From: Candidatus Marinacidobacterales bacterium
GTDB taxonomy: Bacteria > Acidobacteriota > Vicinamibacteria > Marinacidobacterales > DATDRI01
Length of the DNA stretch: 64,000 nt
Assembly (NCBI GenBank): GCA_965226495.1
Contig: OZ245365.1
Coordinates: 512,001 to 576,000 of the forward strand
Reading direction: 5' to 3'
The translations under genes were made by a program, and so were the position numbers. Below, piece after piece: positions 1 through 64,000 of this stretch. Below the pieces are notes generated by a model, which saw nothing but the letters and a program-made list of their open reading frames with translations, ran no database searches and was not told where the DNA came from. Within the stretch, counting starts at the first letter, position 1. The number at the start of each line of letters is the position of its first letter.

Positions 1-212
1 CCCGAACCGCCTCGAGTGACCTTGTAGTTCGAGGTGACTTTGTAGTAGCCGGGACGGATTTCATGGGGATCGATTTCACAGGTGAGCAGCCAAAAGTCGG
101 AGGTGTTGACGTCGAAGGTACAACTGAATGTTCCTCCTCCATTGTTGAGCTTGTGTTGTACCTGGACCTCGATAGGGCCGCCACCATTGAAGATCAAGTG
201 ACCAAAGAACAT
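1..212 (-). CDS. Hypothetical protein, 5' part only (runs off the window start)
   Basis: ATG at 212 opens a stop-free frame to base 1 (MFFGHLIFNGGGPIEVQVQHKLNNGGGTFSCTFDVNTSDFWLLTCEIDP...). No family recognised. Confidence 0.4.
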   Translation of the reverse strand, partial: MFFGHLIFNGGGPIEVQVQHKLNNGGGTFSCTFDVNTSDFWLLTCEIDPHEIRPGYYKVTSNYKVTRGGS

Positions 213-218
213 GGGGGC

Positions 219-268
219 AGGGGTCAGATCCAATATTGTGCACGTGCACAATATTGGATCTGACCCCT
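219..268. repeat. Perfect 50-bp palindrome with no loop
   Basis: AGGGGTCAGATCCAATATTGTGCAC|GTGCACAATATTGGATCTGACCCCT, checked base by base. Confidence 0.95.
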
Positions 269-383
269 TTTCTGTGCATTCCCCGCAATTCCCGATAACT
301 TCCGTGCCGCCGCATAATCCCAAGGTTTCGAGGGCTCGAAAAAGCGTCTCTGATCGGAGAAGCGTCGTTTCGGAATCAGGACA

Positions 384-412
384 TTGATGGGAGAGCACAT
401 TAACAATATAAT
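384..412 (+). promoter_or_regulatory. Sigma70-type promoter of the TA operon, probably leaderless
   Basis: TTGATG (384-389), 17-nt spacer, TATAAT (407-412). ATG at 420 has no Shine-Dalgarno. Confidence 0.65.
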
Positions 413-419
413 AGTCAAT

Positions 420-653
420 ATGAAGACAATAGCCATTACTGTAGACGACGAGACGCTGGCCTTGATCGACGACCTCGGCTCCTCCGCCAAGTTCCGGAGT
501 CGCTCCGCGCTCGTGCGGGCAGCGATTCGGGAGTACGCCCAGCAGGTGCAGAGGAGCCGCGAGGAGGAGCGAGAGCGGGAGATCATTCGCAAGAACAAAG
601 ACGCCTTGGACCGGGAATTGAAAGCGTTGATTACAGAACAGGCGCGGAAGTGA
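420..653 (+). CDS. CopG/ribbon-helix-helix antitoxin
   Basis: MKTIAITVDDETLALID...SRSALVRAAIREY is an RHH pattern. Overlaps the toxin start (GTGA). Confidence 0.85.
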   Translation: MKTIAITVDDETLALIDDLGSSAKFRSRSALVRAAIREYAQQVQRSREEEREREIIRKNKDALDRELKALITEQARK

Positions 654-979
654 AACGAGGAGAAATCTATCGTACGAAGGAATCTGTACCCGAGCGGGGC
701 GGCAAGCCCGGTTTTTACGTGGTGGTATCGCGGGCCTTCATCGCCGCGAACGACGACGTCGGGACGGTTATTTGTGCCCCCGTCTACAGCAACGTCCTGG
801 GTCTTTCGACCGAGGTCATCGTCGGTCCTGACGAGGGCCTTCCCAAGACGTGTTCGATACGCTGCGACTTTCTCACCTTGATATTCAAATCCAAGCTAAC
901 GGGTTACGTGTCCAGACTGGCGGGAACTAGACTGGGGGAACTCAATAGAGCGCTGGCGCAGGTACTCGAAATCAACTAA
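650..979 (+). CDS. PemK/MazF family toxin (endoribonuclease)
   Basis: MKRGEIY...KPGFYVVVSR...VICAP...GLPKTCSIRCD, 109 aa, coupled to the RHH gene. Confidence 0.85.
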   Translation: MKRGEIYRTKESVPERGGKPGFYVVVSRAFIAANDDVGTVICAPVYSNVLGLSTEVIVGPDEGLPKTCSIRCDFLTLIFKSKLTGYVSRLAGTRLGELNRALAQVLEIN

Positions 980-1124
980 CTCATTGGTTTCAACAGAGGG
1001 TTTGAGACCCGGGTATGCCATCTCAATTCGTGGCGTGGCGTGCGGCAGCGGGTGTTCTCCATGGGTGTGCCAGCAATCGATTTGAACTAGGCGACGGCCG
1101 CTGCACCGAATGACGTGCGCGGTT

Positions 1125-1601
1125 TTATTTGAACAACCCCACCACGAGCACGACCACGCAAGCAATCACGAGTCCCGATCCAATCACTGCCAGCCCTTGA
1201 GTCACGCTGCTGAACGCGAGAGTCTGAGCCAGCACTCCCAGCGTAAAGACCAGGCTCCCCACGATGAAGAGCCGGGCGATGAGCAGCTTCCTCCCGTCAT
1301 CCCAGCCGATCCGGTGCGCGAAGAGGGGAATGATGAGCGCCAAGGTGCCGAGCTCGATGACGTGGGCGTGGAAGCTCACCTCGCGTATGTACTCGAAGGA
1401 GTTAGCGCGGAACGTCTCTATGCTCTCGGAAACGCCGGCTTGGTTACCGCCCGCGGCCTCGAAGAAGGACTGCGCGAAGGCCATGCCCATCGCCACGAGC
1501 GTTTGGTGCTCATCGAAGATTGCGTAGTAGACGCCGAAGATGAGCCCGATGAGCACGAGCAGAAGACCACCCACGATGTAGGTCTTGTTGGCGGATGTCA
1601 T
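1125..1601 (-). CDS. Four-TM membrane protein with HxH motif
   Basis: MTSANKTYIVGGLLLVLIGLIFG...SFHAHVIELGTL. ATG at 1601 overlaps the upstream TGA (ATGA). Confidence 0.75.
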   Translation of the reverse strand: MTSANKTYIVGGLLLVLIGLIFGVYYAIFDEHQTLVAMGMAFAQSFFEAAGGNQAGVSESIETFRANSFEYIREVSFHAHVIELGTLALIIPLFAHRIGWDDGRKLLIARLFIVGSLVFTLGVLAQTLAFSSVTQGLAVIGSGLVIACVVVLVVGLFK

Positions 1602-2692
1602 GACGTTCCTCCCCGGGCGTCGACGGCACCGGTATGTCGGATGACGCCCAACAGCATGCCCAAGAGCGCGGTGATCACGATGAATCCCGCGAGGTCGGCA
1701 ACGGCTCCGCCGTAAAGGCCCGACCAAAGCTCCGACTGCACCGCCACGGGCAGGAGAAAGCCGCCTACGACTAGCCACCGTGCCCAACGGAGCTTCCACT
1801 TGTCGGACAAGAAGACGAAACGCTGGGCGAATGCCAGGAGGATCGCCATCAGTCCGAACGCGATGAAATGGGCGTGGGTCGCGATGTAGATGGCCTTTTC
1901 GGCCTGGAGCCAATTGTAGTCGTGCACCGCTTGCGTGGCTGCGGGAACGTCATTGGCCATGGCGTGGGTGAGCGAGGCCTGCAACAAGCTCACATCCTTC
2001 TCCGCGTTGTCGTAAAGGCCGGTCGCCGCGTAGTAGGCGCCGTTGAGCAACCCAATCAGAATCAGCACCGCTCCCCATCGAAGCAGAAAACTCTTTGCGG
2101 GCTCGGCTTCATCGTCCTTGGCTACGGCTTCCACCTCGCCCTTACATCGGAAGTGACGGACCGCACCCGCGAATTGGGCGACCACGCCGACGATGAAGAC
2201 CGCGCCGGCGGTGTCGGCCACGATGCTTCCCCAGCCGATGGTCTCGAAGGGAGATTTCCAGAGGCCCAAGTAATAGATGGCGAAGACGCCAACCGGGAGG
2301 ATGAAAGAGGACGCCACCAGAACGATCGCCCATCTTCTTTTCCACGTCGGCCCGATGGCGATATAGGGCTGGACGAGCCCCAGAATCAGGCACAGATACG
2401 CGAGCTGGATCCAGTGCGTGTGGGTGTCCTTCTTGGTGCCCATGTTCTCGAGCATCTTGCCGATTCTCTCCATCGATCCGCCGATGGGCTCGCTGTTGCC
2501 AGCCGCCACAGCTTTTACGGCGTTCAGCATCTCCGCCTCGATGGTCATGCCGCTCTGGTGCAGGTGAAAGATCGCGAAGTATTCCCCGAAGAACATGCCG
2601 ACGATCGCGATCAGGATTCCACCCAAGATGAGGATGCGTGCGGGGGACAGCGGCTCGTTGAGAGTCAGCCTTTCGGATACGCCTCCTTGCAT
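1598..2692 (-). CDS. Integral membrane protein with two tandem four-TM HxH units
   Basis: About eight hydrophobic segments; DTHTHWIQLAYL and ATHAHFIAFGLM; GGAGG RBS before ATG 2692. Confidence 0.8.
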   Translation of the reverse strand: MQGGVSERLTLNEPLSPARILILGGILIAIVGMFFGEYFAIFHLHQSGMTIEAEMLNAVKAVAAGNSEPIGGSMERIGKMLENMGTKKDTHTHWIQLAYLCLILGLVQPYIAIGPTWKRRWAIVLVASSFILPVGVFAIYYLGLWKSPFETIGWGSIVADTAGAVFIVGVVAQFAGAVRHFRCKGEVEAVAKDDEAEPAKSFLLRWGAVLILIGLLNGAYYAATGLYDNAEKDVSLLQASLTHAMANDVPAATQAVHDYNWLQAEKAIYIATHAHFIAFGLMAILLAFAQRFVFLSDKWKLRWARWLVVGGFLLPVAVQSELWSGLYGGAVADLAGFIVITALLGMLLGVIRHTGAVDARGGTS

Positions 2693-2753
2693 GGACACCT
2701 CCTACGCTGGGGCTTCTATATCATCTTTTGTGCGACCGATCATGACTACCTGG

Positions 2754-3239
2754 TCACCGGTCGATGGCCTGCTGGAACCTTTCTGGCTCCTGGCTGCCGA
2801 GGAGCAGCCGCCGCGTACGGAAGAACAAGAAGCGTGCGTCTTTTGTCAAAATCAGCAAGAGCCTCCGGTTTCCTTTCATGGAATAGACTCCGGTGAACTC
2901 TCCTCGAAACTTTCCGCCACGAATTCCCCAACCTCCGAACTCACGAATCGGTCGATAGGTAACGACCTCGGTGCTTTCGACATCCTCGAGCGGTACGACT
3001 CGCTTCGGCCACCCCACGTACCCGAAACGGATCCGGATCGTTTCCTCCTCGACTTCGAACACCAGACGCCCGAAGAGGAGGGGGATGGCGATGAGCATCG
3101 CGCCGATCGGAAGAAGGACCAACAAAACACGTGGCTCACCCGGGTCGGCCAAGGTGACCACGAAGACCACGAGCATCGCAAGGTAAGCGATCTTCACGAT
3201 GGGATGGACCGAAACCTGCTCTTCGTATCGATAGGCCAT
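2754..3239 (-). CDS. Hypothetical membrane protein (2 TM + bacterial PH-like domain)
   Basis: Two N-terminal TM helices, then IRIRFG...EFGGWGIR motif. Confidence 0.7.
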   Translation of the reverse strand: MAYRYEEQVSVHPIVKIAYLAMLVVFVVTLADPGEPRVLLVLLPIGAMLIAIPLLFGRLVFEVEEETIRIRFGYVGWPKRVVPLEDVESTEVVTYRPIREFGGWGIRGGKFRGEFTGVYSMKGNRRLLLILTKDARFLFFRTRRLLLGSQEPERFQQAIDR

Positions 3240-3342
3240 AGAACTCGTGGCGCTTGAGCCGGCGCGCCTGGCGGGAGTTTACCATTTCTCCTTGACGCCT
3301 CCGAGATCGCCAAAGTAGTGTAGTGACCCTAAAGGAGAGGAA

Positions 3343-3738
3343 ATGGAAAAGACTCAGGTCAACCCGTGGAAGTGGCAGGACCAATACGGTTTCTCTCAGT
3401 GTTGGAAAGTAGACGGTGCCAAGTCACTCATCGTCGTGTCCGGGCAATCGAGCATGTCGGCGGACGGCGCGGTTCTACACCCTGGGGATTTCAAGGCCCA
3501 GGCACGGCTGACGTTCGAGAACATGCACACCGTTTTGGAACACTCCGGTGCGTCGCTCGAGGATGTCGTGAAGCTGGGCGCGTACTTCGTCGGCATCGAC
3601 ATGCAGAAGTTAATGGATTACGGCGCCGTGCAAGCGGAGTTCTTCAAGGGCAAGATGCCGGCGCAGACCTTGGTGGGCGTGGCACAGCTGGCTCTGCCCG
3701 ACATGATGCTCGAGGTAGAGGCATTCGCCGTCGTCTAA
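3343..3738 (+). CDS. RidA/YjgF family protein
   Basis: VSGQ...QARLTFENM...LEDVVKL...PAQTLVGVAQLALPDMMLEVEA; AAGGAGAGG RBS. Confidence 0.9.
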   Translation: MEKTQVNPWKWQDQYGFSQCWKVDGAKSLIVVSGQSSMSADGAVLHPGDFKAQARLTFENMHTVLEHSGASLEDVVKLGAYFVGIDMQKLMDYGAVQAEFFKGKMPAQTLVGVAQLALPDMMLEVEAFAVV

Positions 3739-3852
3739 GCCCCTCGATGGGCACCGCCGCCCGCAGATCGCATCCGCCGGACACGATGAGCAGATCTCCC
3801 ATTTTGCCTCCTTAGACTTTCTTGTGCTACGTTCACTTCGGGTCCAACCCGC

Positions 3853-4385
3853 ATGGAAGACATTTACAACTACGTGAACGGCCGCCTAGATCCGGGCGTT
3901 ACCTCGAGAATGTCGAGCCGGCAACGGGACAGGTGTACTCGAGGATTCCCGATTCCGACAAGGAAGATTTGAACGAGGCCATCGCCGCGGCACAAGCTTT
4001 TCCCGTTTGGAGCGAGACGCCGTCGATGGAGCGCAGCAGGGTGATGCTCCACATCGCGTAGCGGATCGAGGCGGTGAGCGAAGAGTTGGTCCGCGCGGAG
4101 TCCATCGATACGGGCAAGCCGATCTCTCTGGCCCGCGACGTCGACGTTCCCAGAGCGTCATCCAATCTCCGGTTTTTCGCTGGTGCGGCGACGCAGTTTT
4201 TCAGCGAGTCGCATGCGATGGAAGGCGGAGCCATCAACTACACGTTGCGCTAACCCCACGGGGTGGTGGCGTGCATTTCGCCCTGGAACCTGCCCCTCTA
4301 TCTGCTGACATGGAAGGTGGCGCCGGCTCTCGCCGCGGGTAACTGCGTGATTGCCAAGCCGTCCGAGCTAACACCCATGACGGCT
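3853..4385 (+). pseudogene. Aldehyde dehydrogenase (muconic semialdehyde dehydrogenase-like), broken and 3'-truncated
   Basis: [51 protein letters not shown]. Frameshift near 3880, TAG 4059-4061, TAA 4251-4253; ends at the IS remnant. Confidence 0.88.
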
Positions 4386-4600
4386 GTCGAGAATCTTTTC
4401 TTCAGGTACAGGCGCACGCTGGGCGACAGCCTTCGTGCGTGCGGCTACGAATCCCAGAAGCGCGAGGCGATGATCGGGTCGCAACGTATTGAACCGGATG
4501 GCTGAGCTGGGCAAGCCCTGAGTCCCAAGCGATCGTCGAGGAGTAAATTGAACCGCCGAAAGTGAAGACCTGCGCCCGCACCGATTCATGCAACAACGCC
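4386..4600 (+). mobile_element. IS5 family (IS903 group) remnant: transposase C-terminus plus right inverted repeat
   Basis: [18 protein letters not shown]...QKREAMIG / [12 protein letters not shown]. 4583-4600 reads GGCGTTGTTGCATGAATC on the minus strand, resembling the IS903 IR GGCTTTGTTGAATAAATC. Confidence 0.75.
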
Positions 4601-4672
4601 CCTCGGAGGCCCCACACGTGATAAAAGAGAGGCCGAGTCGCGCGTCTCTATTTCATGGCAGGAGACACACAC

Positions 4673-5692
4673 ATGGGCGAGGAAAAAGGGAAGCTAACCC
4701 TCGAGGAGTTCGTGACCAGCCTCTACCATGGGGCGCGGGCGGACAATACCTTCAAGTTCCTCTACGGACAGCCGGAAGAAAAGCTTGACGCCTTTTTTCA
4801 AAAGCTTCTCCGGCAAGTGGTGGGAGCCGTCGATAGCGGTGACAGCGGGGCCTTAGGGGACTTTCTGCAGCAATCTCAGGTCGGCGGTTACACGTTTCCA
4901 CTCGACAAGCCTCCCTTCTGGGCTCCCAAGGTGCCGCAGGCCCCGGTCCCACTCGCCCGACTACGCAAGCCACTCTCGGAGGCGAGAGTCGCCTTGTTCT
5001 CGAGCGCGGCGGCGCGTCTCCCCGAGCAACCGACATTTCTGCCCGACGGGTTGGATCTGCCGGCCGCGACTCGGGACCCGATGAAATCGTTCGAACGATT
5101 TCCGAGCCTGCGCGAGATTCCGGCCGGTACCAATCCCGCACGCCTGGTCTTCGAGCACATCGCCTACGATTTGAACGCGGCGCAGCAAGACCCCAACGTC
5201 GTCTTTCCGCTGGATCGCTTCCGTACGCTTGCCGAGCAAGGTGTCATCAAGGTGGCGCCCAAGGCGTACTCCTACAAAGGGCTTTCCAACGTGCAGCACC
5301 TGGTCGAGACCACGGGGCCGGAATGGGCGGAGAAGGTGCGAGCGGACGGCGCGGATGCGGTGCTGTTGGTGCCCGGCTGACCCGTTTGTCACCTGTCCGT
5401 GGGACAGCTCGCGCGCGCCATCGAGACTAGTGGCATACCTACCGTGACGTTGTACATCGAAGCCTGGGAACCGATGGCCCGCTTGGTCCGTCCGCCTCGG
5501 GTGGTCACGACGCGATTCTTGCAAGGTCGGATCGTTGGCCCGCCGAATCGTAAGAACACCCAGCTGCGCGTTCTCGGGGACGCGTTGGAGTTCCTCAAGA
5601 ACGCCACCATGGACAACTGGTTGCTCCCGCTTCCTTTTACCTGGTCCGAAGCGCTTCGGGAGGGGACGCCAAGAAACGCCGGTCTAATTTAG
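4673..5692 (+). CDS. GrdB/PrdB-like reductase selenoprotein B (Sec at TGA 5378-5380)
   Basis: Track ORFs 4655-5380 and 5399-5692 are in one frame. Readthrough gives DAVLLVPG-U-PVCHLSVGQLARAIETSGIPTV. Also LRKPLSEARVAL and QDPNVVFPLDR. GGAG RBS before ATG 4673. Confidence 0.88.
5393..5407 (+). promoter_or_regulatory. Candidate SECIS hairpin
   Basis: CTGTCC-GTG-GGACAG; the loop G lies 19 nt after the UGA. Confidence 0.7.
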
Positions 5693-5714
5693 GCACTAGG
5701 GAGGAGTAAGAACG

Positions 5715-6776
5715 ATGGGAAGATCATCGGTCATTTTGGAGAGTCTGCCACTGCCTATGCTCACCGATTTCGCTCAGAAAGCCGATGAGCACGGCTACGA
5801 CACGGTTTGGAAGCCGGAGATCATTTTCTCCGATACATTTGTTCCTTCGACTGCGTTTGCGTTGAAGACGAAACGTGTCCATATCGGCTCGTGCATTGCG
5901 GGCATTTGGGGGCGGAGTCCGGTGGTCACCGCCTTGTCGGCGAGCGCGCTCGCCGAGCTATCGGGCAACCGGCTAATCCTTGGGCTCGGAACGCAGGCGC
6001 GTTCGTACGTCGAAGGTTGGCACGGTTTGTCTTATGACAGACCACTCACTCGTGCTCGAGAGCTCATCACTGTCATTAAGAAGATTCTCTCCGGCGAAGT
6101 CGTATCGTTCGAAGGAAAGACGATGAGCCTCCAGCATTTTCAGCTTGCCCTAACGGGGCCGCCTCCCAAAGTACCCATCTACTTGGCGGCGATTGGGCCC
6201 AAGATGACGCAGCTCGCTGGCGAGATCGCGGACGGGGTGATCGGCTACTTTCAGCCCATCAACTACTTCCGTGACACCTTCCTCAAAAATCTCGAGATCG
6301 GGGCCAAGAAGGCCGGGAGGACGCTCGACGACATAGACATCGTCGTCGGACACCCGGCTTTGGTCTCGGACGATCCGAAGGCGGTGGAGTGGATTAAGCC
6401 GCACGTTGTCATGTTCGCCACCGCCGGCGGCTCCTCGCCGACTTACGCAGGTATGGTGAAGTCAGCCGGTTTCGAGAAAAACCTGGAGGGAATGTTAGCG
6501 GGCATCGCCAACGGGAGCATGGATGAAGCGGCGAGCCACGTGAGCGACGAGATGGTCGAAGCGATGACGCTTTGTGGCACCGCGCAACACGTCGCCGACC
6601 GCATGGACGATTACCATCAGGCGGGCGTGAAGATGACGCTGATGAATCCCGTTCCACCGAAGGCATACTTTCCGCTCTTCGCGGGGCATTTTCCGGAGAC
6701 GATGGAGTTCCCCCAATCGGACGTCGAGGCCTTCGTTCAGAACGTGGACGATATCGTGACCAAGGTGCCCCTGTAA
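5715..6776 (+). CDS. LLM class flavin (possibly F420)-dependent oxidoreductase
   Basis: GYDTVWKPE, RSPVVTA, NRLILGLG, PIYLAAIGPKMTQLAGEIADG. Confidence 0.9.
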   Translation: MGRSSVILESLPLPMLTDFAQKADEHGYDTVWKPEIIFSDTFVPSTAFALKTKRVHIGSCIAGIWGRSPVVTALSASALAELSGNRLILGLGTQARSYVEGWHGLSYDRPLTRARELITVIKKILSGEVVSFEGKTMSLQHFQLALTGPPPKVPIYLAAIGPKMTQLAGEIADGVIGYFQPINYFRDTFLKNLEIGAKKAGRTLDDIDIVVGHPALVSDDPKAVEWIKPHVVMFATAGGSSPTYAGMVKSAGFEKNLEGMLAGIANGSMDEAASHVSDEMVEAMTLCGTAQHVADRMDDYHQAGVKMTLMNPVPPKAYFPLFAGHFPETMEFPQSDVEAFVQNVDDIVTKVPL

Positions 6777-6796
6777 AACTGTAAGCCTGTCGGCTT

Positions 6797-7660
6797 CTAA
6801 TGTGATTTGTGCGAACGCCGCGTGCGGGTCGGCGTGCGGGCATGGACTCCCTCGAACCCATAGTCCGTCTTCGCCAAGATGACGTGCGTAGGGCTGACCG
6901 CGTGCTTGTCTTCGAGGTAGGCGTTCAACATGGCCTGACCGGCCAGAATATTGATCTCCCGCGGGAATCCACCAGTGAATTCATATATCGTGTCACCGGC
7001 CTCTTTGGAAAAGACTCGACCGGGTTTTATGCTGCCCGCCGCCTTGAGTCGGTAAGATAGGTACTCAGTCGTCTCCCCTCGTGTCAGTGGTTTGAGCTCA
7101 TAACGCAAGCCGATTCTTTGGCGAAGCTGTCTGAGGCGTGGTCTTCTAAGACGCGTTACCAGCTCGGGCTGCCCCACCAAGCAGATGAGGATCAGCGGTC
7201 GTCCGTCTTCTTCCAAGTTGGACAACAGACGCACCTCCTCGAGAACCGAGTCGGTGAGGAGGTGAGCCTCGTCGAAGAACACAACCGGCCGCCGGCTTTC
7301 ACTCCCGTTGATAGCCAGGAACGTTTGTAGCCTTCGGACCAGTTTCGGCTTTGGCTCTCGGCTCACTGGGTCGAGGCCGAAGCAAACGCCCATCTCCTCC
7401 AAGAGCTCGCGCGGCTTGACGGTATTGTGGCTTATCACCGCAGTCGGTACGTCCGGGGGCGTCTTTTCGAGGATGGCTCTGATGGCGGTGGTTTTTCCTG
7501 TACCGACCTCGCCGGTCAGCAGGAAGAAGGCTTCCCCCATCTCTTGTGCGTAGCGGAAGTGTGCGCAGATCTCTTCTATTTCTTGGCTTGGATAGATGAA
7601 GTCGGATCGAGAGGCCGAGCCGAAAGGGTTCCTCCGAAGGTGAAAATGGGCCTCATGCAT
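6797..7660 (-). CDS. ExeA/GspA family AAA ATPase
   Basis: HFHLRRNPF, LTGEVGTGKTT (Walker A), DEAHLL, LVGQPEL, QLRQRI, TGGFPREIN. Confidence 0.9.
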   Translation of the reverse strand: MHEAHFHLRRNPFGSASRSDFIYPSQEIEEICAHFRYAQEMGEAFFLLTGEVGTGKTTAIRAILEKTPPDVPTAVISHNTVKPRELLEEMGVCFGLDPVSREPKPKLVRRLQTFLAINGSESRRPVVFFDEAHLLTDSVLEEVRLLSNLEEDGRPLILICLVGQPELVTRLRRPRLRQLRQRIGLRYELKPLTRGETTEYLSYRLKAAGSIKPGRVFSKEAGDTIYEFTGGFPREINILAGQAMLNAYLEDKHAVSPTHVILAKTDYGFEGVHARTPTRTRRSHKSH

Positions 7661-7883
7661 CGGGGCCTCGCCTCTCGTTTTCGCTGATTAAAGAGGAGGG
7701 TTTTCGCGGCAATCCTGCGGACAGGATGCCGAATTCTGCCCCCCTCGAAGCTAGTTCGTCTACCTGGGTGGGGCGAAGTTAGCACATCTGAGCCCGCGAG
7801 AAAAGCGCTCGTTCCGCTATCCAGAGATACCCCCAACTGAAAGCCACACGCCGTTCATGGTGACAGTCTTCACTGCGTACGGC

Positions 7884-8408
7884 TCATCGAATCAGGAAGA
7901 CTTCCTCATTGGGGGGCTGAATAAATTCAACACCTTTGTTGGTGATTATCTGAGGGTTTGAAATATTAAAGGCTAGTGGATAACCGGGCCTTTCCTTAAT
8001 ATTTTTATGGACCATATATTCAAAGGCGAAGAGATGATTCTCCTGTATTTTTAAGTGGTGTGTGTATGCTCGAAATGGCCCCATGGACGGGCCTTCTGTT
8101 CTAATATCCCATTCAACTTCCCCGGTATCGATGTTGTTATTGCCCATGCTGTGATTATCAACGGAAAATCCCGGTTTATCAGTATTCGCGAGAACCCTCT
8201 GGAGCATTTCGTAGTCTTTTTCTCCTCTATCGGTGAAAGGCGTATAGATATAGCCAGCCTTTTCCATAGCTTTCAGACGGAGTGCGTCCCGATCGGTCTT
8301 GGCCGTACGCGCCGGCAGTGGGCTGATGGAAACGGCACTCTCCTGCGCATTGACAGCAGGCACTATGAACATCAGAGAAATTAGAAAGCTTGTAAATCGA
8401 GATAACAT
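7884..8408 (-). pseudogene. Signal peptide joined to an apparent M24 peptidase C-terminus (internal deletion); lower GC than flanks
   Basis: MLSRFTSFLISLMFIVPAVNA signal, then DNHSMGN...FAFEYMVH...IITNKGVEF. Only 174 aa. Confidence 0.5.
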
Positions 8409-8422
8409 GACTCCCTCCAAGA

Positions 8423-8872
8423 TCACCTGGATTGGTAGTTCGGCGCATCGATATAGACGAAATCTCTCATGATCTTTTCTTCATCAAAGTAGATGAAGTA
8501 GATCATGTCTCCCGCTTCGAAGATTCGGACGACCGGCCACGTGCGGCCGTTGGTGAGAATCTCGTCCCGTTTCTGGTCTCCCCATTCGGAGACCCATTGG
8601 GCAAGCTCCTCCTCTCCTTCGGGAGAGGCGATGAGAGGGGCCTTCTCTTTGAGGCCCTCGACGACCTGGTATAGCGACGGTTCCTGGTCCAGAACCCCTT
8701 GGAGTCGAGCTTGGTGGAGTGTCATGCGGCGGACGTGGTAACCGTAAACGCCCAAGACCAGGGCGATGATCAGTCCAGCCGCGGCCAAGGCAAGGCCGAA
8801 AGTGCCCGCGAGGACGAGAAGCTTCTTGTTGCGCTCGCGTTCGTCGGTGGCCTTCGGAAGAGCCTCGAACAC
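8423..8872 (-). CDS. Hypothetical single-TM protein
   Basis: 149-aa ORF with one N-terminal TM helix, co-oriented with neighbours. Confidence 0.7.
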   Translation of the reverse strand: MFEALPKATDERERNKKLLVLAGTFGLALAAAGLIIALVLGVYGYHVRRMTLHQARLQGVLDQEPSLYQVVEGLKEKAPLIASPEGEEELAQWVSEWGDQKRDEILTNGRTWPVVRIFEAGDMIYFIYFDEEKIMRDFVYIDAPNYQSR

Positions 8873-8902
8873 TGTCGTGTAGCTAAGAGTGGCAGGACCG
8901 AG

Positions 8903-10180
8903 TCAAGACGTTAGCTCCATCTTCGTCTCGCGAGCCACGCGCTCGACTTCTCGCCAAACACGTAGCAGGTTGCCGCCCCAGAGTTTTTCGATGTCTTCCT
9001 CGGTGTAGCCGCGTCGCACCAGTTCAATGGTAACGTTCAAGGTTTCACTGGCATTGTTCCACCCGTTGATGCCGCCGCCTCCGTCGAAATCGGAGCTGAT
9101 GCCGACATGGTCGATGCCGATGAGCGCGACGGCGTGATCGATGTGGTCGACGAAATCAGAGACGGTGGCCTTGGGCCACTTCTCGTCGAGCTCCACCATC
9201 TTCCTCCGGATCTCTTCCCTCTGTGCGTCGGTGCGGTCACTGCTCGCGCCGGCGTTCCCCATTTCCTCGAACAGCGCCCGCCGCGCAGCGGCTTTTTCGG
9301 GCTGCTTCTTGACGAAACTATCGAGCGCCACCATTTGGATCACGCCGCCGTTCTCCTTGAGTGCAAGCAACTGTTCGTCGTCCATATTACGAGCCACGTC
9401 GGACAACGCTTTCGTGCTCGAGTGCGAGCCGATGACCGGCGCACGGCTAAGCTGGGCCGCTTCGAGCATTGCTTTTTTCGAGATGTGCGAGACGTCGACC
9501 ATGATACCGATCCGATTCATTTCCGCGATGACTTGTTCGCCGAACTCGCTGATGCCGCCATGCTCCTCTTCTGCGTCGCCGAGCCGTTCCCGAGGCGTCG
9601 AGGAGTCGGCGATGTCGTTATGCCCGCCGTGCGCGAGGGTGATGTAGCGTGCTCCGAGCGCATGGTACTTTTCGAGCAAGCTCAAGTCCTTACCGATGAC
9701 GTAGCCGTTCTCGATACCGATACAGGCAACGAGCTTGCCGTCGGCGTGGATTTGCTCGACTTCGTCCGCGGTATAGGCAAGCTCGATCTCGTCCGGATAC
9801 ATCTCTTCCGTCATGCGGTGGATAGCGTCGAATTTCACCATCGCATCGGCCTTCGCTTTTTCGTAGTTCTCGGCAGTCCTCTCCGTCTGGCCGACGTAGA
9901 CGATGAAAAAGCCCGCGTCGAGCCCGCCTTCCTTCATTTTCGGGATGTCCACCTGTCGTTCCCCACGGACTCCGGGGTCGACTTCGGCGGTCGCGAAGTT
10001 CTCGGGAATATCGTCGTGGGTATCGATGGTGAGGACGCGCTCGTGAATCGCCTTGGCCTTGGCGACGATTTCCTCCTCGGTGAGTTCTTGGACGTCACCC
10101 GTGGTGGTGGATTCTTGGGAACCGCTTTCACACGCGACAACCGCGAGGATGAAGCTTAGAAGAAAGGCTTTATGCAGCAT
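8903..10180 (-). CDS. Membrane dipeptidase (peptidase M19), lipoprotein
   Basis: IDTHDD, GIENG, YITLAH, MVDVSH, SHSS, HVGISSDFDGGGG, KLWGGN; lipobox VVAC; AAGGGAG RBS. Confidence 0.92.
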   Translation of the reverse strand: MLHKAFLLSFILAVVACESGSQESTTTGDVQELTEEEIVAKAKAIHERVLTIDTHDDIPENFATAEVDPGVRGERQVDIPKMKEGGLDAGFFIVYVGQTERTAENYEKAKADAMVKFDAIHRMTEEMYPDEIELAYTADEVEQIHADGKLVACIGIENGYVIGKDLSLLEKYHALGARYITLAHGGHNDIADSSTPRERLGDAEEEHGGISEFGEQVIAEMNRIGIMVDVSHISKKAMLEAAQLSRAPVIGSHSSTKALSDVARNMDDEQLLALKENGGVIQMVALDSFVKKQPEKAAARRALFEEMGNAGASSDRTDAQREEIRRKMVELDEKWPKATVSDFVDHIDHAVALIGIDHVGISSDFDGGGGINGWNNASETLNVTIELVRRGYTEEDIEKLWGGNLLRVWREVERVARETKMELTS

Positions 10181-10199
10181 GAGTGTCTCCCTTTTATCG

Positions 10200-10240
10200 G
10201 AGGCCTGGGGCCCCACCCCCAGGCCTCGCGCTTCGTCGGC
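10200..10240. repeat. REP-like hairpin element, copy 1
   Basis: GAGGCCTGGGG-CCCCAC-CCCCAGGCCTC followed by ..TTCGTCGGCG; related copy at 18538. Confidence 0.65.
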
Positions 10241-10375
10241 GGGCGACTGCGCGCGGGCTGAAGGCTCCGACCGAAGGCGCGCCGATTCTAAAGCCGGAAT
10301 CACGCCACTGCAAGTCGGGCGACTTGAGAAAGAGAGCCAAAACCTCTAAGTTATAGTGCTTCAAAGGGAGTACGC

Positions 10376-11647
10376 ATGCCGAATCAAGTTGACAGCAAGC
10401 TCGTCGCAAAGGCAGTGGACAAGATCGATCGGTCCCGACTGGTCGACCTGGTGGTTGAGCTCACCAACGTCCCGAGCCCGACCGGTCACGAGGCCGAGGT
10501 GGCCCACACGTTTCACGAGGTTCTGGGAGGGGCGGGGTTTCGCCCGACTCTCCAGCCCATCGGGGACGGTCGTTACAACGCCATCGGGATTCTAGAAGGA
10601 GCCGGCGGTGGCAAGTCTTTGCTGTTCAACGGCCATCTCGACACGTCTTTCGGTGCGGAGTTGGCCGACCGCGGCATCGGTTACCGGACCGAGGCCACCA
10701 TCGTCGATGACGAGTGGATTTACGGCATGGGCTCGTTCAACATGAAGAGCGCTCTAGCTGCTTATACTGTTGCATCCCAGGCGATCCAGGCGGCGGGCAT
10801 TCGTCTCGCTGGAGACATCGTGATCGCGGGCGTGGCCGGTGAGATCGAGAAAGCCCCCACTGGCGAGTACGACGACCCCAAGTACCAGGGTTACGGTGTG
10901 GGCACGAAGTTCGCCATTACCCATGGCGCGGCGGCCGATTATTGCATCCTGGGAGAGCCCACGAACATGAAGGTCATCCCGCGTCATTGCGGGACGACCT
11001 GGCTCAAGATCAAGATTCCGGGCGTTTTGATCCATACCGCCTGGAGCGAGCTCGAGCAGAACGCCATCCTCCATGCCGGACTCGTGCTGAGCGCCCTCAA
11101 CGAATGGATCGACCAATATCGCGCGAAACATGCGATCGGCGAATTTCGACCCAAGGTCAATATCGCGGCGATTGAAGGAGGCTGGCCCTGGCGGGGAGCG
11201 CGGTCACCGGACTCTTGTTCGATCTACATGGACGTGCGTACGGTGCCTGGTGTTTGGCCAGTGGAGGTTTATCGCGAGGTCAGAGAGGTTATTCGAGCGT
11301 TGGTGAAGAAGCACTCGAAGCTCGAGGGTACGATTGTCGACCTTTACGTATCGGCTCCCGGAACTTCCATCCCTGATGACCACGAACTGATCCAAACGGT
11401 GGTTCAGGCGCATACCGATCAGCTCGGCAAGGCGCCGGAGCTCGGAATCGAGAACTGGTATAGCGATGCCGCGCACATGAACCGCTACGGGATCCCGACC
11501 GTGAACTACGGCTCCGCAGGACGGATCCGGACCGGCGGCGGGGGCTTCTCGACTCATCAAGGGGAGCACGTCCATATCGGCGATCTCTACGACATCGTCA
11601 AGGTTTACATCCAAGCCGCGATGTCTCTCTGCGGCGTCGCAAGCTAA
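10376..11647 (+). CDS. M20 family (ArgE/DapE-like) metallo-hydrolase
   Basis: VPSPTGHE, LLFNGHLDT, IYGMGSFNMKSA, ILGEPT, YSDA, GIPTVNYG. Confidence 0.88.
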   Translation: MPNQVDSKLVAKAVDKIDRSRLVDLVVELTNVPSPTGHEAEVAHTFHEVLGGAGFRPTLQPIGDGRYNAIGILEGAGGGKSLLFNGHLDTSFGAELADRGIGYRTEATIVDDEWIYGMGSFNMKSALAAYTVASQAIQAAGIRLAGDIVIAGVAGEIEKAPTGEYDDPKYQGYGVGTKFAITHGAAADYCILGEPTNMKVIPRHCGTTWLKIKIPGVLIHTAWSELEQNAILHAGLVLSALNEWIDQYRAKHAIGEFRPKVNIAAIEGGWPWRGARSPDSCSIYMDVRTVPGVWPVEVYREVREVIRALVKKHSKLEGTIVDLYVSAPGTSIPDDHELIQTVVQAHTDQLGKAPELGIENWYSDAAHMNRYGIPTVNYGSAGRIRTGGGGFSTHQGEHVHIGDLYDIVKVYIQAAMSLCGVAS

Positions 11648-11675
11648 ACTCAAGTCCCAGCTTGGGAGGTGTTCT

Positions 11676-13608
11676 ATGACCCGCCAGTCTTGGCTTTATG
11701 GGCTTTCCATGCTGTTCGCTTGCATGCTGGCGTCCTGCGCGCCTGCAGTCGAGGAACGAGTGGTTCCGATCTACGACGCAGCGACTTTTCACGAGACGAC
11801 CACCATTTCGGGTGCCTCGTTTTCTGCCGACGAATCGCAGCTCCTCATGAGCTCCGACGAGTCGGGCATCTTCAACGTGTATGCACAGCCGTTTGCGGGA
11901 GGTGATCCGAAACAGCTGACTCACTCCACCACGGATGCGCATTTCGCAGTCAGTTGGTTCCCCGAAGACGACCGGTTTCTCTTCAGAGCTGACAAAGGTG
12001 GGGACGAACTGGACCACCTGTTCGTGCAGGATGCCGACGGCAACGTAACCGATCTGACTCCCGGCGAGAACCTGAAGGCCTCGTTCGCTGGCTGGAGCAA
12101 GGACCAACAGTCCTTCTAGGTACAGACCAACGAGCGGGATCCAAAGTTCTTCGATGTCTATCGCTACTCGGCGAGCGACTACGAGCGGAGTCTCGTCTTC
12201 CAGAACGAGGACGGTTGGCAGGTTGGCGCGGTGAGCGACGATGGGCGATGGCTCGCGCTCAACCAGGTGATCGACAACGCCGACAGCAATCTCTTCGTGG
12301 CCGATCTCGAGTCGCCGGATGCATCTCCCAATCTGATCACCGAGCACGAGGGGGCCGATTGTTCATCAGCCGATGGGATTCGGTCCCGAGAACCGAAGCC
12401 TCTACTACCTCACCGACGGCTATGGCGAGTTCATGCAGGCGTGGTCCTACGAGCTCGAAAACGGCGAGCATCAGCCGGTGGTCGAGGCGGACTGGGACGT
12501 CATGTATGTCTACTTCTCCGAGGAAGGGCGCTATCGCGTCACCGCGCTCAACGAAGACGCACAAACGGTCTTATCGATCCTGGACACCGAGACCGGAGAG
12601 GATCTCGCTCTGCCCGAGTTGCCGGACGGGGATGTCACCGGGGTTCGGATCTCGCGTAGCGAAGAACGTATGACGTTTTACGTGAATAGCGATACATCTC
12701 CTTCGAATCTCTACGCGTTCGACATCGCGGCCCACGAGCATCGGAGCCTGACCAACACGTTGAATCCCGCCATCGATCGGACGAATTTGGTCGAAGGGGA
12801 CGTCGTTCGGTACGAGAGCTACGACGGGCTGAAGATTCCATCGGTGCTCTATCGTCCGCATCAAGCCTCTCCCGCAGCACCCGTTCCGGCCATGGTCTGG
12901 GTCCACGGCGGGCCGGGTGGGCAGAGTCGGAAGGGCTACCGCGCGACGATTCAGCATCTTGCGAATCACGGCTATGCGGTCCTCGCCGTCAACAACCGTG
13001 GCTCGTCCGGCTACGGGAAAACGTTCTACCACTTGGACGATAAGAAACATGGCGAGGTGGATCTACAGGACGTTGTCTGGTCGCGGAAGTATCTCGAGTC
13101 ACTCGACTGGGTGGACGGCACCCGCGTCGGCATCATCGGCGGCAGCTACGGTGGCTATATGGTCGCCGCCGCCCTTGCCTTCGAGCCCGAGGTCTTCGAC
13201 GTTGGGGTGGACATCTTCGGAGTGACCAACTGGGTCCGGACGATCAAGAGCATTCCGCCCTGGTGGACGGCCCAGAAGGACCGGCTCTACGCGGAGCTTG
13301 GGAATCCGTATGAGGAGGAAGAGCGACTCCGCGGGATTTCTCCTTTGTTTCATGCCGGCAACATTACGAAGCCGCTCCTCGTCGTTCAAGGGGCGAACGA
13401 CCCTCGGGTCCTCCAGGTGGAGAGCGATGAGCTCGTCGCCGCGGTCGAGGCGAACGGCATCCCGGTGGAGTACATCATTTTTCCGGACGAAGGGCATGGT
13501 TTCGACAACAAGGCCAACCGCGTCACTGCCTCCGACCGTTACGTGGCTTTCTTGGACAAATACTTGAAGGGCGAGGGCGCCGAGTCTTCCGCGCCTGCCA
13601 CAGAGTAA
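11676..13608 (+). pseudogene. S9 family (prolyl oligopeptidase-like) lipoprotein, interrupted
   Basis: VHGGPGGQ, GGSYGG, QGANDPRV, DEGHGF. In-frame TAG at 12117-12119 and a frameshift near 12360. Confidence 0.88.
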
Positions 13609-13643
13609 CTCGCCAGGCTGCCTGGAGTTTGACACTTGAGGGC

Positions 13644-13661
13644 GTCTTGACATGTCAAGAC
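13644..13661. promoter_or_regulatory. Perfect 18-bp palindrome, probable TA autoregulatory operator
   Basis: GTCTTGACA|TGTCAAGAC over the antitoxin start; TTGACA at 13629-13634. Confidence 0.65.
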
Positions 13662-13876
13662 CATGGCGCCCACTCAAAATTAGCTCCAAAGTAGACGAAT
13701 CGGTCTGGAACGACCTGAAACAGGTAGCCTCGGATTCTCACCAGAGCATCTCAGGCCTACTCACCGAGGCGATCCGGGAGTACCTTCGGCGCCGAAGGGT
13801 CCGGCCGGACGTCCTCCGGGACCTCGACGCTTCCATAGCGGAGAACGAGAAGCTGGGCCGCCTCCTTGCCGACTAA
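13652..13876 (+). CDS. RHH-type antitoxin
   Basis: KISSKVDESVWNDLK...SISGLLTEAIREYL; overlaps the Doc gene start. Start codon uncertain. Confidence 0.75.
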   Translation: MSRPWRPLKISSKVDESVWNDLKQVASDSHQSISGLLTEAIREYLRRRRVRPDVLRDLDASIAENEKLGRLLAD

Positions 13877-14253
13877 GTCGGTTGTTTTCCTAACCGTCGA
13901 TGAAGCTCTGGCGATTCACGACCGGCTCATTCAAGAGTTCGGCGGACCGGTTGGAGTCCGCGATTTAGGCCTTCTCGAAAGCGCCCTGTTCCGGCCGCAG
14001 ACCGGCTACTACGATGACATCGCCGAGATGGCCACGGCTCTTTTCGAATCTTTGCTAATGAATCATCCCTTCGACGGGAACAAGCGGGTGGCCTTCTTTG
14101 CGACGGACGTATTTCTCACTGAACGGCTGGAAACTCGAAGTAGATCCTGACGAAGCCCACCGTCGTCTCATCGGTCTCCTCGAGCAGGGTCGGTGTGACT
14201 TCGAGCATTTGCTGCCATGGCTCCGAGAGTCGTTGGTGCGGCGACGAGGTTGA
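13866..14253 (+). pseudogene. doc: Doc/Fic family toxin, frameshifted
   Basis: IHDRLI..FGG..GVRDLGLLESAL; HPFDGNKR is one residue short of HPFxDGNKR; frameshift near 14118 continues as LNGWKL...RRRG*. Confidence 0.85.
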
Positions 14254-14319
14254 ATCGGACCGCGTGGATTCGCTAGTATTGCCCCCGGTCATGAATGGTC
14301 AGGTGACGGGGGGGGATCG

Positions 14320-15129
14320 ATGGCACAGCAAGCGCTCCATGAGCTCTTAAGAAACGCGAAGGTCTACGACCTCGGTCAGCCCTATTGGCCCGGAATGCCG
14401 GTCCATCCCTTCGATCCGCCGTTCCAGTTCTACCTCTATCGGTACCATGAGTACGTCGCGAAGCTTTTCGAAGAGATCGAGCCGGGGTTCGCTGATGCTA
14501 TCAGCCTGATCATTACTTCCATGCACTCCGGAACGCACTTCGACGTACCGGTGCACATGTCGCAGGATCTGAAGGTCCTCGGCATTGATCCCACGCCCTA
14601 CCAGCGCGACACCGGTTTCGTCGATCTACCCGAGCCGCTCCACAGCATGGAAAAAGTTCCTCCGCTCATTCTCAAGGCGGTACTGCTGGACGTGCCCGCT
14701 TACAAAGAGGTGGACATTCTGCCCGAACGCTACGCCATCACTCCCGAGGATCTGGAGGGCGCGGCCAAAGCGGCGAACGTCCCGATCCAAGAGGGCGATT
14801 GCGTTTTGATCCGGACCGGGTATTCGCGGTTTTTCGAGACCGACGGGGAGAAGTACCTCTACAAGTGGGCGGGGCTGAACGACGCCGCGGCGCAATGGGT
14901 GGCGGACAAGAAGCCGCGCCTGGTAGGTACGGACAATCTTTCGATTGGAGTCCCCGCACCATTTGCCGCGCACCGAATCTTGATGGTCGAAAACGGCATC
15001 TATGTGATGAAGAGCCTGAAGCTCGAGGAGATGTCGAAAGACGCTCGTTTCGACTCGACGGTGATCGTGCTGCCCTTGAAGCTCAAGGGTGGCGAGGCGT
15101 CGCTGGTGCGACCGATAGCCCTGGCCTGA
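14320..15129 (+). CDS. Cyclase family (kynurenine formamidase-like) protein
   Basis: HSGTHFDVP, GDCVLIRTG, VGTDN, PLKLKGGEASLVRPIA. Confidence 0.9.
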   Translation: MAQQALHELLRNAKVYDLGQPYWPGMPVHPFDPPFQFYLYRYHEYVAKLFEEIEPGFADAISLIITSMHSGTHFDVPVHMSQDLKVLGIDPTPYQRDTGFVDLPEPLHSMEKVPPLILKAVLLDVPAYKEVDILPERYAITPEDLEGAAKAANVPIQEGDCVLIRTGYSRFFETDGEKYLYKWAGLNDAAAQWVADKKPRLVGTDNLSIGVPAPFAAHRILMVENGIYVMKSLKLEEMSKDARFDSTVIVLPLKLKGGEASLVRPIALA

Positions 15130-15160
15130 CAGCCTGACAGCCTGACAGGTTGACAGCCTG
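15125..15160 (+). repeat. Short tandem repeat of 8-bp unit CCTGACAG
   Basis: Three exact copies plus GTTGACAG and a partial copy, spanning the cyclase stop codon. Confidence 0.7.
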
Positions 15161-15288
15161 CCCCGCGATCGGGCGTCGCACCGTCTTTATTATTATAATG
15201 GGTTGGGTTGGGGGCGGCGTTACGCTCCTCCCACGGCTAAATAGCTACCCTGTCAAATACTACTGGGACTTTCTGAGAGGCAGCCAAA

Positions 15289-16485
15289 ATGAACACCGGA
15301 GTATCGCCGGATCAAATCTGGATAAGTGATCTGAACAAGGACGAGGAGATTCAGTCGCCTTTCGACCGCACGACCCCCGTCCGCTTTTACGACACCACGT
15401 TGCGGGACGGCGAGCAGACGGTGGGTGTGGTCTTCACGCCGGATGAAAAGGTCGAGATCGCCCGAAAGCTCTCAGACCTCAAGGTCGGCCGTATCGAAGC
15501 GGGGTTCCCGAGGGTCTCCGAGGCGGACACGGAAGCGGTGAAGCGCATCGCGGAGGCTGGACTGGAATCGGAGATCTATGGATTTTCACGGGCGGTGATC
15601 CAAGATCTGGATGCCCTCATTGAGCTCGGGCTGAAGGGGACCGTCATCGAGATCTCCACCAGTGACATCAAGATGAAGGCGTATGGTTTCACGCGCGAAA
15701 AGGTTATCCAACGCGCGACAGACGCCATCAAGCACGCCCGTGCACACGACATGAAGGTTACCTTTTTTCCGGTAGACAGCACGCGGAGCGATCTTGCGTT
15801 CTTGCGCGACGTCTACGCGGCCGCGATCGACGCCGGAGCAGAAGAAGTCGCCATTGTTGACACCATCGGGGCTTGCTCCCCGGAAGCAGTGGAAACGCTA
15901 GTACGCGTAGTGCGGAGTTGGGTGGGGCCGGACATTCCGGTCCACTTTCATGGGCACGACGACTTCGGCCTGGCGACGGCATCCGCCATTGCCGCGGTGA
16001 GGGGTGGTGCTCGCTGGATACAAGGCACTATTAACGGAATGGGCGAGCGCGCCGGCAATGCCGACATCGTGGAAGTCGCCTTGGCACTCCAATGTCTTTA
16101 CAACGTTCCCGTCGAGCTGGACCTGAAGAAAGCTCGGGAAGTCTCGCAAGTCGTGCAGAAGGCCGGAGGTTATCGTGTCGATAGTTGGAAGCCGGCGGTC
16201 GGCGAGAATCTCTTTGTGCGTGAAAGCGGGGCGGTGGCCAGCCAGTTCCATATCCCCGAAGCCATCGAGCCATACTCGTCCGACATCGTGTCCGCAGATC
16301 GGAAGATCGTACTGGGCAAGAAGAGCGGCGTCGCCAGCGTCCAGCTGAAGGTGAAGGAGCTGGGACTCGATGTCCCCGAGGATAAAATCGCCCCGATTTT
16401 GGCCGAGGTCAAGAGCCAAGGAACCCAAAAGGGTCGACTGATTACGGACGACGAGTTTAGAAAGGTAGTCCAAGAGCTGTCATGA
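15289..16485 (+). CDS. Homocitrate/isopropylmalate synthase-like DRE-TIM enzyme (no regulatory domain)
   Basis: YDTTLRDGEQ, IEAGFP, DTIG, HGHDDFGLA, NGMGERAGNA, LGKKSG. Confidence 0.88.
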   Translation: MNTGVSPDQIWISDLNKDEEIQSPFDRTTPVRFYDTTLRDGEQTVGVVFTPDEKVEIARKLSDLKVGRIEAGFPRVSEADTEAVKRIAEAGLESEIYGFSRAVIQDLDALIELGLKGTVIEISTSDIKMKAYGFTREKVIQRATDAIKHARAHDMKVTFFPVDSTRSDLAFLRDVYAAAIDAGAEEVAIVDTIGACSPEAVETLVRVVRSWVGPDIPVHFHGHDDFGLATASAIAAVRGGARWIQGTINGMGERAGNADIVEVALALQCLYNVPVELDLKKAREVSQVVQKAGGYRVDSWKPAVGENLFVRESGAVASQFHIPEAIEPYSSDIVSADRKIVLGKKSGVASVQLKVKELGLDVPEDKIAPILAEVKSQGTQKGRLITDDEFRKVVQELS

Positions 16486-17549
16486 TGAGCGTGAAAGTAG
16501 GTATCATTTTCAAGTCGTACGAGCCGATGTCCGCCATCCAGGCGTATGCCCGGCAAACCGAGGAGTCGAACCTGAGTGGCGGATTTTGGATCGCGGAGGC
16601 CTACCACTGGTTTCGTAAGTACGGTCACGAGTCGCGCGGGTGTATGGCCACCTTGGCGGCAGCGGTTACCGCGACCAAGAAGATTCCCATCGGCCTCGGT
16701 ATCACCTCCCCATACGTCCGGCATCCGACCGCCCAGGCGTCCGAGGCGGTGGCTTTGGACGAGCTTTCGGGTGGACGGTTCACCATGGGTCTCGGTGCCG
16801 GTAAAGTCGGGATCGTTTATTTGGAGGTCGACCTCAAGAAGCAGTCGCCGGTCAAGGTTCATCGAGAGTCGATCGAGATCTTCCGTGGCATCGTGAAGGG
16901 CGAGAAGTTCACCTACAAAGGAGATCTCTATCAGGCCGATGTTCCGGCCATGGATCGGGCCGGCCGGGGGCTTCGGACGTACATCCCGGTTTACATCGGA
17001 GCGACCGGACCGTACTTGCAGCAGCTTGCTGGCAAGATCGCGGACGGCCTGCTCTTGCCCGGTTTGACCAATCCCGGATTCGTCAGCTACGCCAAAGACA
17101 ACCTCGCCAAGGGTTTCGAAAAAGCGGGCCGCAAAGCGGATCCGGACTATCCGGTGGGCGGCGTGATCCTGGCGGCTTGCTCGCGGGATGGCGCCAAGGC
17201 TCGTGATGCGGCGCGCAGCTACACCGGCACCTACATCATCAACAAGCTTCGGAATATCCAGAACGATGTCATTCTGAGCAGCTCTGGACTGCCGGATGAG
17301 ACCTGGAAACCGTTCCGAGCCGCCATCGAAGCCGGCACTGAGGACAACGTGACCTCGTTGGTGAGCGACGACGTGATGCGAAAGTTTACGGTGATCGCCG
17401 GGACACCCGACGACTGTCTGGAACTCTTGCAGCAACTCGTTGATGCGGGGCTCAATTTGCCGCTCATGGAAGTGGTGGGCGCTAGCCAAGAAGACAACTT
17501 GGAGACCATTCGTCTCTTAGGCGAAGAAGTGGTCCCCAAGCTCAAATAG
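16482..17549 (+). CDS. LLM class flavin-dependent oxidoreductase
   Basis: FWIAE, SPYVRHP, DELSGGRFTMGLG, PVYIGATGP, AGKIADG. Confidence 0.9.
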   Translation: MMSVKVGIIFKSYEPMSAIQAYARQTEESNLSGGFWIAEAYHWFRKYGHESRGCMATLAAAVTATKKIPIGLGITSPYVRHPTAQASEAVALDELSGGRFTMGLGAGKVGIVYLEVDLKKQSPVKVHRESIEIFRGIVKGEKFTYKGDLYQADVPAMDRAGRGLRTYIPVYIGATGPYLQQLAGKIADGLLLPGLTNPGFVSYAKDNLAKGFEKAGRKADPDYPVGGVILAACSRDGAKARDAARSYTGTYIINKLRNIQNDVILSSSGLPDETWKPFRAAIEAGTEDNVTSLVSDDVMRKFTVIAGTPDDCLELLQQLVDAGLNLPLMEVVGASQEDNLETIRLLGEEVVPKLK

Positions 17550-17564
17550 GGGAGTGGACGTCAG

Positions 17565-18524
17565 ATGAAGTTAGCGACATTCAAGAAGAAGGGCGACGAC
17601 AAGCCGACCACCGGTGCTTTTCTGGAAGATCTCTATATCGATCTGCCCGCGTTGACAGACGGTGAGATCCCCTCGGCAATGTTGGATTTTCTCTGGGCAG
17701 GAGACGCGGCGATGCGTAAGGCGCGTTCGGCACTCGAGGGGCTGGGGGGAGAGCTCAAGAAGGGGAGTCCGGATGCGCTCACGACCTCGAGCGGCAAGCG
17801 GTACGCGTACCGTCCCGACGAGATCGAGCTCATGGCTCCGGTTCCGCGCCCCGGCAAGATCATCCACACCGCGTGTAATTTCCCCGCGCACCTCAAAGAG
17901 CTGACGACCTGGAGTGAGCCGGAATGGAAGTCTCACGATTGGAAGACCTTTAGCTTCGAGCACCCCACGGGTTTCCTGCAGGCTCCCTCCTCGGTCTCGG
18001 CCTCGGGAGCCAAAGTGCCGGTGCCACATTTCACGAAGCAGCTCGACTATGAAGTCGAAGTGGCTACCATCATCGGTAAGGAAGCGTTCCGGGTGAGTGT
18101 CGAAGACGCCCTCGACTACGTTGCCGGCTTCGCGGTTTTCAACGATCTGTCGGCGCGCGATATCCAGGCGCGCGAGCACTCTAACCGCGTGATTTATCTT
18201 GGCAAGAGCTTCAACGGATCGTGCCCGCTGGGTCCGCACCTCGTGACCAAGGACGAGATTTCTGATCCCGTGAACCTCAGCATGAAGTTATTCGTGAACG
18301 GCGAAGTGCGTCAGGATTCGAACACTTCGCAGATGCAGTACAAGTTTGCGGAGATGGTCTCCTGGTGGTCGAACACGACTCTCGAGCCTGGAGACGTGAT
18401 CACGAGCGGGAGCCCTCCGGGAGTTGCGGCCGGAATGGAGAGCCCACGTTGGCTGCAGCCTGGGGACGTCGTCGAGGGTGTGGTCGAGGGACTCGGCACG
18501 CTGACGAGCCATATCGTCAAGTAG
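17565..18524 (+). CDS. Fumarylacetoacetate hydrolase family protein
   Basis: QLDYEVE, NDLSARDIQ, GKSF, PLGP, LEPGDVITSGSPPGV. Confidence 0.92.
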   Translation: MKLATFKKKGDDKPTTGAFLEDLYIDLPALTDGEIPSAMLDFLWAGDAAMRKARSALEGLGGELKKGSPDALTTSSGKRYAYRPDEIELMAPVPRPGKIIHTACNFPAHLKELTTWSEPEWKSHDWKTFSFEHPTGFLQAPSSVSASGAKVPVPHFTKQLDYEVEVATIIGKEAFRVSVEDALDYVAGFAVFNDLSARDIQAREHSNRVIYLGKSFNGSCPLGPHLVTKDEISDPVNLSMKLFVNGEVRQDSNTSQMQYKFAEMVSWWSNTTLEPGDVITSGSPPGVAAGMESPRWLQPGDVVEGVVEGLGTLTSHIVK

Positions 18525-18537
18525 GAAATTGGTGTTA

Positions 18538-18577
18538 AGCCGTGGGGCCCCACCCCCACGGCTCGGTTTCGTCGGCG
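18538..18577. repeat. REP-like hairpin element, copy 2
   Basis: AGCCGTGGGG-CCCCAC-CCCCACGGCT followed by ..TTCGTCGGCG; lies between convergent genes. Confidence 0.65.
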
Positions 18578-18631
18578 CTACGCGCCGGGCTCCCTCCGGT
18601 CGCGCAGGCCGATCCGTTTTTCATCAGCCTG

Positions 18632-18898
18632 CTAGTCTTTGTCACGCGCTTCCCGGAATTGGGCGCGCACCCGTCCCGCGGCTACCGCCATCACAATCGA
18701 CTGCGCCGCACCGATCTCTTCATCGGTTAACCCCTCGTCTTTGGCGACGCCAAAGTAGTGCTTCATTCAGGGATAGCAGCCAAGAGCCAAGGCGGAGGCG
18801 AAATGAATGAGCACGGTCTCTTTCGGCGTTAAGAACTTGTTGCGCCTTGCCGAGCGATAGAACTGGTTGAAAGCGTTTTTCTGTTCTTCTGGCAGCAT
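18632..18898 (-). CDS. CMD/AhpD-like selenoprotein, 88 aa, CxxU (Sec at 18767-18769)
   Basis: Hand translation: MLPEEQKNAFNQFYRSARRNKFLTPKETVLIHFASALALGCYPUMKHYFGVAKDEGLTDEEIGAAQSIVMAVAAGRVRAQFREARDKD*. GAGGTGAAGGG precedes the ATG. Absent from the ORF track. Confidence 0.88.
18739..18755 (-). promoter_or_regulatory. Candidate SECIS hairpin
   Basis: CTTTGGC-GTC-GCCAAAG on the coding strand; the loop G lies 19 nt after the UGA. Confidence 0.72.
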
Positions 18899-18907
18899 CC
18901 CTTCACC

Positions 18908-21331
18908 TCATTCGAATCTGAGCGCTTCCAGTGGATCGATGGAAGCCGCCCTACGTGCAGGAAAGAACATGGCCAGCAGGCTGACCCCCACCAAAATCAA
19001 CGAGACGAACGCGATGGTCCTCGGATCGAATGAGTCGACTTCGAATAGAAGCGGCGCTAGCATCGGGTTCGCGGCGACGGTGCAGCCGAGTCCGACGAGG
19101 AGACCGATGAAAGTCAGGCTCAAGCCGCGGAGGACGACCAACCGCGCGACGTCTCCCTTTCCTGCTCCGAGCGCCACGCGGATCCCAATCTCTTTCGTGC
19201 GCAGAGCCATCGTATAAGCAACGACGCCGTAGAGACCGGCGGCAGACAAGAGCACCGCCGCGGCGACGAGCGCGGTGAAGAGTCGAGCTAGGGCCCGCTC
19301 CTGCGCGACGTCCTCGGACAAGGCCTGCGCCACAGTCTCGATGGAGTAGAGTGCCTGACTGTTGTCGACGGCGGCCACGGCCGACCGTATTGCTGGCACT
19401 AGGCCGGCAGGATTTTTTTCGGTCCGCACGGCCAGACTGGTCGTTAAGGGTGGCCGCTGTCGGTAGGAGTAGTAGATGGACGGCCGGATCGGCTCGCGGG
19501 GTCCCGCCTGCCTGACGTCCGCCACCACGGCGATGATCTGAGCGGAGCCTTCCCGACCACGGACGCTCAGGAACTTGCCCACCGCATCCTCGGTTGGGAA
19601 ATGCTGAGCGGCGAGCGTCTCGTTGATGACGATGACGTCGGGCTCGTCGATTCGATCGTCGCTCGAAAAGTCTCGCCCCGCGAGGAGATCGATTCCCATC
19701 GTGTGGAAGTAGTCTGGGCCGATGGTCCGGACTTGGCAGATGTACTCTTGCCCGGTCAGCGGCGGTGGACGACCGTCGACGGTGAACTGCGCCGCCCAAT
19801 TGATGTAGCCGGTGGCCGGTAGCTCGTTGATCACCGCGGCGGACCGGACGCCCGGTAGCGCACGGAGCTCCTCGACAATTTGCTCCAGGTGTGTCACCAG
19901 CTCGACCTCCCCCGGAAACTTCTTCTCGGGCACCGTCAAACGGACCGCGAGCACGTTCTCCGCTCGAATGCCGCGATCGAGGTTTTGCAGCTTGCCGAAG
20001 CTTTGGATCAACACTCCGGCGGCGACCAGCAGTGAGAAGGCGAGCGCAACCTGAAAGACGACGAGTCCGGTACGTGCTGCCTGGGTCGCGCGACTGGGGC
20101 TGGTTCGGCCGCCGTCGTTGAGTGCAGGCGCCAAGCTGTGGCGGGCGGTGAGGAGAATCGCGGGAAGCGATCCCGAGAGCATCGCGGTAAGGATGGTTAG
20201 GAATCCTGTGAATGCGACGACCGAGTGGTCAAGTCTCACCGCGTCGGCGCGAGGCAGCTCCGGCGGAATGAGAGCGGTTACCAAGGAGATTCCCCAGAAG
20301 TGGCTAAGGGCGAGTGCAACGAGGCATCCGAGCGCCGCCAGGCTCGTCGCCTCGGCCAAGAATTGTCGGAGTATTTGTAGCCGACTCGCACCGAGGATCG
20401 ACCGGATGACGAGCTCTCTCTGCCGCACCGTCGCCTGAGTTAGAAAAAGGCTGGCCACGTTAGCGCATGAGATCAGGAGCAGACTGAGGACCGACGCGAA
20501 CGCGACCATCCAGGTACGAGCGAAGTGTTCTCCAAAGAGGCTCTCGTAAAGGGGAACGACGTGCGCTTCGAAATCTGTGTTCGAGTCCGGGTACTGGTCT
20601 TCGAGACGCAACGCTATCGCCGCCATCTCCGCGCGTGCCTCGGCAAGGGTGGCCTTGGGCTTTAGACGACCGACCGCCCGGAATCGTCGGATGCGTCGCG
20701 ACTGCGCCGCGAGATCGAGCTCGAGTGGTAGCCAGACATCGATCTCCGAAGAGGGAAAGGTGACACCGGGCGGCAGGACACCGATGACGGTGTAGGGCAC
20801 GTCATCCAAGAGCATCGCGCGACCGACGACGAGCCGGTCGGCGCCAAACTCCCGCTTCCATAGCCGATCGCTGAGGATGAGAACCGGTGGGGAGCTCGGA
20901 CCTTGCTCGTCGGGCGCAAAAGTACGACCGAGTGAGGGCTTGACGCCGAGGACATCGAAGAGATTCGCCGTCACACGCCGGCCGGGAATCCGCGCCGGTT
21001 CATCGTCCCCTCTCGAGTTGAACGTTTCGGTGGCGCCTCCGTAGGCGGCGATGTCCTCGAAGAGCCTGCTCTGCTCCCGATAGTCCAGGTACTCGGCGGT
21101 GGAGATGGCGAAGGTTGGGATGCCGCGGGTCGGGATGGAAGACTGGAGATGGATCAGGCGATCGGGATTTTCGTAGTTCAAGGGCTCCAGAACCAGCGCG
21201 TTGACGACGCTGAAGATGCAAGCGGTAGCCGCGATGCCGAGGGCGAGGATCGAGACCACGGTCAACGAGAAGACCGGACGTCTTCGCATGCCGCGCCACG
21301 CGTATCTAAAATCTCTCGAGAAAGTGTCCAT
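18908..21331 (-). CDS. ADOP-type duplicated ABC permease (MacB/FtsX x2)
   Basis: DFRYAWRGMRRRPVFS...LALGIA, CANVASL, R.RE..IR..LGA twice, PARRAASIDPLEALRFE; 807 aa. Confidence 0.92.
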   Translation of the reverse strand: MDTFSRDFRYAWRGMRRRPVFSLTVVSILALGIAATACIFSVVNALVLEPLNYENPDRLIHLQSSIPTRGIPTFAISTAEYLDYREQSRLFEDIAAYGGATETFNSRGDDEPARIPGRRVTANLFDVLGVKPSLGRTFAPDEQGPSSPPVLILSDRLWKREFGADRLVVGRAMLLDDVPYTVIGVLPPGVTFPSSEIDVWLPLELDLAAQSRRIRRFRAVGRLKPKATLAEARAEMAAIALRLEDQYPDSNTDFEAHVVPLYESLFGEHFARTWMVAFASVLSLLLISCANVASLFLTQATVRQRELVIRSILGASRLQILRQFLAEATSLAALGCLVALALSHFWGISLVTALIPPELPRADAVRLDHSVVAFTGFLTILTAMLSGSLPAILLTARHSLAPALNDGGRTSPSRATQAARTGLVVFQVALAFSLLVAAGVLIQSFGKLQNLDRGIRAENVLAVRLTVPEKKFPGEVELVTHLEQIVEELRALPGVRSAAVINELPATGYINWAAQFTVDGRPPPLTGQEYICQVRTIGPDYFHTMGIDLLAGRDFSSDDRIDEPDVIVINETLAAQHFPTEDAVGKFLSVRGREGSAQIIAVVADVRQAGPREPIRPSIYYSYRQRPPLTTSLAVRTEKNPAGLVPAIRSAVAAVDNSQALYSIETVAQALSEDVAQERALARLFTALVAAAVLLSAAGLYGVVAYTMALRTKEIGIRVALGAGKGDVARLVVLRGLSLTFIGLLVGLGCTVAANPMLAPLLFEVDSFDPRTIAFVSLILVGVSLLAMFFPARRAASIDPLEALRFE

Positions 21332-21344
21332 GGGGTTTCTTTTT

Positions 21345-21360
21345 ATCGTGGTTTTACGAT
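21345..21360. promoter_or_regulatory. ArsR-box-like operator upstream of the permease
   Basis: ATCGTG-GTTT-TACGAT, matching the site at 21723-21738. Confidence 0.6.
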
Positions 21361-21379
21361 TATGAAAGACAAAAAAACT

Positions 21380-21724
21380 CTAGAAAACGTCCTCCACTTT
21401 CTTCCGGAACCAGGCGATGCGATCCGAGTGCAGGCAGTAATTCGTCGCCGGTCCGTCGATGGTGCCTTGGATCCACCCGGCATCCCTCAAGACCTTCAAG
21501 TGCTGAGATACCGTTGATTGGGCGAGCCCGACCTCGTCGACGATGTCACCGGTGATGCATCCGGGGTGGGTTAGAAGGAACTTCATGATCCCGAACCGCA
21601 CCGGATTGCCGAGCGCCTTGAACATCGCGACGAGATCATCCTGCTGGCTCCCGCGGATATCGAGCGTGCAGCATTGACTTGGAACGATCGGTTTTTTGCG
21701 TGCTTTCTGGCCACGATTAATCAT
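21380..21724 (-). CDS. arsR: ArsR/SmtB family metalloregulator
   Basis: FKALGNPVRF, GCITGDIV, LAQSTVSQHLKVL, NYC; N-terminal CC pair. Start chosen at ATG 21724. Confidence 0.88.
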   Translation of the reverse strand: MINRGQKARKKPIVPSQCCTLDIRGSQQDDLVAMFKALGNPVRFGIMKFLLTHPGCITGDIVDEVGLAQSTVSQHLKVLRDAGWIQGTIDGPATNYCLHSDRIAWFRKKVEDVF

Positions 21725-21762
21725 CGTAATACTACGATATAGAAATGTGTTTCTGGAGTCAA
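21723..21762 (-). promoter_or_regulatory. arsR promoter with overlapping operator
   Basis: Minus strand TTGACT (21762-21757), 17 nt, TATCGT (21739-21734). Inverted repeat ATCGTA-ATAC-TACGAT at 21723-21738. Confidence 0.7.
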
Positions 21763-21801
21763 GTCGTGAGTTCCAAGGCTTGAAGGAGAGAGGGCGGTGC
21801 T

Positions 21802-23130
21802 CTAGGCGCGGACGCGAATGCGGTCTTCCTTCTCGCTTAGATCGGCTTTTCCTAGCTGACCCTCGGATGCCGCAACGATGGTGGCGACCAAACAATCTCC
21901 GGTGACGTTGGTGGCGGTGCGGAGCATATCTAGGATCCGATCGATGCCGAGAATCAATGCGATGCCGGCGATCGGCACGCCAATAGCCTCGAGGATGATC
22001 ACCAACATGATGATCCCCGCTCCCGGGACGGCAGCGGTTCCGATGGAGGCGAGCACCGCGGTCAGCACGATCGTCAGTTGTTGGCCGATGTCGAGTCCCA
22101 TCCCCAGTGTTTGAGCGATGAACACCGCTGCCACCGCCTGGTAGAGCGCGGTCCCATCCATATTGATCGTCGCTCCGAGCGGTATGACGAACGAGGAGAC
22201 TTCTTCCGAGATCCCGAGCTTCTCCTCGCAGCGTTCCATCGTGACCGGTATCGTCGCCCCGCTCGAGCTCGTGGAAAAGGCGACGAGCTGGGCCGGTGCG
22301 ATGCCGGCGAAAAACGTGCGGATCTTCATGGGAGTGAAAAGCCTCAAAAGGGCAGCGTAGGTGACGCCCATTTGGATGGCGAGACCGGCGATCACTGTAA
22401 ATCCGTAGAAACCGAGGGCACCCAGGAGCTCGACGACGCCGCTCAAGTTGTCGCCTGCGACGCTCGTAATCGTGCTCGCGATCAAAGAAAAGACTCCGAG
22501 CGGAGCGATCAACATGATGAGGTCGACGAGGCGTATGATGACCGCGCTCAAGCCTTCGAAGACGGCTAGCAAGGGTTTCGCGGTTTTCGACGGTACTTGG
22601 ATAAGCCCGACGCCGAGAAAAAGCGACACGAAAACGACCTGGAGCATGTTGCGGTTGCTGGACGCCGCGCCGAAGAAATTTGCCGGCACCATGTCGACGA
22701 AGATCTGGAGAGGGCCTCTTTGCTTGGCTTCGTCCGCCGCTGCCTCGCCTGCCGAAACGTCCGCGGCAAACGCACCTTGAAGCTGCGCTTGCACCTCCGC
22801 CGGCACTCGATCGCCCGGTCGGAGGGTGTTGACGATCAGAAGACCGATGGTCACCGAGATTGCGGTCGTCGCCACATAGATGAAGATGGTCTTGCCGCCA
22901 ATTCGGGAGAGCTTTTTGAGATCGCTCAGCGAGGCCACGCCGGTGACCAGGGATGCGATGACCAGCGGGACGGCGATGAGCTGGAGGCTATTAATGAAGA
23001 TGGTACCGAACGGCTGGATCCAGTCCGCGGTGAACTCGGACCAACCGGCTGCCGCAGCGACGATACCGTAGACGACTCCCGACAGGAGACCAACGATTAT
23101 TTGCCAGTGGAGCTTTCGGTACCAGGCCAT
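21802..23130 (-). CDS. Dicarboxylate/amino acid:cation symporter (DAACS, GltP-like)
   Basis: LHWQII, AFSTSSSGAT, PLGATINMDGTALYQA, GIDRILDMLRTATNVTGD. Confidence 0.95.
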   Translation of the reverse strand: MAWYRKLHWQIIVGLLSGVVYGIVAAAAGWSEFTADWIQPFGTIFINSLQLIAVPLVIASLVTGVASLSDLKKLSRIGGKTIFIYVATTAISVTIGLLIVNTLRPGDRVPAEVQAQLQGAFAADVSAGEAAADEAKQRGPLQIFVDMVPANFFGAASSNRNMLQVVFVSLFLGVGLIQVPSKTAKPLLAVFEGLSAVIIRLVDLIMLIAPLGVFSLIASTITSVAGDNLSGVVELLGALGFYGFTVIAGLAIQMGVTYAALLRLFTPMKIRTFFAGIAPAQLVAFSTSSSGATIPVTMERCEEKLGISEEVSSFVIPLGATINMDGTALYQAVAAVFIAQTLGMGLDIGQQLTIVLTAVLASIGTAAVPGAGIIMLVIILEAIGVPIAGIALILGIDRILDMLRTATNVTGDCLVATIVAASEGQLGKADLSEKEDRIRVRA

Positions 23131-23256
23131 GCCAGTGAGGGGCAGTTTAAGGGGCCGGATCCGAAAATGCCACCGGTGTCTGTGCATGCAGACTTTCCCT
23201 GGGTAGCTCGGGTGTGTTATTTTCGGCGTTCGGTTTTCATATATGGCGTAGAAGAA

Positions 23257-24234
23257 ATGGAAGACATCAAAAGGGTATGCATCGTCGGGGCCGGGGCCAT
23301 CGGCAGCCTCTTCGCCGGGCATCTCGCCTCTATTGTCGAGGTAACCGTCCTTGCGCGGCGAAAGTCCCATGCCGAGGCGCTGAGGTCCGAAGGGCTCCGT
23401 ATTAGTGGAAAGAGCGAGCTCAAGGCCAAGGTGAAGGCCTCGACCGATCCGGCGGAGCTCGGTGATCCGGACCTCGTCATCCTTGCTGCCAAAGCGGCCG
23501 GTGTCGAGGATTGCGCGAAACAAGTGTCGGGGCATTTCCCGCATGCCATCGTCATGACGGTGCAAAACGGCCTGGGATTCGAAGACCTCGTAGCCGCCAA
23601 TGGCGACTGGCCGATCCTGTCCTCGGTGACTTTCATGAGCGGGACTCGTCACTCCGATATCCACGTGGAGTACGAGCTCGATACGGCCACCTGGACCGGA
23701 CCCTGGGCTCAGGGTAGCGCGACGTACGAGCAAGCGAAGCAGGTTGCTTCGCTGATCAACGAGTCCGGACTCATTGCCGAAGCGTTTCCGGATCTTCTTC
23801 CAGCCCAATGGTCGAAACTGGTCTTCAACTCGGTGGTCAACAGCATTTCTGCGTTGACGGATCTAGGACATGTGAAACCGTTCGCGGTGCGTGACAAGCC
23901 TGCCGACTTGGGACATCTCGTATTTGCGATGATGAACGAAGGCAAAGAGGTCGCCAAGGCGAGCGGCGTGACTCTATTCGAGGATCCCTGGGAGATGAAC
24001 GTCCAGGCGGTCGGACAGGGACAAACCGGGGGAGACGATTACGCACATGTGCCCTCGATGCTCAGCGACGTACGCGCCCGTCGCAATACCGAGATCGATT
24101 GGATCACCGGGGCGATCGTACGGGCAGGCAACAAGGCGGGAGTTCCGGTGCCGATCCACGAGACATTGTACCGGCTCGTGAAGGCGCTGGAGATGGGCTG
24201 GGCCTCGCCGAAGCTAACCGGTCGTCAGGATTAA
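23257..24234 (+). CDS. Ketopantoate reductase (PanE/ApbA) family protein 1
   Basis: IVGAGAIG, QNGLG, WSKLVFNSVVN, PSMLSDV...TEIDWITGA. Confidence 0.9.
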   Translation: MEDIKRVCIVGAGAIGSLFAGHLASIVEVTVLARRKSHAEALRSEGLRISGKSELKAKVKASTDPAELGDPDLVILAAKAAGVEDCAKQVSGHFPHAIVMTVQNGLGFEDLVAANGDWPILSSVTFMSGTRHSDIHVEYELDTATWTGPWAQGSATYEQAKQVASLINESGLIAEAFPDLLPAQWSKLVFNSVVNSISALTDLGHVKPFAVRDKPADLGHLVFAMMNEGKEVAKASGVTLFEDPWEMNVQAVGQGQTGGDDYAHVPSMLSDVRARRNTEIDWITGAIVRAGNKAGVPVPIHETLYRLVKALEMGWASPKLTGRQD

Positions 24235-24248
24235 CGAGGGAGAAGGTA

Positions 24249-25181
24249 ATGAAAGTATGTGTCGTTGGATGTGGCGCGGTGGGAAGTCTATTCGCCGCTC
24301 ATCTGGCACGGCTCGACGACGTCGAGGTGTGGGCCTATGACTTGGACGAACGCCATTGCAGCGCGATCAATTCCGGAGGCTTGCGCTTGTCCGGTCTCGC
24401 CGATTTCACTTCGAAGCTCCAAGCGAGTAGCGATGCCTCCAAGATACCCGCGTGTGATTACGGCATCGTCGCCACCAAGTCGTACCATACGCGAACCGCA
24501 ATCGAGGCGACCGCCAGCATCTTCAAGGACGGTGCGGTCGCTTCGGTTCAAAACGGCGTCGGCAGCGAAGAGATCATCGCCGAGTACGTGCCGCGGGTCA
24601 TTCGAGGGACGACATTCCCGGCCGGTCACATCCTAGAGCCGGGGCACATCCAGCAAGATGCGGTCGGTCAGACCTGGATCGGTCCTTTCGAGCCGAAACC
24701 GGCCACCATGGATGAGGTGGAGCTCCTCGCAGAAGCGCTCACGCGCTCCGGCATGGAAACGCTGGCGATGAAGGATGCCCGGGGCGCGCAATGGACCAAA
24801 CTGGTCTTCAATGCGTCGACCAATCCGATCGGCGCGCTAACGCAACTGACCCACGGTCAAGTCTGCGACCAGAAAGACGTGCGCGCCCTCGTGACCGGAC
24901 TGGTCAAGGAGGCGGTGGCGGTTGCGGACAAGCTAGGCATTACCTTGGACAGCGATCCGGAAAAGCTGATCGATCATGCGCGCGAGGTCGCCTACGATCA
25001 CAAGGCGAGCATGTTGCAGGACGTGCTCGGACGACGCAAGACCGAGATCGAAGCCTTGAACGGCGGGATCGTCGAGTTTGGACGCGAGACCGGTGTGCCG
25101 ACCCCACTCAACGAAGCGATAAGGGCACTCATTCTGGGGCTCGAGGAAGCATGGACACGCGACAAAGGAGAGACTAAATGA
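24249..25181 (+). CDS. Ketopantoate reductase family protein 2
   Basis: VVGCGAVG, ATKS, QNGVG, WTKLVFNASTN, SMLQDV...TEIEALNG. Confidence 0.9.
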   Translation: MKVCVVGCGAVGSLFAAHLARLDDVEVWAYDLDERHCSAINSGGLRLSGLADFTSKLQASSDASKIPACDYGIVATKSYHTRTAIEATASIFKDGAVASVQNGVGSEEIIAEYVPRVIRGTTFPAGHILEPGHIQQDAVGQTWIGPFEPKPATMDEVELLAEALTRSGMETLAMKDARGAQWTKLVFNASTNPIGALTQLTHGQVCDQKDVRALVTGLVKEAVAVADKLGITLDSDPEKLIDHAREVAYDHKASMLQDVLGRRKTEIEALNGGIVEFGRETGVPTPLNEAIRALILGLEEAWTRDKGETK

Positions 25182-26335
25182 CCGACAGGAGCAACCCGTT
25201 TCGGCCGAGCCAGGCAGAGATCGATCGCCGCTACAAGAATGTCCGCGCGGCGATGAAGGCCGCCGACCTCGAAGCCCTGATCGTGAGCGGGAGTGAGTAC
25301 ACCGGTTTCGAAGGCGCCGTTCAATATATGTGCGGTTTCCACATTCTCCATCGATACGCGTATGTGCTGGTGCCCATTGAAGGCGAGCCCATTTGTGTGT
25401 TTCCCCGGGAAGCCACCTGGGTGGGGGATCACTCCAAAACGTTCCTGGACAACCGGGAGTTTCCAGCCATCTGCGGGCAATGGATGGCGGACCACCTGAA
25501 GGGAAAAGGCATCAAGCGCGTGGGCGTCTTCGGCTACAACTTCATCATGAACGTTCGCGACTACCGCGCGCTGGTCGACACCGGACTCGAGGTCGTCGAC
25601 TTCGACGAGCCTTTCGATCTCGCCCGGGCGCAGAAGAGCGAGGAGGAGCTCAAATCCGTGCGCAACTCGATGGATATCAACAAGGGCGCGGTCCTGGCCG
25701 TCATCAAGGCCTACCAGCCTGGCAAGAGCGAGGCCGAGCTGATGGCGGTGGCCGAGCATGCCTTCGCGCAACGAGGGACGGCGCGATCGACCATGAACAT
25801 GGTTCTTACCGGCCCCAACGGGTCGATCCATCCGCAGATGGTCTTTGCCGACCCGCAACGCAAAGTTCAGGATAGCGATGGCCTCCTCTATGGTCTGGAG
25901 GGGGCGGGTCAGGGCGGTCACTGGGTCGAGTTTTCTCGTGTGATCGCGCCGAAGGGGCTCGACGACATGACCAAGCGTTTGCTGGAAGCCTATCAGGAGT
26001 ACGATGAGCTCCTGTTGACACACCTCAAGGAGGGCGCAACCGCCGAGCACGTTCACACCGAAACCGTGAAACCCTTTACAAAGCTCGGCCTGCGCTTTGG
26101 GCATGTCTCGGGACATTCGATCGGGATGACGATGATCGAAGCGCCCCGCATTGGCGAGGGGTCGGAATTCCCTCTACCGGAGAACATGGTTGTCTCGATG
26201 CATCCGCACGTCATGACCGAAGATCGCAAGCATTGTTTTTATATGCAGGATACCTACCGCGTCGGGAAGGACAAGGGGGAGCGTCTGTCGTGCGTGCCGA
26301 TGCGGTTTTATGACGGAACGGAATCGGAACTCTAG
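25178..26335 (+). CDS. M24 (Xaa-Pro peptidase/creatinase fold) protein
   Basis: Creatinase-like N-terminus, RAQKSEEE, GHSIG, ENMVVSMHPH. Confidence 0.85.
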   Translation: MTDRSNPFRPSQAEIDRRYKNVRAAMKAADLEALIVSGSEYTGFEGAVQYMCGFHILHRYAYVLVPIEGEPICVFPREATWVGDHSKTFLDNREFPAICGQWMADHLKGKGIKRVGVFGYNFIMNVRDYRALVDTGLEVVDFDEPFDLARAQKSEEELKSVRNSMDINKGAVLAVIKAYQPGKSEAELMAVAEHAFAQRGTARSTMNMVLTGPNGSIHPQMVFADPQRKVQDSDGLLYGLEGAGQGGHWVEFSRVIAPKGLDDMTKRLLEAYQEYDELLLTHLKEGATAEHVHTETVKPFTKLGLRFGHVSGHSIGMTMIEAPRIGEGSEFPLPENMVVSMHPHVMTEDRKHCFYMQDTYRVGKDKGERLSCVPMRFYDGTESEL

Positions 26336-26347
26336 GGGGAGGTCTCC

Positions 26348-26977
26348 ATGAGCAAGGACACGGCAAAAACGATCGCCGACGCGACGACTTTGAGAGATTC
26401 GGTGGGCACCCCGCACCCCATCGCGGCGACGAAGGATATGCCTCGCCTCGACCCGCACTGTAAGCACTTCATCTCGCTGTCGCCCTTTCTCTGTCTGAGC
26501 ACGATGAGCGTGGACGGGAAGGCCGACGTGAGTCCTCGTGGCGATCCGCCGGGTTTCGTGACCGTGCTCGACGATCGAACGATTCTGATCCCCGATCGGC
26601 CGGGCAATCGACGCGTGGACTCGATGGAGAACATCGTCGAGAATCCCTCGGTCGGCATCATTTTCTTCGTTCCCGGGGTCGAGGAGACGCTGCGTCTCAA
26701 CGGCCGCGCCAGCATCGTGGACGACGAGGGGCTTCTCTCTGAAATGACGGTCCGCGGGCACACACCCAAGCTCGGTATCAAGGTCGAGCTCGAGTCGGTC
26801 TTCTTCCATTGTGCGAAGGCGCTGAAACGCGCACACCTGTGGGACCTGAGCTCACAAATCGACCGCAAGGACTTCCCGACTTTAGGTCAAATCATTCACG
26901 ACCAGCGTATGCCCGAAACGCCCGCCGTGGAAGTCGAGCGGCGCGTAGAGGAAGACTACGAGAAGGACTTGTACTGA
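26348..26977 (+). CDS. Pyridoxamine 5'-phosphate oxidase-like FMN-binding protein
   Basis: DVSPRGDPPGFV, PDRPGNRRVDS, ETLRLNGRA, FFHCAKALKR. Confidence 0.92.
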   Translation: MSKDTAKTIADATTLRDSVGTPHPIAATKDMPRLDPHCKHFISLSPFLCLSTMSVDGKADVSPRGDPPGFVTVLDDRTILIPDRPGNRRVDSMENIVENPSVGIIFFVPGVEETLRLNGRASIVDDEGLLSEMTVRGHTPKLGIKVELESVFFHCAKALKRAHLWDLSSQIDRKDFPTLGQIIHDQRMPETPAVEVERRVEEDYEKDLY

Positions 26978-27127
26978 TTTCGAGTCCGCTGCCAATGAAC
27001 TGGCGCACCAACGTCGTAGCCTTCTTGTCGTAAGCGACAACAACTTCTCCGAAAGGCAACGGACCGTATTCTCGCTCTTCCGCCTAACGGGGAAGCCAGG
27101 CAAGTCTCGATCGTCCTGTGTGATACG

Positions 27128-28783
27128 TTGACTGCCGTGAGAAAACTGGCGTGGGCGATCGGATTGACGCTAACGGTCGCCCTTGCGGGCGCCGCGGTCT
27201 TCGTCTGGCTCTTTGGGGCACTCGGCATCGAGCTGGGTGAACGGGCGATCTACCTGAGCAGCCCTCTGGAACTGCTCGCCGCCCTCGGCCTGGTAATCGC
27301 TACATTCTTCATCGGTTTTGTCGGCAACAAGCTTTCGCGGGGCGGAATCTGGATCGCTCTCGCCATCTTCCTTCCCGTTGTGATCTACCTCCTGAGCTAC
27401 CTTTATCCGACGCAGCCGGCCGCGGTGGAGCTTGGCGAGCTCACGGCGGCCGTCGACAACAACCGCAAAGTGTTGTTGATCGGTGTCGACGCGATGTCGT
27501 GGAATCGCGTGCTGCCGCTCGTGCGGCAAGGAAAGCTTCCGAACATCGAGCGGCTCATGGAGGAGGGAGCCTATGGAGTGCTTCACTCCTACAAATCTTA
27601 TCGGGCCGACGTGGAGCAGTGGGGGTTTTGGTCTCCGGTGGTTTGGACCACCATTGCGACCGGCGTGTACCCGGAACAGCACGGAATCATAGATTTTCAG
27701 CTTCCTCGAGTCGTGGAGAAAGTCCCCATGACGAAGCGCGCCCCAAGGAAAAGGAAGCTGAAAGTGATGGCTAACTCGCAGCACCGACGCGCGCCCGCCT
27801 TTTGGAACATTTACAGCAACTACGGCAAGTCGGTTGGGCTAGTCGGTTGGTGGGCTTCTTGGCCCGCCGAAGAAGTTGATGGGTTTCTGGTGTCCTCGAA
27901 CCTCGGCTTGCGGGGGCGTCGCCGCACCGGCACGTGGGATCTCAACGTCGCGACATGGTTCACGAAACGCGACCGGCTGACTTATCCTGAAGGCTACGTT
28001 AGAACGATCTTGGACGAAATCGGGCTCCCCGAGGATTCGGAGGCGTTCGTCAACGAAAACATTTTCCCGTTAGAGAAATACCCGTTTCTCAAGGGGCGCG
28101 ACAAGGATCAGTTCTACCAAGTCATGTGGCAAGATCGGCTCTACCAGCGAATCACCGAGCACTTGCTACGGAACGAGGATCTTGCGATCTATGCAACCTA
28201 TTTCGAGGGCGTGGACGGTGCCGGCCACAAGTTTTGGCAGTATATGGCTTCCACCGACCGGGCGGCGCAGATATCGCTCCCCGAGGGTTTCGATCTACAT
28301 CGACGCGTCGTCGACCGATACTACGCGGTCGTGGACTCGTATATCGGTGAGCTTCTCGACGCGGCCGGCGATGAAGTGACTGTCGTGATCTGCTCCGATC
28401 ATGGTTTCCGAGCGACGCCGAATGGAAAAACTCCGGCCGACCACAGCGGCTACGGTGTTCTCATTGTCAAGGGCCCCGGGGTTCGGAAAGGGGGGAATCA
28501 ATTGACGCTCCGTGGGTCGGTGTACAATCTCGTTCACGGTGGTGTCGGTGTGGAGGATGTTCTTCCGACCCTCCTCTACATGCAAGGTCTACCGATTTCA
28601 GCGGAGTTGGATGGAACCGTTCAGGATCGCTTCTTCGAGCGAGCCTACTTGAAGAGTCATGACAAAATTCGAACCGCGTCCTACGAAGAATTTTTCAATC
28701 CCGAGTTGGTCGAGTTCGAGGTCCCGCCAAGCGACCAAGACGAATACCGGGAGCGCCTGCGAAGCCTCGGCTACATCAACTAG
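27128..28783 (+). CDS. Membrane-anchored alkaline phosphatase superfamily (type I phosphodiesterase) protein
   Basis: Three N-terminal TMs; LIGVDA, SPVVWTTIATG, VGWWASWPAE, SDHGF, RLRSLGYI. Confidence 0.88.
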   Translation: MTAVRKLAWAIGLTLTVALAGAAVFVWLFGALGIELGERAIYLSSPLELLAALGLVIATFFIGFVGNKLSRGGIWIALAIFLPVVIYLLSYLYPTQPAAVELGELTAAVDNNRKVLLIGVDAMSWNRVLPLVRQGKLPNIERLMEEGAYGVLHSYKSYRADVEQWGFWSPVVWTTIATGVYPEQHGIIDFQLPRVVEKVPMTKRAPRKRKLKVMANSQHRRAPAFWNIYSNYGKSVGLVGWWASWPAEEVDGFLVSSNLGLRGRRRTGTWDLNVATWFTKRDRLTYPEGYVRTILDEIGLPEDSEAFVNENIFPLEKYPFLKGRDKDQFYQVMWQDRLYQRITEHLLRNEDLAIYATYFEGVDGAGHKFWQYMASTDRAAQISLPEGFDLHRRVVDRYYAVVDSYIGELLDAAGDEVTVVICSDHGFRATPNGKTPADHSGYGVLIVKGPGVRKGGNQLTLRGSVYNLVHGGVGVEDVLPTLLYMQGLPISAELDGTVQDRFFERAYLKSHDKIRTASYEEFFNPELVEFEVPPSDQDEYRERLRSLGYIN

Positions 28784-28882
28784 GCCTTGGCGTCCCCCTC
28801 CGCCATCGATTTCGTTACGGCTACGGCGGGACCTGGCCGTAGCCGGCGATTTTTCTATCAGCGCATCACCGGCGAAGGCCGG

Positions 28883-29341
28883 CTAGGGCGCTACGGAGGC
28901 GGGACAATTCCCGTCGGCGCGGTTATTGTCTTCGTCCGATTCATCGACTTGGAATCGTGAATCGGCAAGGATTGTGAAATCGCAGTCCGGATTGAAACAC
29001 TCTCTGGGAACCGCGACTGGCGAGAGCTGGATCGAGCTGTCGGCTCCGATCTCGGGGATCTGCACGTCGAACGAACCGCCGGGAACGAAAACGATAGTGG
29101 TTATCGAAGCGCCGGCTCTCTCTTGACCGCGATTCTCAACCGCTACCACGACCGTCGGCCCTGCACCGCAAAATACCCCCGGCGCGTCGTTGTCCGACGG
29201 TACCCGAGCGAATCGAAGATCGGGTCGGGTGGTTTCATCCTCAGGGTTGACGACGGACTGGAGAAGATCGAAACCGCTGCAGCCCCAGGCTAATAGAGCC
29301 AAAAGGCCGATGAGTGAAACGAGTGATGGGTTCCTTCGCAA
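28883..29341 (-). CDS. CARDB-domain lipoprotein
   Basis: Lipobox AWGC; PDL...VENRG...ADSRFQVDESDEDNN. Confidence 0.8.
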   Translation of the reverse strand: MRRNPSLVSLIGLLALLAWGCSGFDLLQSVVNPEDETTRPDLRFARVPSDNDAPGVFCGAGPTVVVAVENRGQERAGASITTIVFVPGGSFDVQIPEIGADSSIQLSPVAVPRECFNPDCDFTILADSRFQVDESDEDNNRADGNCPASVAP

Positions 29342-29420
29342 GTCATGTTATTTAAGTCCAAGAGGGCAGTCATGTCAAGGTTTTAAAGCCGATGCCCAAT
29401 AGAGGCAAGGAGATGCGGTG

Positions 29421-30576
29421 ATGCATCGACATTTATTTGGATTCTTAAACTTCGCTTTGGCAGTTACGTTCTCAACCGTCGTTGCGGGAGCGCAGTCCAA
29501 TCCAAGAGCCCGCGATCTCGGCATCCCATTCGACGGAACACCGGGCCCGCTGAATGCGATGACCGACGTCGAGGGGGTGGAAGTGGGTCACGCAACCTTG
29601 ATCTCTGGCGAGGGCGCACTCGAAGTGGGGGAGGGGCCAGTGCGCACTGGCGTGACGGTAGACTTCCCAAAGGACGATCCGCAAAGAACCAGGTCTTCGC
29701 CGCCTGGTTCACGCTCAACGCCAACGGTGAGATGACCGGGACGACGTGGATCGAGGAGTCGGGGATTTTGGAAGGGCCGGTAGCGATCACCAATACACAT
29801 AGCGTGGGCACGGTGCATCAAGCGGTCATCGAATGGTCGGTGCTCCACGTGCACGGTTTGAGATGGAGTCTTCCCGTCGTGGCTGAGACGTGGGACGGTT
29901 ACTTGAACGACATCGACGGCTTTCATGTTCGGCGCGAGGACGTCTTCCGCGCCATCGAGTCGGCCCGCGTTGGAGCGGTCGCCGAAGGCAACGTCGGTGG
30001 CGGAACGGGCATGGTGCTCTATGATTTCAAGGGAGGCGTCGGTACGTCGTCTCGCATCGCGGAGACCGATCACGGGACGTATCGCGTCGGCGTCCTCGTT
30101 CAGGCCAACTATGGCGAGCGCGAGCAGCTCCGTATCTCCGGCGTGCCGTTGGGCCGGGAGATCACCGACTTGATGCCGGAACTCGATCAATCCTCGGAAG
30201 ACGAAGGTTCGATCATTATCGTCGTTGCGACCGACGCTCCTGTCCTACCGCATCAGCTGAAGCGAATCGCCAAACGCGCCAGCTTGGGCTTGGGTCGAAA
30301 CGGTAGCATCGCCGGGAACGGCTCCGGCGACATCTTTATCGCGTTCACAACCGCGCACCCGGAGGTCGGAACCGAGGACGGCGGGCTCTTCGAGCTCCGG
30401 ATGCTCGGCGCCTCAACCCGCTGTTCGAAGCGACAATCGAGGCTACCGAAGAAGCAGTGGTCAATGCCATGGTGGCGGCGGAGACGATGAGCGGTGTGAA
30501 CGAAAATACGGTCTACGCCATCCCTCACCAACGGCTTCGCGAGGTGCTGAGGAAATACAACCGCCTGGTCGAGTAG
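29421..30576 (+). pseudogene. dmpA: DmpA-like aminopeptidase (peptidase S58/P1), two frameshifts
   Basis: RARDLGIPF, VRTGVT, NGEMTG, PVVAETWDG, EGNVGGGTGM, GSIIIVVATDAP, SGDIFIAF. Frame changes near 29660 and 30410. Confidence 0.88.
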
Positions 30577-30589
30577 GGAGCAAGGCTGC

Positions 30590-31336
30590 TCAGGCCCGCA
30601 TAATACCGCCGTCGATCCCGATCACAGTGCCGGTCATGAAATCGGATCCTTGTCCGGCCATCAAAACCGCGAGTGGCCCGAGCTCGCTCGGCTGACCCCA
30701 ACGACCCAGTGGGATAGCCGCCTTCAACCCTGCCGCCATCTCGGGTTGATCGAGCGCCGGTTTCGTGAGGTCGGTGTAGAAGGGGCCGGGCGCGATAACG
30801 TTCACGGTGACGGTCGGTGCCCATTCCCAAGCCAGGCTCTTCGACAGGGCGATCAAGCCCCCCTTGCTGGCCGAATAGGCGGCGGCGTTTGCGAAGCCTC
30901 GGATCCCGAGGTCGGTCGACGTATTAATGATTTTTCCTCGGCCCTGCTCGAGCATCCGCTTGCCGAACGCGCGACAACAATAGAAGGCGCCGCTCAGGTT
31001 GACTTCGATGACGCGGTGCCAATCATCGTCGCTGGTATCGAGCGTGGGGCCAAAGAAATTGGTGCCCGCGTTGTTGAAGGCGACGTCGACCGTACCCATT
31101 TCCGACCAGACTCTATTGGCCGCTTCCTCGACCGCGGCCGAATCCGTGACTTCGAGCTCGACCGCCATGCACAAGCGTCCGAGCGAGCGAATGCGATCGG
31201 CAGTGGCATCGAGAGCCGCCTTGTCGCGGCCAGTGATGACGAGGTCGGCGCCCTCCTTGGCGCAGGCGTTGGCGATGGACCCGCCGAGGCCTCGGCTTCC
31301 TCCGGTTACGAGTACGGTCTTACCGTCGAGCTGCAT
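30590..31336 (-). CDS. SDR family oxidoreductase
   Basis: TGGSRGLG, NNAG, YSASK, VIAPG. Confidence 0.93.
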   Translation of the reverse strand: MQLDGKTVLVTGGSRGLGGSIANACAKEGADLVITGRDKAALDATADRIRSLGRLCMAVELEVTDSAAVEEAANRVWSEMGTVDVAFNNAGTNFFGPTLDTSDDDWHRVIEVNLSGAFYCCRAFGKRMLEQGRGKIINTSTDLGIRGFANAAAYSASKGGLIALSKSLAWEWAPTVTVNVIAPGPFYTDLTKPALDQPEMAAGLKAAIPLGRWGQPSELGPLAVLMAGQGSDFMTGTVIGIDGGIMRA

Positions 31337-31426
31337 TGAGCACCTCCCATTTTGCGCCGTCCGCGACTGCTCCGGGATTGTAACGGTGTCTGACTCGGTT
31401 GACTAGTGGCAACAACGTTGATTGAT

Positions 31427-31467
31427 GCCGGACACGGCCGGACACAGCCGGACACAGCCGCACACAG
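31427..31467 (+). repeat. Tandem repeat, 10-bp unit GCCGGACACA, about 4 copies
   Basis: gccggacacg gccggacaca gccggacaca gccgcacaca in a divergent intergenic region. Confidence 0.75.
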
Positions 31468-31536
31468 TTTGACGGGCGTCTGCTTGATGTCTCCAGCACT
31501 GCGCGGCTAGAATCGCGGGGTCCTAAGGGGGTGTCC

Positions 31537-32487
31537 ATGCGGTCTTCCGCGTTCTCGCGGCGCAACTTTCTGTTGGGTACCGGTGCACTGGCGGTGGGTT
31601 TGGGCAGAGACGTAGCCGGTGAGCCAGGCCCGAAGAGAACGGGCGGAACTCGACTGATCTTGTTGGGGACCGGAGGGGGGCCGCGGCCAATGGCCGAGCG
31701 AGCAGGGCCCTCGCACGTCATTCTCGTTGACGGCGTTCCTTACGTCGTGGATTGCGGGGAAGGAGTCGCACGCCAACTCGTGCGGGCCCGCATCAACCCC
31801 GGCCTCCTCGCGAAGATTTTCATCACCCACCAACACTCGGATCACAACGTCGACTATGGAAACTTGACTCTGCTGGCCTCGGCGAGCGGTCTATCGACCC
31901 GAGTCGATGCCTATGGTCCTCCACCGATCGAGAGAATGACGAAGCTGTTCTTCGATAGGAACGCCTACGATATCGAGACGCGGGGCGCCGACAAAAGCCG
32001 GGTTCCCCTGGCGCCACTCATCCATGCGCACGAGTTGGACACGGGGGGCGTGGTGATGGAAGACGCTCGGGTCAAGGTAACGGCCGCTCTCGTGAATCAT
32101 CCTCTGGTCGAGCCATCGTTCGCGTACCGTTTCGATACCGTCGACCGCTCGATCGTGATCTCGGGGAATACTGCCTGGTGTGACGATTTCGTGAGGTTGT
32201 CGCGAGGTGCGGACGTGCTGGTCCACGAAGCACTTTACGCACCCGCCATCGAGCGCCTCTCGCAGAGGGTGGGGAATGCCACGCAGCTGGTCGAGGACGT
32301 TCTGGCCAGCCACACCAAGGCGGAAGACGTCGGCCGGCTGGCATCCCAAGCGGGCGTTCGCACGCTGGTCTTGTCCCGCCTCGTGCCCGGAGACGACCCT
32401 TCGATCACCGACGACCTGTGGCGTGAGCGGGCGAGCAAACACTTTCGCGGTGAAGTGATCGTCGGTAAAGACCTTTTGGAGATTTGA
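31537..32487 (+). CDS. MBL-fold (RNase Z/AtsA-like) hydrolase with Tat signal
   Basis: SRRNFL, LLGTGGGP, VDCG, THQHSDH, DVLVHEA. Confidence 0.88.
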   Translation: MRSSAFSRRNFLLGTGALAVGLGRDVAGEPGPKRTGGTRLILLGTGGGPRPMAERAGPSHVILVDGVPYVVDCGEGVARQLVRARINPGLLAKIFITHQHSDHNVDYGNLTLLASASGLSTRVDAYGPPPIERMTKLFFDRNAYDIETRGADKSRVPLAPLIHAHELDTGGVVMEDARVKVTAALVNHPLVEPSFAYRFDTVDRSIVISGNTAWCDDFVRLSRGADVLVHEALYAPAIERLSQRVGNATQLVEDVLASHTKAEDVGRLASQAGVRTLVLSRLVPGDDPSITDDLWRERASKHFRGEVIVGKDLLEI

Positions 32488-32488
32488 C

Positions 32489-35392
32489 CTGCGCTCAGTC
32501 AGAGGTTGGATTGCGGTCGGTTGCCTGGTTTGCGCGTCGTGCTCGCCCAATGACCCCCCACCCGGCGGCGGTGTCCTGTGGGAGTACTGGTTGGGAATCG
32601 AAGGAGTTTCCGTCCCCGCTCTCACCGACCATCCCGATTTTCCCGACCACCCCGCGGGTAGGCGACTGCTCGATGAATTGGAGTCTCCGGCGCAATTCGA
32701 AGACTCCTACGGAGCGAGAATCCGCGGTTTCCTTCACCCACCCGTTTCAGGGGAGTACCGGCTTCTTTTGGAGAGTCGCGGCTCGTCGGAACTGTGGTTG
32801 AGCACGGACGCGCGGCCCGAGCATAAGACCCGCCTCGCTTCGATCGCGCGTCCCTCGACGTCGCACTCGCGATCGGATGGCTTGTCCGAGCCGGTAACGC
32901 TCGACGAGGGAGAGCGGTATTACTTCGAAATCCTACACAAGGAAGGCGAGAGTAAGGACTTCCTGGAAGTCGAGTGGTTGATCCCGGGCGACAGCTCACC
33001 GCGAGACATCGCCAGGCGATGGCTGTCTCCGTGGTCCATCGAACAAGTGGAGCGCATTCGCTTCGGGAAAGAGGAGCCCTTTCCCAACGAGCCGTTCGAG
33101 CTGAGTATCCAAACTCCGACGCAACAAGCCTCGATCCGCTACACCACGGATGGTAGTTGGCCCTCACTGACTCACGGAGAGCTTTACAAAGGCCCGATCG
33201 GGATCGAAAAAACAACCGTCCTCCGAGCCGTCGCCTTCAGACCCGATGCGGTGCCTTCGGAAATCGAGACCCGCACTTTCATCTTTATTGATGACGTTCG
33301 GAATCAACAGAACGTTGCCCCGAAGAATGCTCACTGGAGCACGACGATGGATCCCGGTGTGGCGGAAAGCCCCGTCTATCGGGATCGCATCGCCGGTGCG
33401 CTCCGAGCGATACCCAGTCTCTCCCTCGCTACCTCTCACGAGGACATGTTCGGCCCCGATGGAATCTATCGCCACACGACCGAAAAAGGTCGCGCCTGGG
33501 AAAAGCTGGCTTCGCTCGAGCTTCTTCGGCCTGGCGAGAGAGAGTTTCAAGTCAACTGTGGGGTGCGGATCTCAGGAGGGAGGTCTCGTGAACCTCGTGC
33601 CACGCCCAAGCACAGCTTCCGGATCGCCTTCCGGAGGAAGTTTGGCCCCGGTAAGTTGCGGCATCGACTGTTTCCGGATTCGCCGATGGATCGTTACGAC
33701 AGCCTCGTGCTCCGTGCTGGATTCAACCACAGTTGGACGACGGGTACCGCTGAGAAAGCCTACGCCCAGTATCTAAGGAACGCTTTCACGCGCGATGCTC
33801 AAAACTCGACGGGAAGCTTCAACGGTTCGGGACGCTTCGTTCATCTGTATGTGAACGGGCTGTATTGGGGGCTCTATTTCATGGAGGACCGCCAGGATGC
33901 TGACTTCGCGGCGGCGGTCTTCGGCGGTGACGAGGATGATTTCGATGTCATTCAGGATCGGCGGGTCGAGCGGGGGGATTTCGCAGCTTTCGGCGCAATG
34001 TTCGACATTGCGAACCGAGGCGTGTCGTCCGACGAGAACCTTCGCAAGCTTCTCGCCTATCTGGATCTGACCCACTTCATCGATTACCTCATCGTCAACA
34101 ACTTCTTCGCGAACTACGACTGGCCGATCCGTAATTGGAGGGCGATTCGAAAACGAGTCCCGGAAGCCCGGTTCCGCTTTCTCACTTGGGATGCCGAGTG
34201 GACGCTCCCGCACTACCGACCGGTATGGACCAACGCGGGGGACTACCAAAAGCGCTTGACTACCGGCGATGGGGACAAGACGCCGGGTCGGCTCTTTCAG
34301 AAGCTAAGAGACAACGCCGAGTTTCGGCTCCGGTTTGGTGATCGACTACACCGGCACTTCTATAACGACGGCACCTTCTACGTCGATCCCGATCGTCCCG
34401 ACTGGGAGCCGGGCCGCGCCGAACGCAACCGCCCCGCAGCCCGCTACTACAAATGGGCGTCTCGCATCGACCAAGCCATCATCGCAGAATCCGCCCGGTG
34501 GGGAGCGACGCGCCGAACGCCTGCATTCACCCGGGACGAGGAGTGGGTCAAAGAGCGCGACCGCATCTTGGAAGACTGGCTTCCTCGACGTGCTGCACAA
34601 TTCCTCGCTCAATGCCGCGATGAGGGGCTCTATCCGCGGCTCGAGGCGCCGCGGTTCAGCCAACACGGCGGTCTGGTCGAGCCGGGATTCGAAGTTACAC
34701 TCGAAGCACCGGCCGGCACGATCTACTACACCATCGATGGGAGCGATCCCCGCCGTCCTTTCGAGGGCACCGTATCCAGTGCCGCTCGCGAGTACCGTCG
34801 AGAGTCCTTTCGATTGGAGTCGGCGACCGCACTGAAGGCGCGTGTCTTCGCGGATGGGCACTGGAGTGCGTTGAACGAGGCGCAGTTCTATATGGAGCAG
34901 GATTGGTCGTCGCTCCTCATGACGGAGATCATGTATCACCCGAAAGACGATGAGCTCCTAGTGGACGAGTCGGTTCACGAATTCGTCGAGCTCAAGAACA
35001 CCGGGCCGGCGCCCCTCGACCTGGGCGGGTTGTCCTTCACCGCTGGCATCCGGTTTAACTTTCCCGCGGGAACGGTCCTGCCGGGCGGAGGTTTGATCGT
35101 TTTGGCCGCCAACGAAAGTGCCTTCATCCGTCGTTATGGGCTCGAGCCGCTAGGAGCTTACGAGGGCGCACTCAACAACGGCGGTGAACGGATCCAATTG
35201 ACCGCACCGAACGGCGATGTCGTTCTCGAGTTGTCGTACGATGATAGCGAGCGCTGGCCGGCGGGAACGGACGGGGGAGGCTCTTCACTCGTGCGTTACG
35301 ACGCCGATTCGGCGAAGGATCCCAACGATCCCTCCACCTGGAAGGAGAGCCGCGAGGTCGGTGGCTCGCCCGGCTCTGACGAGCCCCCCTGA
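32489..35392 (+). CDS. PA14 + FN3-associated + CotH kinase + lamin-tail domain surface protein
   Basis: PA14 (YGARIRG...ILHKEG), IRYTTDGS and IYYTIDGSDP, CotH (FVHLYVNGLYWGLY, DWP..NW, WDAE), LTD (TEIMYHP, EFVELKN). Frame is open upstream of the track start at 32591; true start uncertain. Confidence 0.85.
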   Translation: MRSVRGWIAVGCLVCASCSPNDPPPGGGVLWEYWLGIEGVSVPALTDHPDFPDHPAGRRLLDELESPAQFEDSYGARIRGFLHPPVSGEYRLLLESRGSSELWLSTDARPEHKTRLASIARPSTSHSRSDGLSEPVTLDEGERYYFEILHKEGESKDFLEVEWLIPGDSSPRDIARRWLSPWSIEQVERIRFGKEEPFPNEPFELSIQTPTQQASIRYTTDGSWPSLTHGELYKGPIGIEKTTVLRAVAFRPDAVPSEIETRTFIFIDDVRNQQNVAPKNAHWSTTMDPGVAESPVYRDRIAGALRAIPSLSLATSHEDMFGPDGIYRHTTEKGRAWEKLASLELLRPGEREFQVNCGVRISGGRSREPRATPKHSFRIAFRRKFGPGKLRHRLFPDSPMDRYDSLVLRAGFNHSWTTGTAEKAYAQYLRNAFTRDAQNSTGSFNGSGRFVHLYVNGLYWGLYFMEDRQDADFAAAVFGGDEDDFDVIQDRRVERGDFAAFGAMFDIANRGVSSDENLRKLLAYLDLTHFIDYLIVNNFFANYDWPIRNWRAIRKRVPEARFRFLTWDAEWTLPHYRPVWTNAGDYQKRLTTGDGDKTPGRLFQKLRDNAEFRLRFGDRLHRHFYNDGTFYVDPDRPDWEPGRAERNRPAARYYKWASRIDQAIIAESARWGATRRTPAFTRDEEWVKERDRILEDWLPRRAAQFLAQCRDEGLYPRLEAPRFSQHGGLVEPGFEVTLEAPAGTIYYTIDGSDPRRPFEGTVSSAAREYRRESFRLESATALKARVFADGHWSALNEAQFYMEQDWSSLLMTEIMYHPKDDELLVDESVHEFVELKNTGPAPLDLGGLSFTAGIRFNFPAGTVLPGGGLIVLAANESAFIRRYGLEPLGAYEGALNNGGERIQLTAPNGDVVLELSYDDSERWPAGTDGGGSSLVRYDADSAKDPNDPSTWKESREVGGSPGSDEPP

Positions 35393-35496
35393 CAGATTGA
35401 CAAATCTGGGATTTCCGCAAAACAGGTTTCGCTGGTGAGCTTGGCCTGTGTTAATCTACCCGCCGCTCTAGCCGAAACCGTCAAGGAGACAGCGCG

Positions 35497-36390
35497 ATGT
35501 ACCCTGCAGCCTTCCGCTACCACCGGGCAAGCTCCCTCACGGAAGCGGCCTCGATGCTCAACGATTTGGGAGACGAGGCCAAGCTTCTGGCCGGAGGGCA
35601 GAGCCTGATTCCGCTCATGAAACTGCGTTTGGCGGCGCCTTCCGATCTGATCGACCTCAACTTCATTTCCGGCTTGGACGGGATCGAAGAGAGCGAAGGC
35701 CAGGTCCGCTTCGGCGCGCTGGCCCGACATGGGGCCATTGCCGAGTCTCCCGCCGCGGGTCGCGTCCCGATACTGGCCGATTGCGCCGGAGGTATCGCCG
35801 ACGTCCAAGTGCGGAACCGGGGAACACTCGGTGGCTCGGTGGCTGAGGCCGATCCCAGTGGCGACTGGACTCCGGTCTTGCTGACTCTGGGTGCCCAAGT
35901 CGTTTGCCAGGGACCCAAGGAGTCGCGCACCCTGCCGTTGGTAGACTTCATCCTAGACGCATACTCGAACGCCCTCAAGCCGGGCGAGCTCATCCGCGAG
36001 ATCCGCGCGGAGATTCCTCCTAAGGGCAGCGGCGGCGCCTACCTGGCTTTCAAAAGAAGCGCTCAGGTCTATGCCACCGCCAGTGCGGCGGTGCAACTCA
36101 CGATTAAGGGCGACACCTGCGAGGATGTGCAAATCGTCATGGGCTCCGTCGGGCTGACTGCGGTGCGCGCCAAAGAGGCCGAGGACTTTCTGAAGGGCAA
36201 GGCGGCGACCGCCGAGAACCTAGAGTCGGTGGCCGAGGCAGCTATGGCGGCAGCCGAACCGCTGTCCGACATTCGCGGTTCGTCCGACTACAAAAAGGTT
36301 TTGGTACGGGCCCTGGTGAAACGGGCCGCCCAACGAGCCGTTCGCAGGGCCGGCGGGGAAACGATCGAGGGGAGCCACGAATATGTCTGA
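35497..36390 (+). CDS. Xanthine dehydrogenase family FAD-binding subunit (CoxM-like)
   Basis: LAGGQSLIPLMKLRLA, QVRNRGTLGGS, DIRGSSDYK. Confidence 0.93.
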   Translation: MYPAAFRYHRASSLTEAASMLNDLGDEAKLLAGGQSLIPLMKLRLAAPSDLIDLNFISGLDGIEESEGQVRFGALARHGAIAESPAAGRVPILADCAGGIADVQVRNRGTLGGSVAEADPSGDWTPVLLTLGAQVVCQGPKESRTLPLVDFILDAYSNALKPGELIREIRAEIPPKGSGGAYLAFKRSAQVYATASAAVQLTIKGDTCEDVQIVMGSVGLTAVRAKEAEDFLKGKAATAENLESVAEAAMAAAEPLSDIRGSSDYKKVLVRALVKRAAQRAVRRAGGETIEGSHEYV

Positions 36391-36862
36391 GCAAATTCCA
36401 AAAATCCCCGTGGAAGTCAAGGTGAACGGACGGTCTTACCGGCGCGAGGTCGAGCCTCGGATGCTGCTCGTTGAGTTCATCCGCGAGGAGCTGTCTCTGA
36501 CCGGAACCCACATCGGGTGCGAGACCACCTACTGTGGTGCCTGTACCGTGATTCTCGACGGGCTCGCCGTGAAGTCCTGCACGATGTTCGCCGTTCAAGC
36601 TGATGGGGGAGAGATCCTTACTGTGGAAGGACTCGAGAAGGACGGCAAGCTCGATCCGGTCCAGCAGGCCTTCTCCGATGAGCACGGTCTCCAGTGTGGC
36701 TACTGCACCCCGGGCTTCTTGATGTCGGTCACGCATCTGCTCGCCAGAAATTCCAAGCCCGACGAGAAACAAATCCGCAAGGGCATTGCGGGGAACATCT
36801 GCCGTTGCACCGGTTATCAGAACATCATGGCGGCCATCAAGTCGGCCGCCGGCACGCAGTGA
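36383..36862 (+). CDS. (2Fe-2S) subunit (CoxS-like)
   Basis: GCETTYCGACT, KSC, QCGYCTPG, NICRCTGY. Confidence 0.95.
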   Translation: MSEQIPKIPVEVKVNGRSYRREVEPRMLLVEFIREELSLTGTHIGCETTYCGACTVILDGLAVKSCTMFAVQADGGEILTVEGLEKDGKLDPVQQAFSDEHGLQCGYCTPGFLMSVTHLLARNSKPDEKQIRKGIAGNICRCTGYQNIMAAIKSAAGTQ

Positions 36863-36871
36863 GGACACGTC

Positions 36872-37330
36872 ATGGCGATCAGCTTCGAAGGTGATTTTGA
36901 AGTCCAACGAGACAAGGACGAAGTCTACAAGTTCCTGTCGAATCCAGAAGAGTTCGGCCCGCTGCTGCCGGGTTTTCAAAGCATGGAGGTCGAGGGTGAC
37001 AAGACCTGCTCGGTGAAGCTCAAGGTCGGTGTCCCGCAGATTCCAGGATCGGCGACGGTGAAACTTAGGCTTGACGAAGACCGGCCTCCCGAGCACGCGC
37101 TCTACACCGGCAAGGGCAAGATGGCCGGCGGGTCGATGAATCTAACCGCGGGTTTCGACCTCACCGATGGCGACGCCGGAAAGACCAAGGTCACCTGGAA
37201 GGGCGAGGTGATCATTATGGGGAAGCTCGCGTCTTTGGCTGGCGGGCTCTTGAAGCCGATCGCCAAGAAAAACATCGAGACCCTCATCGGTGGATTGCGG
37301 GACAAGTTGTCGTCAGGAGGAGCGGTATGA
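36872..37330 (+). CDS. coxG: CoxG/SRPBCC accessory protein
   Basis: FLSNPE..LLPG...GKLASLAGGLL; position inside the Mo-hydroxylase operon. Confidence 0.85.
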   Translation: MAISFEGDFEVQRDKDEVYKFLSNPEEFGPLLPGFQSMEVEGDKTCSVKLKVGVPQIPGSATVKLRLDEDRPPEHALYTGKGKMAGGSMNLTAGFDLTDGDAGKTKVTWKGEVIIMGKLASLAGGLLKPIAKKNIETLIGGLRDKLSSGGAV

Positions 37331-39744
37331 GTTGGGTAGGTAAGACCGTTCACCGTAAGGAAGACGATCGGTTGATTCGTGGCAAAGGCCTCTTCGTGGA
37401 CGATTACAAAATGGGTGGCATGCTACACGTGAAGTTCGTCACTTCGCCCTACGCTCACGCCAAAATAAACAGCATCGACGTTTCCGAGGCCGAGGCGATT
37501 CCGGGCGTGGTCTGCACCCTGACCGGAGCCGAAGTCGCGGAGCAGACTGACCCATTCATCGAGCTCGCGCCCGACCCCGGCGCCAAGATCCAGGACTACT
37601 GCATGGCAGTGGGGAAGGTGCGCTTCCAGGGTGAGCCCGTCGTCGCGGTCGCCGCGGAAACGGCCGCCATTGCCTCGGACGCCGCCGCTTTGATCGAAGT
37701 CGACTACGACATGCTCGAGACGGTGGTGGACACCGAGGTCGCACTCGAAGACAAAACCATCCTCCACGAGACGGCGGGGACTAACAAGGTTTGGCACGGC
37801 GTCTACGAGTGGGGTGAGGTCGACAAGGCGTTCGACGAGGCGGCCCACATCGTCAAGATCGACAAGATGCATTTCCATCGATTTACGAGTACGCCGCTCG
37901 AGACCAACGCCCATGTGGCGCAGTGGGCGCAGGAAGGAAGAATTCACTTCTGGACAAATTGTTCCTTCCCGGCGTTCGCGATTCAATTCCTGGCTCCGGC
38001 GCTTAGAGTTCCCATCGATCAGATCCGCGCCAAGACGCACGACATCGGAGGCAGTTTCGGGATCAAGATCACGAACTATCCAACGATGGCGATTTGCGCT
38101 TTGCTTTCGCGCAAAGCGGGTGGTGTTCCGGTGAAGTGGGCCGAGACCCGCAGCGAGCATCTGACGGGGAGCGCCCACGGAAACGAGCGAACTTACCGCA
38201 ATACCGAGGTCGCCCTCGACAAGGACGGCGTCATGACCGCTATCCGTTCCAAGCACATCGACGACGCCGGTGCCTTTCCTCGTTACGAGCCCCTCGGATG
38301 CGTGATCTGGTCACAGGTGGTTCCCGCGACATACAAGATCCGGAATCTCCGCATCGACTTCAATCAGGCCGTGACTAACAAATGTCCGGTGGGGCCCAAT
38401 CGGGGCTATTCCCGGCTTCAGCATCTGTGGTTCATGGAGCGGGTCATCGATATCTGTGCTCACAAGCTGGGCATCCCGGGGGACGAGATGCGCCTCCGGA
38501 ACTACATCCGAGATTTCCCGTACGAAACGCCCAACGGCTGCGTCTACGATTCGGGTGATTTCCCGAAGATGATGGAGATCGCCAAGAAGCTCGTCGGTTG
38601 GGACGACTGGAAGAAAAAACAAGAGGCAGCCCGCAAAGAAGGAAGGTGGTTCGGGATCGGCATCGGAACGACCTTGGACTCTGGGACCAACAACTTCGGG
38701 CAGGCGCGTATCATCAATCCCTATTTGCCCTTTTCGGGTAACTCCGAGGTTGCGAACATCAAGCTCGACATCGATGGCACGGTGGTCGTCACCCTCGGCA
38801 CGGTCCCTCAAGGGCAGTCGCACGAGACGACGACGTCGCAGGTGGTCGCCAGCGAGCTAGGCATCAGTCCGGAAATGGTGTCGGTGCGACCCGGTTTCGA
38901 CACCGAATGGAATACCTACACCGGGCACTCCGGAACCTACGCCAGCCAGTTCGCGGTCACCGGGCTTTCCGCTGTCCACGGGGCAGTGGAGAAGCTCAAG
39001 GCGGAGATGAAAAAGGTTGCCGCGTTCGCCCTGGAGGCAGACGAAGGTGATCTGGAGTTCGGGATCGGGGAGCAGGGTCCCGAAGTGCGGGTCAAGGGAA
39101 CCGATCGTTCAGTCGCCTATTGGAGGCTCTCCAATCTGGTCAACGCCAATAACCTCGAGCTCAGCGAAGAGCTTCGCGAGACCATTAGCCTTAATTGTCG
39201 TTACATCTACCACCCTCCATTCGAAATTCCCGATGTCGAGAAGAAGTTCGGAAACCTGACGCTGACCTACGCCGCCCAGCTTCACATCGCGGTCATGGAG
39301 GTCGACAAGGAGACTTTCCATCCAAAGATCCTCGCCTATGCCGCGGTCGACGATTGCGGGAAGAAGATCAATCCCACCATCGTGGAAGGACAAGTCCACG
39401 GCGCGACTGCGCACGGCATCGGTGCGGCACTCTTGGAGAACTGCGTTTACGACGCCGACGGCAACATGCTCACCAGCCAGTTCGCGGAGTACGTGCCGAT
39501 CACCGCGATGAACATGCCGCACATCGAGTGCGGGAGTCTCGAGAGCCCGTCGCCCTTTTCCTACAACGGGGCGAAGGGCATGGGTGAAGGCGGTGGCGCA
39601 CCACTCCATGCCGTTTCTGCGGCGCTCCAGGACGCTTTGCAGGCCGAGGGCGTGATTATCAGCGAGTCGTTCAACGGCCCGAGCGCGCTCTTTGACACCG
39701 TCCGCAGTGCGGGGAAGGACAAGAACGTCACCGTCGTGAAGTAG
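37327..39744 (+). CDS. Xanthine dehydrogenase family molybdopterin-binding subunit
   Basis: RKEDDRL, SPYAHA, IGGSFG, QGQSHET, VEGQVHG, GAKGMGEGG; active-site loop PNRGYSR. Confidence 0.93.
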   Translation: MSWVGKTVHRKEDDRLIRGKGLFVDDYKMGGMLHVKFVTSPYAHAKINSIDVSEAEAIPGVVCTLTGAEVAEQTDPFIELAPDPGAKIQDYCMAVGKVRFQGEPVVAVAAETAAIASDAAALIEVDYDMLETVVDTEVALEDKTILHETAGTNKVWHGVYEWGEVDKAFDEAAHIVKIDKMHFHRFTSTPLETNAHVAQWAQEGRIHFWTNCSFPAFAIQFLAPALRVPIDQIRAKTHDIGGSFGIKITNYPTMAICALLSRKAGGVPVKWAETRSEHLTGSAHGNERTYRNTEVALDKDGVMTAIRSKHIDDAGAFPRYEPLGCVIWSQVVPATYKIRNLRIDFNQAVTNKCPVGPNRGYSRLQHLWFMERVIDICAHKLGIPGDEMRLRNYIRDFPYETPNGCVYDSGDFPKMMEIAKKLVGWDDWKKKQEAARKEGRWFGIGIGTTLDSGTNNFGQARIINPYLPFSGNSEVANIKLDIDGTVVVTLGTVPQGQSHETTTSQVVASELGISPEMVSVRPGFDTEWNTYTGHSGTYASQFAVTGLSAVHGAVEKLKAEMKKVAAFALEADEGDLEFGIGEQGPEVRVKGTDRSVAYWRLSNLVNANNLELSEELRETISLNCRYIYHPPFEIPDVEKKFGNLTLTYAAQLHIAVMEVDKETFHPKILAYAAVDDCGKKINPTIVEGQVHGATAHGIGAALLENCVYDADGNMLTSQFAEYVPITAMNMPHIECGSLESPSPFSYNGAKGMGEGGGAPLHAVSAALQDALQAEGVIISESFNGPSALFDTVRSAGKDKNVTVVK

Positions 39745-39906
39745 CCGTGAACTGAGGGCGATCTACGACCTGGCGACTTGGATCGAGCGCCGACCTACCT
39801 GATGTTTCGCGACAGCCCGAGCCTCAGTGCCCGGATTCGCGCGAGTAGCTCCTCCGGTTTGTTCCGCCATCCGATAGGTGCAGATGACGCCATTCTCGCC
39901 TACATG

Positions 39907-39959
39907 TGTCCACTATATTTTCCTGTCCACGGCACGTGGACAGATCTAATAAGTGGACA
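39907..39959. repeat. Nested inverted repeat made of four TGTCCAC boxes
   Basis: TGTCCACT-N8-CTGTCCACG-GCA-CGTGGACAG-N8-AGTGGACA. Confidence 0.8.
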
Positions 39960-40006
39960 GACCCGGGCTGAGGGATTCACCGTATCTCGGCGCGCGTATT
40001 TCCGAC

Positions 40007-41076
40007 TTATGCCGCGTGCTGTGGCCGGCGCCCTTCTTCGATCTGCTCCAGGTAGCGGCCGATGTAACGTACTCCGTCCACGATCAAAGGACAGTGCCTA
40101 CCTATGAAGGCATCCTCTTCTTCTGGCGTGCGAGGAGACTTCTCCCGCCAGTTCCGGAGCACCTGCTGGCCGTCGTAGTCGACGTAGCTGCATCGGAAGG
40201 AGAAGTCGTCCTCCGGTAGCAAAAGCGCATCTCCCGGGAGGAGCGCTACGTGCTCTAGCTGCAGTAGGTCCTTGGCGAGTCGCCCCGCCGTCTCGATGCC
40301 GACCCGATTGAGGCGCTCGCGAAAGGCATTGAAATCGACGTAGAGATAGAAACCTCCCTCGGGCTCAGTCGTTTCGACGCCCTGGATATTCGAGAAGAGA
40401 GATGCACTCTTCCTGCCAATGAGAGCGTTCACTGCTCTTGCGTCTCGGACATAGTCGTCCACGTCGTTCTCGGTGGAGTACGCGACCAAGGCGGCTTGCT
40501 GTATCGGATCGGCAACGCAGGAGTATGTCGACCCCGCGACCTTGAGGACGTTCTTGACGAGCTCCCGGGGTTCCCAAGGGAAAATACCTACTCCCAGGCG
40601 GTAGCCGCCGCAGGAGCGGTCCTTGGAAAGGCCGCCGGTCACGATGGTCGCTTCCGGTAGGATGCGGGCCATACTCGTGAAGGCTTGAGGCTCGAAGCTC
40701 GTCCGCGCGTAGATTTCATCCGCGATGACGACGATGCGATGGCGCCTACAGACGTCGGCTAGCGACCTTAACTCGTCCTCGCGGTAAAGCACTCCGGTTG
40801 GATTGTGCGGTTGGTTGAAGATGAGAATCTTCTGTTTCCCGTCCAAGCCCTCAACGGCTCGGTCGAGTAGTAGTCATGGTGGCCGGCGCACTTCGCGAGC
40901 GCTTCGACGACTGTCGGTGGCGGCGGAAAGGGTGATTGCCCGAAAGCGAAATGATGGTACGGCCGGTTGCATCCACCTCGCCGACAGGCTTCGCGGAAGG
41001 CTCGGATCTGATCGTTGATGCGCAGGTTGGCAGGCGACGATACCTCGAGGAGGTGACTTTCCAAAGCAATCGACAT
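40007..41076 (-). pseudogene. PLP-dependent aminotransferase class I/II with internal deletion and frameshift
   Basis: HFAFGQSPF N-terminus; NQPHNPTG, ADEIY, GGLSK, GYRLG in another frame. Join near 40860 skips the expected middle section. Confidence 0.82.
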
Positions 41077-41083
41077 GGGTGGG

Positions 41084-43084
41084 TTACCCTTTCCCGTACT
41101 GGGCGCGAAGCTCGCGTCGAATGATCTTGTTGGATGGCGTCCGCGGTAGGGCATCGATCACGACGAGATCGTGCAGCTTGAACAGAGGGTTGAGCTTTGA
41201 CGCGATGAGGGACCCAAGCTCTCGTCTAAGCTCGGCCTGCTCCACTGGATCGCGAAGCACGGCGTATACAACCAGCTTATCGGCGCCCTGCCCTTCCGGC
41301 TGAATGGCGATAGCGGCACTCTCGTAGACTGAGGGATGAAGATCGAGCACCTGCTCCAACTCCGCCGAGCTGACTTTGATACCGCCCAGGTTCATCGCGT
41401 CATCGGCGCGACCGGCTGCCTTGAAAAAACCCTTATGCAGTCGAGCGATGCGATCTCCGTGACGGCGGAGTACTTCGCCATTTGGCCCACTCGGAGAACC
41501 CACGTAGTAGACGTCGTCGTGGTTTTTGTTGAGTAGCGTTTGAGAAAGCCCGATGGCGGGAGGAATAAGATAGAGCTCGCCCTCACCACCTTCAGGAACT
41601 GGCGCACCCTGTTCGTCGAGGATGACGAAGTCCGTTCCTAATGTTGGAGTGGTGAAGGTAGAGGGAGAGGCGTGTTGGATCACCGTGCCGGTAATGTGCC
41701 CCCCGCCGATCTCGGTGCCACCGAGATACTCGATAACGGGAGCTCGATAACCGGTGCGACTCATCAGCCAAAGATAATCCTCTTGGTTCGATGGCTCTCC
41801 GGTCGAGCTGAAGACGCGGATGCCGTTCCAGTTGGCATCTTCCAGAGCGGACGAGCGTCGCCACGCGCGGACCAGCGAGGGTACGACCCCGAGGATCGAA
41901 ACCCCGCCTTCGTCGATGAAGCGGGCGAAGCCGTCTCCAGTGGGGGCTCCTTCGTAAAGGGCCATGGTCGCCTTGTTCATGAGGGTCGCGTAGATTAACC
42001 ATGGACCCATCATCCAGCCGATGTTTGTCGGCCACGCCACGGTGTCTTCGGAGCCGATGTCTTGATGAAAGTGACCGTCCATCGCGCACTTGATCGGCGT
42101 GAGATGAGTCCAGGGTATCGCCTTGGGAACCCCGGTCGTTCCCGAAGAGAAGAGGACGTTGATGACATCGTACGGGTCGGCCGGCGAGTTAGTGAACTCG
42201 TTGGCAGTGGCGAGCACCTCTTTCCACGGCGTGTCCTGATCCCGAAGTGGCGGTGAATCTCCGATACCTTCTCCTGAAGGAGGTATCACTATGGCGCTTG
42301 GAATCTCTGCCTTGCGGACCTTGTCGTAGGGCCGAATGATCTTGCCCGACCATTGATAGCCGGCGGACGTGACGACGAGACTCGCCTCCGCGATCTCCAT
42401 TCGTTTCTTTAATTCTTCGGGCGAAAAACTATCCGCGATCGACACCACCCGTCTGCCCGCACGCACGATCCCAAGGTAGGCGACAACGCACTCGAGGGTC
42501 ATCGGCATATAGAGGCCGATCGCGGCTTCCGGCGCAGTGCGATCCTGAACGAATCTCGCCATCCGACTAACGAGCTCCTCGAGGCCTTGGTAGGAAGTTC
42601 GTGCTAACTCTGCTGAACCTTCCCGCCCCGAGACGATCGCGGTACCTTCCGGGGGAGCACCGAAGCAGCTATCGGCGATGTTGAGGCGCGCACCCGGTAA
42701 CCATTGGGGAGAGCGTGGACCGGCCGATGAATCGATGGTTGCGTCGGGCCGACGCGCAAAGACGAGCGAAAGTCGCTCGATCACTTTCGCCCAGAAGTCC
42801 TCGCGGTTCGCTATCGACCAGGTGTGGAGCTCCCGGTAGTCTGAGTACCCGAGCCCAGCCATGACTTGTCCCAGGTTGGAGGCCTCGATCCGGGCGGGGT
42901 CCGGGCGCCAGGCAATGGGAGGCCCGTTTTCGAGCTTTCGGTCGCGAAATATCTCTTGGAACATGGCCCATTGCTCCTCGAACGGCGGAGACGGGTCTTT
43001 TTGGTATGCGGCCACCTGTCGGGCCCAGCGCTCATCTTGCTCGTTCGGTTGGAAAGAGCGTGTGGGCCGGGCGGTTTGGGACAT
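41084..43084 (-). CDS. AMP-binding acyl-CoA synthetase
   Basis: LFSSGTTGVPK, GWMMGPW, STGE, GGTE, HGD, GRADD, PRTPSNK. Confidence 0.93.
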   Translation of the reverse strand: MSQTARPTRSFQPNEQDERWARQVAAYQKDPSPPFEEQWAMFQEIFRDRKLENGPPIAWRPDPARIEASNLGQVMAGLGYSDYRELHTWSIANREDFWAKVIERLSLVFARRPDATIDSSAGPRSPQWLPGARLNIADSCFGAPPEGTAIVSGREGSAELARTSYQGLEELVSRMARFVQDRTAPEAAIGLYMPMTLECVVAYLGIVRAGRRVVSIADSFSPEELKKRMEIAEASLVVTSAGYQWSGKIIRPYDKVRKAEIPSAIVIPPSGEGIGDSPPLRDQDTPWKEVLATANEFTNSPADPYDVINVLFSSGTTGVPKAIPWTHLTPIKCAMDGHFHQDIGSEDTVAWPTNIGWMMGPWLIYATLMNKATMALYEGAPTGDGFARFIDEGGVSILGVVPSLVRAWRRSSALEDANWNGIRVFSSTGEPSNQEDYLWLMSRTGYRAPVIEYLGGTEIGGGHITGTVIQHASPSTFTTPTLGTDFVILDEQGAPVPEGGEGELYLIPPAIGLSQTLLNKNHDDVYYVGSPSGPNGEVLRRHGDRIARLHKGFFKAAGRADDAMNLGGIKVSSAELEQVLDLHPSVYESAAIAIQPEGQGADKLVVYAVLRDPVEQAELRRELGSLIASKLNPLFKLHDLVVIDALPRTPSNKIIRRELRAQYGKG

Positions 43085-43181
43085 TCCAGCCACAATCTTA
43101 GTCCGAAAGGGCCCGCCGGGGTGTGGTGTAACCAACTCTTCGACTGGTTAAACCGAGCCCGGTTTCCACGCAGGCTATGAC

Positions 43182-44903
43182 GTGTTAGTCTCCGACCCCG
43201 TGAGCAGATACCTCCTTCTCTTTGTGCTGTTTCTCGGTGCCTGCGGGCAGCCCAGGCCCGAACCTCCAGACTGGATCCTTCACAACGGCAAGATCGTGAC
43301 GGTGGATGGGGACTTCCGGATTGCCGAGGCGGTTTCGATCCGGGCCAACGAGTTCCTTCGCGTGGGCCACGATGCGGACGTTCTCGGTACTCGCGGACCG
43401 GCCACGAGAGTGGTCGATTTGGGCGGAAGGACGGTTATCCCAGGGCTCATCGACAACCATAACCACCTACAGGACAAAGCGGTCGACCAATATTTGGGCG
43501 TCGAAGTAGCTTTGGTCGAGTCGTTGGAGGAAATGCTGGACGCGATACGCGCCAAGGCGAAGGACACACCCCCGGGTGAGATGATCTACACGACGTCTGG
43601 ATGGTTGATGGATCAGCTCGCGGAAAAGACGCCGCCGGATCGGTATTCGCTCGACCAGGCCGCGCCCAACAACCCGGTCCTGGTTCAGGGAGGGCACACT
43701 TATTACCTGAACTCGGCGGCGCTCGAGCTAGTCGGGATCAACCGGGCCACGCCGTCCCCGAGCGGCGGATTGGTTCACAAGGATCCGGGCGGTGTCCCGA
43801 CGGGGCTGCTCGTGGACAACGCCATGGCGCTAGCGCGCCATCTCATTCCGAAGCCTACCCATGAAGACCGGATGGAGGCGTTGAGAGTAGCTCAACGTAA
43901 ACAAAACGCGGTCGGCGTCACCGGAATTCGCGAGCCAGGACTCACGCCGGAAAAAATGCGCGCCTACAACGAGCTGCGGGCTCGCGAGGGACTGACGCTA
44001 CGTGTGAGTATGAACCTTAGCCTCGACAACCGGCGTAGTGCAGAGGAACTGATCCAGCAATTGGAGGAGTGGGGAGTGGCAACCGGCTTCGGAGATCCCT
44101 GGCTGCGTCTCGACGGCATCGGCGAGTTCGGGATCGATGGCGGATTCGAGGCAGCGTTGATGAGCGAGCCCTATCACGAGTTGGCGGGAGCTCCTGCACC
44201 GGCCGACTACTATGGCCTCCAGCGGATCGAGACGGAGAAATTCGAAGAGGTGATGGAGGGCATGGCCCGTCTCAACTGGCGGGGAAGCATTCACGTGGTC
44301 GGTGACAAAGGGCTCGACGTCGTGCTGGCGGCCTATGAGAAGGCCAACGAGGCCAAAGACATCGGGCCTCTCCGATGGATCCTCGAGCACTGCCATTACA
44401 CGCGCCCCGATCAGTTCGAGAAGATCAAGGAGCTCGGGTTATCTATCTCCACCCAGTTCCACCCGTACATGTCGTCCAATACGATGATCCGACACTGGGG
44501 GCCGGAGCGCGCCGCTCAGACGATGCGCCTTCGCGATTGGCTGGATGCGGGTATCCGCGTGGGGGGAGGAAGTGATTGGTCTCTGGTGCCGGCCAATCCT
44601 TTTTGGATGATTTACTTTTGGGTCACAAGGGAAACGCGGTTATGGGACGCGATTGGCCCCGAGCAACGCATCAGCCGCGAGGAAGCTCTCCGCGTTATGA
44701 CCATCAACAACGCGTACCTCACGTTCGAAGAAGAAATTAAGGGATCGATCGAGTCCGGTAAGCTCGCCGATTTCGTGATTCTCTCCGAGGACATTCTGAC
44801 CGTCCCGGAGCAAAAGATAAGGGATATTCGAGCTCTGGCGACTTTCGTCGATGGCAAGCTGGTTCACGAAGCACCCGATGCTGAGTCGCTCGGCTTGAAC
44901 TAA
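43182..44903 (+). CDS. Amidohydrolase-3 (YtcJ-like) lipoprotein
   Basis: Lipobox LGAC; DLGGRTVIPGLIDNHNH, HVVGD, LEH, GGSD, KGSIESGKLADFVIL. Confidence 0.9.
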   Translation: MLVSDPVSRYLLLFVLFLGACGQPRPEPPDWILHNGKIVTVDGDFRIAEAVSIRANEFLRVGHDADVLGTRGPATRVVDLGGRTVIPGLIDNHNHLQDKAVDQYLGVEVALVESLEEMLDAIRAKAKDTPPGEMIYTTSGWLMDQLAEKTPPDRYSLDQAAPNNPVLVQGGHTYYLNSAALELVGINRATPSPSGGLVHKDPGGVPTGLLVDNAMALARHLIPKPTHEDRMEALRVAQRKQNAVGVTGIREPGLTPEKMRAYNELRAREGLTLRVSMNLSLDNRRSAEELIQQLEEWGVATGFGDPWLRLDGIGEFGIDGGFEAALMSEPYHELAGAPAPADYYGLQRIETEKFEEVMEGMARLNWRGSIHVVGDKGLDVVLAAYEKANEAKDIGPLRWILEHCHYTRPDQFEKIKELGLSISTQFHPYMSSNTMIRHWGPERAAQTMRLRDWLDAGIRVGGGSDWSLVPANPFWMIYFWVTRETRLWDAIGPEQRISREEALRVMTINNAYLTFEEEIKGSIESGKLADFVILSEDILTVPEQKIRDIRALATFVDGKLVHEAPDAESLGLN

Positions 44904-44970
44904 ACCCGCCGGAGGTCGGCCCCGATCCCGAAAGCGCGTCCGAAGCCCTGGGTTGAGCGAACCACCTGAA

Positions 44971-45000
44971 CCCTCGGGCAACAAGGTTCGTGCCCGAGGG
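44971..45000. terminator. Hairpin between convergent genes, possible terminator
   Basis: CCCTCGGGCA-N10-TGCCCGAGGG; no U-tract. Confidence 0.4.
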
Positions 45001-45031
45001 CCGGAGGTCGTCGGCTTTGCGCGAAACGGGT

Positions 45032-45613
45032 CTAGTGTTCCGGCGCGATCTTCACCATGATGTGGGCGTACGGGGTGCCCTTCCACATGACGTAGACGGG
45101 GTCCTTGGGGTCGGTGGAAAGCCCCTCCAACGCAGCCGAATCCGGCACCAGGATCATCAGATGTGGTCCTTCCTTGATCCAGTCGTTGTCGCTAGTGGGT
45201 TTGCTCGCGTAGGGATCCTTGTTGCTGACTCCCAGGGCTTCTCCCTCGCCGGCCAGCATGTAGGAGATGCTGAACTCTTTTACGTCGACTGGCTTCTTGT
45301 TCATCATGGCACCGAGCACCTCGTCCCATTGGGAGTCGGTTGTCAGCATCGGTCTCCGGGTCAACGGATCGGGTCGGTTGCACATCGGCCCGATGGCCGA
45401 TGACCCAGGGTAGCAGGTCCAGCCGTTCGACCCTTCCCTCAGCACCTTACCGTCCGAGGACTTGATCGTAGCGTTCTTCGTGACGGCCGCAGGAGCGGCG
45501 CTTTCCGCGTCCGTGATGAGCTCGGCCTTGCTCTTCTCCGCGTGTACGAGGCCGACCACCACCAGGCATAGCACTACAGACATTCCAACTAACATGATTT
45601 TCTTCACGTTCAT
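45032..45613 (-). CDS. Secreted hypothetical protein
   Basis: Signal peptide; AESAAP, LREGSNGWTC, PMC, YMLAG, GPHLMI, VMWKGTPYAHIM; AAGGAGG RBS. Confidence 0.85.
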   Translation of the reverse strand: MNVKKIMLVGMSVVLCLVVVGLVHAEKSKAELITDAESAAPAAVTKNATIKSSDGKVLREGSNGWTCYPGSSAIGPMCNRPDPLTRRPMLTTDSQWDEVLGAMMNKKPVDVKEFSISYMLAGEGEALGVSNKDPYASKPTSDNDWIKEGPHLMILVPDSAALEGLSTDPKDPVYVMWKGTPYAHIMVKIAPEH

Positions 45614-45778
45614 GGACCCTCCTTGGGAACGGTGGAGATTCTACTGATTTTCCGGTTGAAATTGCAATCCTTTTGAGCCGGTCAAGCCACCGAGGACCTC
45701 CGAGTCGTTGACAGCTATAGAAACTGCGTGCTAGCATCCGCCGCTTGAAGCTGGCCGCCTTCAAGTGATGAGGATCTC

Positions 45779-47245
45779 GTGAGCCCTCCCTCCGTCGGCC
45801 TCGTCGTTTTCGGTCTCTACCTAGTAGCCGTCGTCGCTATCGGCCTCATTTCGGCTCGATACCAAAAGACTTCCGAAGATTTTTGGGTGGCAAGCCGCCG
45901 GTTTGGTGTCGTGGTGTTGGTCATTGCCAACATGGCGGCCATCATGCACGGCGGCTCTATCCTGAGCGGCATGGCTTTCGCCGGCCGGTTCGGCGGCGTG
46001 GCGATACTGCCGTATTTGTCCATGTCTCTGGGCTTCGCGGTTATCTTTTTCTTTTTCGCGAAGAAACTCCGGGAGTCCAAGGGGTTCACCCTTCCGGACT
46101 ATATGGGAGACCGGTTCGACAGCCGCTTCTTGCGCATCTGGAGCGCGATCATGGTCGCCGTCTCCAGCATCGTCTACGTGGTCGCCCAGATCCGAGGCAT
46201 GGGCTTCATCCTGGAAAAGCTCCTCGGAATACCGTTCTTCTGGGGATTGGTCCTCGGGACCGTCATCTTCGTCTTTTATGTCGCCCTCGGCGGTCTTCTC
46301 GCCGTCGTCTGGACCAACATCGCCCAGTTCGTTTTCATGTGGGTGGGCCTCATGTTTCTCGCTCCCTACGTCTACCAGATGGCGGGGGGATGGTTCGAGG
46401 TGCTGGAGAAAGTCGAACAGGTGGCACCGGGCTGGACCTCAGTCCGCGGAACGACATGGACGACCAGCTTCTTGATCTCCTGGTATGTAGTATGGTTCGT
46501 CGCGTATTGCACACGAATCGAGCTGATCACCAAGATGTTTGCGGCTCGCGATAGCAAGATCGCTCGTTTCTCGATACCCTTCACCGCGTTGCTGGTGGGA
46601 GGCTTTTTGCTCTACGGGAATTTTTACCTAGGCGCCGCGGCGCGCGTTCTAGTGTGGGATCAAATCTCGAGTCCCGATCAAGCCTTTCCGGCGTTGGTGG
46701 GAGCCACGCTAGGACCCTTCTTGTCCGCGATCGCATTGACCGGCATCGCCAGCGCCGCGATGTCTACAACGGACTCGTTACTTCTCATGTCGGGGGCAGC
46801 GATCTCTCACGACATACTGCGAAAGAGCATTCACGAGCCCCGCGGCGTGGTCAAAGACGAGGGCTATTACTTGCGTGTCTCTCGCATCACGATCGTCGCG
46901 GTTGGAGTCATTGCTTTTCTAGGCTCCTTGCCGGATGTCGCCTTGATACTCCAGATCGTCTCCTACGCGGTGGCCATCGTCGGTGCTACTTTTTTCTTCC
47001 CGCTCATCGTGGGGCTCACTTCGCGCCGGGTGAGCAAAGAGGCGGCGACCGCATCCTCCGTGGGCGGCGGCGTCACGACCGCCATCTGGACGTGGTGGAC
47101 CCTGGCCGGTGCGGACTGGGTGCAAGGAGTGCATCCGGGAATCGTCGGGCTGGCTGTCGGCGGCGGCCTGATGCTCGTCGTCAACTTTTTCACACAACCG
47201 GTTAGAGAAGAAGCGACCAACAAGTTCTTTCCGGAGAAAGCCTGA
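45779..47245 (+). CDS. Sodium:solute symporter
   Basis: EDFWVASR, TLPDYMGDRF, YVALGGLLAVVWT, SAAMSTTDS; about 13 TMs. Confidence 0.93.
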   Translation: MSPPSVGLVVFGLYLVAVVAIGLISARYQKTSEDFWVASRRFGVVVLVIANMAAIMHGGSILSGMAFAGRFGGVAILPYLSMSLGFAVIFFFFAKKLRESKGFTLPDYMGDRFDSRFLRIWSAIMVAVSSIVYVVAQIRGMGFILEKLLGIPFFWGLVLGTVIFVFYVALGGLLAVVWTNIAQFVFMWVGLMFLAPYVYQMAGGWFEVLEKVEQVAPGWTSVRGTTWTTSFLISWYVVWFVAYCTRIELITKMFAARDSKIARFSIPFTALLVGGFLLYGNFYLGAAARVLVWDQISSPDQAFPALVGATLGPFLSAIALTGIASAAMSTTDSLLLMSGAAISHDILRKSIHEPRGVVKDEGYYLRVSRITIVAVGVIAFLGSLPDVALILQIVSYAVAIVGATFFFPLIVGLTSRRVSKEAATASSVGGGVTTAIWTWWTLAGADWVQGVHPGIVGLAVGGGLMLVVNFFTQPVREEATNKFFPEKA

Positions 47246-47389
47246 AAGCCTGATGCTAGGACTACCGCTCAGTAGTTTCATCCTGCTCTTTGTGTTGCCA
47301 ACCCTGGTCTTGATCCCGATGTTCTACTATTGTTGGCTAATCAAGAAGGGACGCCGAGATTGAACGACGGTCTCGGAGGAGGAAAAGAA

Positions 47390-48250
47390 ATGAGGGCCCC
47401 AATGTTTATCGTGTCTACGACGCTTGTCCTGGGAATCGCGTTGCTCGTCTCCTGCGCGCCGTCGCAGAGGGACGCACCTCCCCCGTCGGTCGTGGAAGCA
47501 CTGGCGGCGGGAAATTATTCGCTAGTCGATCTGTCCCACCCGTATTACGAAGGTGCACCTGAGTTTGTGGCTCCTCCGGGTTTGGGGCAGGGAGTTCTCT
47601 TCAAGAAGACCGAAATCGCCAGGTGGGACGAGCGGGGAGCGAACACTTGGTACTGGAACTGGTACCAGATGACGGAGCACGCTGGGACCCACACCGACGC
47701 TCCGAACCATTGGTTTTCCGGCAAAGACAAAGAGTCGATCGACGAGATTCCCATCGACCGCCTGGTTGCCCCCGCGGTCGTCGTAGATGTGAAGGCCAAG
47801 GCCGCAGCGGATCCGGACTATACGCTAGCGGTCGATGATCTCGAGGCGTGGGAGCAGGCGCACGGTGAGATCCCTGCGGGCGCCATCGTGATCATGAACA
47901 GCGGCTGGGGTGACAAGTATTCTGATCTCCAAGCGTTTCTCGGTCTCGACGAGGGGGGAGGACTACACTTCCCGGGATTCTCCCCGGACGCCGCTAGATG
48001 GCTCTTGGAGAACCGTGACATCAACGCGCTCGCGTCCGATTCCCTCGCCACCGACGCGCTCGGTGTATCGATGGGCACCGACCCGCCGCACCAGGTGCAT
48101 ATCGAAATGCACCGGGCAGGAAAGTATCAGATTGAGATGATCGCGAACCTGGATACGCTTCCCGCCGCCGGGGCGTGGTTGGTTGTGGCGCCCATGAAGT
48201 TTCAGGGGGGCGGTGGAGCCGGTAGCCGAATTTTCGGGATTCTGCCGTAG
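47390..48250 (+). CDS. Cyclase family lipoprotein
   Basis: Lipobox LVSC; DLSH, EHAGTHTDAPNH, LHFPG, ANLD; GGAGGAGG RBS. Confidence 0.9.
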   Translation: MRAPMFIVSTTLVLGIALLVSCAPSQRDAPPPSVVEALAAGNYSLVDLSHPYYEGAPEFVAPPGLGQGVLFKKTEIARWDERGANTWYWNWYQMTEHAGTHTDAPNHWFSGKDKESIDEIPIDRLVAPAVVVDVKAKAAADPDYTLAVDDLEAWEQAHGEIPAGAIVIMNSGWGDKYSDLQAFLGLDEGGGLHFPGFSPDAARWLLENRDINALASDSLATDALGVSMGTDPPHQVHIEMHRAGKYQIEMIANLDTLPAAGAWLVVAPMKFQGGGGAGSRIFGILP

Positions 48251-48255
48251 GCACC

Positions 48256-48921
48256 ATGCCGTTCGGCTGGTTCAAGAGCGATCGGTCGGGAGAGGCCAGC
48301 TATCACTGCGAGTTAGGCGCTGAGGCTCTCCAAGCCGGGGATCTCGACACCGCCATTGATTCCTATCGCAAGGCCCTCGAGCGCGATCCGAATCACGCCG
48401 TCGCGTTTCACGGATTAGGAATTGCCCACCTCGCAAGCGACGAGCTAGGGGAAGCCGTGACGTCGTTTCGGAGGGCGGCTGAACTTACGTCCGACCCCGG
48501 GGACGTCCTCCTATTGCTCGGGTTCGCGCTCATACAAAAGTCCGATTTCGATGAGGCTCTATTGGTTTACCAGCGCGCCGCCGAGCTCAGACCGGACCGG
48601 CCGGACGCCCACTTCGGTCTCGGTGTTGGCTTGGCTCGACAAGATCGAGCCGCCGAATCCGCGGAAGCATTCGGTCGAGCCATAGCGCTCAAGCCAGAAG
48701 ACGCCGAGGCACATAACAACCTCGCGGTAGTGCTGGTCGCTCTCGATCGGGTTGATGAAGCGGTCTCTTCTTATCGGCGAGCCATCGATCTCCAACCCAA
48801 GCACGCCGAGGCGCACCACGGCTTGGGTGTGTGTCTCCAAAAGCAAGGCAAGGATGAGGAATCCGAGCGCGAGTTTCAGCTAGCGCATCGGCTCGATCCC
48901 AGCTTGAACGAGCCTTCCTAG
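48256..48921 (+). CDS. Tetratricopeptide repeat protein
   Basis: About six TPR motifs (A...LG......G....A...Y..A....P). Confidence 0.9.
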   Translation: MPFGWFKSDRSGEASYHCELGAEALQAGDLDTAIDSYRKALERDPNHAVAFHGLGIAHLASDELGEAVTSFRRAAELTSDPGDVLLLLGFALIQKSDFDEALLVYQRAAELRPDRPDAHFGLGVGLARQDRAAESAEAFGRAIALKPEDAEAHNNLAVVLVALDRVDEAVSSYRRAIDLQPKHAEAHHGLGVCLQKQGKDEESEREFQLAHRLDPSLNEPS

Positions 48922-48954
48922 TGGAGTGTAACGGGCGAATCTTGGTCCTTTTTT

Positions 48955-48989
48955 CCCTCTCCCCTTTGGGGAGAGGGTAGGGTGAGGGG
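48955..48989. repeat. REP-like CCCTCTCCC/GGGAGAGGG hairpin element
   Basis: CCCTCTCCCC-TTT-GGGGAGAGGG-TAGGGTGAGGGG between convergent genes. Confidence 0.7.
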
Positions 48990-49024
48990 TCAGACGAGCC
49001 AAGCTCACTCCTGGCGTTGCTAGG

Positions 49025-50329
49025 CTAGGCGCTTTTGGGCAGCCCCTTCTTCGCAACGTGCTCCATGACGTTACAGAAATAGTCCAGTTCCTCGAGCGTG
49101 GAGAAGAGATTGGGCGTGACCCGAAGCCCCTGGAAGTCCTCTCGTAATATCGGGGCGACGATGATGTAGTGCTTGTCCCAAAGATACTCGCCCAGGGCTT
49201 TGGTATCGACTCCGATGATCTCCACCGTAGCGATCGCGCAACTCATTTCCGGTTTCAATGACGTATGGAGGCGTACGTTAGAGAGTTGCTGTAACCTTTC
49301 CGCCCAGTAGTGCTGGAGATAGCGCAGCCGAGCCTCCTTCCGCTCCGAGCCGATCGTATTATGGAAGGTGAGCGCTTCGCCGGTAGCGACTTCGTTGGCG
49401 GCGGGGTGCGTGCCGATCTCTTCGAACTTCCGGATGTCGTCGGCCATTTTCTCCGGTGCGGCCATGAGCGGCCAGATTTTCTTGATCTTGTCCCGCCGCA
49501 CGTACAGCATCCCTGTCCCTTTGGGAGCGAGAAGCCACTTGTGAAGGCTGGTGCCGAAATAGTCGCAACCCAGATCGGATTGGGTGAAGGCGAACTGGGC
49601 GAAGGAGTGCGCTCCGTCGACGATGACCTCGATGCCGCGCGAGCTCGCGAGCTCGACGATCTGCTTCACGGGAAAGATTTGCCCGGTGATGTTTACTTGA
49701 TGACTCACCAGAATTAATTTGGTCCGGGGAGTGATGGCACGGGCGAACGCTTCCACCAGGACATCCGTATCTTCGGTTGGCGTCGCGACGGGAAACAGCT
49801 TGATGTCGATCCCTTCGCGCCGGCGCCTTTGCTCGAGGGTGGTCAGCATGCGAGGGTAGTCATGCTCCGAGGTCACGACCTCGTCCCCGGACTGCAAGTC
49901 GAATCCGTTCAGCAAGATTTCGAGTGCCTCTGAAGCGTTACGCACCAGCGCGATTTCCTCACGATCACACCCGAATAACTCGGCTAATCCGCTTCGAACG
50001 ACTTCCCGGCGGGGCTCTAGGATTTGCCACATCGTGTAGACGGGTGCTTCTTCTTGCTCCCAGATGTAGCGCACCAGAGCCTCGGTGACGATGCGTGGAG
50101 AGGGGCAAACGCCACCACTGTTAAGATTGATGAGACTCCGGGTCACGGTAAACGCTTGTTGGATATCCCGCCAGTAGGCTTCGTCTTTTGCCGCCTCGAC
50201 CGGGCTGATACCCGCCAAGCGGCGCGACGAGGCTTCGACGCGGCGCATCGCCTCAGGCCCGAAGAACGTACCTACCGTCGCCGCTCCGAATCCCTTGCCT
50301 AGCGTCCCTAGAAAGCTCCGTCTTTCCAT
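49025..50329 (-). CDS. Aminotransferase class V (isopenicillin N epimerase-like), Tat signal
   Basis: MERRSFL, NLNSGG, VDGAH, SLHKWLLAP, FEEIGT. Confidence 0.9.
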   Translation of the reverse strand: MERRSFLGTLGKGFGAATVGTFFGPEAMRRVEASSRRLAGISPVEAAKDEAYWRDIQQAFTVTRSLINLNSGGVCPSPRIVTEALVRYIWEQEEAPVYTMWQILEPRREVVRSGLAELFGCDREEIALVRNASEALEILLNGFDLQSGDEVVTSEHDYPRMLTTLEQRRRREGIDIKLFPVATPTEDTDVLVEAFARAITPRTKLILVSHQVNITGQIFPVKQIVELASSRGIEVIVDGAHSFAQFAFTQSDLGCDYFGTSLHKWLLAPKGTGMLYVRRDKIKKIWPLMAAPEKMADDIRKFEEIGTHPAANEVATGEALTFHNTIGSERKEARLRYLQHYWAERLQQLSNVRLHTSLKPEMSCAIATVEIIGVDTKALGEYLWDKHYIIVAPILREDFQGLRVTPNLFSTLEELDYFCNVMEHVAKKGLPKSA

Positions 50330-50390
50330 TTTTGTCCCTCCCAAATATCCCGGGGAGGTTATATCATCATTGGCAGACAGAGAAGGAAGC

Positions 50391-51065
50391 ATGCGCAAGC
50401 TCGTTTTGGTCAAGCATTCGCTTCCCGAGATTCGGCCTGATCGCCGAGCGGCGGAATGGGTCTTGACCGAGGAGGGGCGCAAACGGGCCGCCGCCATCGC
50501 CCGACGAATTGCCCTCCACGAACCGGCTGTGATCGGGGCTAGCAACGAGCCCAAGGCCACCGAAACGGCGGAGATCATTGCGCGCGAGCTGGGCCGGCTG
50601 GGCCACCTGGGCCACCTGGGCCACCTGGGCCACCTGGGCCACCTGGGCCACCTGGGCCACCTGGGCCACCTGGGCCACCTGGGCCACCTGGGCCACCTGG
50701 GAATGTCCGTCGAAGTCTTCGAAGGCCTCCACGAGCAGGAGCGAGGGAGCGTGGAGCTTCTCCCTGGTGGGGAGTTCGAAAGCGCGGTGGCGGAGCTATT
50801 CGCCCGGCCCGAGGAGTTGGTCTTCGGCGACGAGACGGCGACACAGGCGCTCACTCGATTTCGCGAAGCGGTGGATCGCTTCCTGGAGACTCACCCCGAC
50901 GAAAACGTCGTCCTGATTTCCCATGGCCGTGTCATCACCCTTTTGGTGGCCGACTACGCTGGAGTCGATCCCTTCCCCTTTTGGCGACGGCTGGGCCTCC
51001 CGTCGTTTGTGGTGGTGTCTCTGCCGGAGAGGAAAATACTGGAAGTCGTCGAGTCCGTGTTATAG
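50391..51065 (+). CDS. Histidine phosphatase family protein with (GHL)11 insertion
   Basis: LVLVKHS, LTEEG, KATETA, GLHE, GDET, LISHG. Confidence 0.85.
   Translation: MRKLVLVKHSLPEIRPDRRAAEWVLTEEGRKRAAAIARRIALHEPAVIGASNEPKATETAEIIARELGRLGHLGHLGHLGHLGHLGHLGHLGHLGHLGHLGHLGMSVEVFEGLHEQERGSVELLPGGEFESAVAELFARPEELVFGDETATQALTRFREAVDRFLETHPDENVVLISHGRVITLLVADYAGVDPFPFWRRLGLPSFVVVSLPERKILEVVESVL
50592..50699 (+). repeat. Coding VNTR (GGCCACCTG)x11 plus one degenerate copy
   Basis: Exact 9-bp units at 50601-50699; GGCCGGCTG at 50592-50600. Confidence 0.95.
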
Positions 51066-53591
51066 CCAGAACTCGGTGCGGATGAAGCGGATGATGTCTC
51101 GACTGAGGACGTGGGCGATGACCGTCCAGCCGCAGTAGATCTTCGCAATACCCGTCATGCCCGGCTTCAGTGTGCGATCTTCATTGTCCATGCTGGCACG
51201 AATGAGGATCGTCGAAGTCTTTTCGCCTTCCGCAGCGATGGGAGCGATCTCCGCGACTTCGGCGTGAAAGCTTCGATGCGGGTAACCCCTCACCTTAAAC
51301 TTGACCGGATAACCGATCTCAATGGCGTCGATCTCCTTTTCCGGCACCGGCATTTCGAGGATGACGTGCTCGTCGTTCACGATCTCGCAAACGACGTCGC
51401 CTTCCTCCAAGAATTCGCCCAGTTTTTCCTGGAAACGGTAGGTGGTCAGGGTGCCGGAAATGGGTGCGAAAACACGGCTGCGGCTCAAGAGATCTTCTAA
51501 CTGAGCTAACTCGGCTTCGAACCGTTGGATGACCGCCCGCTGAGCGTCTGCATCGCGCAGGTGCAAGACCTCGATCTGCTCGTTACGGCTCGCGCGACGG
51601 GTCTTCCGCGCCAACTGCAACTCGGCCTCTTGTTGGCGCTGTTCGCTCGAAGCCCGCTCAAGTTCGGCCTGGTCTTGGTCGAACTGTTCCCGCGCCACCA
51701 AGCCGTTGGCCCAGAGCTGCTGCGTCCTTTCGAAGTCCTGTTTGGCTTTCGCCGTCTCAGCCTCCGCCGTTTCTAGGGCACGTTCCTCGACGCGAATTTC
51801 TTCCTTCCAGGTGGGGTTGAGTTTTTCTAGAAGCCGGAGCTCTTCCTGCGCCCCGTTGAGCTCGGCTTGCTTGGTCTCTTTGTCGAGGGCGAGAGACCTC
51901 GAGTCGTACTCGAGCAGGAGGTCTCCTTTCTCTACCTGCTCTCCTTCCGAGAAGGCGATGCGGGCAATCCGCCCGTCGGCGGGGGCACGCACTGTGGCGC
52001 GACCTTCCGGCAAAACATGGAGCTCGCTAGCGATGCGAAGCTGCCAAGGGCAAAATGCGATGGCCAATAGCAGGACTCCCCAAAAGAGAACGAACCGGGA
52101 ACGTCGTCGCTTCTTGCCGAGGTCTTCCCACTTTTCCTTGCCGACCGAGTGTGCGCTCGATGCGGCTTCCGAGGCCGGCTTGTGCAGAAGGCCGACCATC
52201 GCGAGGGCGAAAAAGCCCAGACCGCTCGAGCCGAACTCTTCGAAGGCCCAGCTACCCGACCAAAACGCGATGTATCCTAAGAGAAGTGCGGTATAGGTGA
52301 GCGCCGCGGCGCCGAAGAGGGTCACGAACCGATCCCCGCGGAGCGAAAGAATGTTACGTCCCGCCAGTTCGGGTCGCGGTGGCTCGGTGGAGAGATTCAA
52401 AACGAAGCGTCGGAAGAACCGGCCGAGACCGGAGAGGGCCTCTTTGCGAAGGTTGGCGATGCCCAGGTAATCCGCCAGCAGGTAGTAGCCGTCCAGCTTG
52501 ATGAGCGGGTTGAAATTGAAGAGCGTCTTGACCGCTCCCACGCCCACGATGATGAAAAAGACTCGAGACAGGAAAGCCTCCGGGGCCGCGAGCCGCCACG
52601 CCAAAACCGCTAATGCCCAGATGAAGAGCTCGAAAAACCCGCCCGCGAAGATCACCCAGAGCCGTTGCCGTTTCTCCTTGAACAGGTAGGTGTCGCTCAC
52701 GTTGCAGTAAAAGCACGGCACGAAGTACATCAAGAGAAAGCCCATGTCTTGCACTCGGCCGCCGAAGTGGCGACAGGTGACGGCATGAGCGAGCTCGTGA
52801 AGCGCGGTGACGATGGAAACGCTGATGTAGATGAGCAGCAAGCTTTCGACGCTGAAGATCGTTTCGAGACTAAAGACCAAGCTTTCGCGATTCGTAAACG
52901 CGACCCCGACCGAAGCTGCGACGGTTCCAATCATCAAGGCAACGAAACCAGGGGTCAGGCACCACCTGACTTTCGGGTAGAGCCAATCCAAAAACTTCTC
53001 AGGGTGAACGAGGGGGAGCTTCAAGAAGAGAACCTTCGACCACCAGCTCCTTTCCTGGCCGGCAGCCGGGGGCGCGAAGTGCCCTCCGACCGCGGAGCGG
53101 TTTTGGTCGACGAGGAGTCCGAGGTCGACGAACTTCTGCGCGAAGCGGCCTAGAACCTCCGGTCCGACGAGGACCTTATGGGTGTCCGAAGCGCGGCGCC
53201 GTACGTCCTCGAAGGTCGTCTGACCGTCGAATTGTGTGATCAGAAAATGCTCTAGCGCTTTCACTCGGAAGAACCGTTGTTGCACCGGATCCTTGATGAC
53301 GAAGTACGTCGTTCCCTCTTCTTCGACCTCCTGCATCACGAGGTCCGACCTGAGGGCAAGCGCCTTGCCAGAAGGCTCTTGCGTGGCGTCGAGCACCGGC
53401 CGGGCGTCGCCAGGTTGATCTTGGTCCGACCCCTGGTGCGCGAGGCGGAAGGTGAGGCCGCACCCCGGGCAGTGGATCCCCGAGGGAAACCGCCCCGCAT
53501 CCAAATGGATTTCACGGGAGCAGCGTTTACAGCGGACCGTATCTTCTGTCGCCGACACCGAGTTCCCTTCCGTCAAGTCATGCTTCGGCAA
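51060..53591 (-). CDS. Zinc ribbon + PqqD/RRE-like + M50 metalloprotease + HlyD adaptor fusion
   Basis: CKRC...CPGC; VIKDP..RFFR...FDG.TT; HELAH and NFNPLIKLDGY; VRAPADG...GEQVEKGD, coiled coil, APISG, LKPGMTG. Confidence 0.88.
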   Translation of the reverse strand: MPKHDLTEGNSVSATEDTVRCKRCSREIHLDAGRFPSGIHCPGCGLTFRLAHQGSDQDQPGDARPVLDATQEPSGKALALRSDLVMQEVEEEGTTYFVIKDPVQQRFFRVKALEHFLITQFDGQTTFEDVRRRASDTHKVLVGPEVLGRFAQKFVDLGLLVDQNRSAVGGHFAPPAAGQERSWWSKVLFLKLPLVHPEKFLDWLYPKVRWCLTPGFVALMIGTVAASVGVAFTNRESLVFSLETIFSVESLLLIYISVSIVTALHELAHAVTCRHFGGRVQDMGFLLMYFVPCFYCNVSDTYLFKEKRQRLWVIFAGGFFELFIWALAVLAWRLAAPEAFLSRVFFIIVGVGAVKTLFNFNPLIKLDGYYLLADYLGIANLRKEALSGLGRFFRRFVLNLSTEPPRPELAGRNILSLRGDRFVTLFGAAALTYTALLLGYIAFWSGSWAFEEFGSSGLGFFALAMVGLLHKPASEAASSAHSVGKEKWEDLGKKRRRSRFVLFWGVLLLAIAFCPWQLRIASELHVLPEGRATVRAPADGRIARIAFSEGEQVEKGDLLLEYDSRSLALDKETKQAELNGAQEELRLLEKLNPTWKEEIRVEERALETAEAETAKAKQDFERTQQLWANGLVAREQFDQDQAELERASSEQRQQEAELQLARKTRRASRNEQIEVLHLRDADAQRAVIQRFEAELAQLEDLLSRSRVFAPISGTLTTYRFQEKLGEFLEEGDVVCEIVNDEHVILEMPVPEKEIDAIEIGYPVKFKVRGYPHRSFHAEVAEIAPIAAEGEKTSTILIRASMDNEDRTLKPGMTGIAKIYCGWTVIAHVLSRDIIRFIRTEFWL

Positions 53592-53741
53592 TGGGATGTG
53601 TCTGAGGCGACCTATTTTAGGTGAAATCCGACCGGAGGGACAAGCGGAAAAGGCAAGCCTCCGGGGGGGCGTCTCTAAACTATTGAAAAAAGGTGGTCTA
53701 TTCCGTATAGTTATCGGCTCGAGTCATTGAAAGTCGTTCAT

Positions 53742-53981
53742 ATGCCACAGAGTCGGTCTCGTCGCGCCTGGAAGCGATGGAAGGTCATCGCCAAGAAGAT
53801 TGGGGCCTTTCAGAGTCGCGTGATTTTGACGCTCTTCTATCTCTTGATAGTTCCGGTGTTCGCTCTCATCGTAAAGCTCTTCAAGGATCCTCTCCATCTG
53901 CGGTCGCGCGAGGGTGAGTCCTATTGGCTCGAGCGGAAGACCCCTCACCCGGACGAGTCCACGGCCGGGAGGCAGTTCTAG
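53742..53981 (+). CDS. SxtJ-like small membrane protein
   Basis: W......IG...SRVILTLFY....P......KDPL...YW....QF, directly before the carbamoyltransferase. Confidence 0.8.
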   Translation: MPQSRSRRAWKRWKVIAKKIGAFQSRVILTLFYLLIVPVFALIVKLFKDPLHLRSREGESYWLERKTPHPDESTAGRQF

Positions 53982-53986
53982 CTGGC

Positions 53987-55771
53987 ATGTACGTCCTGGG
54001 TCTCTCTTGCTTTTTCCATGATTCTGCCGCGGCACTCCTGAAAGACGGAGTCCTGGTTGCGGCCGCGGAGGAGGAACGGTTTACTCGAAAGAAGCACGAT
54101 TACGATTTCCCGGCCAACGCCATCCAGTTCGTTTTGGATTTTGAAGGCATCAGCCCGGGAGATCTGGACTACGTCGCGTTCTTCGAAAAGCCCTTCCAGA
54201 AGTTCGAGCGGATTCTCATGACGTCGCTGCAGATGTTTCCGTGGGCGCTCCCTGTCTTCCGCGAGGCGATGATCGCTTGGATGTTGGATAAGCTGTGGGT
54301 GAGCGCGCTCATCACCGAGAGGATCGGTGTGCCGCGGGAAAAGATTCTGTTCTCCGAACATCACCTGTCCCACGCTGCGAGCGCCTATCTTTGCTCTCCT
54401 TTCGATGAAGCGGCCATTCTCACCGTCGACGGGGTCGGCGAGTGGGCCACCGCGAGCTACGGAGTCGGTCGCGGAAACGACATCCAGCTCCATCGTCAGA
54501 TCGAGTTTCCGCACTCATTGGGATTGCTCTATAGCGTCTTCACTGCCTTCCTCGGGTTTCAGGTCAACGAAGGGGAATACAAGGTGATGGGGATGGCTCC
54601 CTACGGGGAGCCTCGATACGTCGACAAGGTCTACAAACTGATTCAGAAGAGCGGCGACGGGTCGTTTCGTCTCAACATGAAGTACTTCTCCTTCCATTAC
54701 TCCGACAAGAAGTCCTTCAATCATCGTTTCGTTGAGCTCTTTGGCGAGCCGCGTCCTTCCGATCTTCTCTTTTTTACCAAGGACTCGGGATTCCCGAGCT
54801 ACTTCGGAGAGCCGCCCGCAAACTACGACGAGCTCTGTCTTTCCAACCAACACTATGCAGACATCGCGGCTAGCATTCAGCGAGTGACGGAGGAAATTCT
54901 CCTCGACATGGCGAATCATCTGCATCGAGAGACGGGGCTTCGAAGACTCTGCATGGCGGGCGGAGTCGCGCTCAACAGCGTTGCCAACGGTCGCATCCTT
55001 CGAGAAACGCCCTTCGAGGAGCTCTTCATTCAGCCGTCCGCCGGGGACGGAGGGGGTGCTCTCGGCGCAGCGCTCTGGGCCTACAACACGCTTTTGGGCA
55101 AACCGCGCCAATTCGTTCTCGAACACGCGTTTTGGGGAAAGTCATACTCTGATTCCGAAGTAAAGACTTTCCTCGACGACGAGGGCATCCGGTACGAGCG
55201 GCTAGAGGAGGATCGCCTCATCGACCGCACCGTCGACGCGCTCCAGGCCGGTGAGGTCATCGGTTGGTACCAGGGTCGGTTCGAGTGGGGGCCGCGCGCC
55301 CTAGGGCATCGATCGATCATTGCGGATCCTCGTCGGGCGGACATGAAGGACACCGTCAATACCAAGATCAAGTTTCGGGAGCCCTATCGTCCGTTCGCAC
55401 CCGCCGTGTTGAGCGGGCATGTCGACGAATACTTCGACGCGCCGGGGGTCAAGAACCTAGAGCAGCAGTATCCGGGGCGGTTCATGTTGCTCGTTTTCGA
55501 CATCAAGCCATCGAAGCACGACGTCATCCCCGCCGTCACCCACGTGGATGGAACCGGTCGCCTACAAACTGTGGTTAGGGATGGCAATTCACGGTACCAT
55601 GACGTCATCGCACGCTTCGGAGATGCCACCGGCGTGCCGATTATCATGAACACCTCGTTCAATCTTCGCGGTGAGCCGATAGTGAATACGCCGCAACAGG
55701 CCTATTCGACGTTCAGCCGGAGCGGCATGGACCGGCTGGTGTTGGGCAACTACATGGTTGAAAAGGAGTGA
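53987..55771 (+). CDS. Carbamoyltransferase (NodU/CmcH family)
   Basis: HDSAAAL, EEERFTRKKH, HHLSHA, DGVGE, AGGVALN, EWGPRALG, KFRE..RPFAP, NTSFN. Confidence 0.95.
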   Translation: MYVLGLSCFFHDSAAALLKDGVLVAAAEEERFTRKKHDYDFPANAIQFVLDFEGISPGDLDYVAFFEKPFQKFERILMTSLQMFPWALPVFREAMIAWMLDKLWVSALITERIGVPREKILFSEHHLSHAASAYLCSPFDEAAILTVDGVGEWATASYGVGRGNDIQLHRQIEFPHSLGLLYSVFTAFLGFQVNEGEYKVMGMAPYGEPRYVDKVYKLIQKSGDGSFRLNMKYFSFHYSDKKSFNHRFVELFGEPRPSDLLFFTKDSGFPSYFGEPPANYDELCLSNQHYADIAASIQRVTEEILLDMANHLHRETGLRRLCMAGGVALNSVANGRILRETPFEELFIQPSAGDGGGALGAALWAYNTLLGKPRQFVLEHAFWGKSYSDSEVKTFLDDEGIRYERLEEDRLIDRTVDALQAGEVIGWYQGRFEWGPRALGHRSIIADPRRADMKDTVNTKIKFREPYRPFAPAVLSGHVDEYFDAPGVKNLEQQYPGRFMLLVFDIKPSKHDVIPAVTHVDGTGRLQTVVRDGNSRYHDVIARFGDATGVPIIMNTSFNLRGEPIVNTPQQAYSTFSRSGMDRLVLGNYMVEKE

Positions 55772-55776
55772 GGTAG

Positions 55777-55959
55777 GTGGGAAAGGCCATAGAGTCAGCG
55801 GGACGCAAGGTGAGAATCATGCAGGAGCTGATGGCGTTCCTTTGGGAGCGGAAGCTCTGGTGGATGATGCCCATGGTGTTGACCTTGCTGCTCTTCGGGA
55901 TGTTGATTTTGTTTGCCGAGTCGTCTGCGGTCGCGCCGTTCATTTACACACTGTTCTAG
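55777..55959 (+). CDS. DUF5989 (SxtK-like) small membrane protein
   Basis: FLWERKLWWMMP...SSAVAPFIYTLF. Confidence 0.88.
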   Translation: MGKAIESAGRKVRIMQELMAFLWERKLWWMMPMVLTLLLFGMLILFAESSAVAPFIYTLF

Positions 55960-55991
55960 GTTAGCTGCGAGACGCGAGCCCCCGGTCGATA

Positions 55992-56426
55992 ATGCCGATA
56001 ATGCTCGATAAGGACAAACTCCAAGGTGAGGTCGTCCCCGTACCTCAAGGCGCCCTGAGTGACGATCCGCGCGTCATTATTAGTAGTGACACGCTTCGGC
56101 AGAATCGGATCCCCCCAAATCAGGCCCGAACCAAGAAATGGCCGGTCCTGGACGCCTTTGGGGTTCCCAGCGACGATCGCGAGACCTGGCGTTTCGAGAT
56201 CAAGGGGCTCGTGCAAACCCCGGTCTCCTTGTATTGCCACGACGGACAACCTCTACCTTCGCACCACGGCGGACCGGTTCGGTTAGTCGTACCCCAGCTC
56301 TACGCTTGGAAGAGCGCCAAGTGGGTCAAGGGTTTCGAGCTCTTTGCGGAAGACCAAGCCGGCTACTGGGAGCGCGGTGGTTATCACATGCGCGGCGACC
56401 CGTGGAAGGAAGAGCGGTTTCGCTGA
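55992..56426 (+). pseudogene. Sulfite oxidase-like molybdopterin oxidoreductase with in-frame internal deletion
   Basis: [47 protein letters not shown]. The FHCVT segment with the Mo-ligating Cys is absent. Confidence 0.75.
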
Positions 56427-56481
56427 CGAATCCGTCTCGGCCCCGCCTGCCTGCGAGCCGCGAATCGCGTAGAAGAGCCCC

Positions 56482-57462
56482 GTGATCTCGATCGTCATTC
56501 CCGTCTACAACGAGTCCGACTGCTTACCCATTCTTCACCAGCGCCTCGTCGCCGCGTCGTCCTCCTGGAACGAGGAATTCGAATGCATCCTCATAGATGA
56601 TGGGAGCGCGGACCGTTCTCTCGAATTGATGCGCGACATCGCAAGCAAAGACAAGCGCTTCAAGGTCCTCTGCTTCACCCGAAACTTCGGACATCAATCC
56701 GCGGTCACCGCAGGCTTGTGCTACGCCTCGGGCGACGTCGTCGCGGTCATGGATGCCGATCTGCAGGACCCTCCCGAGGAGCTCAAGGCGTTCATCGACA
56801 AATGCCGGGAGGGCTACGACGTTGTTTATGCCGTCCGGACCCACCGCAAGGAAGGGCCGCTCAAGCGCATGAGCTACTGGTTTTACTATCGTTTGTTGAG
56901 GTCTCTCGCCTCCGTCGACATCCCCCTCGACTCGGGCGACTTCTGTGTGATGAGCCGTCGCGTCGTCGACACCATGAACGCGCTCCCGGAGCGTAACCGC
57001 TTCGTGAGGGGTCTGCGCACCTGGGTGGGTTATCACCAGGCGGGGCTCGAATACGAGCGGGGCGCGCGCGAAGCGGGCCAACCGAAATACACTGTTCGAA
57101 CGCTTCTCAACCTGGCCCTCGACGGCATCGTGAACTTTTCCTTCAAGCCGCTTCGGGTGGTGGCTATCGTCGGTGTTCTCATCGGCGCGGCTTCGTTTGC
57201 GGCCGCCTTCCTGTTTTTTCTGCAGTATGTGACCGATACGACCATCCTGGGGTACAACCCTCGGCAGGCTCCCGGGTGGACTTCCCTCGTTCTCGCCATC
57301 TTCTTTCTTTCCGGCACCCAGCTCGTGGGCATGGGCATTCTCGGTGAGTACATCGGTCGACTCTTCGAGGAGACCAAGGCTCGTCCGACGTATCTCGTCA
57401 AGGAACAGCTCAACTTCGATCATCAAAGAAGCCTATATCCTGGCAGCCCCAGCCAACGCTAG
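56482..57462 (+). CDS. GT2 polyprenol-phosphate glycosyltransferase (GtrB-like)
   Basis: SIVIPVYNE, DDGS, RNFGHQ, MDADLQDPPE, SGDF, GEYIGR; two C-terminal TMs. Confidence 0.93.
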   Translation: MISIVIPVYNESDCLPILHQRLVAASSSWNEEFECILIDDGSADRSLELMRDIASKDKRFKVLCFTRNFGHQSAVTAGLCYASGDVVAVMDADLQDPPEELKAFIDKCREGYDVVYAVRTHRKEGPLKRMSYWFYYRLLRSLASVDIPLDSGDFCVMSRRVVDTMNALPERNRFVRGLRTWVGYHQAGLEYERGAREAGQPKYTVRTLLNLALDGIVNFSFKPLRVVAIVGVLIGAASFAAAFLFFLQYVTDTTILGYNPRQAPGWTSLVLAIFFLSGTQLVGMGILGEYIGRLFEETKARPTYLVKEQLNFDHQRSLYPGSPSQR

Positions 57463-57595
57463 AACTAGCGTTCCTCGGCTGGTAAGATATTCTCAAGCTC
57501 GAAATACCTCAAAATCGATAGAAGTTCGGCTTTTCCGGGGCGCCATGCCGTCCCGAGGAGGATGGACCCGCCCTGTCGAGAGGCGGGAAACAGCC

Positions 57596-59983
57596 ATGGC
57601 TTGGCTCAAGCACATACTCGGAGAGCAAGTGCCGGATCACATCCGGGAAGCGAATCGTGCCGAGGAGGAGGGCGATTGGCGTCGGGCCGGTACTTGCTAC
57701 GAGCGGGTCGGGGACCTGCAGGGTGCGCTCGACCGGTACAAGAGGGCTCGAGATTACCCATTGTGTGCCGATCTCGCGTTGCGGATGGACCGTAGCGACC
57801 TCGCAGTGAAGTATTTCTTGCTCGCAGGGGACAAACTACAGGCGGCGGATTTGCTGAAGCAGTTGAACGAGCACCAACGCGCTGCCGAGTTGTTTGCTGA
57901 GATCGGTGCCTTCGACAACGCGGCGGCGGCATTCTTGGAGGCCGGTGATCACGTTCGTGCAGCGGAGCTCTATGCGGAGGGCGGTCATTTCTTGGAAGGG
58001 GGGGATGTCCTGGAAACCGCCGGAAAACTCTCCGAGGCTGCCGAGGCCTATAGCAAAGGCCATCACTATTCTAAGGCGGCGGCCGCTTTCGAAAAGACGG
58101 GCGACTTCGTGCGCGCGGGAAAAATCTACGAGCAAAGTGGTCGCCACGTCCATGCTGGCGAGGCGTTCGAGAAGGCGGGGGAGTTCTTGCTCGCGGCCTT
58201 GGCCTACAAGTCGCGAATTACCGACGCCGGCGTCGAAGCGCGGTATCTCGCCGAAGGACCGAAAGACCGGAGGCGGAACCTTTCGAGCCGAGCCGCTCGA
58301 TGTTTCGAAAAGGTGGGAGAACTGCCGGAAGCCGCCAGATTGCTCGAGGAAGCCGGTGACTACCGGGCCGCCGCCGAAATTGCAGAAAAGCTAGAGGAGT
58401 ACCGGCGGGCTGCCGAGCTCTACAACGCGGCGGGGGAGGCCTCGCGAGCCATCGAGATGTTCAAGCGGGCCGGGGATGATCGATCGGCGGATTCTCTCCG
58501 CGGAGAGCTGGCGCTTGATGAGGGGGATCACCAGTCGGCGGCCGAGGCTTTTCTCCGCAGCGGGGATCATGTGCGGGCGGCAGAGACATTTCTCGGTGTC
58601 GGACAATTCGAACGGGCGGCAGATTGCTACGAAGCCGTCGAGGCGTACTCCGAAGCCGCGGATGCCGCCATGCGGGCAGGCGCCAAGGCGCGCGCCGCCG
58701 CCTTCCTCGAAAAGGCCCACGACTTGGAAAAGGCCGCCGAAATCTATCAGGACATTGGGGACTCTGATCGTGCGATGGGTCTCTTTGCTGAATCGGGGCG
58801 CTTTTTCGAGGCCGCCCAGCTCGGAGGAAAGTCCTCGGCAAATCAAAGACTGGAGCTTTTGCAGCGAGTCGAGCCGGGGCACGAGAACTATCGGATGGCG
58901 GTCGAGGAGCTCGCTCAGAGTTTCATCGCAAGAGGTTGGGGCTCTCTAGCCGTCGACAAGCTCGATTCGCTTCTCGCCGGCACGGAGATTCGGGTCGAGG
59001 ATTTGAACCTGTGGGATCTTCTCGCCCAGGCATACGAGTCGCAGGGCAATCTCAAAATGGCGGCCGACTTGCTTCACAAGGTACTCGCAGTGAAGCACAA
59101 CTATGGGGACGTCGGCACTCGCCATCACGCCCTCTTGGAGCAAATAAAGGAGCAAGAGCGACGAGAGAGTGCGTTTCGCGGCGCCGATGGCATACAAGAC
59201 GGCGAGAGGTATGAGATTCAGAACCTCTTGGGTAAGGGCGGGATGGGCTCGGTCTATCGGGCTTTCGACAACCTATTGAAACGCGCCGTGGCCTATAAAG
59301 TCCTGTCGGAGAGGTTAGCCGGGGAACCGGAAGCACGGCGTCAGCTCATCGATGAGGCGCGAGCCGCGGCGTCACTCAATCACCCGAACATCATTACCGT
59401 TCACGATATCGGATTTGCCAATGGGAACACCTTCATCTGCATGGAGCTCATCGAGGGTGAAAGCTACTCCGCACTGCTCAAGAAGAAGCAGCGACTGACC
59501 ATCTTCGAAACAATGCATCTTTTCGTTTCGGTTTGTCAGGGCCTCGACCATGCTCACCACCGAGGCATCGTGCATCGAGACTTGAAACCGTCCAACCTTC
59601 TTTTGACGAACGAGGACCGTGTCAAGATCGTGGATTTTGGCTTGTCCATGCCCATCGACCAGGGTTTAGCGGGTATCGTAGCCGGAACACCGAAATACAT
59701 TGCACCCGAGCAGGCTCGAGGCGAGCCGAGCGACGCACGCTCCGATATCTACTCGTTAGGAGCCGCGCTCTATGAGCTACTCCTCGGGGAAGCACCGTTC
59801 GTCGAAGGCAATCTCATCCAGCAACATCTCTTCGCGCCGGTTCCCTCGTTACGATCGCGCGGCCTCGATGTTCCTGCGGCGCTCGATGAGCTCGTCCTGC
59901 ATGCGATGGCCAAGGATCCGTCGGAGCGTTTCCAATCCGCCGGTGAGATGATTTCCTTCGCCTCTGCAGCGCACCTTCTGTAA
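57596..59983 (+). CDS. Ser/Thr protein kinase with long N-terminal alpha-helical repeat region
   Basis: Many AAE.Y..AG repeats; LGKGGMG, HRDLKPSN, DFG, GTPKYIAPEQ, SDIYSLG. Confidence 0.92.
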   Translation: MAWLKHILGEQVPDHIREANRAEEEGDWRRAGTCYERVGDLQGALDRYKRARDYPLCADLALRMDRSDLAVKYFLLAGDKLQAADLLKQLNEHQRAAELFAEIGAFDNAAAAFLEAGDHVRAAELYAEGGHFLEGGDVLETAGKLSEAAEAYSKGHHYSKAAAAFEKTGDFVRAGKIYEQSGRHVHAGEAFEKAGEFLLAALAYKSRITDAGVEARYLAEGPKDRRRNLSSRAARCFEKVGELPEAARLLEEAGDYRAAAEIAEKLEEYRRAAELYNAAGEASRAIEMFKRAGDDRSADSLRGELALDEGDHQSAAEAFLRSGDHVRAAETFLGVGQFERAADCYEAVEAYSEAADAAMRAGAKARAAAFLEKAHDLEKAAEIYQDIGDSDRAMGLFAESGRFFEAAQLGGKSSANQRLELLQRVEPGHENYRMAVEELAQSFIARGWGSLAVDKLDSLLAGTEIRVEDLNLWDLLAQAYESQGNLKMAADLLHKVLAVKHNYGDVGTRHHALLEQIKEQERRESAFRGADGIQDGERYEIQNLLGKGGMGSVYRAFDNLLKRAVAYKVLSERLAGEPEARRQLIDEARAAASLNHPNIITVHDIGFANGNTFICMELIEGESYSALLKKKQRLTIFETMHLFVSVCQGLDHAHHRGIVHRDLKPSNLLLTNEDRVKIVDFGLSMPIDQGLAGIVAGTPKYIAPEQARGEPSDARSDIYSLGAALYELLLGEAPFVEGNLIQQHLFAPVPSLRSRGLDVPAALDELVLHAMAKDPSERFQSAGEMISFASAAHLL

Positions 59984-60044
59984 TCCGCTTCCTGTTCGTA
60001 TCGTTCAGACAGAACTGCCCCTGTAATTCTTCGAACGCCCTGCG

Positions 60045-60944
60045 CTAGCACGGCCCGCACGTATCCCCGTGCCCGTGGTGGCCGGACCAGGCATTCGGCG
60101 AGACCGACTTGGTTTTACCCTTGTGGCAGATAAGGATATGGTTCGGCTTCGCTGGATCGCGGTCGTCGCAGGACGATCGAGGAGTGACTTCCTCTTCTTC
60201 CTCTTCCTCTTCCTGCAATTTGATCTCGAAGGCAAAGACGTCTTTACCTTCGAACACGCCTCGGACGTGAACCCGATCCCCTTTTTCGAGATGCTCGAGG
60301 GTCAGGGATCGATTGCCCTTTCGGATCGAGGTCTCGCCGGCGCGTGTGAGGACGTGGTACCCGTTCACATCGAGAGAGCCCGTCATCATATTGGGGGGCG
60401 AATCGATGACGATATTCTGGGCTGCCCCATCGATCTCGATGCCGCTCGCCCCCTCATGGTCGATGCCGGTGCGGCTCTCTTCGAGAAGGACAACCTTCCC
60501 GTCTACCATAGCCACGACGATATCGATCTCCTGGTTAGGCTTGACGCCGTCGAACTCCATGGGCTCTCCCACCGGGTCTCCGTTCGCGTCCACGAAAACC
60601 AAGGTGAAGTATTCGGGGAGCCCGCGGAGCGTGAAGGAACCGTCCGCGTCGATGTCGACGCTTCCGAGCTCGGAGCCGTTCGCGTCGTACACGATCACCG
60701 CGGTCGCGGTCAGCTCGGTATTTGACGCCGTAGCGAGCGTGCGCTGCGCGTTGTAGCCGGCCGCGACCGATTGCTGCGAGCCGACAGCGACACCGCTCTG
60801 CTGGAATTCACCGTGGAGGGTCGCCCCTTGCTGTTGCTCCTCTTCGAAGCCGGCGAAAGGCGACGAGGGGCTGAAATCGCACCCCGCCGAAGCGAGTGTC
60901 AACACCGCCAAAAGGCAGACTGCATATCTTGTTCTCCGGTTCAT
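60045..60944 (-). CDS. Lipoprotein with DUF5666-like domain and His/Cys C-terminal motif
   Basis: Lipobox SAGC; L..GDRVHVRG...AFEIK; ICHKG...GHHGHGDTCGPC. Confidence 0.75.
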   Translation of the reverse strand: MNRRTRYAVCLLAVLTLASAGCDFSPSSPFAGFEEEQQQGATLHGEFQQSGVAVGSQQSVAAGYNAQRTLATASNTELTATAVIVYDANGSELGSVDIDADGSFTLRGLPEYFTLVFVDANGDPVGEPMEFDGVKPNQEIDIVVAMVDGKVVLLEESRTGIDHEGASGIEIDGAAQNIVIDSPPNMMTGSLDVNGYHVLTRAGETSIRKGNRSLTLEHLEKGDRVHVRGVFEGKDVFAFEIKLQEEEEEEEEVTPRSSCDDRDPAKPNHILICHKGKTKSVSPNAWSGHHGHGDTCGPC

Positions 60945-61122
60945 CGCCAACCTCCTACCCTCGCTCCCGGGGGGGAGGAGAAGGGGACACAAGTTTTTCA
61001 ATCTATTGTTCAAGTATCGCAGGTCTGAAGAGCCTGCATATGTTCTAGATCACAGGAGGAAATTTCGATGGTGTGGGTCACTCCCCACATAATTTCTCCG
61101 CAGCGGTGCCAGGAACTAGAAA

Positions 61123-61617
61123 CTAAAAACTAAAGCCGAGGACCAACTTGAGCTCTGGGGTGTCGCCCATCCCGACGCGTGCCTCCAGCAGGTAGCGGCG
61201 AAACGCTCGCGAGCCGCGACGCGGAGCCCCCCATTCGGCCCCGGCCACCAGGTTCAAAACGGGCTCGATGTTCAGCCCTCCTCCGCGTCCAATGCCACTC
61301 GTGACATCGATAAAGTTGATACCCAAGCCGCCCCCCGCATAGGGCCGAACGCGACCCGCGTTGAAGAGGTAGTGAGCGTCGAAGTTAGTCGAGGCCAGGG
61401 TGACTCCGTTTCCCAGGCCGAGCTCGAAGCTCGGCTGGAAGCGAACGCGTGAAGCCAATCTCCCGGCGTCGATGTGGGCACCAAAATTGAACTGGTCCGG
61501 GTTCAAGTTGACGCCACCGCGCAACCCGTAGGAGCGAACCCCGAGCTCTTGGCCGAGCGCCGTGCTTGCGGCCACACTGGTCGTCAAAAGCACGAGGCAG
61601 AGAAGTCGAGTCCTCAT
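61123..61617 (-). CDS. Outer membrane beta-barrel protein
   Basis: Signal peptide, amphipathic strands, PYAGGGLG, terminal Phe. Confidence 0.8.
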   Translation of the reverse strand: MRTRLLCLVLLTTSVAASTALGQELGVRSYGLRGGVNLNPDQFNFGAHIDAGRLASRVRFQPSFELGLGNGVTLASTNFDAHYLFNAGRVRPYAGGGLGINFIDVTSGIGRGGGLNIEPVLNLVAGAEWGAPRRGSRAFRRYLLEARVGMGDTPELKLVLGFSF

Positions 61618-61798
61618 CGCGCTCTCCTTGTTTTCTGCAAACCGGGTCTCCGCCCGTTTGTGAACGAGGCGACGAGCCGCTCCGCGAAATTGTTTGGATG
61701 TAACTTCAGGCTAACAGGGCGTGTCGCCCACGTCAAATGGTAGAGAAGTAGGAGCACACGTCCAGACGCGACTGTAGTTGTGGAGGTACTAACCTTTA

Positions 61799-63220
61799 TT
61801 AGTGTGTCAGCTGGATTGTCCTCCCAAGAGCTCTCCTCCCTATCGAGTGGGTGATTTGCCATGGGCGAAAGCCGGAGAGAACTCCCTCGAGCACCGGCAA
61901 CATCCTGCCCAACTGGCGCGCCCGGATGACCCAGTCCCACATCGGTTCGAGCTTTTTCCATCCTCCAGCGTACCCAATGTGACGCAACTGCCTCATAAAC
62001 GTTTCCTTGTGGGAAGCGCCACGCAGGATGGATCCCCACCGGTAGAAATCTCGATAGGCGCCCCAGTATCCAGCCTCTAGTGCCTCGGCGCCGATACCGC
62101 GCGGGCGGAACACGACGTGGCGTGTGTCGTAGAGATCCCATCGTCGATGGACCATGCGACCTTGACTCTCCATCCGTTTGAAAAGAGCCGTGCCCGGATA
62201 AGGAGTCAAAATATGAAACGTCGCGGTCTCGATTCCGTGTTCGATGGCCCACTCCACGGTGCGCGAGATGGCGGAGCCGTCGTCGTCGTCCATTCCGAAG
62301 ACGAAGCTTGCGTTCACCATAACGCCGAGATCGTGCAGGCGCCGGACTGCGGCGCCGTAGTCTTGGTGCACGTTTTGGTGCTTCCTCTGCTCTCGGAGAC
62401 TCTTAGCGTTCAGAGTCTCGAAGCCCACAAATAGGCTGCGAAGGCCACAGCGCACGGCCTTCTCCAGAAGCTTCGGTTTTAGTACCGACTGGACGGTTCC
62501 CGCCGCTTGCCACAGACGACCCATACCGCGCATGCCGTCGAAGAGGGCGGCCGCGAACTTGACGTCTCCGAATAAATGGTCGTCGAGAAAATAAAGGTGA
62601 CGTCCCGGAAGGCGATCGATCTCCGCAAGAGCCGCGTCCACGCGCTGCGTATAGAAACCCTTCCCCCCCTGGAAGAAGGCGACCTTGTAACAGAAATCGC
62701 AGACGTGTGGGCAGCCGCGCGAGACCACGATCGAGTTCGGAACGAGGTAGAGATGTCTTTTAATCAGATCGCGCCGGACGACCGGGAGACCGTCCAGCGT
62801 TCGGACTCGAGATCGGTAGATTGGTTTCGGGCGTCGAGCACGAAAGTCTTTCAAGAATTGGGGCCAAGTGTCTTCACCCGGCCCTAGGAAGATCGTGTCC
62901 GCGTGCTGGGCGGCCTCTTCAGGGAGAGACGTGACGTGCAACCCTCCGAGGGCGACATGCGCCCCCTTGGCTCGATAATGATCGGCGAGCCGGTAGGCCC
63001 GGTTCGCGGAGGTAATGTAAACCTGGATCACAACCAGATCCGGCTCATCGGAAAGTGTCAACGTCTCGACATGTTCATCCTGCATCTCAACCTGATCGTC
63101 TGCGCTGAGGTAGCCGGCGAGCGTTGCTAGGCCGAGAGGTGGGAACAGAGAGTACTTGATGGGGCGAAAAAACGGACTCTTGGCTTCCGTGAGCGCGGGT
63201 AGGATCATTTTGACCTTCAT
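61799..63220 (-). CDS. B12-binding radical SAM protein
   Basis: PPLGLATLA, LGGLH, GPGE, SRGCPHVCDFC, GFET, TPYPGT. Confidence 0.93.
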   Translation of the reverse strand: MKVKMILPALTEAKSPFFRPIKYSLFPPLGLATLAGYLSADDQVEMQDEHVETLTLSDEPDLVVIQVYITSANRAYRLADHYRAKGAHVALGGLHVTSLPEEAAQHADTIFLGPGEDTWPQFLKDFRARRPKPIYRSRVRTLDGLPVVRRDLIKRHLYLVPNSIVVSRGCPHVCDFCYKVAFFQGGKGFYTQRVDAALAEIDRLPGRHLYFLDDHLFGDVKFAAALFDGMRGMGRLWQAAGTVQSVLKPKLLEKAVRCGLRSLFVGFETLNAKSLREQRKHQNVHQDYGAAVRRLHDLGVMVNASFVFGMDDDDGSAISRTVEWAIEHGIETATFHILTPYPGTALFKRMESQGRMVHRRWDLYDTRHVVFRPRGIGAEALEAGYWGAYRDFYRWGSILRGASHKETFMRQLRHIGYAGGWKKLEPMWDWVIRARQLGRMLPVLEGVLSGFRPWQITHSIGRRALGRTIQLTH

Positions 63221-63717
63221 GGCGATTCCTCCTCGCCCAGGCCGAGCACGAGAATCGATACGCTTCTCCGCCTCGCCCCATCGAGCTCGACGAGGAAGAT
63301 GTTCTGGAACTCGCCAAGGTGAATCTCTCCTTCAGTAATGTTGAGACTCACGGACATGCCGAGCAGCAGGGCGCGGGCATGCGAGTGGCCGTTGGGTCTC
63401 TCGCCCGGTGGTACCTCGAGTCGCGCCTGAAGGTCGTTGTGGCGGTACGTTCTACCTTGCGGAGCCCATCGCTCCACCAATTCCTGGAAGTCTTCGAGCA
63501 GTAGGGGCTCGTTCTCGTTGACGAGAATCGCCGTCGTGGTGTGCTTGGTGTGGACGTTCACGAGCCCGTGGGTCACTCCCGACCGTCTCACCCTCTCTTT
63601 TACGAGCTCGGTGAGATCGATGAACTGAAAACGTTCCGCCGTCTGTAAATGAACGAGGTCGTTACAGACCTTGAAAGTGGACCCGACAGTCTCGCTGACA
63701 AAAAGATCGATCGACAT
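63217..63717 (-). CDS. yjbQ: YjbQ family protein
   Basis: HTTTAILVNENE, YRHND, NGHSH, LGEFQ.IFLVELDG. Confidence 0.92.
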   Translation of the reverse strand: MSIDLFVSETVGSTFKVCNDLVHLQTAERFQFIDLTELVKERVRRSGVTHGLVNVHTKHTTTAILVNENEPLLLEDFQELVERWAPQGRTYRHNDLQARLEVPPGERPNGHSHARALLLGMSVSLNITEGEIHLGEFQNIFLVELDGARRRSVSILVLGLGEEESP

Positions 63718-63801
63718 TTTTTCTCCTTCCCGACGCGCTTTCGGAAAGGTAGCAGAGCGAAGACGGTAAGAAATGACGGGAATATGACAGATGAGTGAGG
63801 C

Positions 63802-64000
63802 TTAGGTGAGCGGGGGAGTGAACGCTTGCCGCGGGCGTGGGCGACGCGGGCGATAGGTCAGGCCCAGGGCGAGGCCGAAGCCGAACATCAGCCCCTCGCT
63901 GGCGCTGATCACGGTTCGAGTGAGCGGACCCGCAGTGTCCTCGCCGAGAAGCCGCGCCAATGGATCCAAGCTCACTTGAGAGCCGGGGAAAGAGTGAGCC
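63802..64000 (-). CDS. C-terminal part of a membrane protein entering from the window end
   Basis: Open frame ...SLFPGSQVSLDPLARLLGEDTAGPLTRTVISASEGLMFGFGLALGLTYRPRR...LT*. Confidence 0.65.
   Translation of the reverse strand, partial: AHSFPGSQVSLDPLARLLGEDTAGPLTRTVISASEGLMFGFGLALGLTYRPRRPRPRQAFTPPLT

Follow-up and report, generated by a model that had tools for sequence, protein, structure and literature searches.

A stand-alone PrdB-like selenoprotein gene with an N-terminal helical domain and a genus-specific LLM neighbor in a 'Candidatus Marinacidobacterales' bacterium

The best described relatives of the protein examined here are PrdB of clostridial D-proline reductase and the protein B components of glycine, sarcosine and betaine reductases (GrdB, GrdF and GrdH). 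PrdB and GrdB are both tabulated as UxxC selenoproteins (Table 2 of PMC2398784), wherein selenocysteine (Sec) and a cysteine are separated by two residues. Ocean metagenome surveys have recorded proteins of the PrdB type from 2005 onward (PMC1088965, PMC2398784). The tabulated results of the Sargasso Sea survey include a "Proline reductase PrdB" family (UxxC) with 42 Sec sequences (PMC1088965), and those of the GOS survey include a PrdB family assigned to pfam07355 with 235 Sec and 110 Cys sequences, one of the most abundant families of that dataset (PMC2398784). For Anaeromyxobacter and Geobacter, likewise, the tables of PMC1794560 include selenoproteins designated "proline reductase". In their passages on these proteins, the reviews PMC9312934 and PMC13188914 cover clostridial function only.

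The survey "PrdB" family of Zhang and Gladyshev is described as combining pfam07355 with a UxxC motif, as occurring in environmental bacteria that do not carry out Stickland fermentation, and as including both Sec and Cys forms. Relatives carry the NCBI name "selenoprotein B family protein", and truncated database entries are common among them. The gene described below shares the features so described. It encodes an N-terminal domain that canonical PrdB lacks and is followed by a gene of the luciferase-like monooxygenase (LLM) family.

A single gene interrupted by an in-frame UGA

The window analyzed is the whole stretch of 64,000 nucleotides from positions 512,001 to 576,000 of contig OZ245365.1 (assembly GCA_965226495.1). 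Coordinates are counted from its first nucleotide, and the features given with such coordinates are all on the forward (+) strand. A mechanical list of open reading frames (ORFs) cuts the gene of interest in two, at 4655-5380 and 5399-5692. Direct reading of the sequence shows that the TGA at 5378-5380 shares its frame with ATG 4673 and with the terminal TAG (5690-5692). When this TGA is translated as U, the interval 4673-5692 yields an uninterrupted product containing ...LLVPG-U-PVCHLSVGQ..., wherein the Sec site reads G-U-P-V-C-H. The gene therefore comprises 339 codons plus the TAG stop, and its reading frame, Pfam matches and NCBIfam matches indicate a PrdB-like product, which begins with a predicted helical domain.

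The read-through protein is 339 residues long when counted from ATG 4673 and 345 residues long when counted from an upstream ATG at 4655. A Shine-Dalgarno-like AGGAG (4660-4664), identified by reading the sequence, lies 8 nt 5′ of ATG 4673, and this start agrees with those of orthologues. Specifically, the codon at 4673 is the aligned first codon of the orthologous ORF in genome G001, and protein P0003 begins at this position too.

The original prediction held that the TGA at 5378 joins the two listed ORFs into one protein of 339 amino acids. The reading frame, the match to the Pfam GRDB family and the match to the PrdB profile all bear this out, and the locus is confirmed as one real selenoprotein gene of the GrdB/PrdB superfamily with a UxxC motif (4673-5692) that was mis-split by ORF calling. 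For annotation purposes, 4655-5380 and 5399-5692 are best combined in a single gene model that includes Sec.

Selenocysteine decoding and the SECIS-like hairpin

Bacterial selenoprotein genes are generally recognized by an in-frame UGA that aligns with Cys in homologues, by the presence of selA, selB, selD and tRNA-Sec in the genome, and by a downstream hairpin with G-U in its apical loop. All three features were found here. The host genome (6.34 Mb in one contig, 94.8% complete) carries selA, selB and selD with scores above the curated cut-offs (570, 378 and 333 bits, respectively), along with two tRNA-SeC(tca) genes identified by Aragorn. The selD gene has an in-frame TGA of its own. The Sec machinery whose presence had been proposed as a check on the prediction is thus complete in this genome.

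Homologous sequences provide a second line of evidence. A representative search of 1.84 billion proteins yielded 17 full-length homologues, 13 of which have Cys at the Sec column; D, S, G or W occupies this site in the remaining four. A UxxC redox mechanism is therefore not possible for every member of the family. The subfamily with the N-terminal domain is represented by 28 sequences: 19 stop exactly one residue before the Sec column, another five extend over the full length with Cys at the site, and the other four are fragmentary. Termination just before the Sec column in so many representatives is the signature of Sec genes that have been cut by gene callers.

The same site was also examined at the nucleotide level. 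Twelve homologous genes are present in 41 related genomes, with TGA at the site in nine and TGC or TGT in three. The site is readable in 38 of 46 metagenome loci, and it is TGA in 37 of these and TGC in one. Cys forms of the gene are found at loci L024-L026 and L075. The expectation that homologues should carry either Cys or TGA at this position is therefore upheld by 13 of the 17 full-length proteins and by the 38 readable metagenome loci (37 with TGA and one with TGC). Together, the genomic and comparative data establish TGA 5378, on sequence grounds, as a codon predicted to be decoded as selenocysteine.

Bacterial SECIS elements typically place a loop containing a G about 16-37 nt from the UGA. 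A SECIS-like hairpin with this geometry is formed by nucleotides 5388-5412, which begin 10 nt 3′ of the UGA. Its arms (5388-5398 and 5402-5412) enclose a GUG apical loop (5399-5401). Counted from the U of the UGA, the apical G-U falls at a distance of 22-23 nt. One stem position is a C-C mismatch in this sequence. When the window sequence is folded by itself, the structure is no more stable than those of shuffled sequences (z-scores of +1.19 and +0.76), and support for the element is consequently comparative, in the form of nucleotide covariation.

To describe this covariation, we aligned the hairpin regions of ten Sec genes: three of the same genus, three from Ktedonobacteria-type MAG contigs, and those of genomes G146, G004, G005 and G032. 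In these ten sequences, which represent three lineages, 89% of the pair cells are standard basepairs, compared with 19-39% in controls wherein the 3′ arm was slid by 1-3 columns. Changes on both sides of the pair occur in four of the ten basepairs (C-G/G-C, U-A/A-U and A-U/U-A), and none of 500 shuffles equaled the covariation score. Codons that covary also change the residues they encode in a coordinated manner (L..Q, V..H and Q..L). One pair, 15-31, is unpaired in four of the ten sequences. A set of 25 distinct metagenome sequences gave a similar picture, with 241 of 250 cells paired versus 17-48% in the slid controls.

The Cys forms of the gene are informative as well. The hairpin does not form in the Cys forms at L024-L026, and only a degraded version, with eight of ten pairs, is present in the fourth Cys form. 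Conversely, the host selD gene has the sequence GUCC-AGU-GGAC 3′ of its own UGA, and the G-U of this loop likewise falls at positions 22-23. UGA 5378 would accordingly be decoded as Sec by the host's own SelA, SelB, SelD and tRNA-Sec, with the hairpin at 5388-5412 acting as the probable guide.

These observations also bear on whether the locus might instead be a pseudogene created by a nonsense mutation, or two separately translated ORFs (4655-5380 and 5399-5692), as the two entries in the mechanical ORF list and the many truncated calls in databases might suggest. We consider this explanation highly improbable, because the TGA is kept across distinct lineages, amino-acid conservation continues in frame past it, and Cys homologues run uninterrupted through the site. 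Furthermore, the second ORF would have to begin at GTG 5399, a triplet that forms the loop at the apex of the conserved hairpin, and the read-through protein is modeled as one high-confidence domain with a strand before the site and a helix after it.

Protein architecture and family placement

An AlphaFold2 model of the read-through protein, built from a 70-row alignment, has a mean pLDDT of 93.9 and a pTM of 0.91. Its N-terminal portion (4700-4891, residues 16-79 counted from 4655) is predicted to be a four-helix domain with helices at residues 16-24, 31-36, 41-61 and 65-79, and the mean pLDDT of 10-residue blocks is 86-97 over residues 11-80. The stretch EEFVTSLYHGARADNTFKFL... in this region is conserved and aligns across 28 representative clusters. 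Pfam returned no match to the domain at E <= 0.1. An extra N-terminal domain ahead of the core had been noted in the original prediction, and the conservation in 28 clusters and the four-helix model agree with that reading, as does the match to the PrdB profile, which starts only at residue 94. The domain is absent from canonical PrdB.

The remainder of the protein (4967-5659, residues 105-335) is modeled as a Rossmann-like alpha/beta core that carries the U-x-x-C site, and most of it falls within the region covered by the PrdB profile (residues 94-330). Sec242 and Cys245 are predicted to lie at a strand-to-helix turn between a strand at residues 235-239 and a helix at residues 243-258. Structural comparisons returned generic resemblances. 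A profile search of PDB sequences produced nothing relevant, with a designed P-loop protein as the best match (E 7e-4), and Foldseek found no match in the PDB at E <= 0.001. VIA-align wide returned only generic alpha/beta folds (LacI/PBP and SDR), with a best Z of 8.8 that is within the stated background. We take the fold assignment no further than "Rossmann-like".

Sequence profiles are more specific. The protein passes the gathering cut-off of the Pfam GRDB family (PF07355; 35.2 bits versus 22), although only the tip of the profile is matched (profile positions 268-345 on residues 163-239). The best NCBIfam match is PrdB (TIGR04483; E 1.6e-33), with residues 94-330 aligned to profile positions 13-234 of 238, at a score of 116.1 bits that does not reach the equivalog cut-off of 300. 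The models for protein B of glycine, sarcosine and betaine reductases (TIGR01917, NF040794, NF040795 and TIGR01918) also gave scores below their curated cut-offs: 30.5 versus 602.2 bits for GrdB, 38.2 versus 800 for GrdF, 52.8 versus 775 for GrdH, and 37.6 versus 65.45 for the selenoprotein-B subfamily model. As judged from these profile scores, the protein is a distant relative of PrdB and GrdB that falls, within the GRDB superfamily, on a branch of stand-alone PrdB-like proteins.

The partner proteins of the known reductases were sought as well. Pfam scans of the window ORFs identified no Grd or Prd partner family. In the host genome (94.8% complete), wherein the selenoprotein gene is the sole GRDB-like gene, searches with PF09338 (PrdA/GrdE) and PF04723 (GrdA) gave no match, and both models were likewise silent in 14 control genomes. 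Within this scope, the claim that the gene is unaccompanied by grd or prd partners stands for the window and is tentative for the genome.

The comparison with PrdB thus reveals both likeness and difference. PrdB is the best profile match, it has Sec in a U-x-x-C motif and it belongs to the PF07355 superfamily. The protein described here differs in having about 90 additional N-terminal residues, which form the predicted four-helix domain, and in that no PrdA-type proprotein was found with it in the window or in the genome, where the controls were silent too. Moreover, its genus relatives are 'Candidatus Marinacidobacterales' MAGs, whereas PrdB is known from Stickland-fermenting clostridia. GrdB, GrdF and GrdH share with it the homologous region around the Sec site (GRDB positions 268-345) and the UxxC motif, but no match extends to the N-terminal portion of GrdB, which spans roughly 200 residues. 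In addition, the GrdB motif given as UxxCxxC in PMC13188914 contrasts with U-P-V-C-H-L-S in the present protein, which is without the third Cys, and no GrdA match was obtained in the host genome, with the controls again silent.

We also weighed whether the gene could encode protein B of a genuine reductase, acting on D-proline, glycine, sarcosine or betaine together with partners encoded elsewhere. Its best NCBIfam match to PrdB and its UxxC Sec motif, as tabulated for PrdB and GrdB in PMC2398784 (Table 2), would fit such a role. Nevertheless, we give this proposal very little credence, given that every equivalog cut-off is missed widely, that PF09338 and PF04723 have no match in the genome (with the reservation about the controls given above), that an additional N-terminal domain is present, and that the UPVCHLS sequence departs from the GrdB motif.

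The stand-alone family, by contrast, accommodates the protein well. Both the match to pfam07355 and a UxxC Sec motif outside of any prd or grd operon are present here, and the likeness to survey members is drawn from their description. A representative search returned 748 clusters at E <= 1e-3, and a match is present in 107 of 401 genomes of the host phylum, a count that includes genome G089 (flagged as unpublished and also the source of locus L034), on which our conclusions do not depend. The passages on this family in PMC1088965 and PMC2398784 do not deal with its function, and they make no mention of an N-terminal domain or of an adjacent LLM gene. A limited literature search found no description of either feature for PrdB-like selenoproteins, and the papers that it listed under GrdB-like or PrdB-like names concern Synergistota. 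The protein is a new member of an already catalogued stand-alone PrdB-like family, and it is not new in kind.

The explanation that we favor overall, and that we regard as quite probable, is that the gene encodes a stand-alone PrdB-like Sec protein produced by hairpin-guided UGA decoding, which would carry out a UxxC redox cycle without a pyruvoyl partner. We infer the redox cycle, together with its reductant and class of substrate; the cycle itself follows the UxxC motif and the established behavior of PrdB and GrdB. In such a cycle, the selenolate would attack the substrate, Cys245 would resolve the resulting adduct to form a selenenyl-sulfide, and an outside reductant would reopen this linkage, all proceeding without PrdA or GrdE. 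As the original prediction proposed, the reaction may result in the cleavage of a C-N or C-S bond.

Gene neighbors and the LLM gene

Genes for thiol-redox proteins were found by Pfam within about 3.2 kb of the selenoprotein gene in seven of 17 loci of the clade that carries the N-terminal domain, a raw count from related loci. They encode Pyr_redox_2 with its dimerization domain (L076 and L093), Pyr_redox_2 only, in an ORF that ends at the contig end (L078), Glutaredoxin (L083), AhpC/TSA (L090) and DsbD_TM (L081 and L111). The scan covered 83 ORFs at the 17 loci, taken from 106 that were picked, after omission of ORFs overlapping the selenoprotein gene and of duplicates in L095 and L111. A selenenyl-sulfide dependent on an external reductase would fit with these neighbors, which, coming from related loci that are not independent, offer no more than a lead.

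Other neighbors are more scattered. Amine oxidases flank two loci, L064 (FAD type) and L075 (copper type). No recurrent neighbor emerged for the broad family that is devoid of the N-terminal domain, for which 125 ORFs in the 1.5-kb flanks of 35 loci were surveyed. Anecdotally, S15 or S9 peptidases occur in three of these 35 loci (L033, L035 and L022) and cation-efflux genes in two (L034 and L042). Peptidase genes (M19, M20 and S9) are also present in the window at 8.9-13.6 kb, and a link between these and the selenoprotein was considered as a side remark only.

The gene immediately downstream (5715-6776) belongs to the LLM family (Pfam Bac_luciferase, E 1.8e-62). It starts 22 nt past the TAG of the selenoprotein gene and, by sequence reading, is preceded by a Shine-Dalgarno-like GGAGGAG (5700-5706). 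Its top NCBIfam matches are all F420 classes, and in this respect it resembles F420-dependent LLM oxidoreductases (TIGR04024, the Rv3093c and Rv3520c classes, and Mer). All of these matches fall under their cut-offs, including the best scores of 188.1 versus 345.4 bits for TIGR04024 and 183.2 versus 213.65 for TIGR03841, and for this reason we can only infer the cofactor and substrate of the LLM. The host genome carries adjacent F420 biosynthesis genes at 3.79 Mb, cofD (307.8 bits versus a cut-off of 257.45) and cofH (461.4 versus 374.1), which makes F420 use plausible.

A check for terminator-like sites yielded three where 2.7 were expected, and none marks a convincing terminator between the selenoprotein and LLM genes. 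Metatranscriptome data were compared using two runs kept as contigs. Contig X19 matches 5682-5911 with three differences and represents a piece of the LLM gene together with 11 nt of the selenoprotein gene, which does not bridge the two genes. Contig X20 matches a second piece of the LLM gene (6354-6581), also with three differences. Over the selenoprotein gene itself, matching contigs contribute only snippets of 32-35 nt from other organisms. As suggested by the arrangement of the genes, the two probably form one operon in this genus, such that the LLM gene would be co-transcribed as a genus-specific neighbor.

The distribution of the LLM gene does not extend far. It adjoins the selenoprotein gene only in four genus-level loci that are 90-100% identical: the locus described here (L018), L061, L062 and L074. 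By contrast, it is found beside none of 85 more distant selenoprotein loci (5 + 35 + 45). In tblastn searches with P0002, the LLM was absent from the five loci L063-L066 and L031 (Ktedonobacteria, Chloroflexota and G146) and from 45 metagenome loci at 39-51% identity, many of which are on short contigs. Pfam detected Bac_luciferase in none of the 35 broad-family loci with 1.5-kb flanks, nine of which were negative by tblastn as well, and Pfam scans of longer flanks found none either. Among the 41 related genomes, an LLM orthologue is present in three, all of genus g1, and the form of the selenoprotein with the N-terminal domain is restricted to this same genus. The original prediction had coupled the selenoprotein functionally to the LLM. 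Adjacency limited to four loci at 90-100% identity, and its absence from all 85 distant ones, does not support a conserved functional pair. On this distribution, the LLM is a genus-specific neighbor and not the defining partner of the family.

A dedicated two-enzyme module that serves a new pathway would nonetheless account for the arrangement in this genus, with the LLM either supplying reducing power via F420H2 or making or consuming the substrate of the selenoprotein. The genes lie on the same strand 22 nt apart, with a separate ribosome-binding site for the LLM and no convincing terminator between them. The pair is also kept at four of four genus-level loci, both members are confined to genus g1 among the related genomes, and the cut-offs for the F420 genes cofH and cofD are exceeded. 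However, synteny is expected anyway at protein identities of 90-95% and is thus little informative, the LLM gene accompanies none of the 85 more distant loci, and a tblastn search of the host genome with the LLM gave ten matches at E <= 1e-5, about nine besides itself, indicating that an LLM neighbor is not rare. On balance, we judge a dedicated module to be unlikely, and we continue to favor a stand-alone selenoprotein.

Several implications follow for the family. The label "proline/glycine reductase" provides no basis for concluding that this organism is a Stickland fermenter. Besides being large, the stand-alone PrdB-like family ranks, according to the tabulated ocean surveys, with the most abundant families of selenoproteins. 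Existing knowledge of this kind of protein is unchanged by the window, which contributes a clean example in which a helical domain occupies the N-terminus, the SECIS element is well supported and the LLM neighbor is genus-specific and of the F420 type. This neighbor is a possible biochemical lead. It is conceivable, although we rate the prospect as somewhat more doubtful still than that of a dedicated module, that the PrdB-like selenoprotein of this genus is wired to an F420-dependent LLM, such that F420H2 drives a selenol-based reductive cleavage, or feeds substrate to it, in place of NADH/PrdC or thioredoxin. If true, this would connect F420 chemistry with that of selenocysteine in a bacterium in a new way, and it would provide the first handle on the role of the large stand-alone PrdB-like family.

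Selenocysteine machinery of the source genome

The source genome carries two tRNA-SeC(tca) genes, which are located 2.3 kb apart on its contig C1 (G000:C1:173953-174050 and 176351-176447). A single tRNA-Sec copy is present in most bacteria, and two copies in this genome would be unusual. The selD locus (L011; G000:C1:5697808 onward) includes a SECIS element of the form GUCC-AGU-GGAC, wherein the distance from the loop G-U to the UGA is the same as that in the hairpin of the PrdB-like selenoprotein gene.

Variation among PrdB-like homologues

A Cys codon (TGC) replaces the Sec codon in only one of the 38 metagenome loci, namely L075 (P0004; site at 2801), where a copper amine oxidase gene lies immediately 5′ of the PrdB-like gene. 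The fact that this Cys form retains 8 of the 10 hairpin pairs suggests that the change from Sec to Cys was recent. The residues near the Sec position also vary in a metagenome sub-group (L079, L084, L087, L090, L099, L101, L102, L104, and L105), wherein U-P-I-C-Y is found in place of U-P-x-C-H, such that Tyr substitutes for the His that follows the resolving Cys. The orthologue from the related genome G002 (L062/L021) aligns in two parts: its 50 N-terminal residues form a piece of their own, in which one TAG is counted and which overlaps with the main match. This arrangement suggests that the G002 copy contains either a frameshift or an assembly error.

Genes flanking the selenoprotein and LLM genes

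Immediately 5′ of the selenoprotein gene is the remnant of an aldehyde dehydrogenase gene (3816–4400, + strand), consisting of three same-frame pieces that in a Pfam scan of the window ORFs cover positions 7 to 61, 64 to 123, and 126 to 170 of the 461-position Aldedh profile. The pieces are divided by in-frame stops at 4059–4061 and 4251–4253, and no similarity extends beyond the third. By its sequence, this remnant is a decayed pseudogene, and a different gene occupies its position at the locus of the related genome G001. Farther upstream are a RidA/L-PSP family gene (3343–3738, +; Pfam E 1.4e-21) and an ORF with a PemK/MazF-like toxin domain (650–979, +; E 2.5e-9); the larger ORFs scanned between 1110 and 3257 gave no Pfam match.

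The spacer between the LLM gene and the M19 dipeptidase gene (6797–8872, −) encompasses an AAA_22/AAA_16 ATPase gene (6797–7660, −) and two further ORFs, neither of which matches a Pfam family. Because the equivalent G001 region (L061, 10485–12025) carries three small ORFs that differ from these, the spacer is variable within the genus, and it may represent an insertion.

Wider gene neighborhood

A second LLM paralogue, identified by tblastn with 29% identity to the gene at 5715, is located at approximately 16677–17477 (+; genome 528677–529477), and the ORF on the opposite strand (16170–17489) has no Pfam match. A CoxM/CoxS/CoxG/CoxL-type molybdenum hydroxylase gene set is present at 35497–39741 (+; FAD_binding_5, Fer2_2, COXG, and MoCoBD matches).

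The neighborhood is also rich in peptidase genes, with Pfam matches to M19 dipeptidase, M20, the S9 prolyl-oligopeptidase family, M24, and S58 (8903–13608, 25178–26332, and 29732–30487). PrdB-like genes of the broad family lacking the N-domain (L033, L035, and L022) are likewise flanked by S15 or S9 peptidases. These neighbors hint, weakly, at a connection with the catabolism of peptides or proline.

Follow-up and report, generated by a model that had tools for sequence, protein, structure and literature searches.

Two predicted SECIS hairpins with a shared loop register in a Candidatus Marinacidobacterales genome, and a possible spacer hairpin at other selenocysteine codons of the same genome

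The window, i.e., the whole stretch of 64,000 nucleotides that was analysed (G000:C1:512001-576000), belongs to a 6.34 Mb single-contig genome of Candidatus Marinacidobacterales, hereafter the host genome (G000). It contains two genes in which a UGA codon interrupts an otherwise continuous frame and is followed by a short hairpin. The features are as follows, the position of each loop being counted from its UGA:

4655..5692, plus strand: PrdB/GrdB-like selenoprotein gene, one UGA predicted to be read through; 345 aa, U242, motif UxxC
5378..5380, plus strand: in-frame UGA 1, predicted selenocysteine codon; TGA in 28/31 loci, TGC or TGT in 3/31
5393..5407, plus strand: predicted SECIS hairpin 1; 6 bp, GUG triloop at +19 (5399-5401)
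18632..18898, minus strand: CMD/AhpD-like selenoprotein gene, one UGA predicted to be read through; 88 aa, U44, motif CxxU
18767..18769, minus strand: in-frame UGA 2, predicted selenocysteine codon; TGA in 43/46 loci, TGC in 1/46, another codon in 2/46 (poorly aligned)
18739..18755, minus strand: predicted SECIS hairpin 2; 7 bp, GUC triloop at +19 (18748-18746)

The PrdB/GrdB-like gene has an alternative start codon, the ATG at 4673. Its product scores above the Pfam cut-off for PF07355 and matches TIGR04483 with an E-value of 1.6e-33, which is under the cut-off of that model. It also scores under the NCBIfam equivalog cut-offs of PrdB, GrdB, GrdF and GrdH. The CMD-like protein scores above the Pfam cut-off for PF02627. 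Both UGAs are located at the catalytic position of the encoded protein. CMD-like (CxxU) and GrdB/PrdB (UxxC) selenoproteins appear with their domain and selenocysteine (Sec) motif in Table 1 of PMC13188914, and the window proteins share these domains (PF02627 and PF07355/TIGR04483, respectively) and motifs, with the difference that the PrdB-like protein does not reach the equivalog cut-offs of the named GrdB/PrdB members. Both proteins are thus of already known selenoprotein kinds.

An earlier note on this DNA had described the two hairpins as sharing one geometry, which was confirmed at each site. After the TGA at 5378-5380 (plus strand) the stem is formed by +13..+18 and +22..+27 around a GTG loop starting at +19, and after the TGA at 18769-18767 (minus strand) by +12..+18 and +22..+28 around a GTC loop, also at +19; a C18-G22 pair closes both loops. 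The motif C-GTN-G occupies +18..+22 after 578 of the 169,872 TGA trinucleotides on both strands of the host genome, and only three of these have a stem of at least 6 Watson-Crick pairs (the strict pattern). All three lie within long open frames. Besides the window pair, this is the in-frame TGA at G000:4671450, which has 584 and 373 open codons on its two sides and belongs to an ASPIC/UnbV gene. Allowing G-U pairs in the stem raises the count to 5/169,871. When no stem is required, the motif TGA-N17-CGTNG carries no information: each genome has hundreds of matches, and a reversed control gives a similar number. The folding energies (43 nts folded) are -11.6 kcal/mol at site 1 and -8.9 kcal/mol at site 2, and neither hairpin stands out in stability from shuffled sequences (z-scores of 0.37 and -0.61, respectively). 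At site 1, a rival fold appears when +10..+55 is folded.

The surroundings of the CMD-like UGA were compared in 46 loci, including that of the window and at least two genomes that were retrieved twice. The closest homologue (86%) comes from a Candidatus Marinacidobacterales record. Each of the 43 loci with TGA at the Sec position carries G at +19; 40 of them form a triloop there that is closed by at least 6 pairs, while in the remaining three six pairs enclose a loop of 5 nts. The single Cys homologue has no stem. The +19 register was also found in records of Chloroflexota, Desulfobacterales, Gemmatimonadota, Fidelibacterota and Planctomycetales.

In the PrdB-like family, the triloop at +19 is present in 18 of the 28 TGA loci, and in eight more the C18-G22 pair is replaced by C-A on a stem of 7-8 bp. 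The last two are a UxxU form without a hairpin and a copy shifted by one base, which are also the exceptions to G at +19 (26/28). The stem is missing in all three Cys homologues. A metagenome scan for the gene returned 2 loci, one of which spans the site.

Stem pairing was then scored in alignments of 37 CMD loci (34 distinct sequences; six further loci, the Cys form and two poor matches omitted) and of 26 PrdB-like rows (25 distinct; one duplicate, the copy shifted by a base and all Cys forms omitted). In the CMD family 99.2% of the cells are paired, as compared to 23-58% in slid controls, while in the PrdB-like family the values are 94% and 11-50%, respectively. Covariation, proposed by the earlier note as a check, was found as changes on both sides of 5/7 CMD pairs and 3/6 PrdB-like pairs, counts that are inflated by protein constraint and shared descent, as these are coding positions in related genes. 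Even so, both the Cys forms and the slid controls lead to the same reading.

It could be argued that the hairpins are by-products of conserved amino acids (e.g., F-G-V-A-K) with no role in recoding, since their stability z-scores are near zero and codon 7 after the UGA encodes Val in most homologues. However, in the stem region of the CMD family Gly is encoded by GGC and Ala by GCC almost everywhere, and where amino acids change they do so jointly and the pairs are kept. Together with the two-sided changes in both families and the loss of the stem in Cys homologues, this makes a by-product very improbable. The claim that the two hairpins are candidate minimal SECIS elements is, in turn, very likely to hold, based on the compensatory changes and on the absence of the stem after Cys codons.

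The earlier note had gone further, suggesting that the shared geometry is the recognition rule of the lineage's SelB, i.e., that SelB specifically demands a GUN triloop at +19 closed by C18-G22. This was compared with a list of 29 candidate Sec sites of the host genome built without regard to hairpins, from dicodon coding scores flanking each TGA, within-genome alignment to Cys forms and motifs judged by eye. One of the 29 originally came from the strict pattern, and the families of 38 proteins were checked against NCBIfam and Pfam. Because the sites were picked by eye from the coding-score lists, the list is incomplete and omits at least G000:3214897. The strict pattern fits 3/29 sites and, beyond the window pair and the site that it had itself found, none of the other 26. 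The misses include selD and both formate dehydrogenases, fdnG and fdhA, genes at which the earlier note had proposed to test for enrichment; a lack of the pattern in known selenoprotein genes was what it had named as a refutation. The host fdnG site matches the Rfam model SECIS_3 (RF01989) with 68 bits (gathering cut-off 63) and has its loop at +20. Across the phylum, the pattern fits 0/30 selD loci; their triloop starts at +18 in 7 and at +21 in 8 of the 20 TGA forms, and at neither position in the 10 Cys forms.

Looser rules recover more of the sites. A G[G/U]N triloop starting between +17 and +26 on at least 6 pairs is present at 15/29 candidate Sec sites, and allowing loops of 4-6 nts as well gives 21/29 (against 25/1,736 UGA stops); both rules were drawn up after the sites had been seen. 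On controls, the strict pattern occurs after 0/1,736 UGA stops, 0/2,427 other stops and 2/10,408 in-frame Cys codons, and the loose triloop rule after 0/1,736, 5/2,427 and 23/10,408, respectively. The triloops of the candidate Sec sites start at +18, +19, +20 and +22 (three each) and at +21, +23 and +26 (one each). From these starts, two random Sec sites would be expected to share a register in about 17% of cases (39/225), so that the coincidence in the window is not surprising.

In favour of a dedicated +19 rule is its high specificity, all three of its matches among 169,872 TGAs lying in long open frames and none after an ordinary UGA stop, an equal frequency after such stops being the other refutation that the earlier note had named. 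Against it stand the 26 other candidate sites and the 30 selD loci that it does not fit, the replacement of C18-G22 by C-A in 8/28 PrdB-like loci and the occurrence of the same register in other phyla. As a sole rule it is already refuted by fdnG, fdhA and selD of the host; there is very little chance that SelB of this lineage demands it, and it could survive at most as a preferred optimum. Since the selD loci lack it while the CMD family has it in other phyla, the register tracks the gene family and not the lineage. It is, as far as these alignments go, a property of two gene families that recurs across phyla. The shared C-GUN-G would simply be inherited within each family, where codon 7 is GUN (Val), and would represent one point in the range that SelB accepts.

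The host genome encodes all components for Sec insertion, selA, selB, selD and the tRNA-Sec gene selC being above their family cut-offs, and selD itself contains an in-frame TGA. Solved SelB fragments, 1LVA/2UWM (E 6.8e-25) and 1WSU, could be aligned to the C-terminus of the host SelB along WH1-4. This conventional four-winged-helix alignment gives no sign of an unusual reader protein. At G000:176351, ARAGORN predicted another tRNA whose anticodon is UCA. This second call was rejected as a separate tRNA-Sec because it is a 3′ partial duplicate without the 5′ acceptor strand and scores 45.6, under the Rfam cut-off of 47. The least probable reading is that translation truly ends at the two UGAs or that an alternative tRNA inserts Cys there. 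That second call could speak for it, as could the decoding of UGA as Cys by tRNA-ReC described in PMC13582414, but the call is a sub-threshold partial duplicate and UGA is kept at the Cys/Sec position in 43/46 and 28/31 loci.

The two hairpins are conserved stem-loops and in all probability act as ordinary bacterial SECIS elements, Sec insertion being predicted at both sites. By analogy with the known system, SelB would bind the G-U of each loop and bring selenocysteine to the UGA that precedes the hairpin. To serve the other sites of the genome, it would have to accept single-hairpin loops at about +17 to +27, starting with G-U or G-G and with various closing pairs.

This agrees with the published descriptions. 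According to PMC4605307, SECIS stems are in general 6-8 bp long, a conserved G lies about 20 nts past the UGA, the SelB hinge takes up differences in spacing and the ribosome model permits about 13 unpaired nts. In PMC13188914, which summarises Zhang and Gladyshev 2005, the consensus is an in-ORF hairpin just 3′ of the UGA, at a spacing of 16-37 nts, with a 4-16 bp stem and a 3-9 nt loop that has a G at its first or second position, mostly as G[G|U]; its Fig 2 writes this as N1-G-[G|U]-N-N2, N1 pairing with N2, and some bacterial elements are said to lie outside the model. The window hairpins fit this consensus in loop (3 nts), stem (6 and 7 bp), spacing (18 nts) and the G at the loop start, their C-GUN-G being a case of N1-G-U-N-N2 with N1-N2 paired. 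They lack a clear lower stem and are fixed at one register, with no essential difference from the consensus. Both have energies below its limit (<= -7.5 kcal/mol), although the folded window differs from that of the published program. The other hallmarks are also present, namely an in-frame UGA at a Cys/Sec position, compensatory stem changes, loss in Cys forms and selA, selB, selC and selD. Compared to the E. coli formate dehydrogenase SECIS (fdnG; Rfam SECIS_2/SECIS_3), which has a GUC triloop at +20, site 2 has the same triloop after its UGA, and host fdnG likewise has a GUC triloop at +20. The E. coli fdnG loop differs in lying one base further 3′ than +19 and in having no C-G closing pair, and the bulged U17 required in E. 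coli according to PMC8659212 is missing from both window hairpins. Rfam scans of both sites returned no SECIS match at E-values up to 5, only chance matches, while the fdnG positive control matched. The shape of the window hairpins is one instance of the published bacterial pattern and is not private to the lineage.

As for the use of the pattern in finding hidden selenoproteins, the strict form yielded one new site, and a loosened scan yielded four more:

G000:2431243: OsmC-like site
G000:1596567: second Sec of a UXX-star protein
G000:5009845: protein with C-terminal TPR repeats; TGA in 3/3 homologues spanning the site
G000:252333: small membrane protein; TGA in 6/7 homologues, TGC in 1/7

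With G000:3214897 and the 29 listed sites, the host genome has at least 34 candidate Sec sites; the maxima given in PMC13188914 are 57 and 63 genes. Table 1 of that paper lists none of the MetE-like, ASPIC/UnbV and propeller families. Further in-frame TGAs were set aside by eye, as they probably represent nonsense mutations, artefacts of the frame or real stops (G000:1902028, 5593682, 1974811, 1309024, 5693921, 6324271, 974897, 286319, 177827, 3688330 and 3414200).

Two other genes of the host show a more distant arrangement. In a TxxU peroxiredoxin (G000:3323044), two abutting hairpins follow the UGA: first one of 7 bp, whose loop at +20 contains no G, and then one of 8 bp, whose AGUU loop lies at +38 (G at +39). 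The z-score of this element against shuffles is -3.72. The TGA is kept in 34/34 matches from 201 genomes of the class, and selB was present in all five carriers checked. Among the 34 homologues, 11 of the 12 codons over both stems have no synonymous change, as compared to 3/28 in the flanks (Fisher p 1.7e-6, not corrected for kinship). The loop of the first hairpin varies while the AGUU loop is invariant, and the stem changes observed keep G-U pairs; two-sided changes were not found in these 34 homologues, so that covariation is unusable there. A search for Cys forms gave five matches, as protein only. Many distant peroxiredoxins of the phylum have instead just one hairpin, the loop of which is GGC at +24. 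In selD, 5/5 TGA-bearing members of the family have a GU[A/U] triloop at +34 and, ahead of it, a hairpin of 4 bp whose loop varies; since the family keeps the +34 loop behind a variable first loop, the G-U at +19/+20 of host selD is not a conserved signal. An UshA-like gene was considered as a third case and is weak, its first hairpin having 3-4 bp from about +9 and not being predicted in 1/6 homologues.

Four Sec sites have a G-loop hairpin at +28..+40, and at three of them a spacer hairpin abuts it, as compared to 89/1,281 control codons (binomial p 0.001, with criteria fixed after the cases were seen). With the spacer folded out, the G lies effectively at about +22 in the peroxiredoxin and at +18 to +23 in selD, within the range of single hairpins. 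There is about an even chance that these genes represent a tandem class of SECIS in which SelB reads the folded distance and not the nucleotide count. In such a class, a spacer hairpin whose loop varies and is not recognised would adjoin the SECIS stem on its 5′ side, fold out 11-17 nts and return the distal G (+39 in the peroxiredoxin, +34 in selD) to an effective +18 to +23, and the host SelB would likely also accept loops at +34 and +38 behind such a spacer. Alternatively, the G-less first loop could be the true signal in the peroxiredoxin. No earlier account of a two-hairpin or spacer SECIS was met in a literature search whose coverage of key papers was incomplete.

Taken for themselves, the window elements are clean, covariation-backed minimal SECIS hairpins of a type other than that of E. 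coli, useful but expected, and two genes split by annotation are now corrected. The loose triloop rule (G[G/U]N, at least 6 bp, +17 to +26) is enriched about 200-fold at Sec sites and offers a cheap selenoprotein finder for this genome, which is rich in selenoproteins. The probable distant signal behind a spacer hairpin in the peroxiredoxin and selD is more unusual than the window pair. If true, the tandem spacer would account for the long end of the 16-37 nt range given in PMC13188914, would free about five extra codons past Sec for the design of the protein sequence and would put to the test how SelB tolerates that spacing against the roughly 13 unpaired nts that the ribosome model of PMC4605307 permits. 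It would also provide a design rule for the placement of SECIS elements in engineered selenoproteins.

Among the CMD-like homologues of alignment A1, the amino acids encoded on the two arms of the SECIS stem are coupled by it: Phe or Leu at codon 5 pairs up with Lys or Arg codons at codon 9, and Gly-Val-Ala is altered jointly in two rows. A homologue of the PrdB-like gene in another genome (locus L147, genome G168) contains two in-frame TGAs (UxxU), and the hairpin sought at +19 of the first of these TGAs is absent (+N being the position downstream of the UGA). In the window, a gene for a luciferase-like monooxygenase (5715-6776, +) starts 23 bases 3′ of the PrdB-like gene. At 384-979 (+), a small ORF precedes a PemK/MazF-like gene, and the two are probably a type II toxin-antitoxin pair.

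Two genes elsewhere on G000:C1, the single contig of the host genome, carry tandem hairpins downstream of the UGA, and a third has its loop at +29:

G000:C1:3323044, +, TxxU peroxiredoxin (L036 / L172), tandem hairpins 3′ of the UGA
G000:C1:5697808, +, selD (L022 / L255-L259), layout like that of the peroxiredoxin
G000:C1:1641479, -, UshA-like selenoprotein gene (L032), GGC triloop at +29

In the peroxiredoxin, the loop of the first hairpin, at +20, lacks a G and varies across homologues, while the AGUU loop of the second, at +38, is invariant among them; synonymous sites are frozen across both stems (n=34 homologues). All five TGA-bearing selD family members show a 4-bp hairpin with a variable loop, followed by a GU[A/U] triloop at +34. 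The GGC triloop of the UshA-like gene is found in 6/6 loci, and the hairpin upstream of it is short and predicted in some loci but not all.

Further genes of the genome contain an in-frame UGA:

G000:C1:252333, -, small membrane protein (L052)
G000:C1:5009845, +, protein with C-terminal TPR repeats (L050), PTAGTU motif containing the TGA
G000:C1:1240224, -, protein resembling cobalamin-independent methionine synthase (L046), UGA at the position of Cys in two paralogues
Loci L048 and L035, two FG-GAP/ASPIC-UnbV genes, G-loop hairpin at +18/+19
G000:C1:3214897, -, long gene with a motif resembling that of the FG-GAP/ASPIC-UnbV genes, G-loop hairpin at +18/+19

The TGA of the small membrane protein is kept in six of seven homologues and is TGC in the seventh; the protein has no match in Pfam or NCBIfam, and no corresponding family was found in the portion of Table 1 of PMC13188914 consulted. 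The TPR-repeat protein retains its TGA in the three homologues that cover the site, with a GGUC hairpin loop at +25, and the methionine synthase-like gene has a GGU triloop at +20.

The tRNA-Sec locus is itself partly duplicated:

G000:C1:173953-176447, tRNA-Sec and 3′ partial duplicate (L009/L010)

The 3′ part of the tRNA recurs about 2.4 kb downstream, where ARAGORN called it as a second tRNA-Sec. This duplicate resembles an attachment-site scar, as would be left by an insertion in selC.
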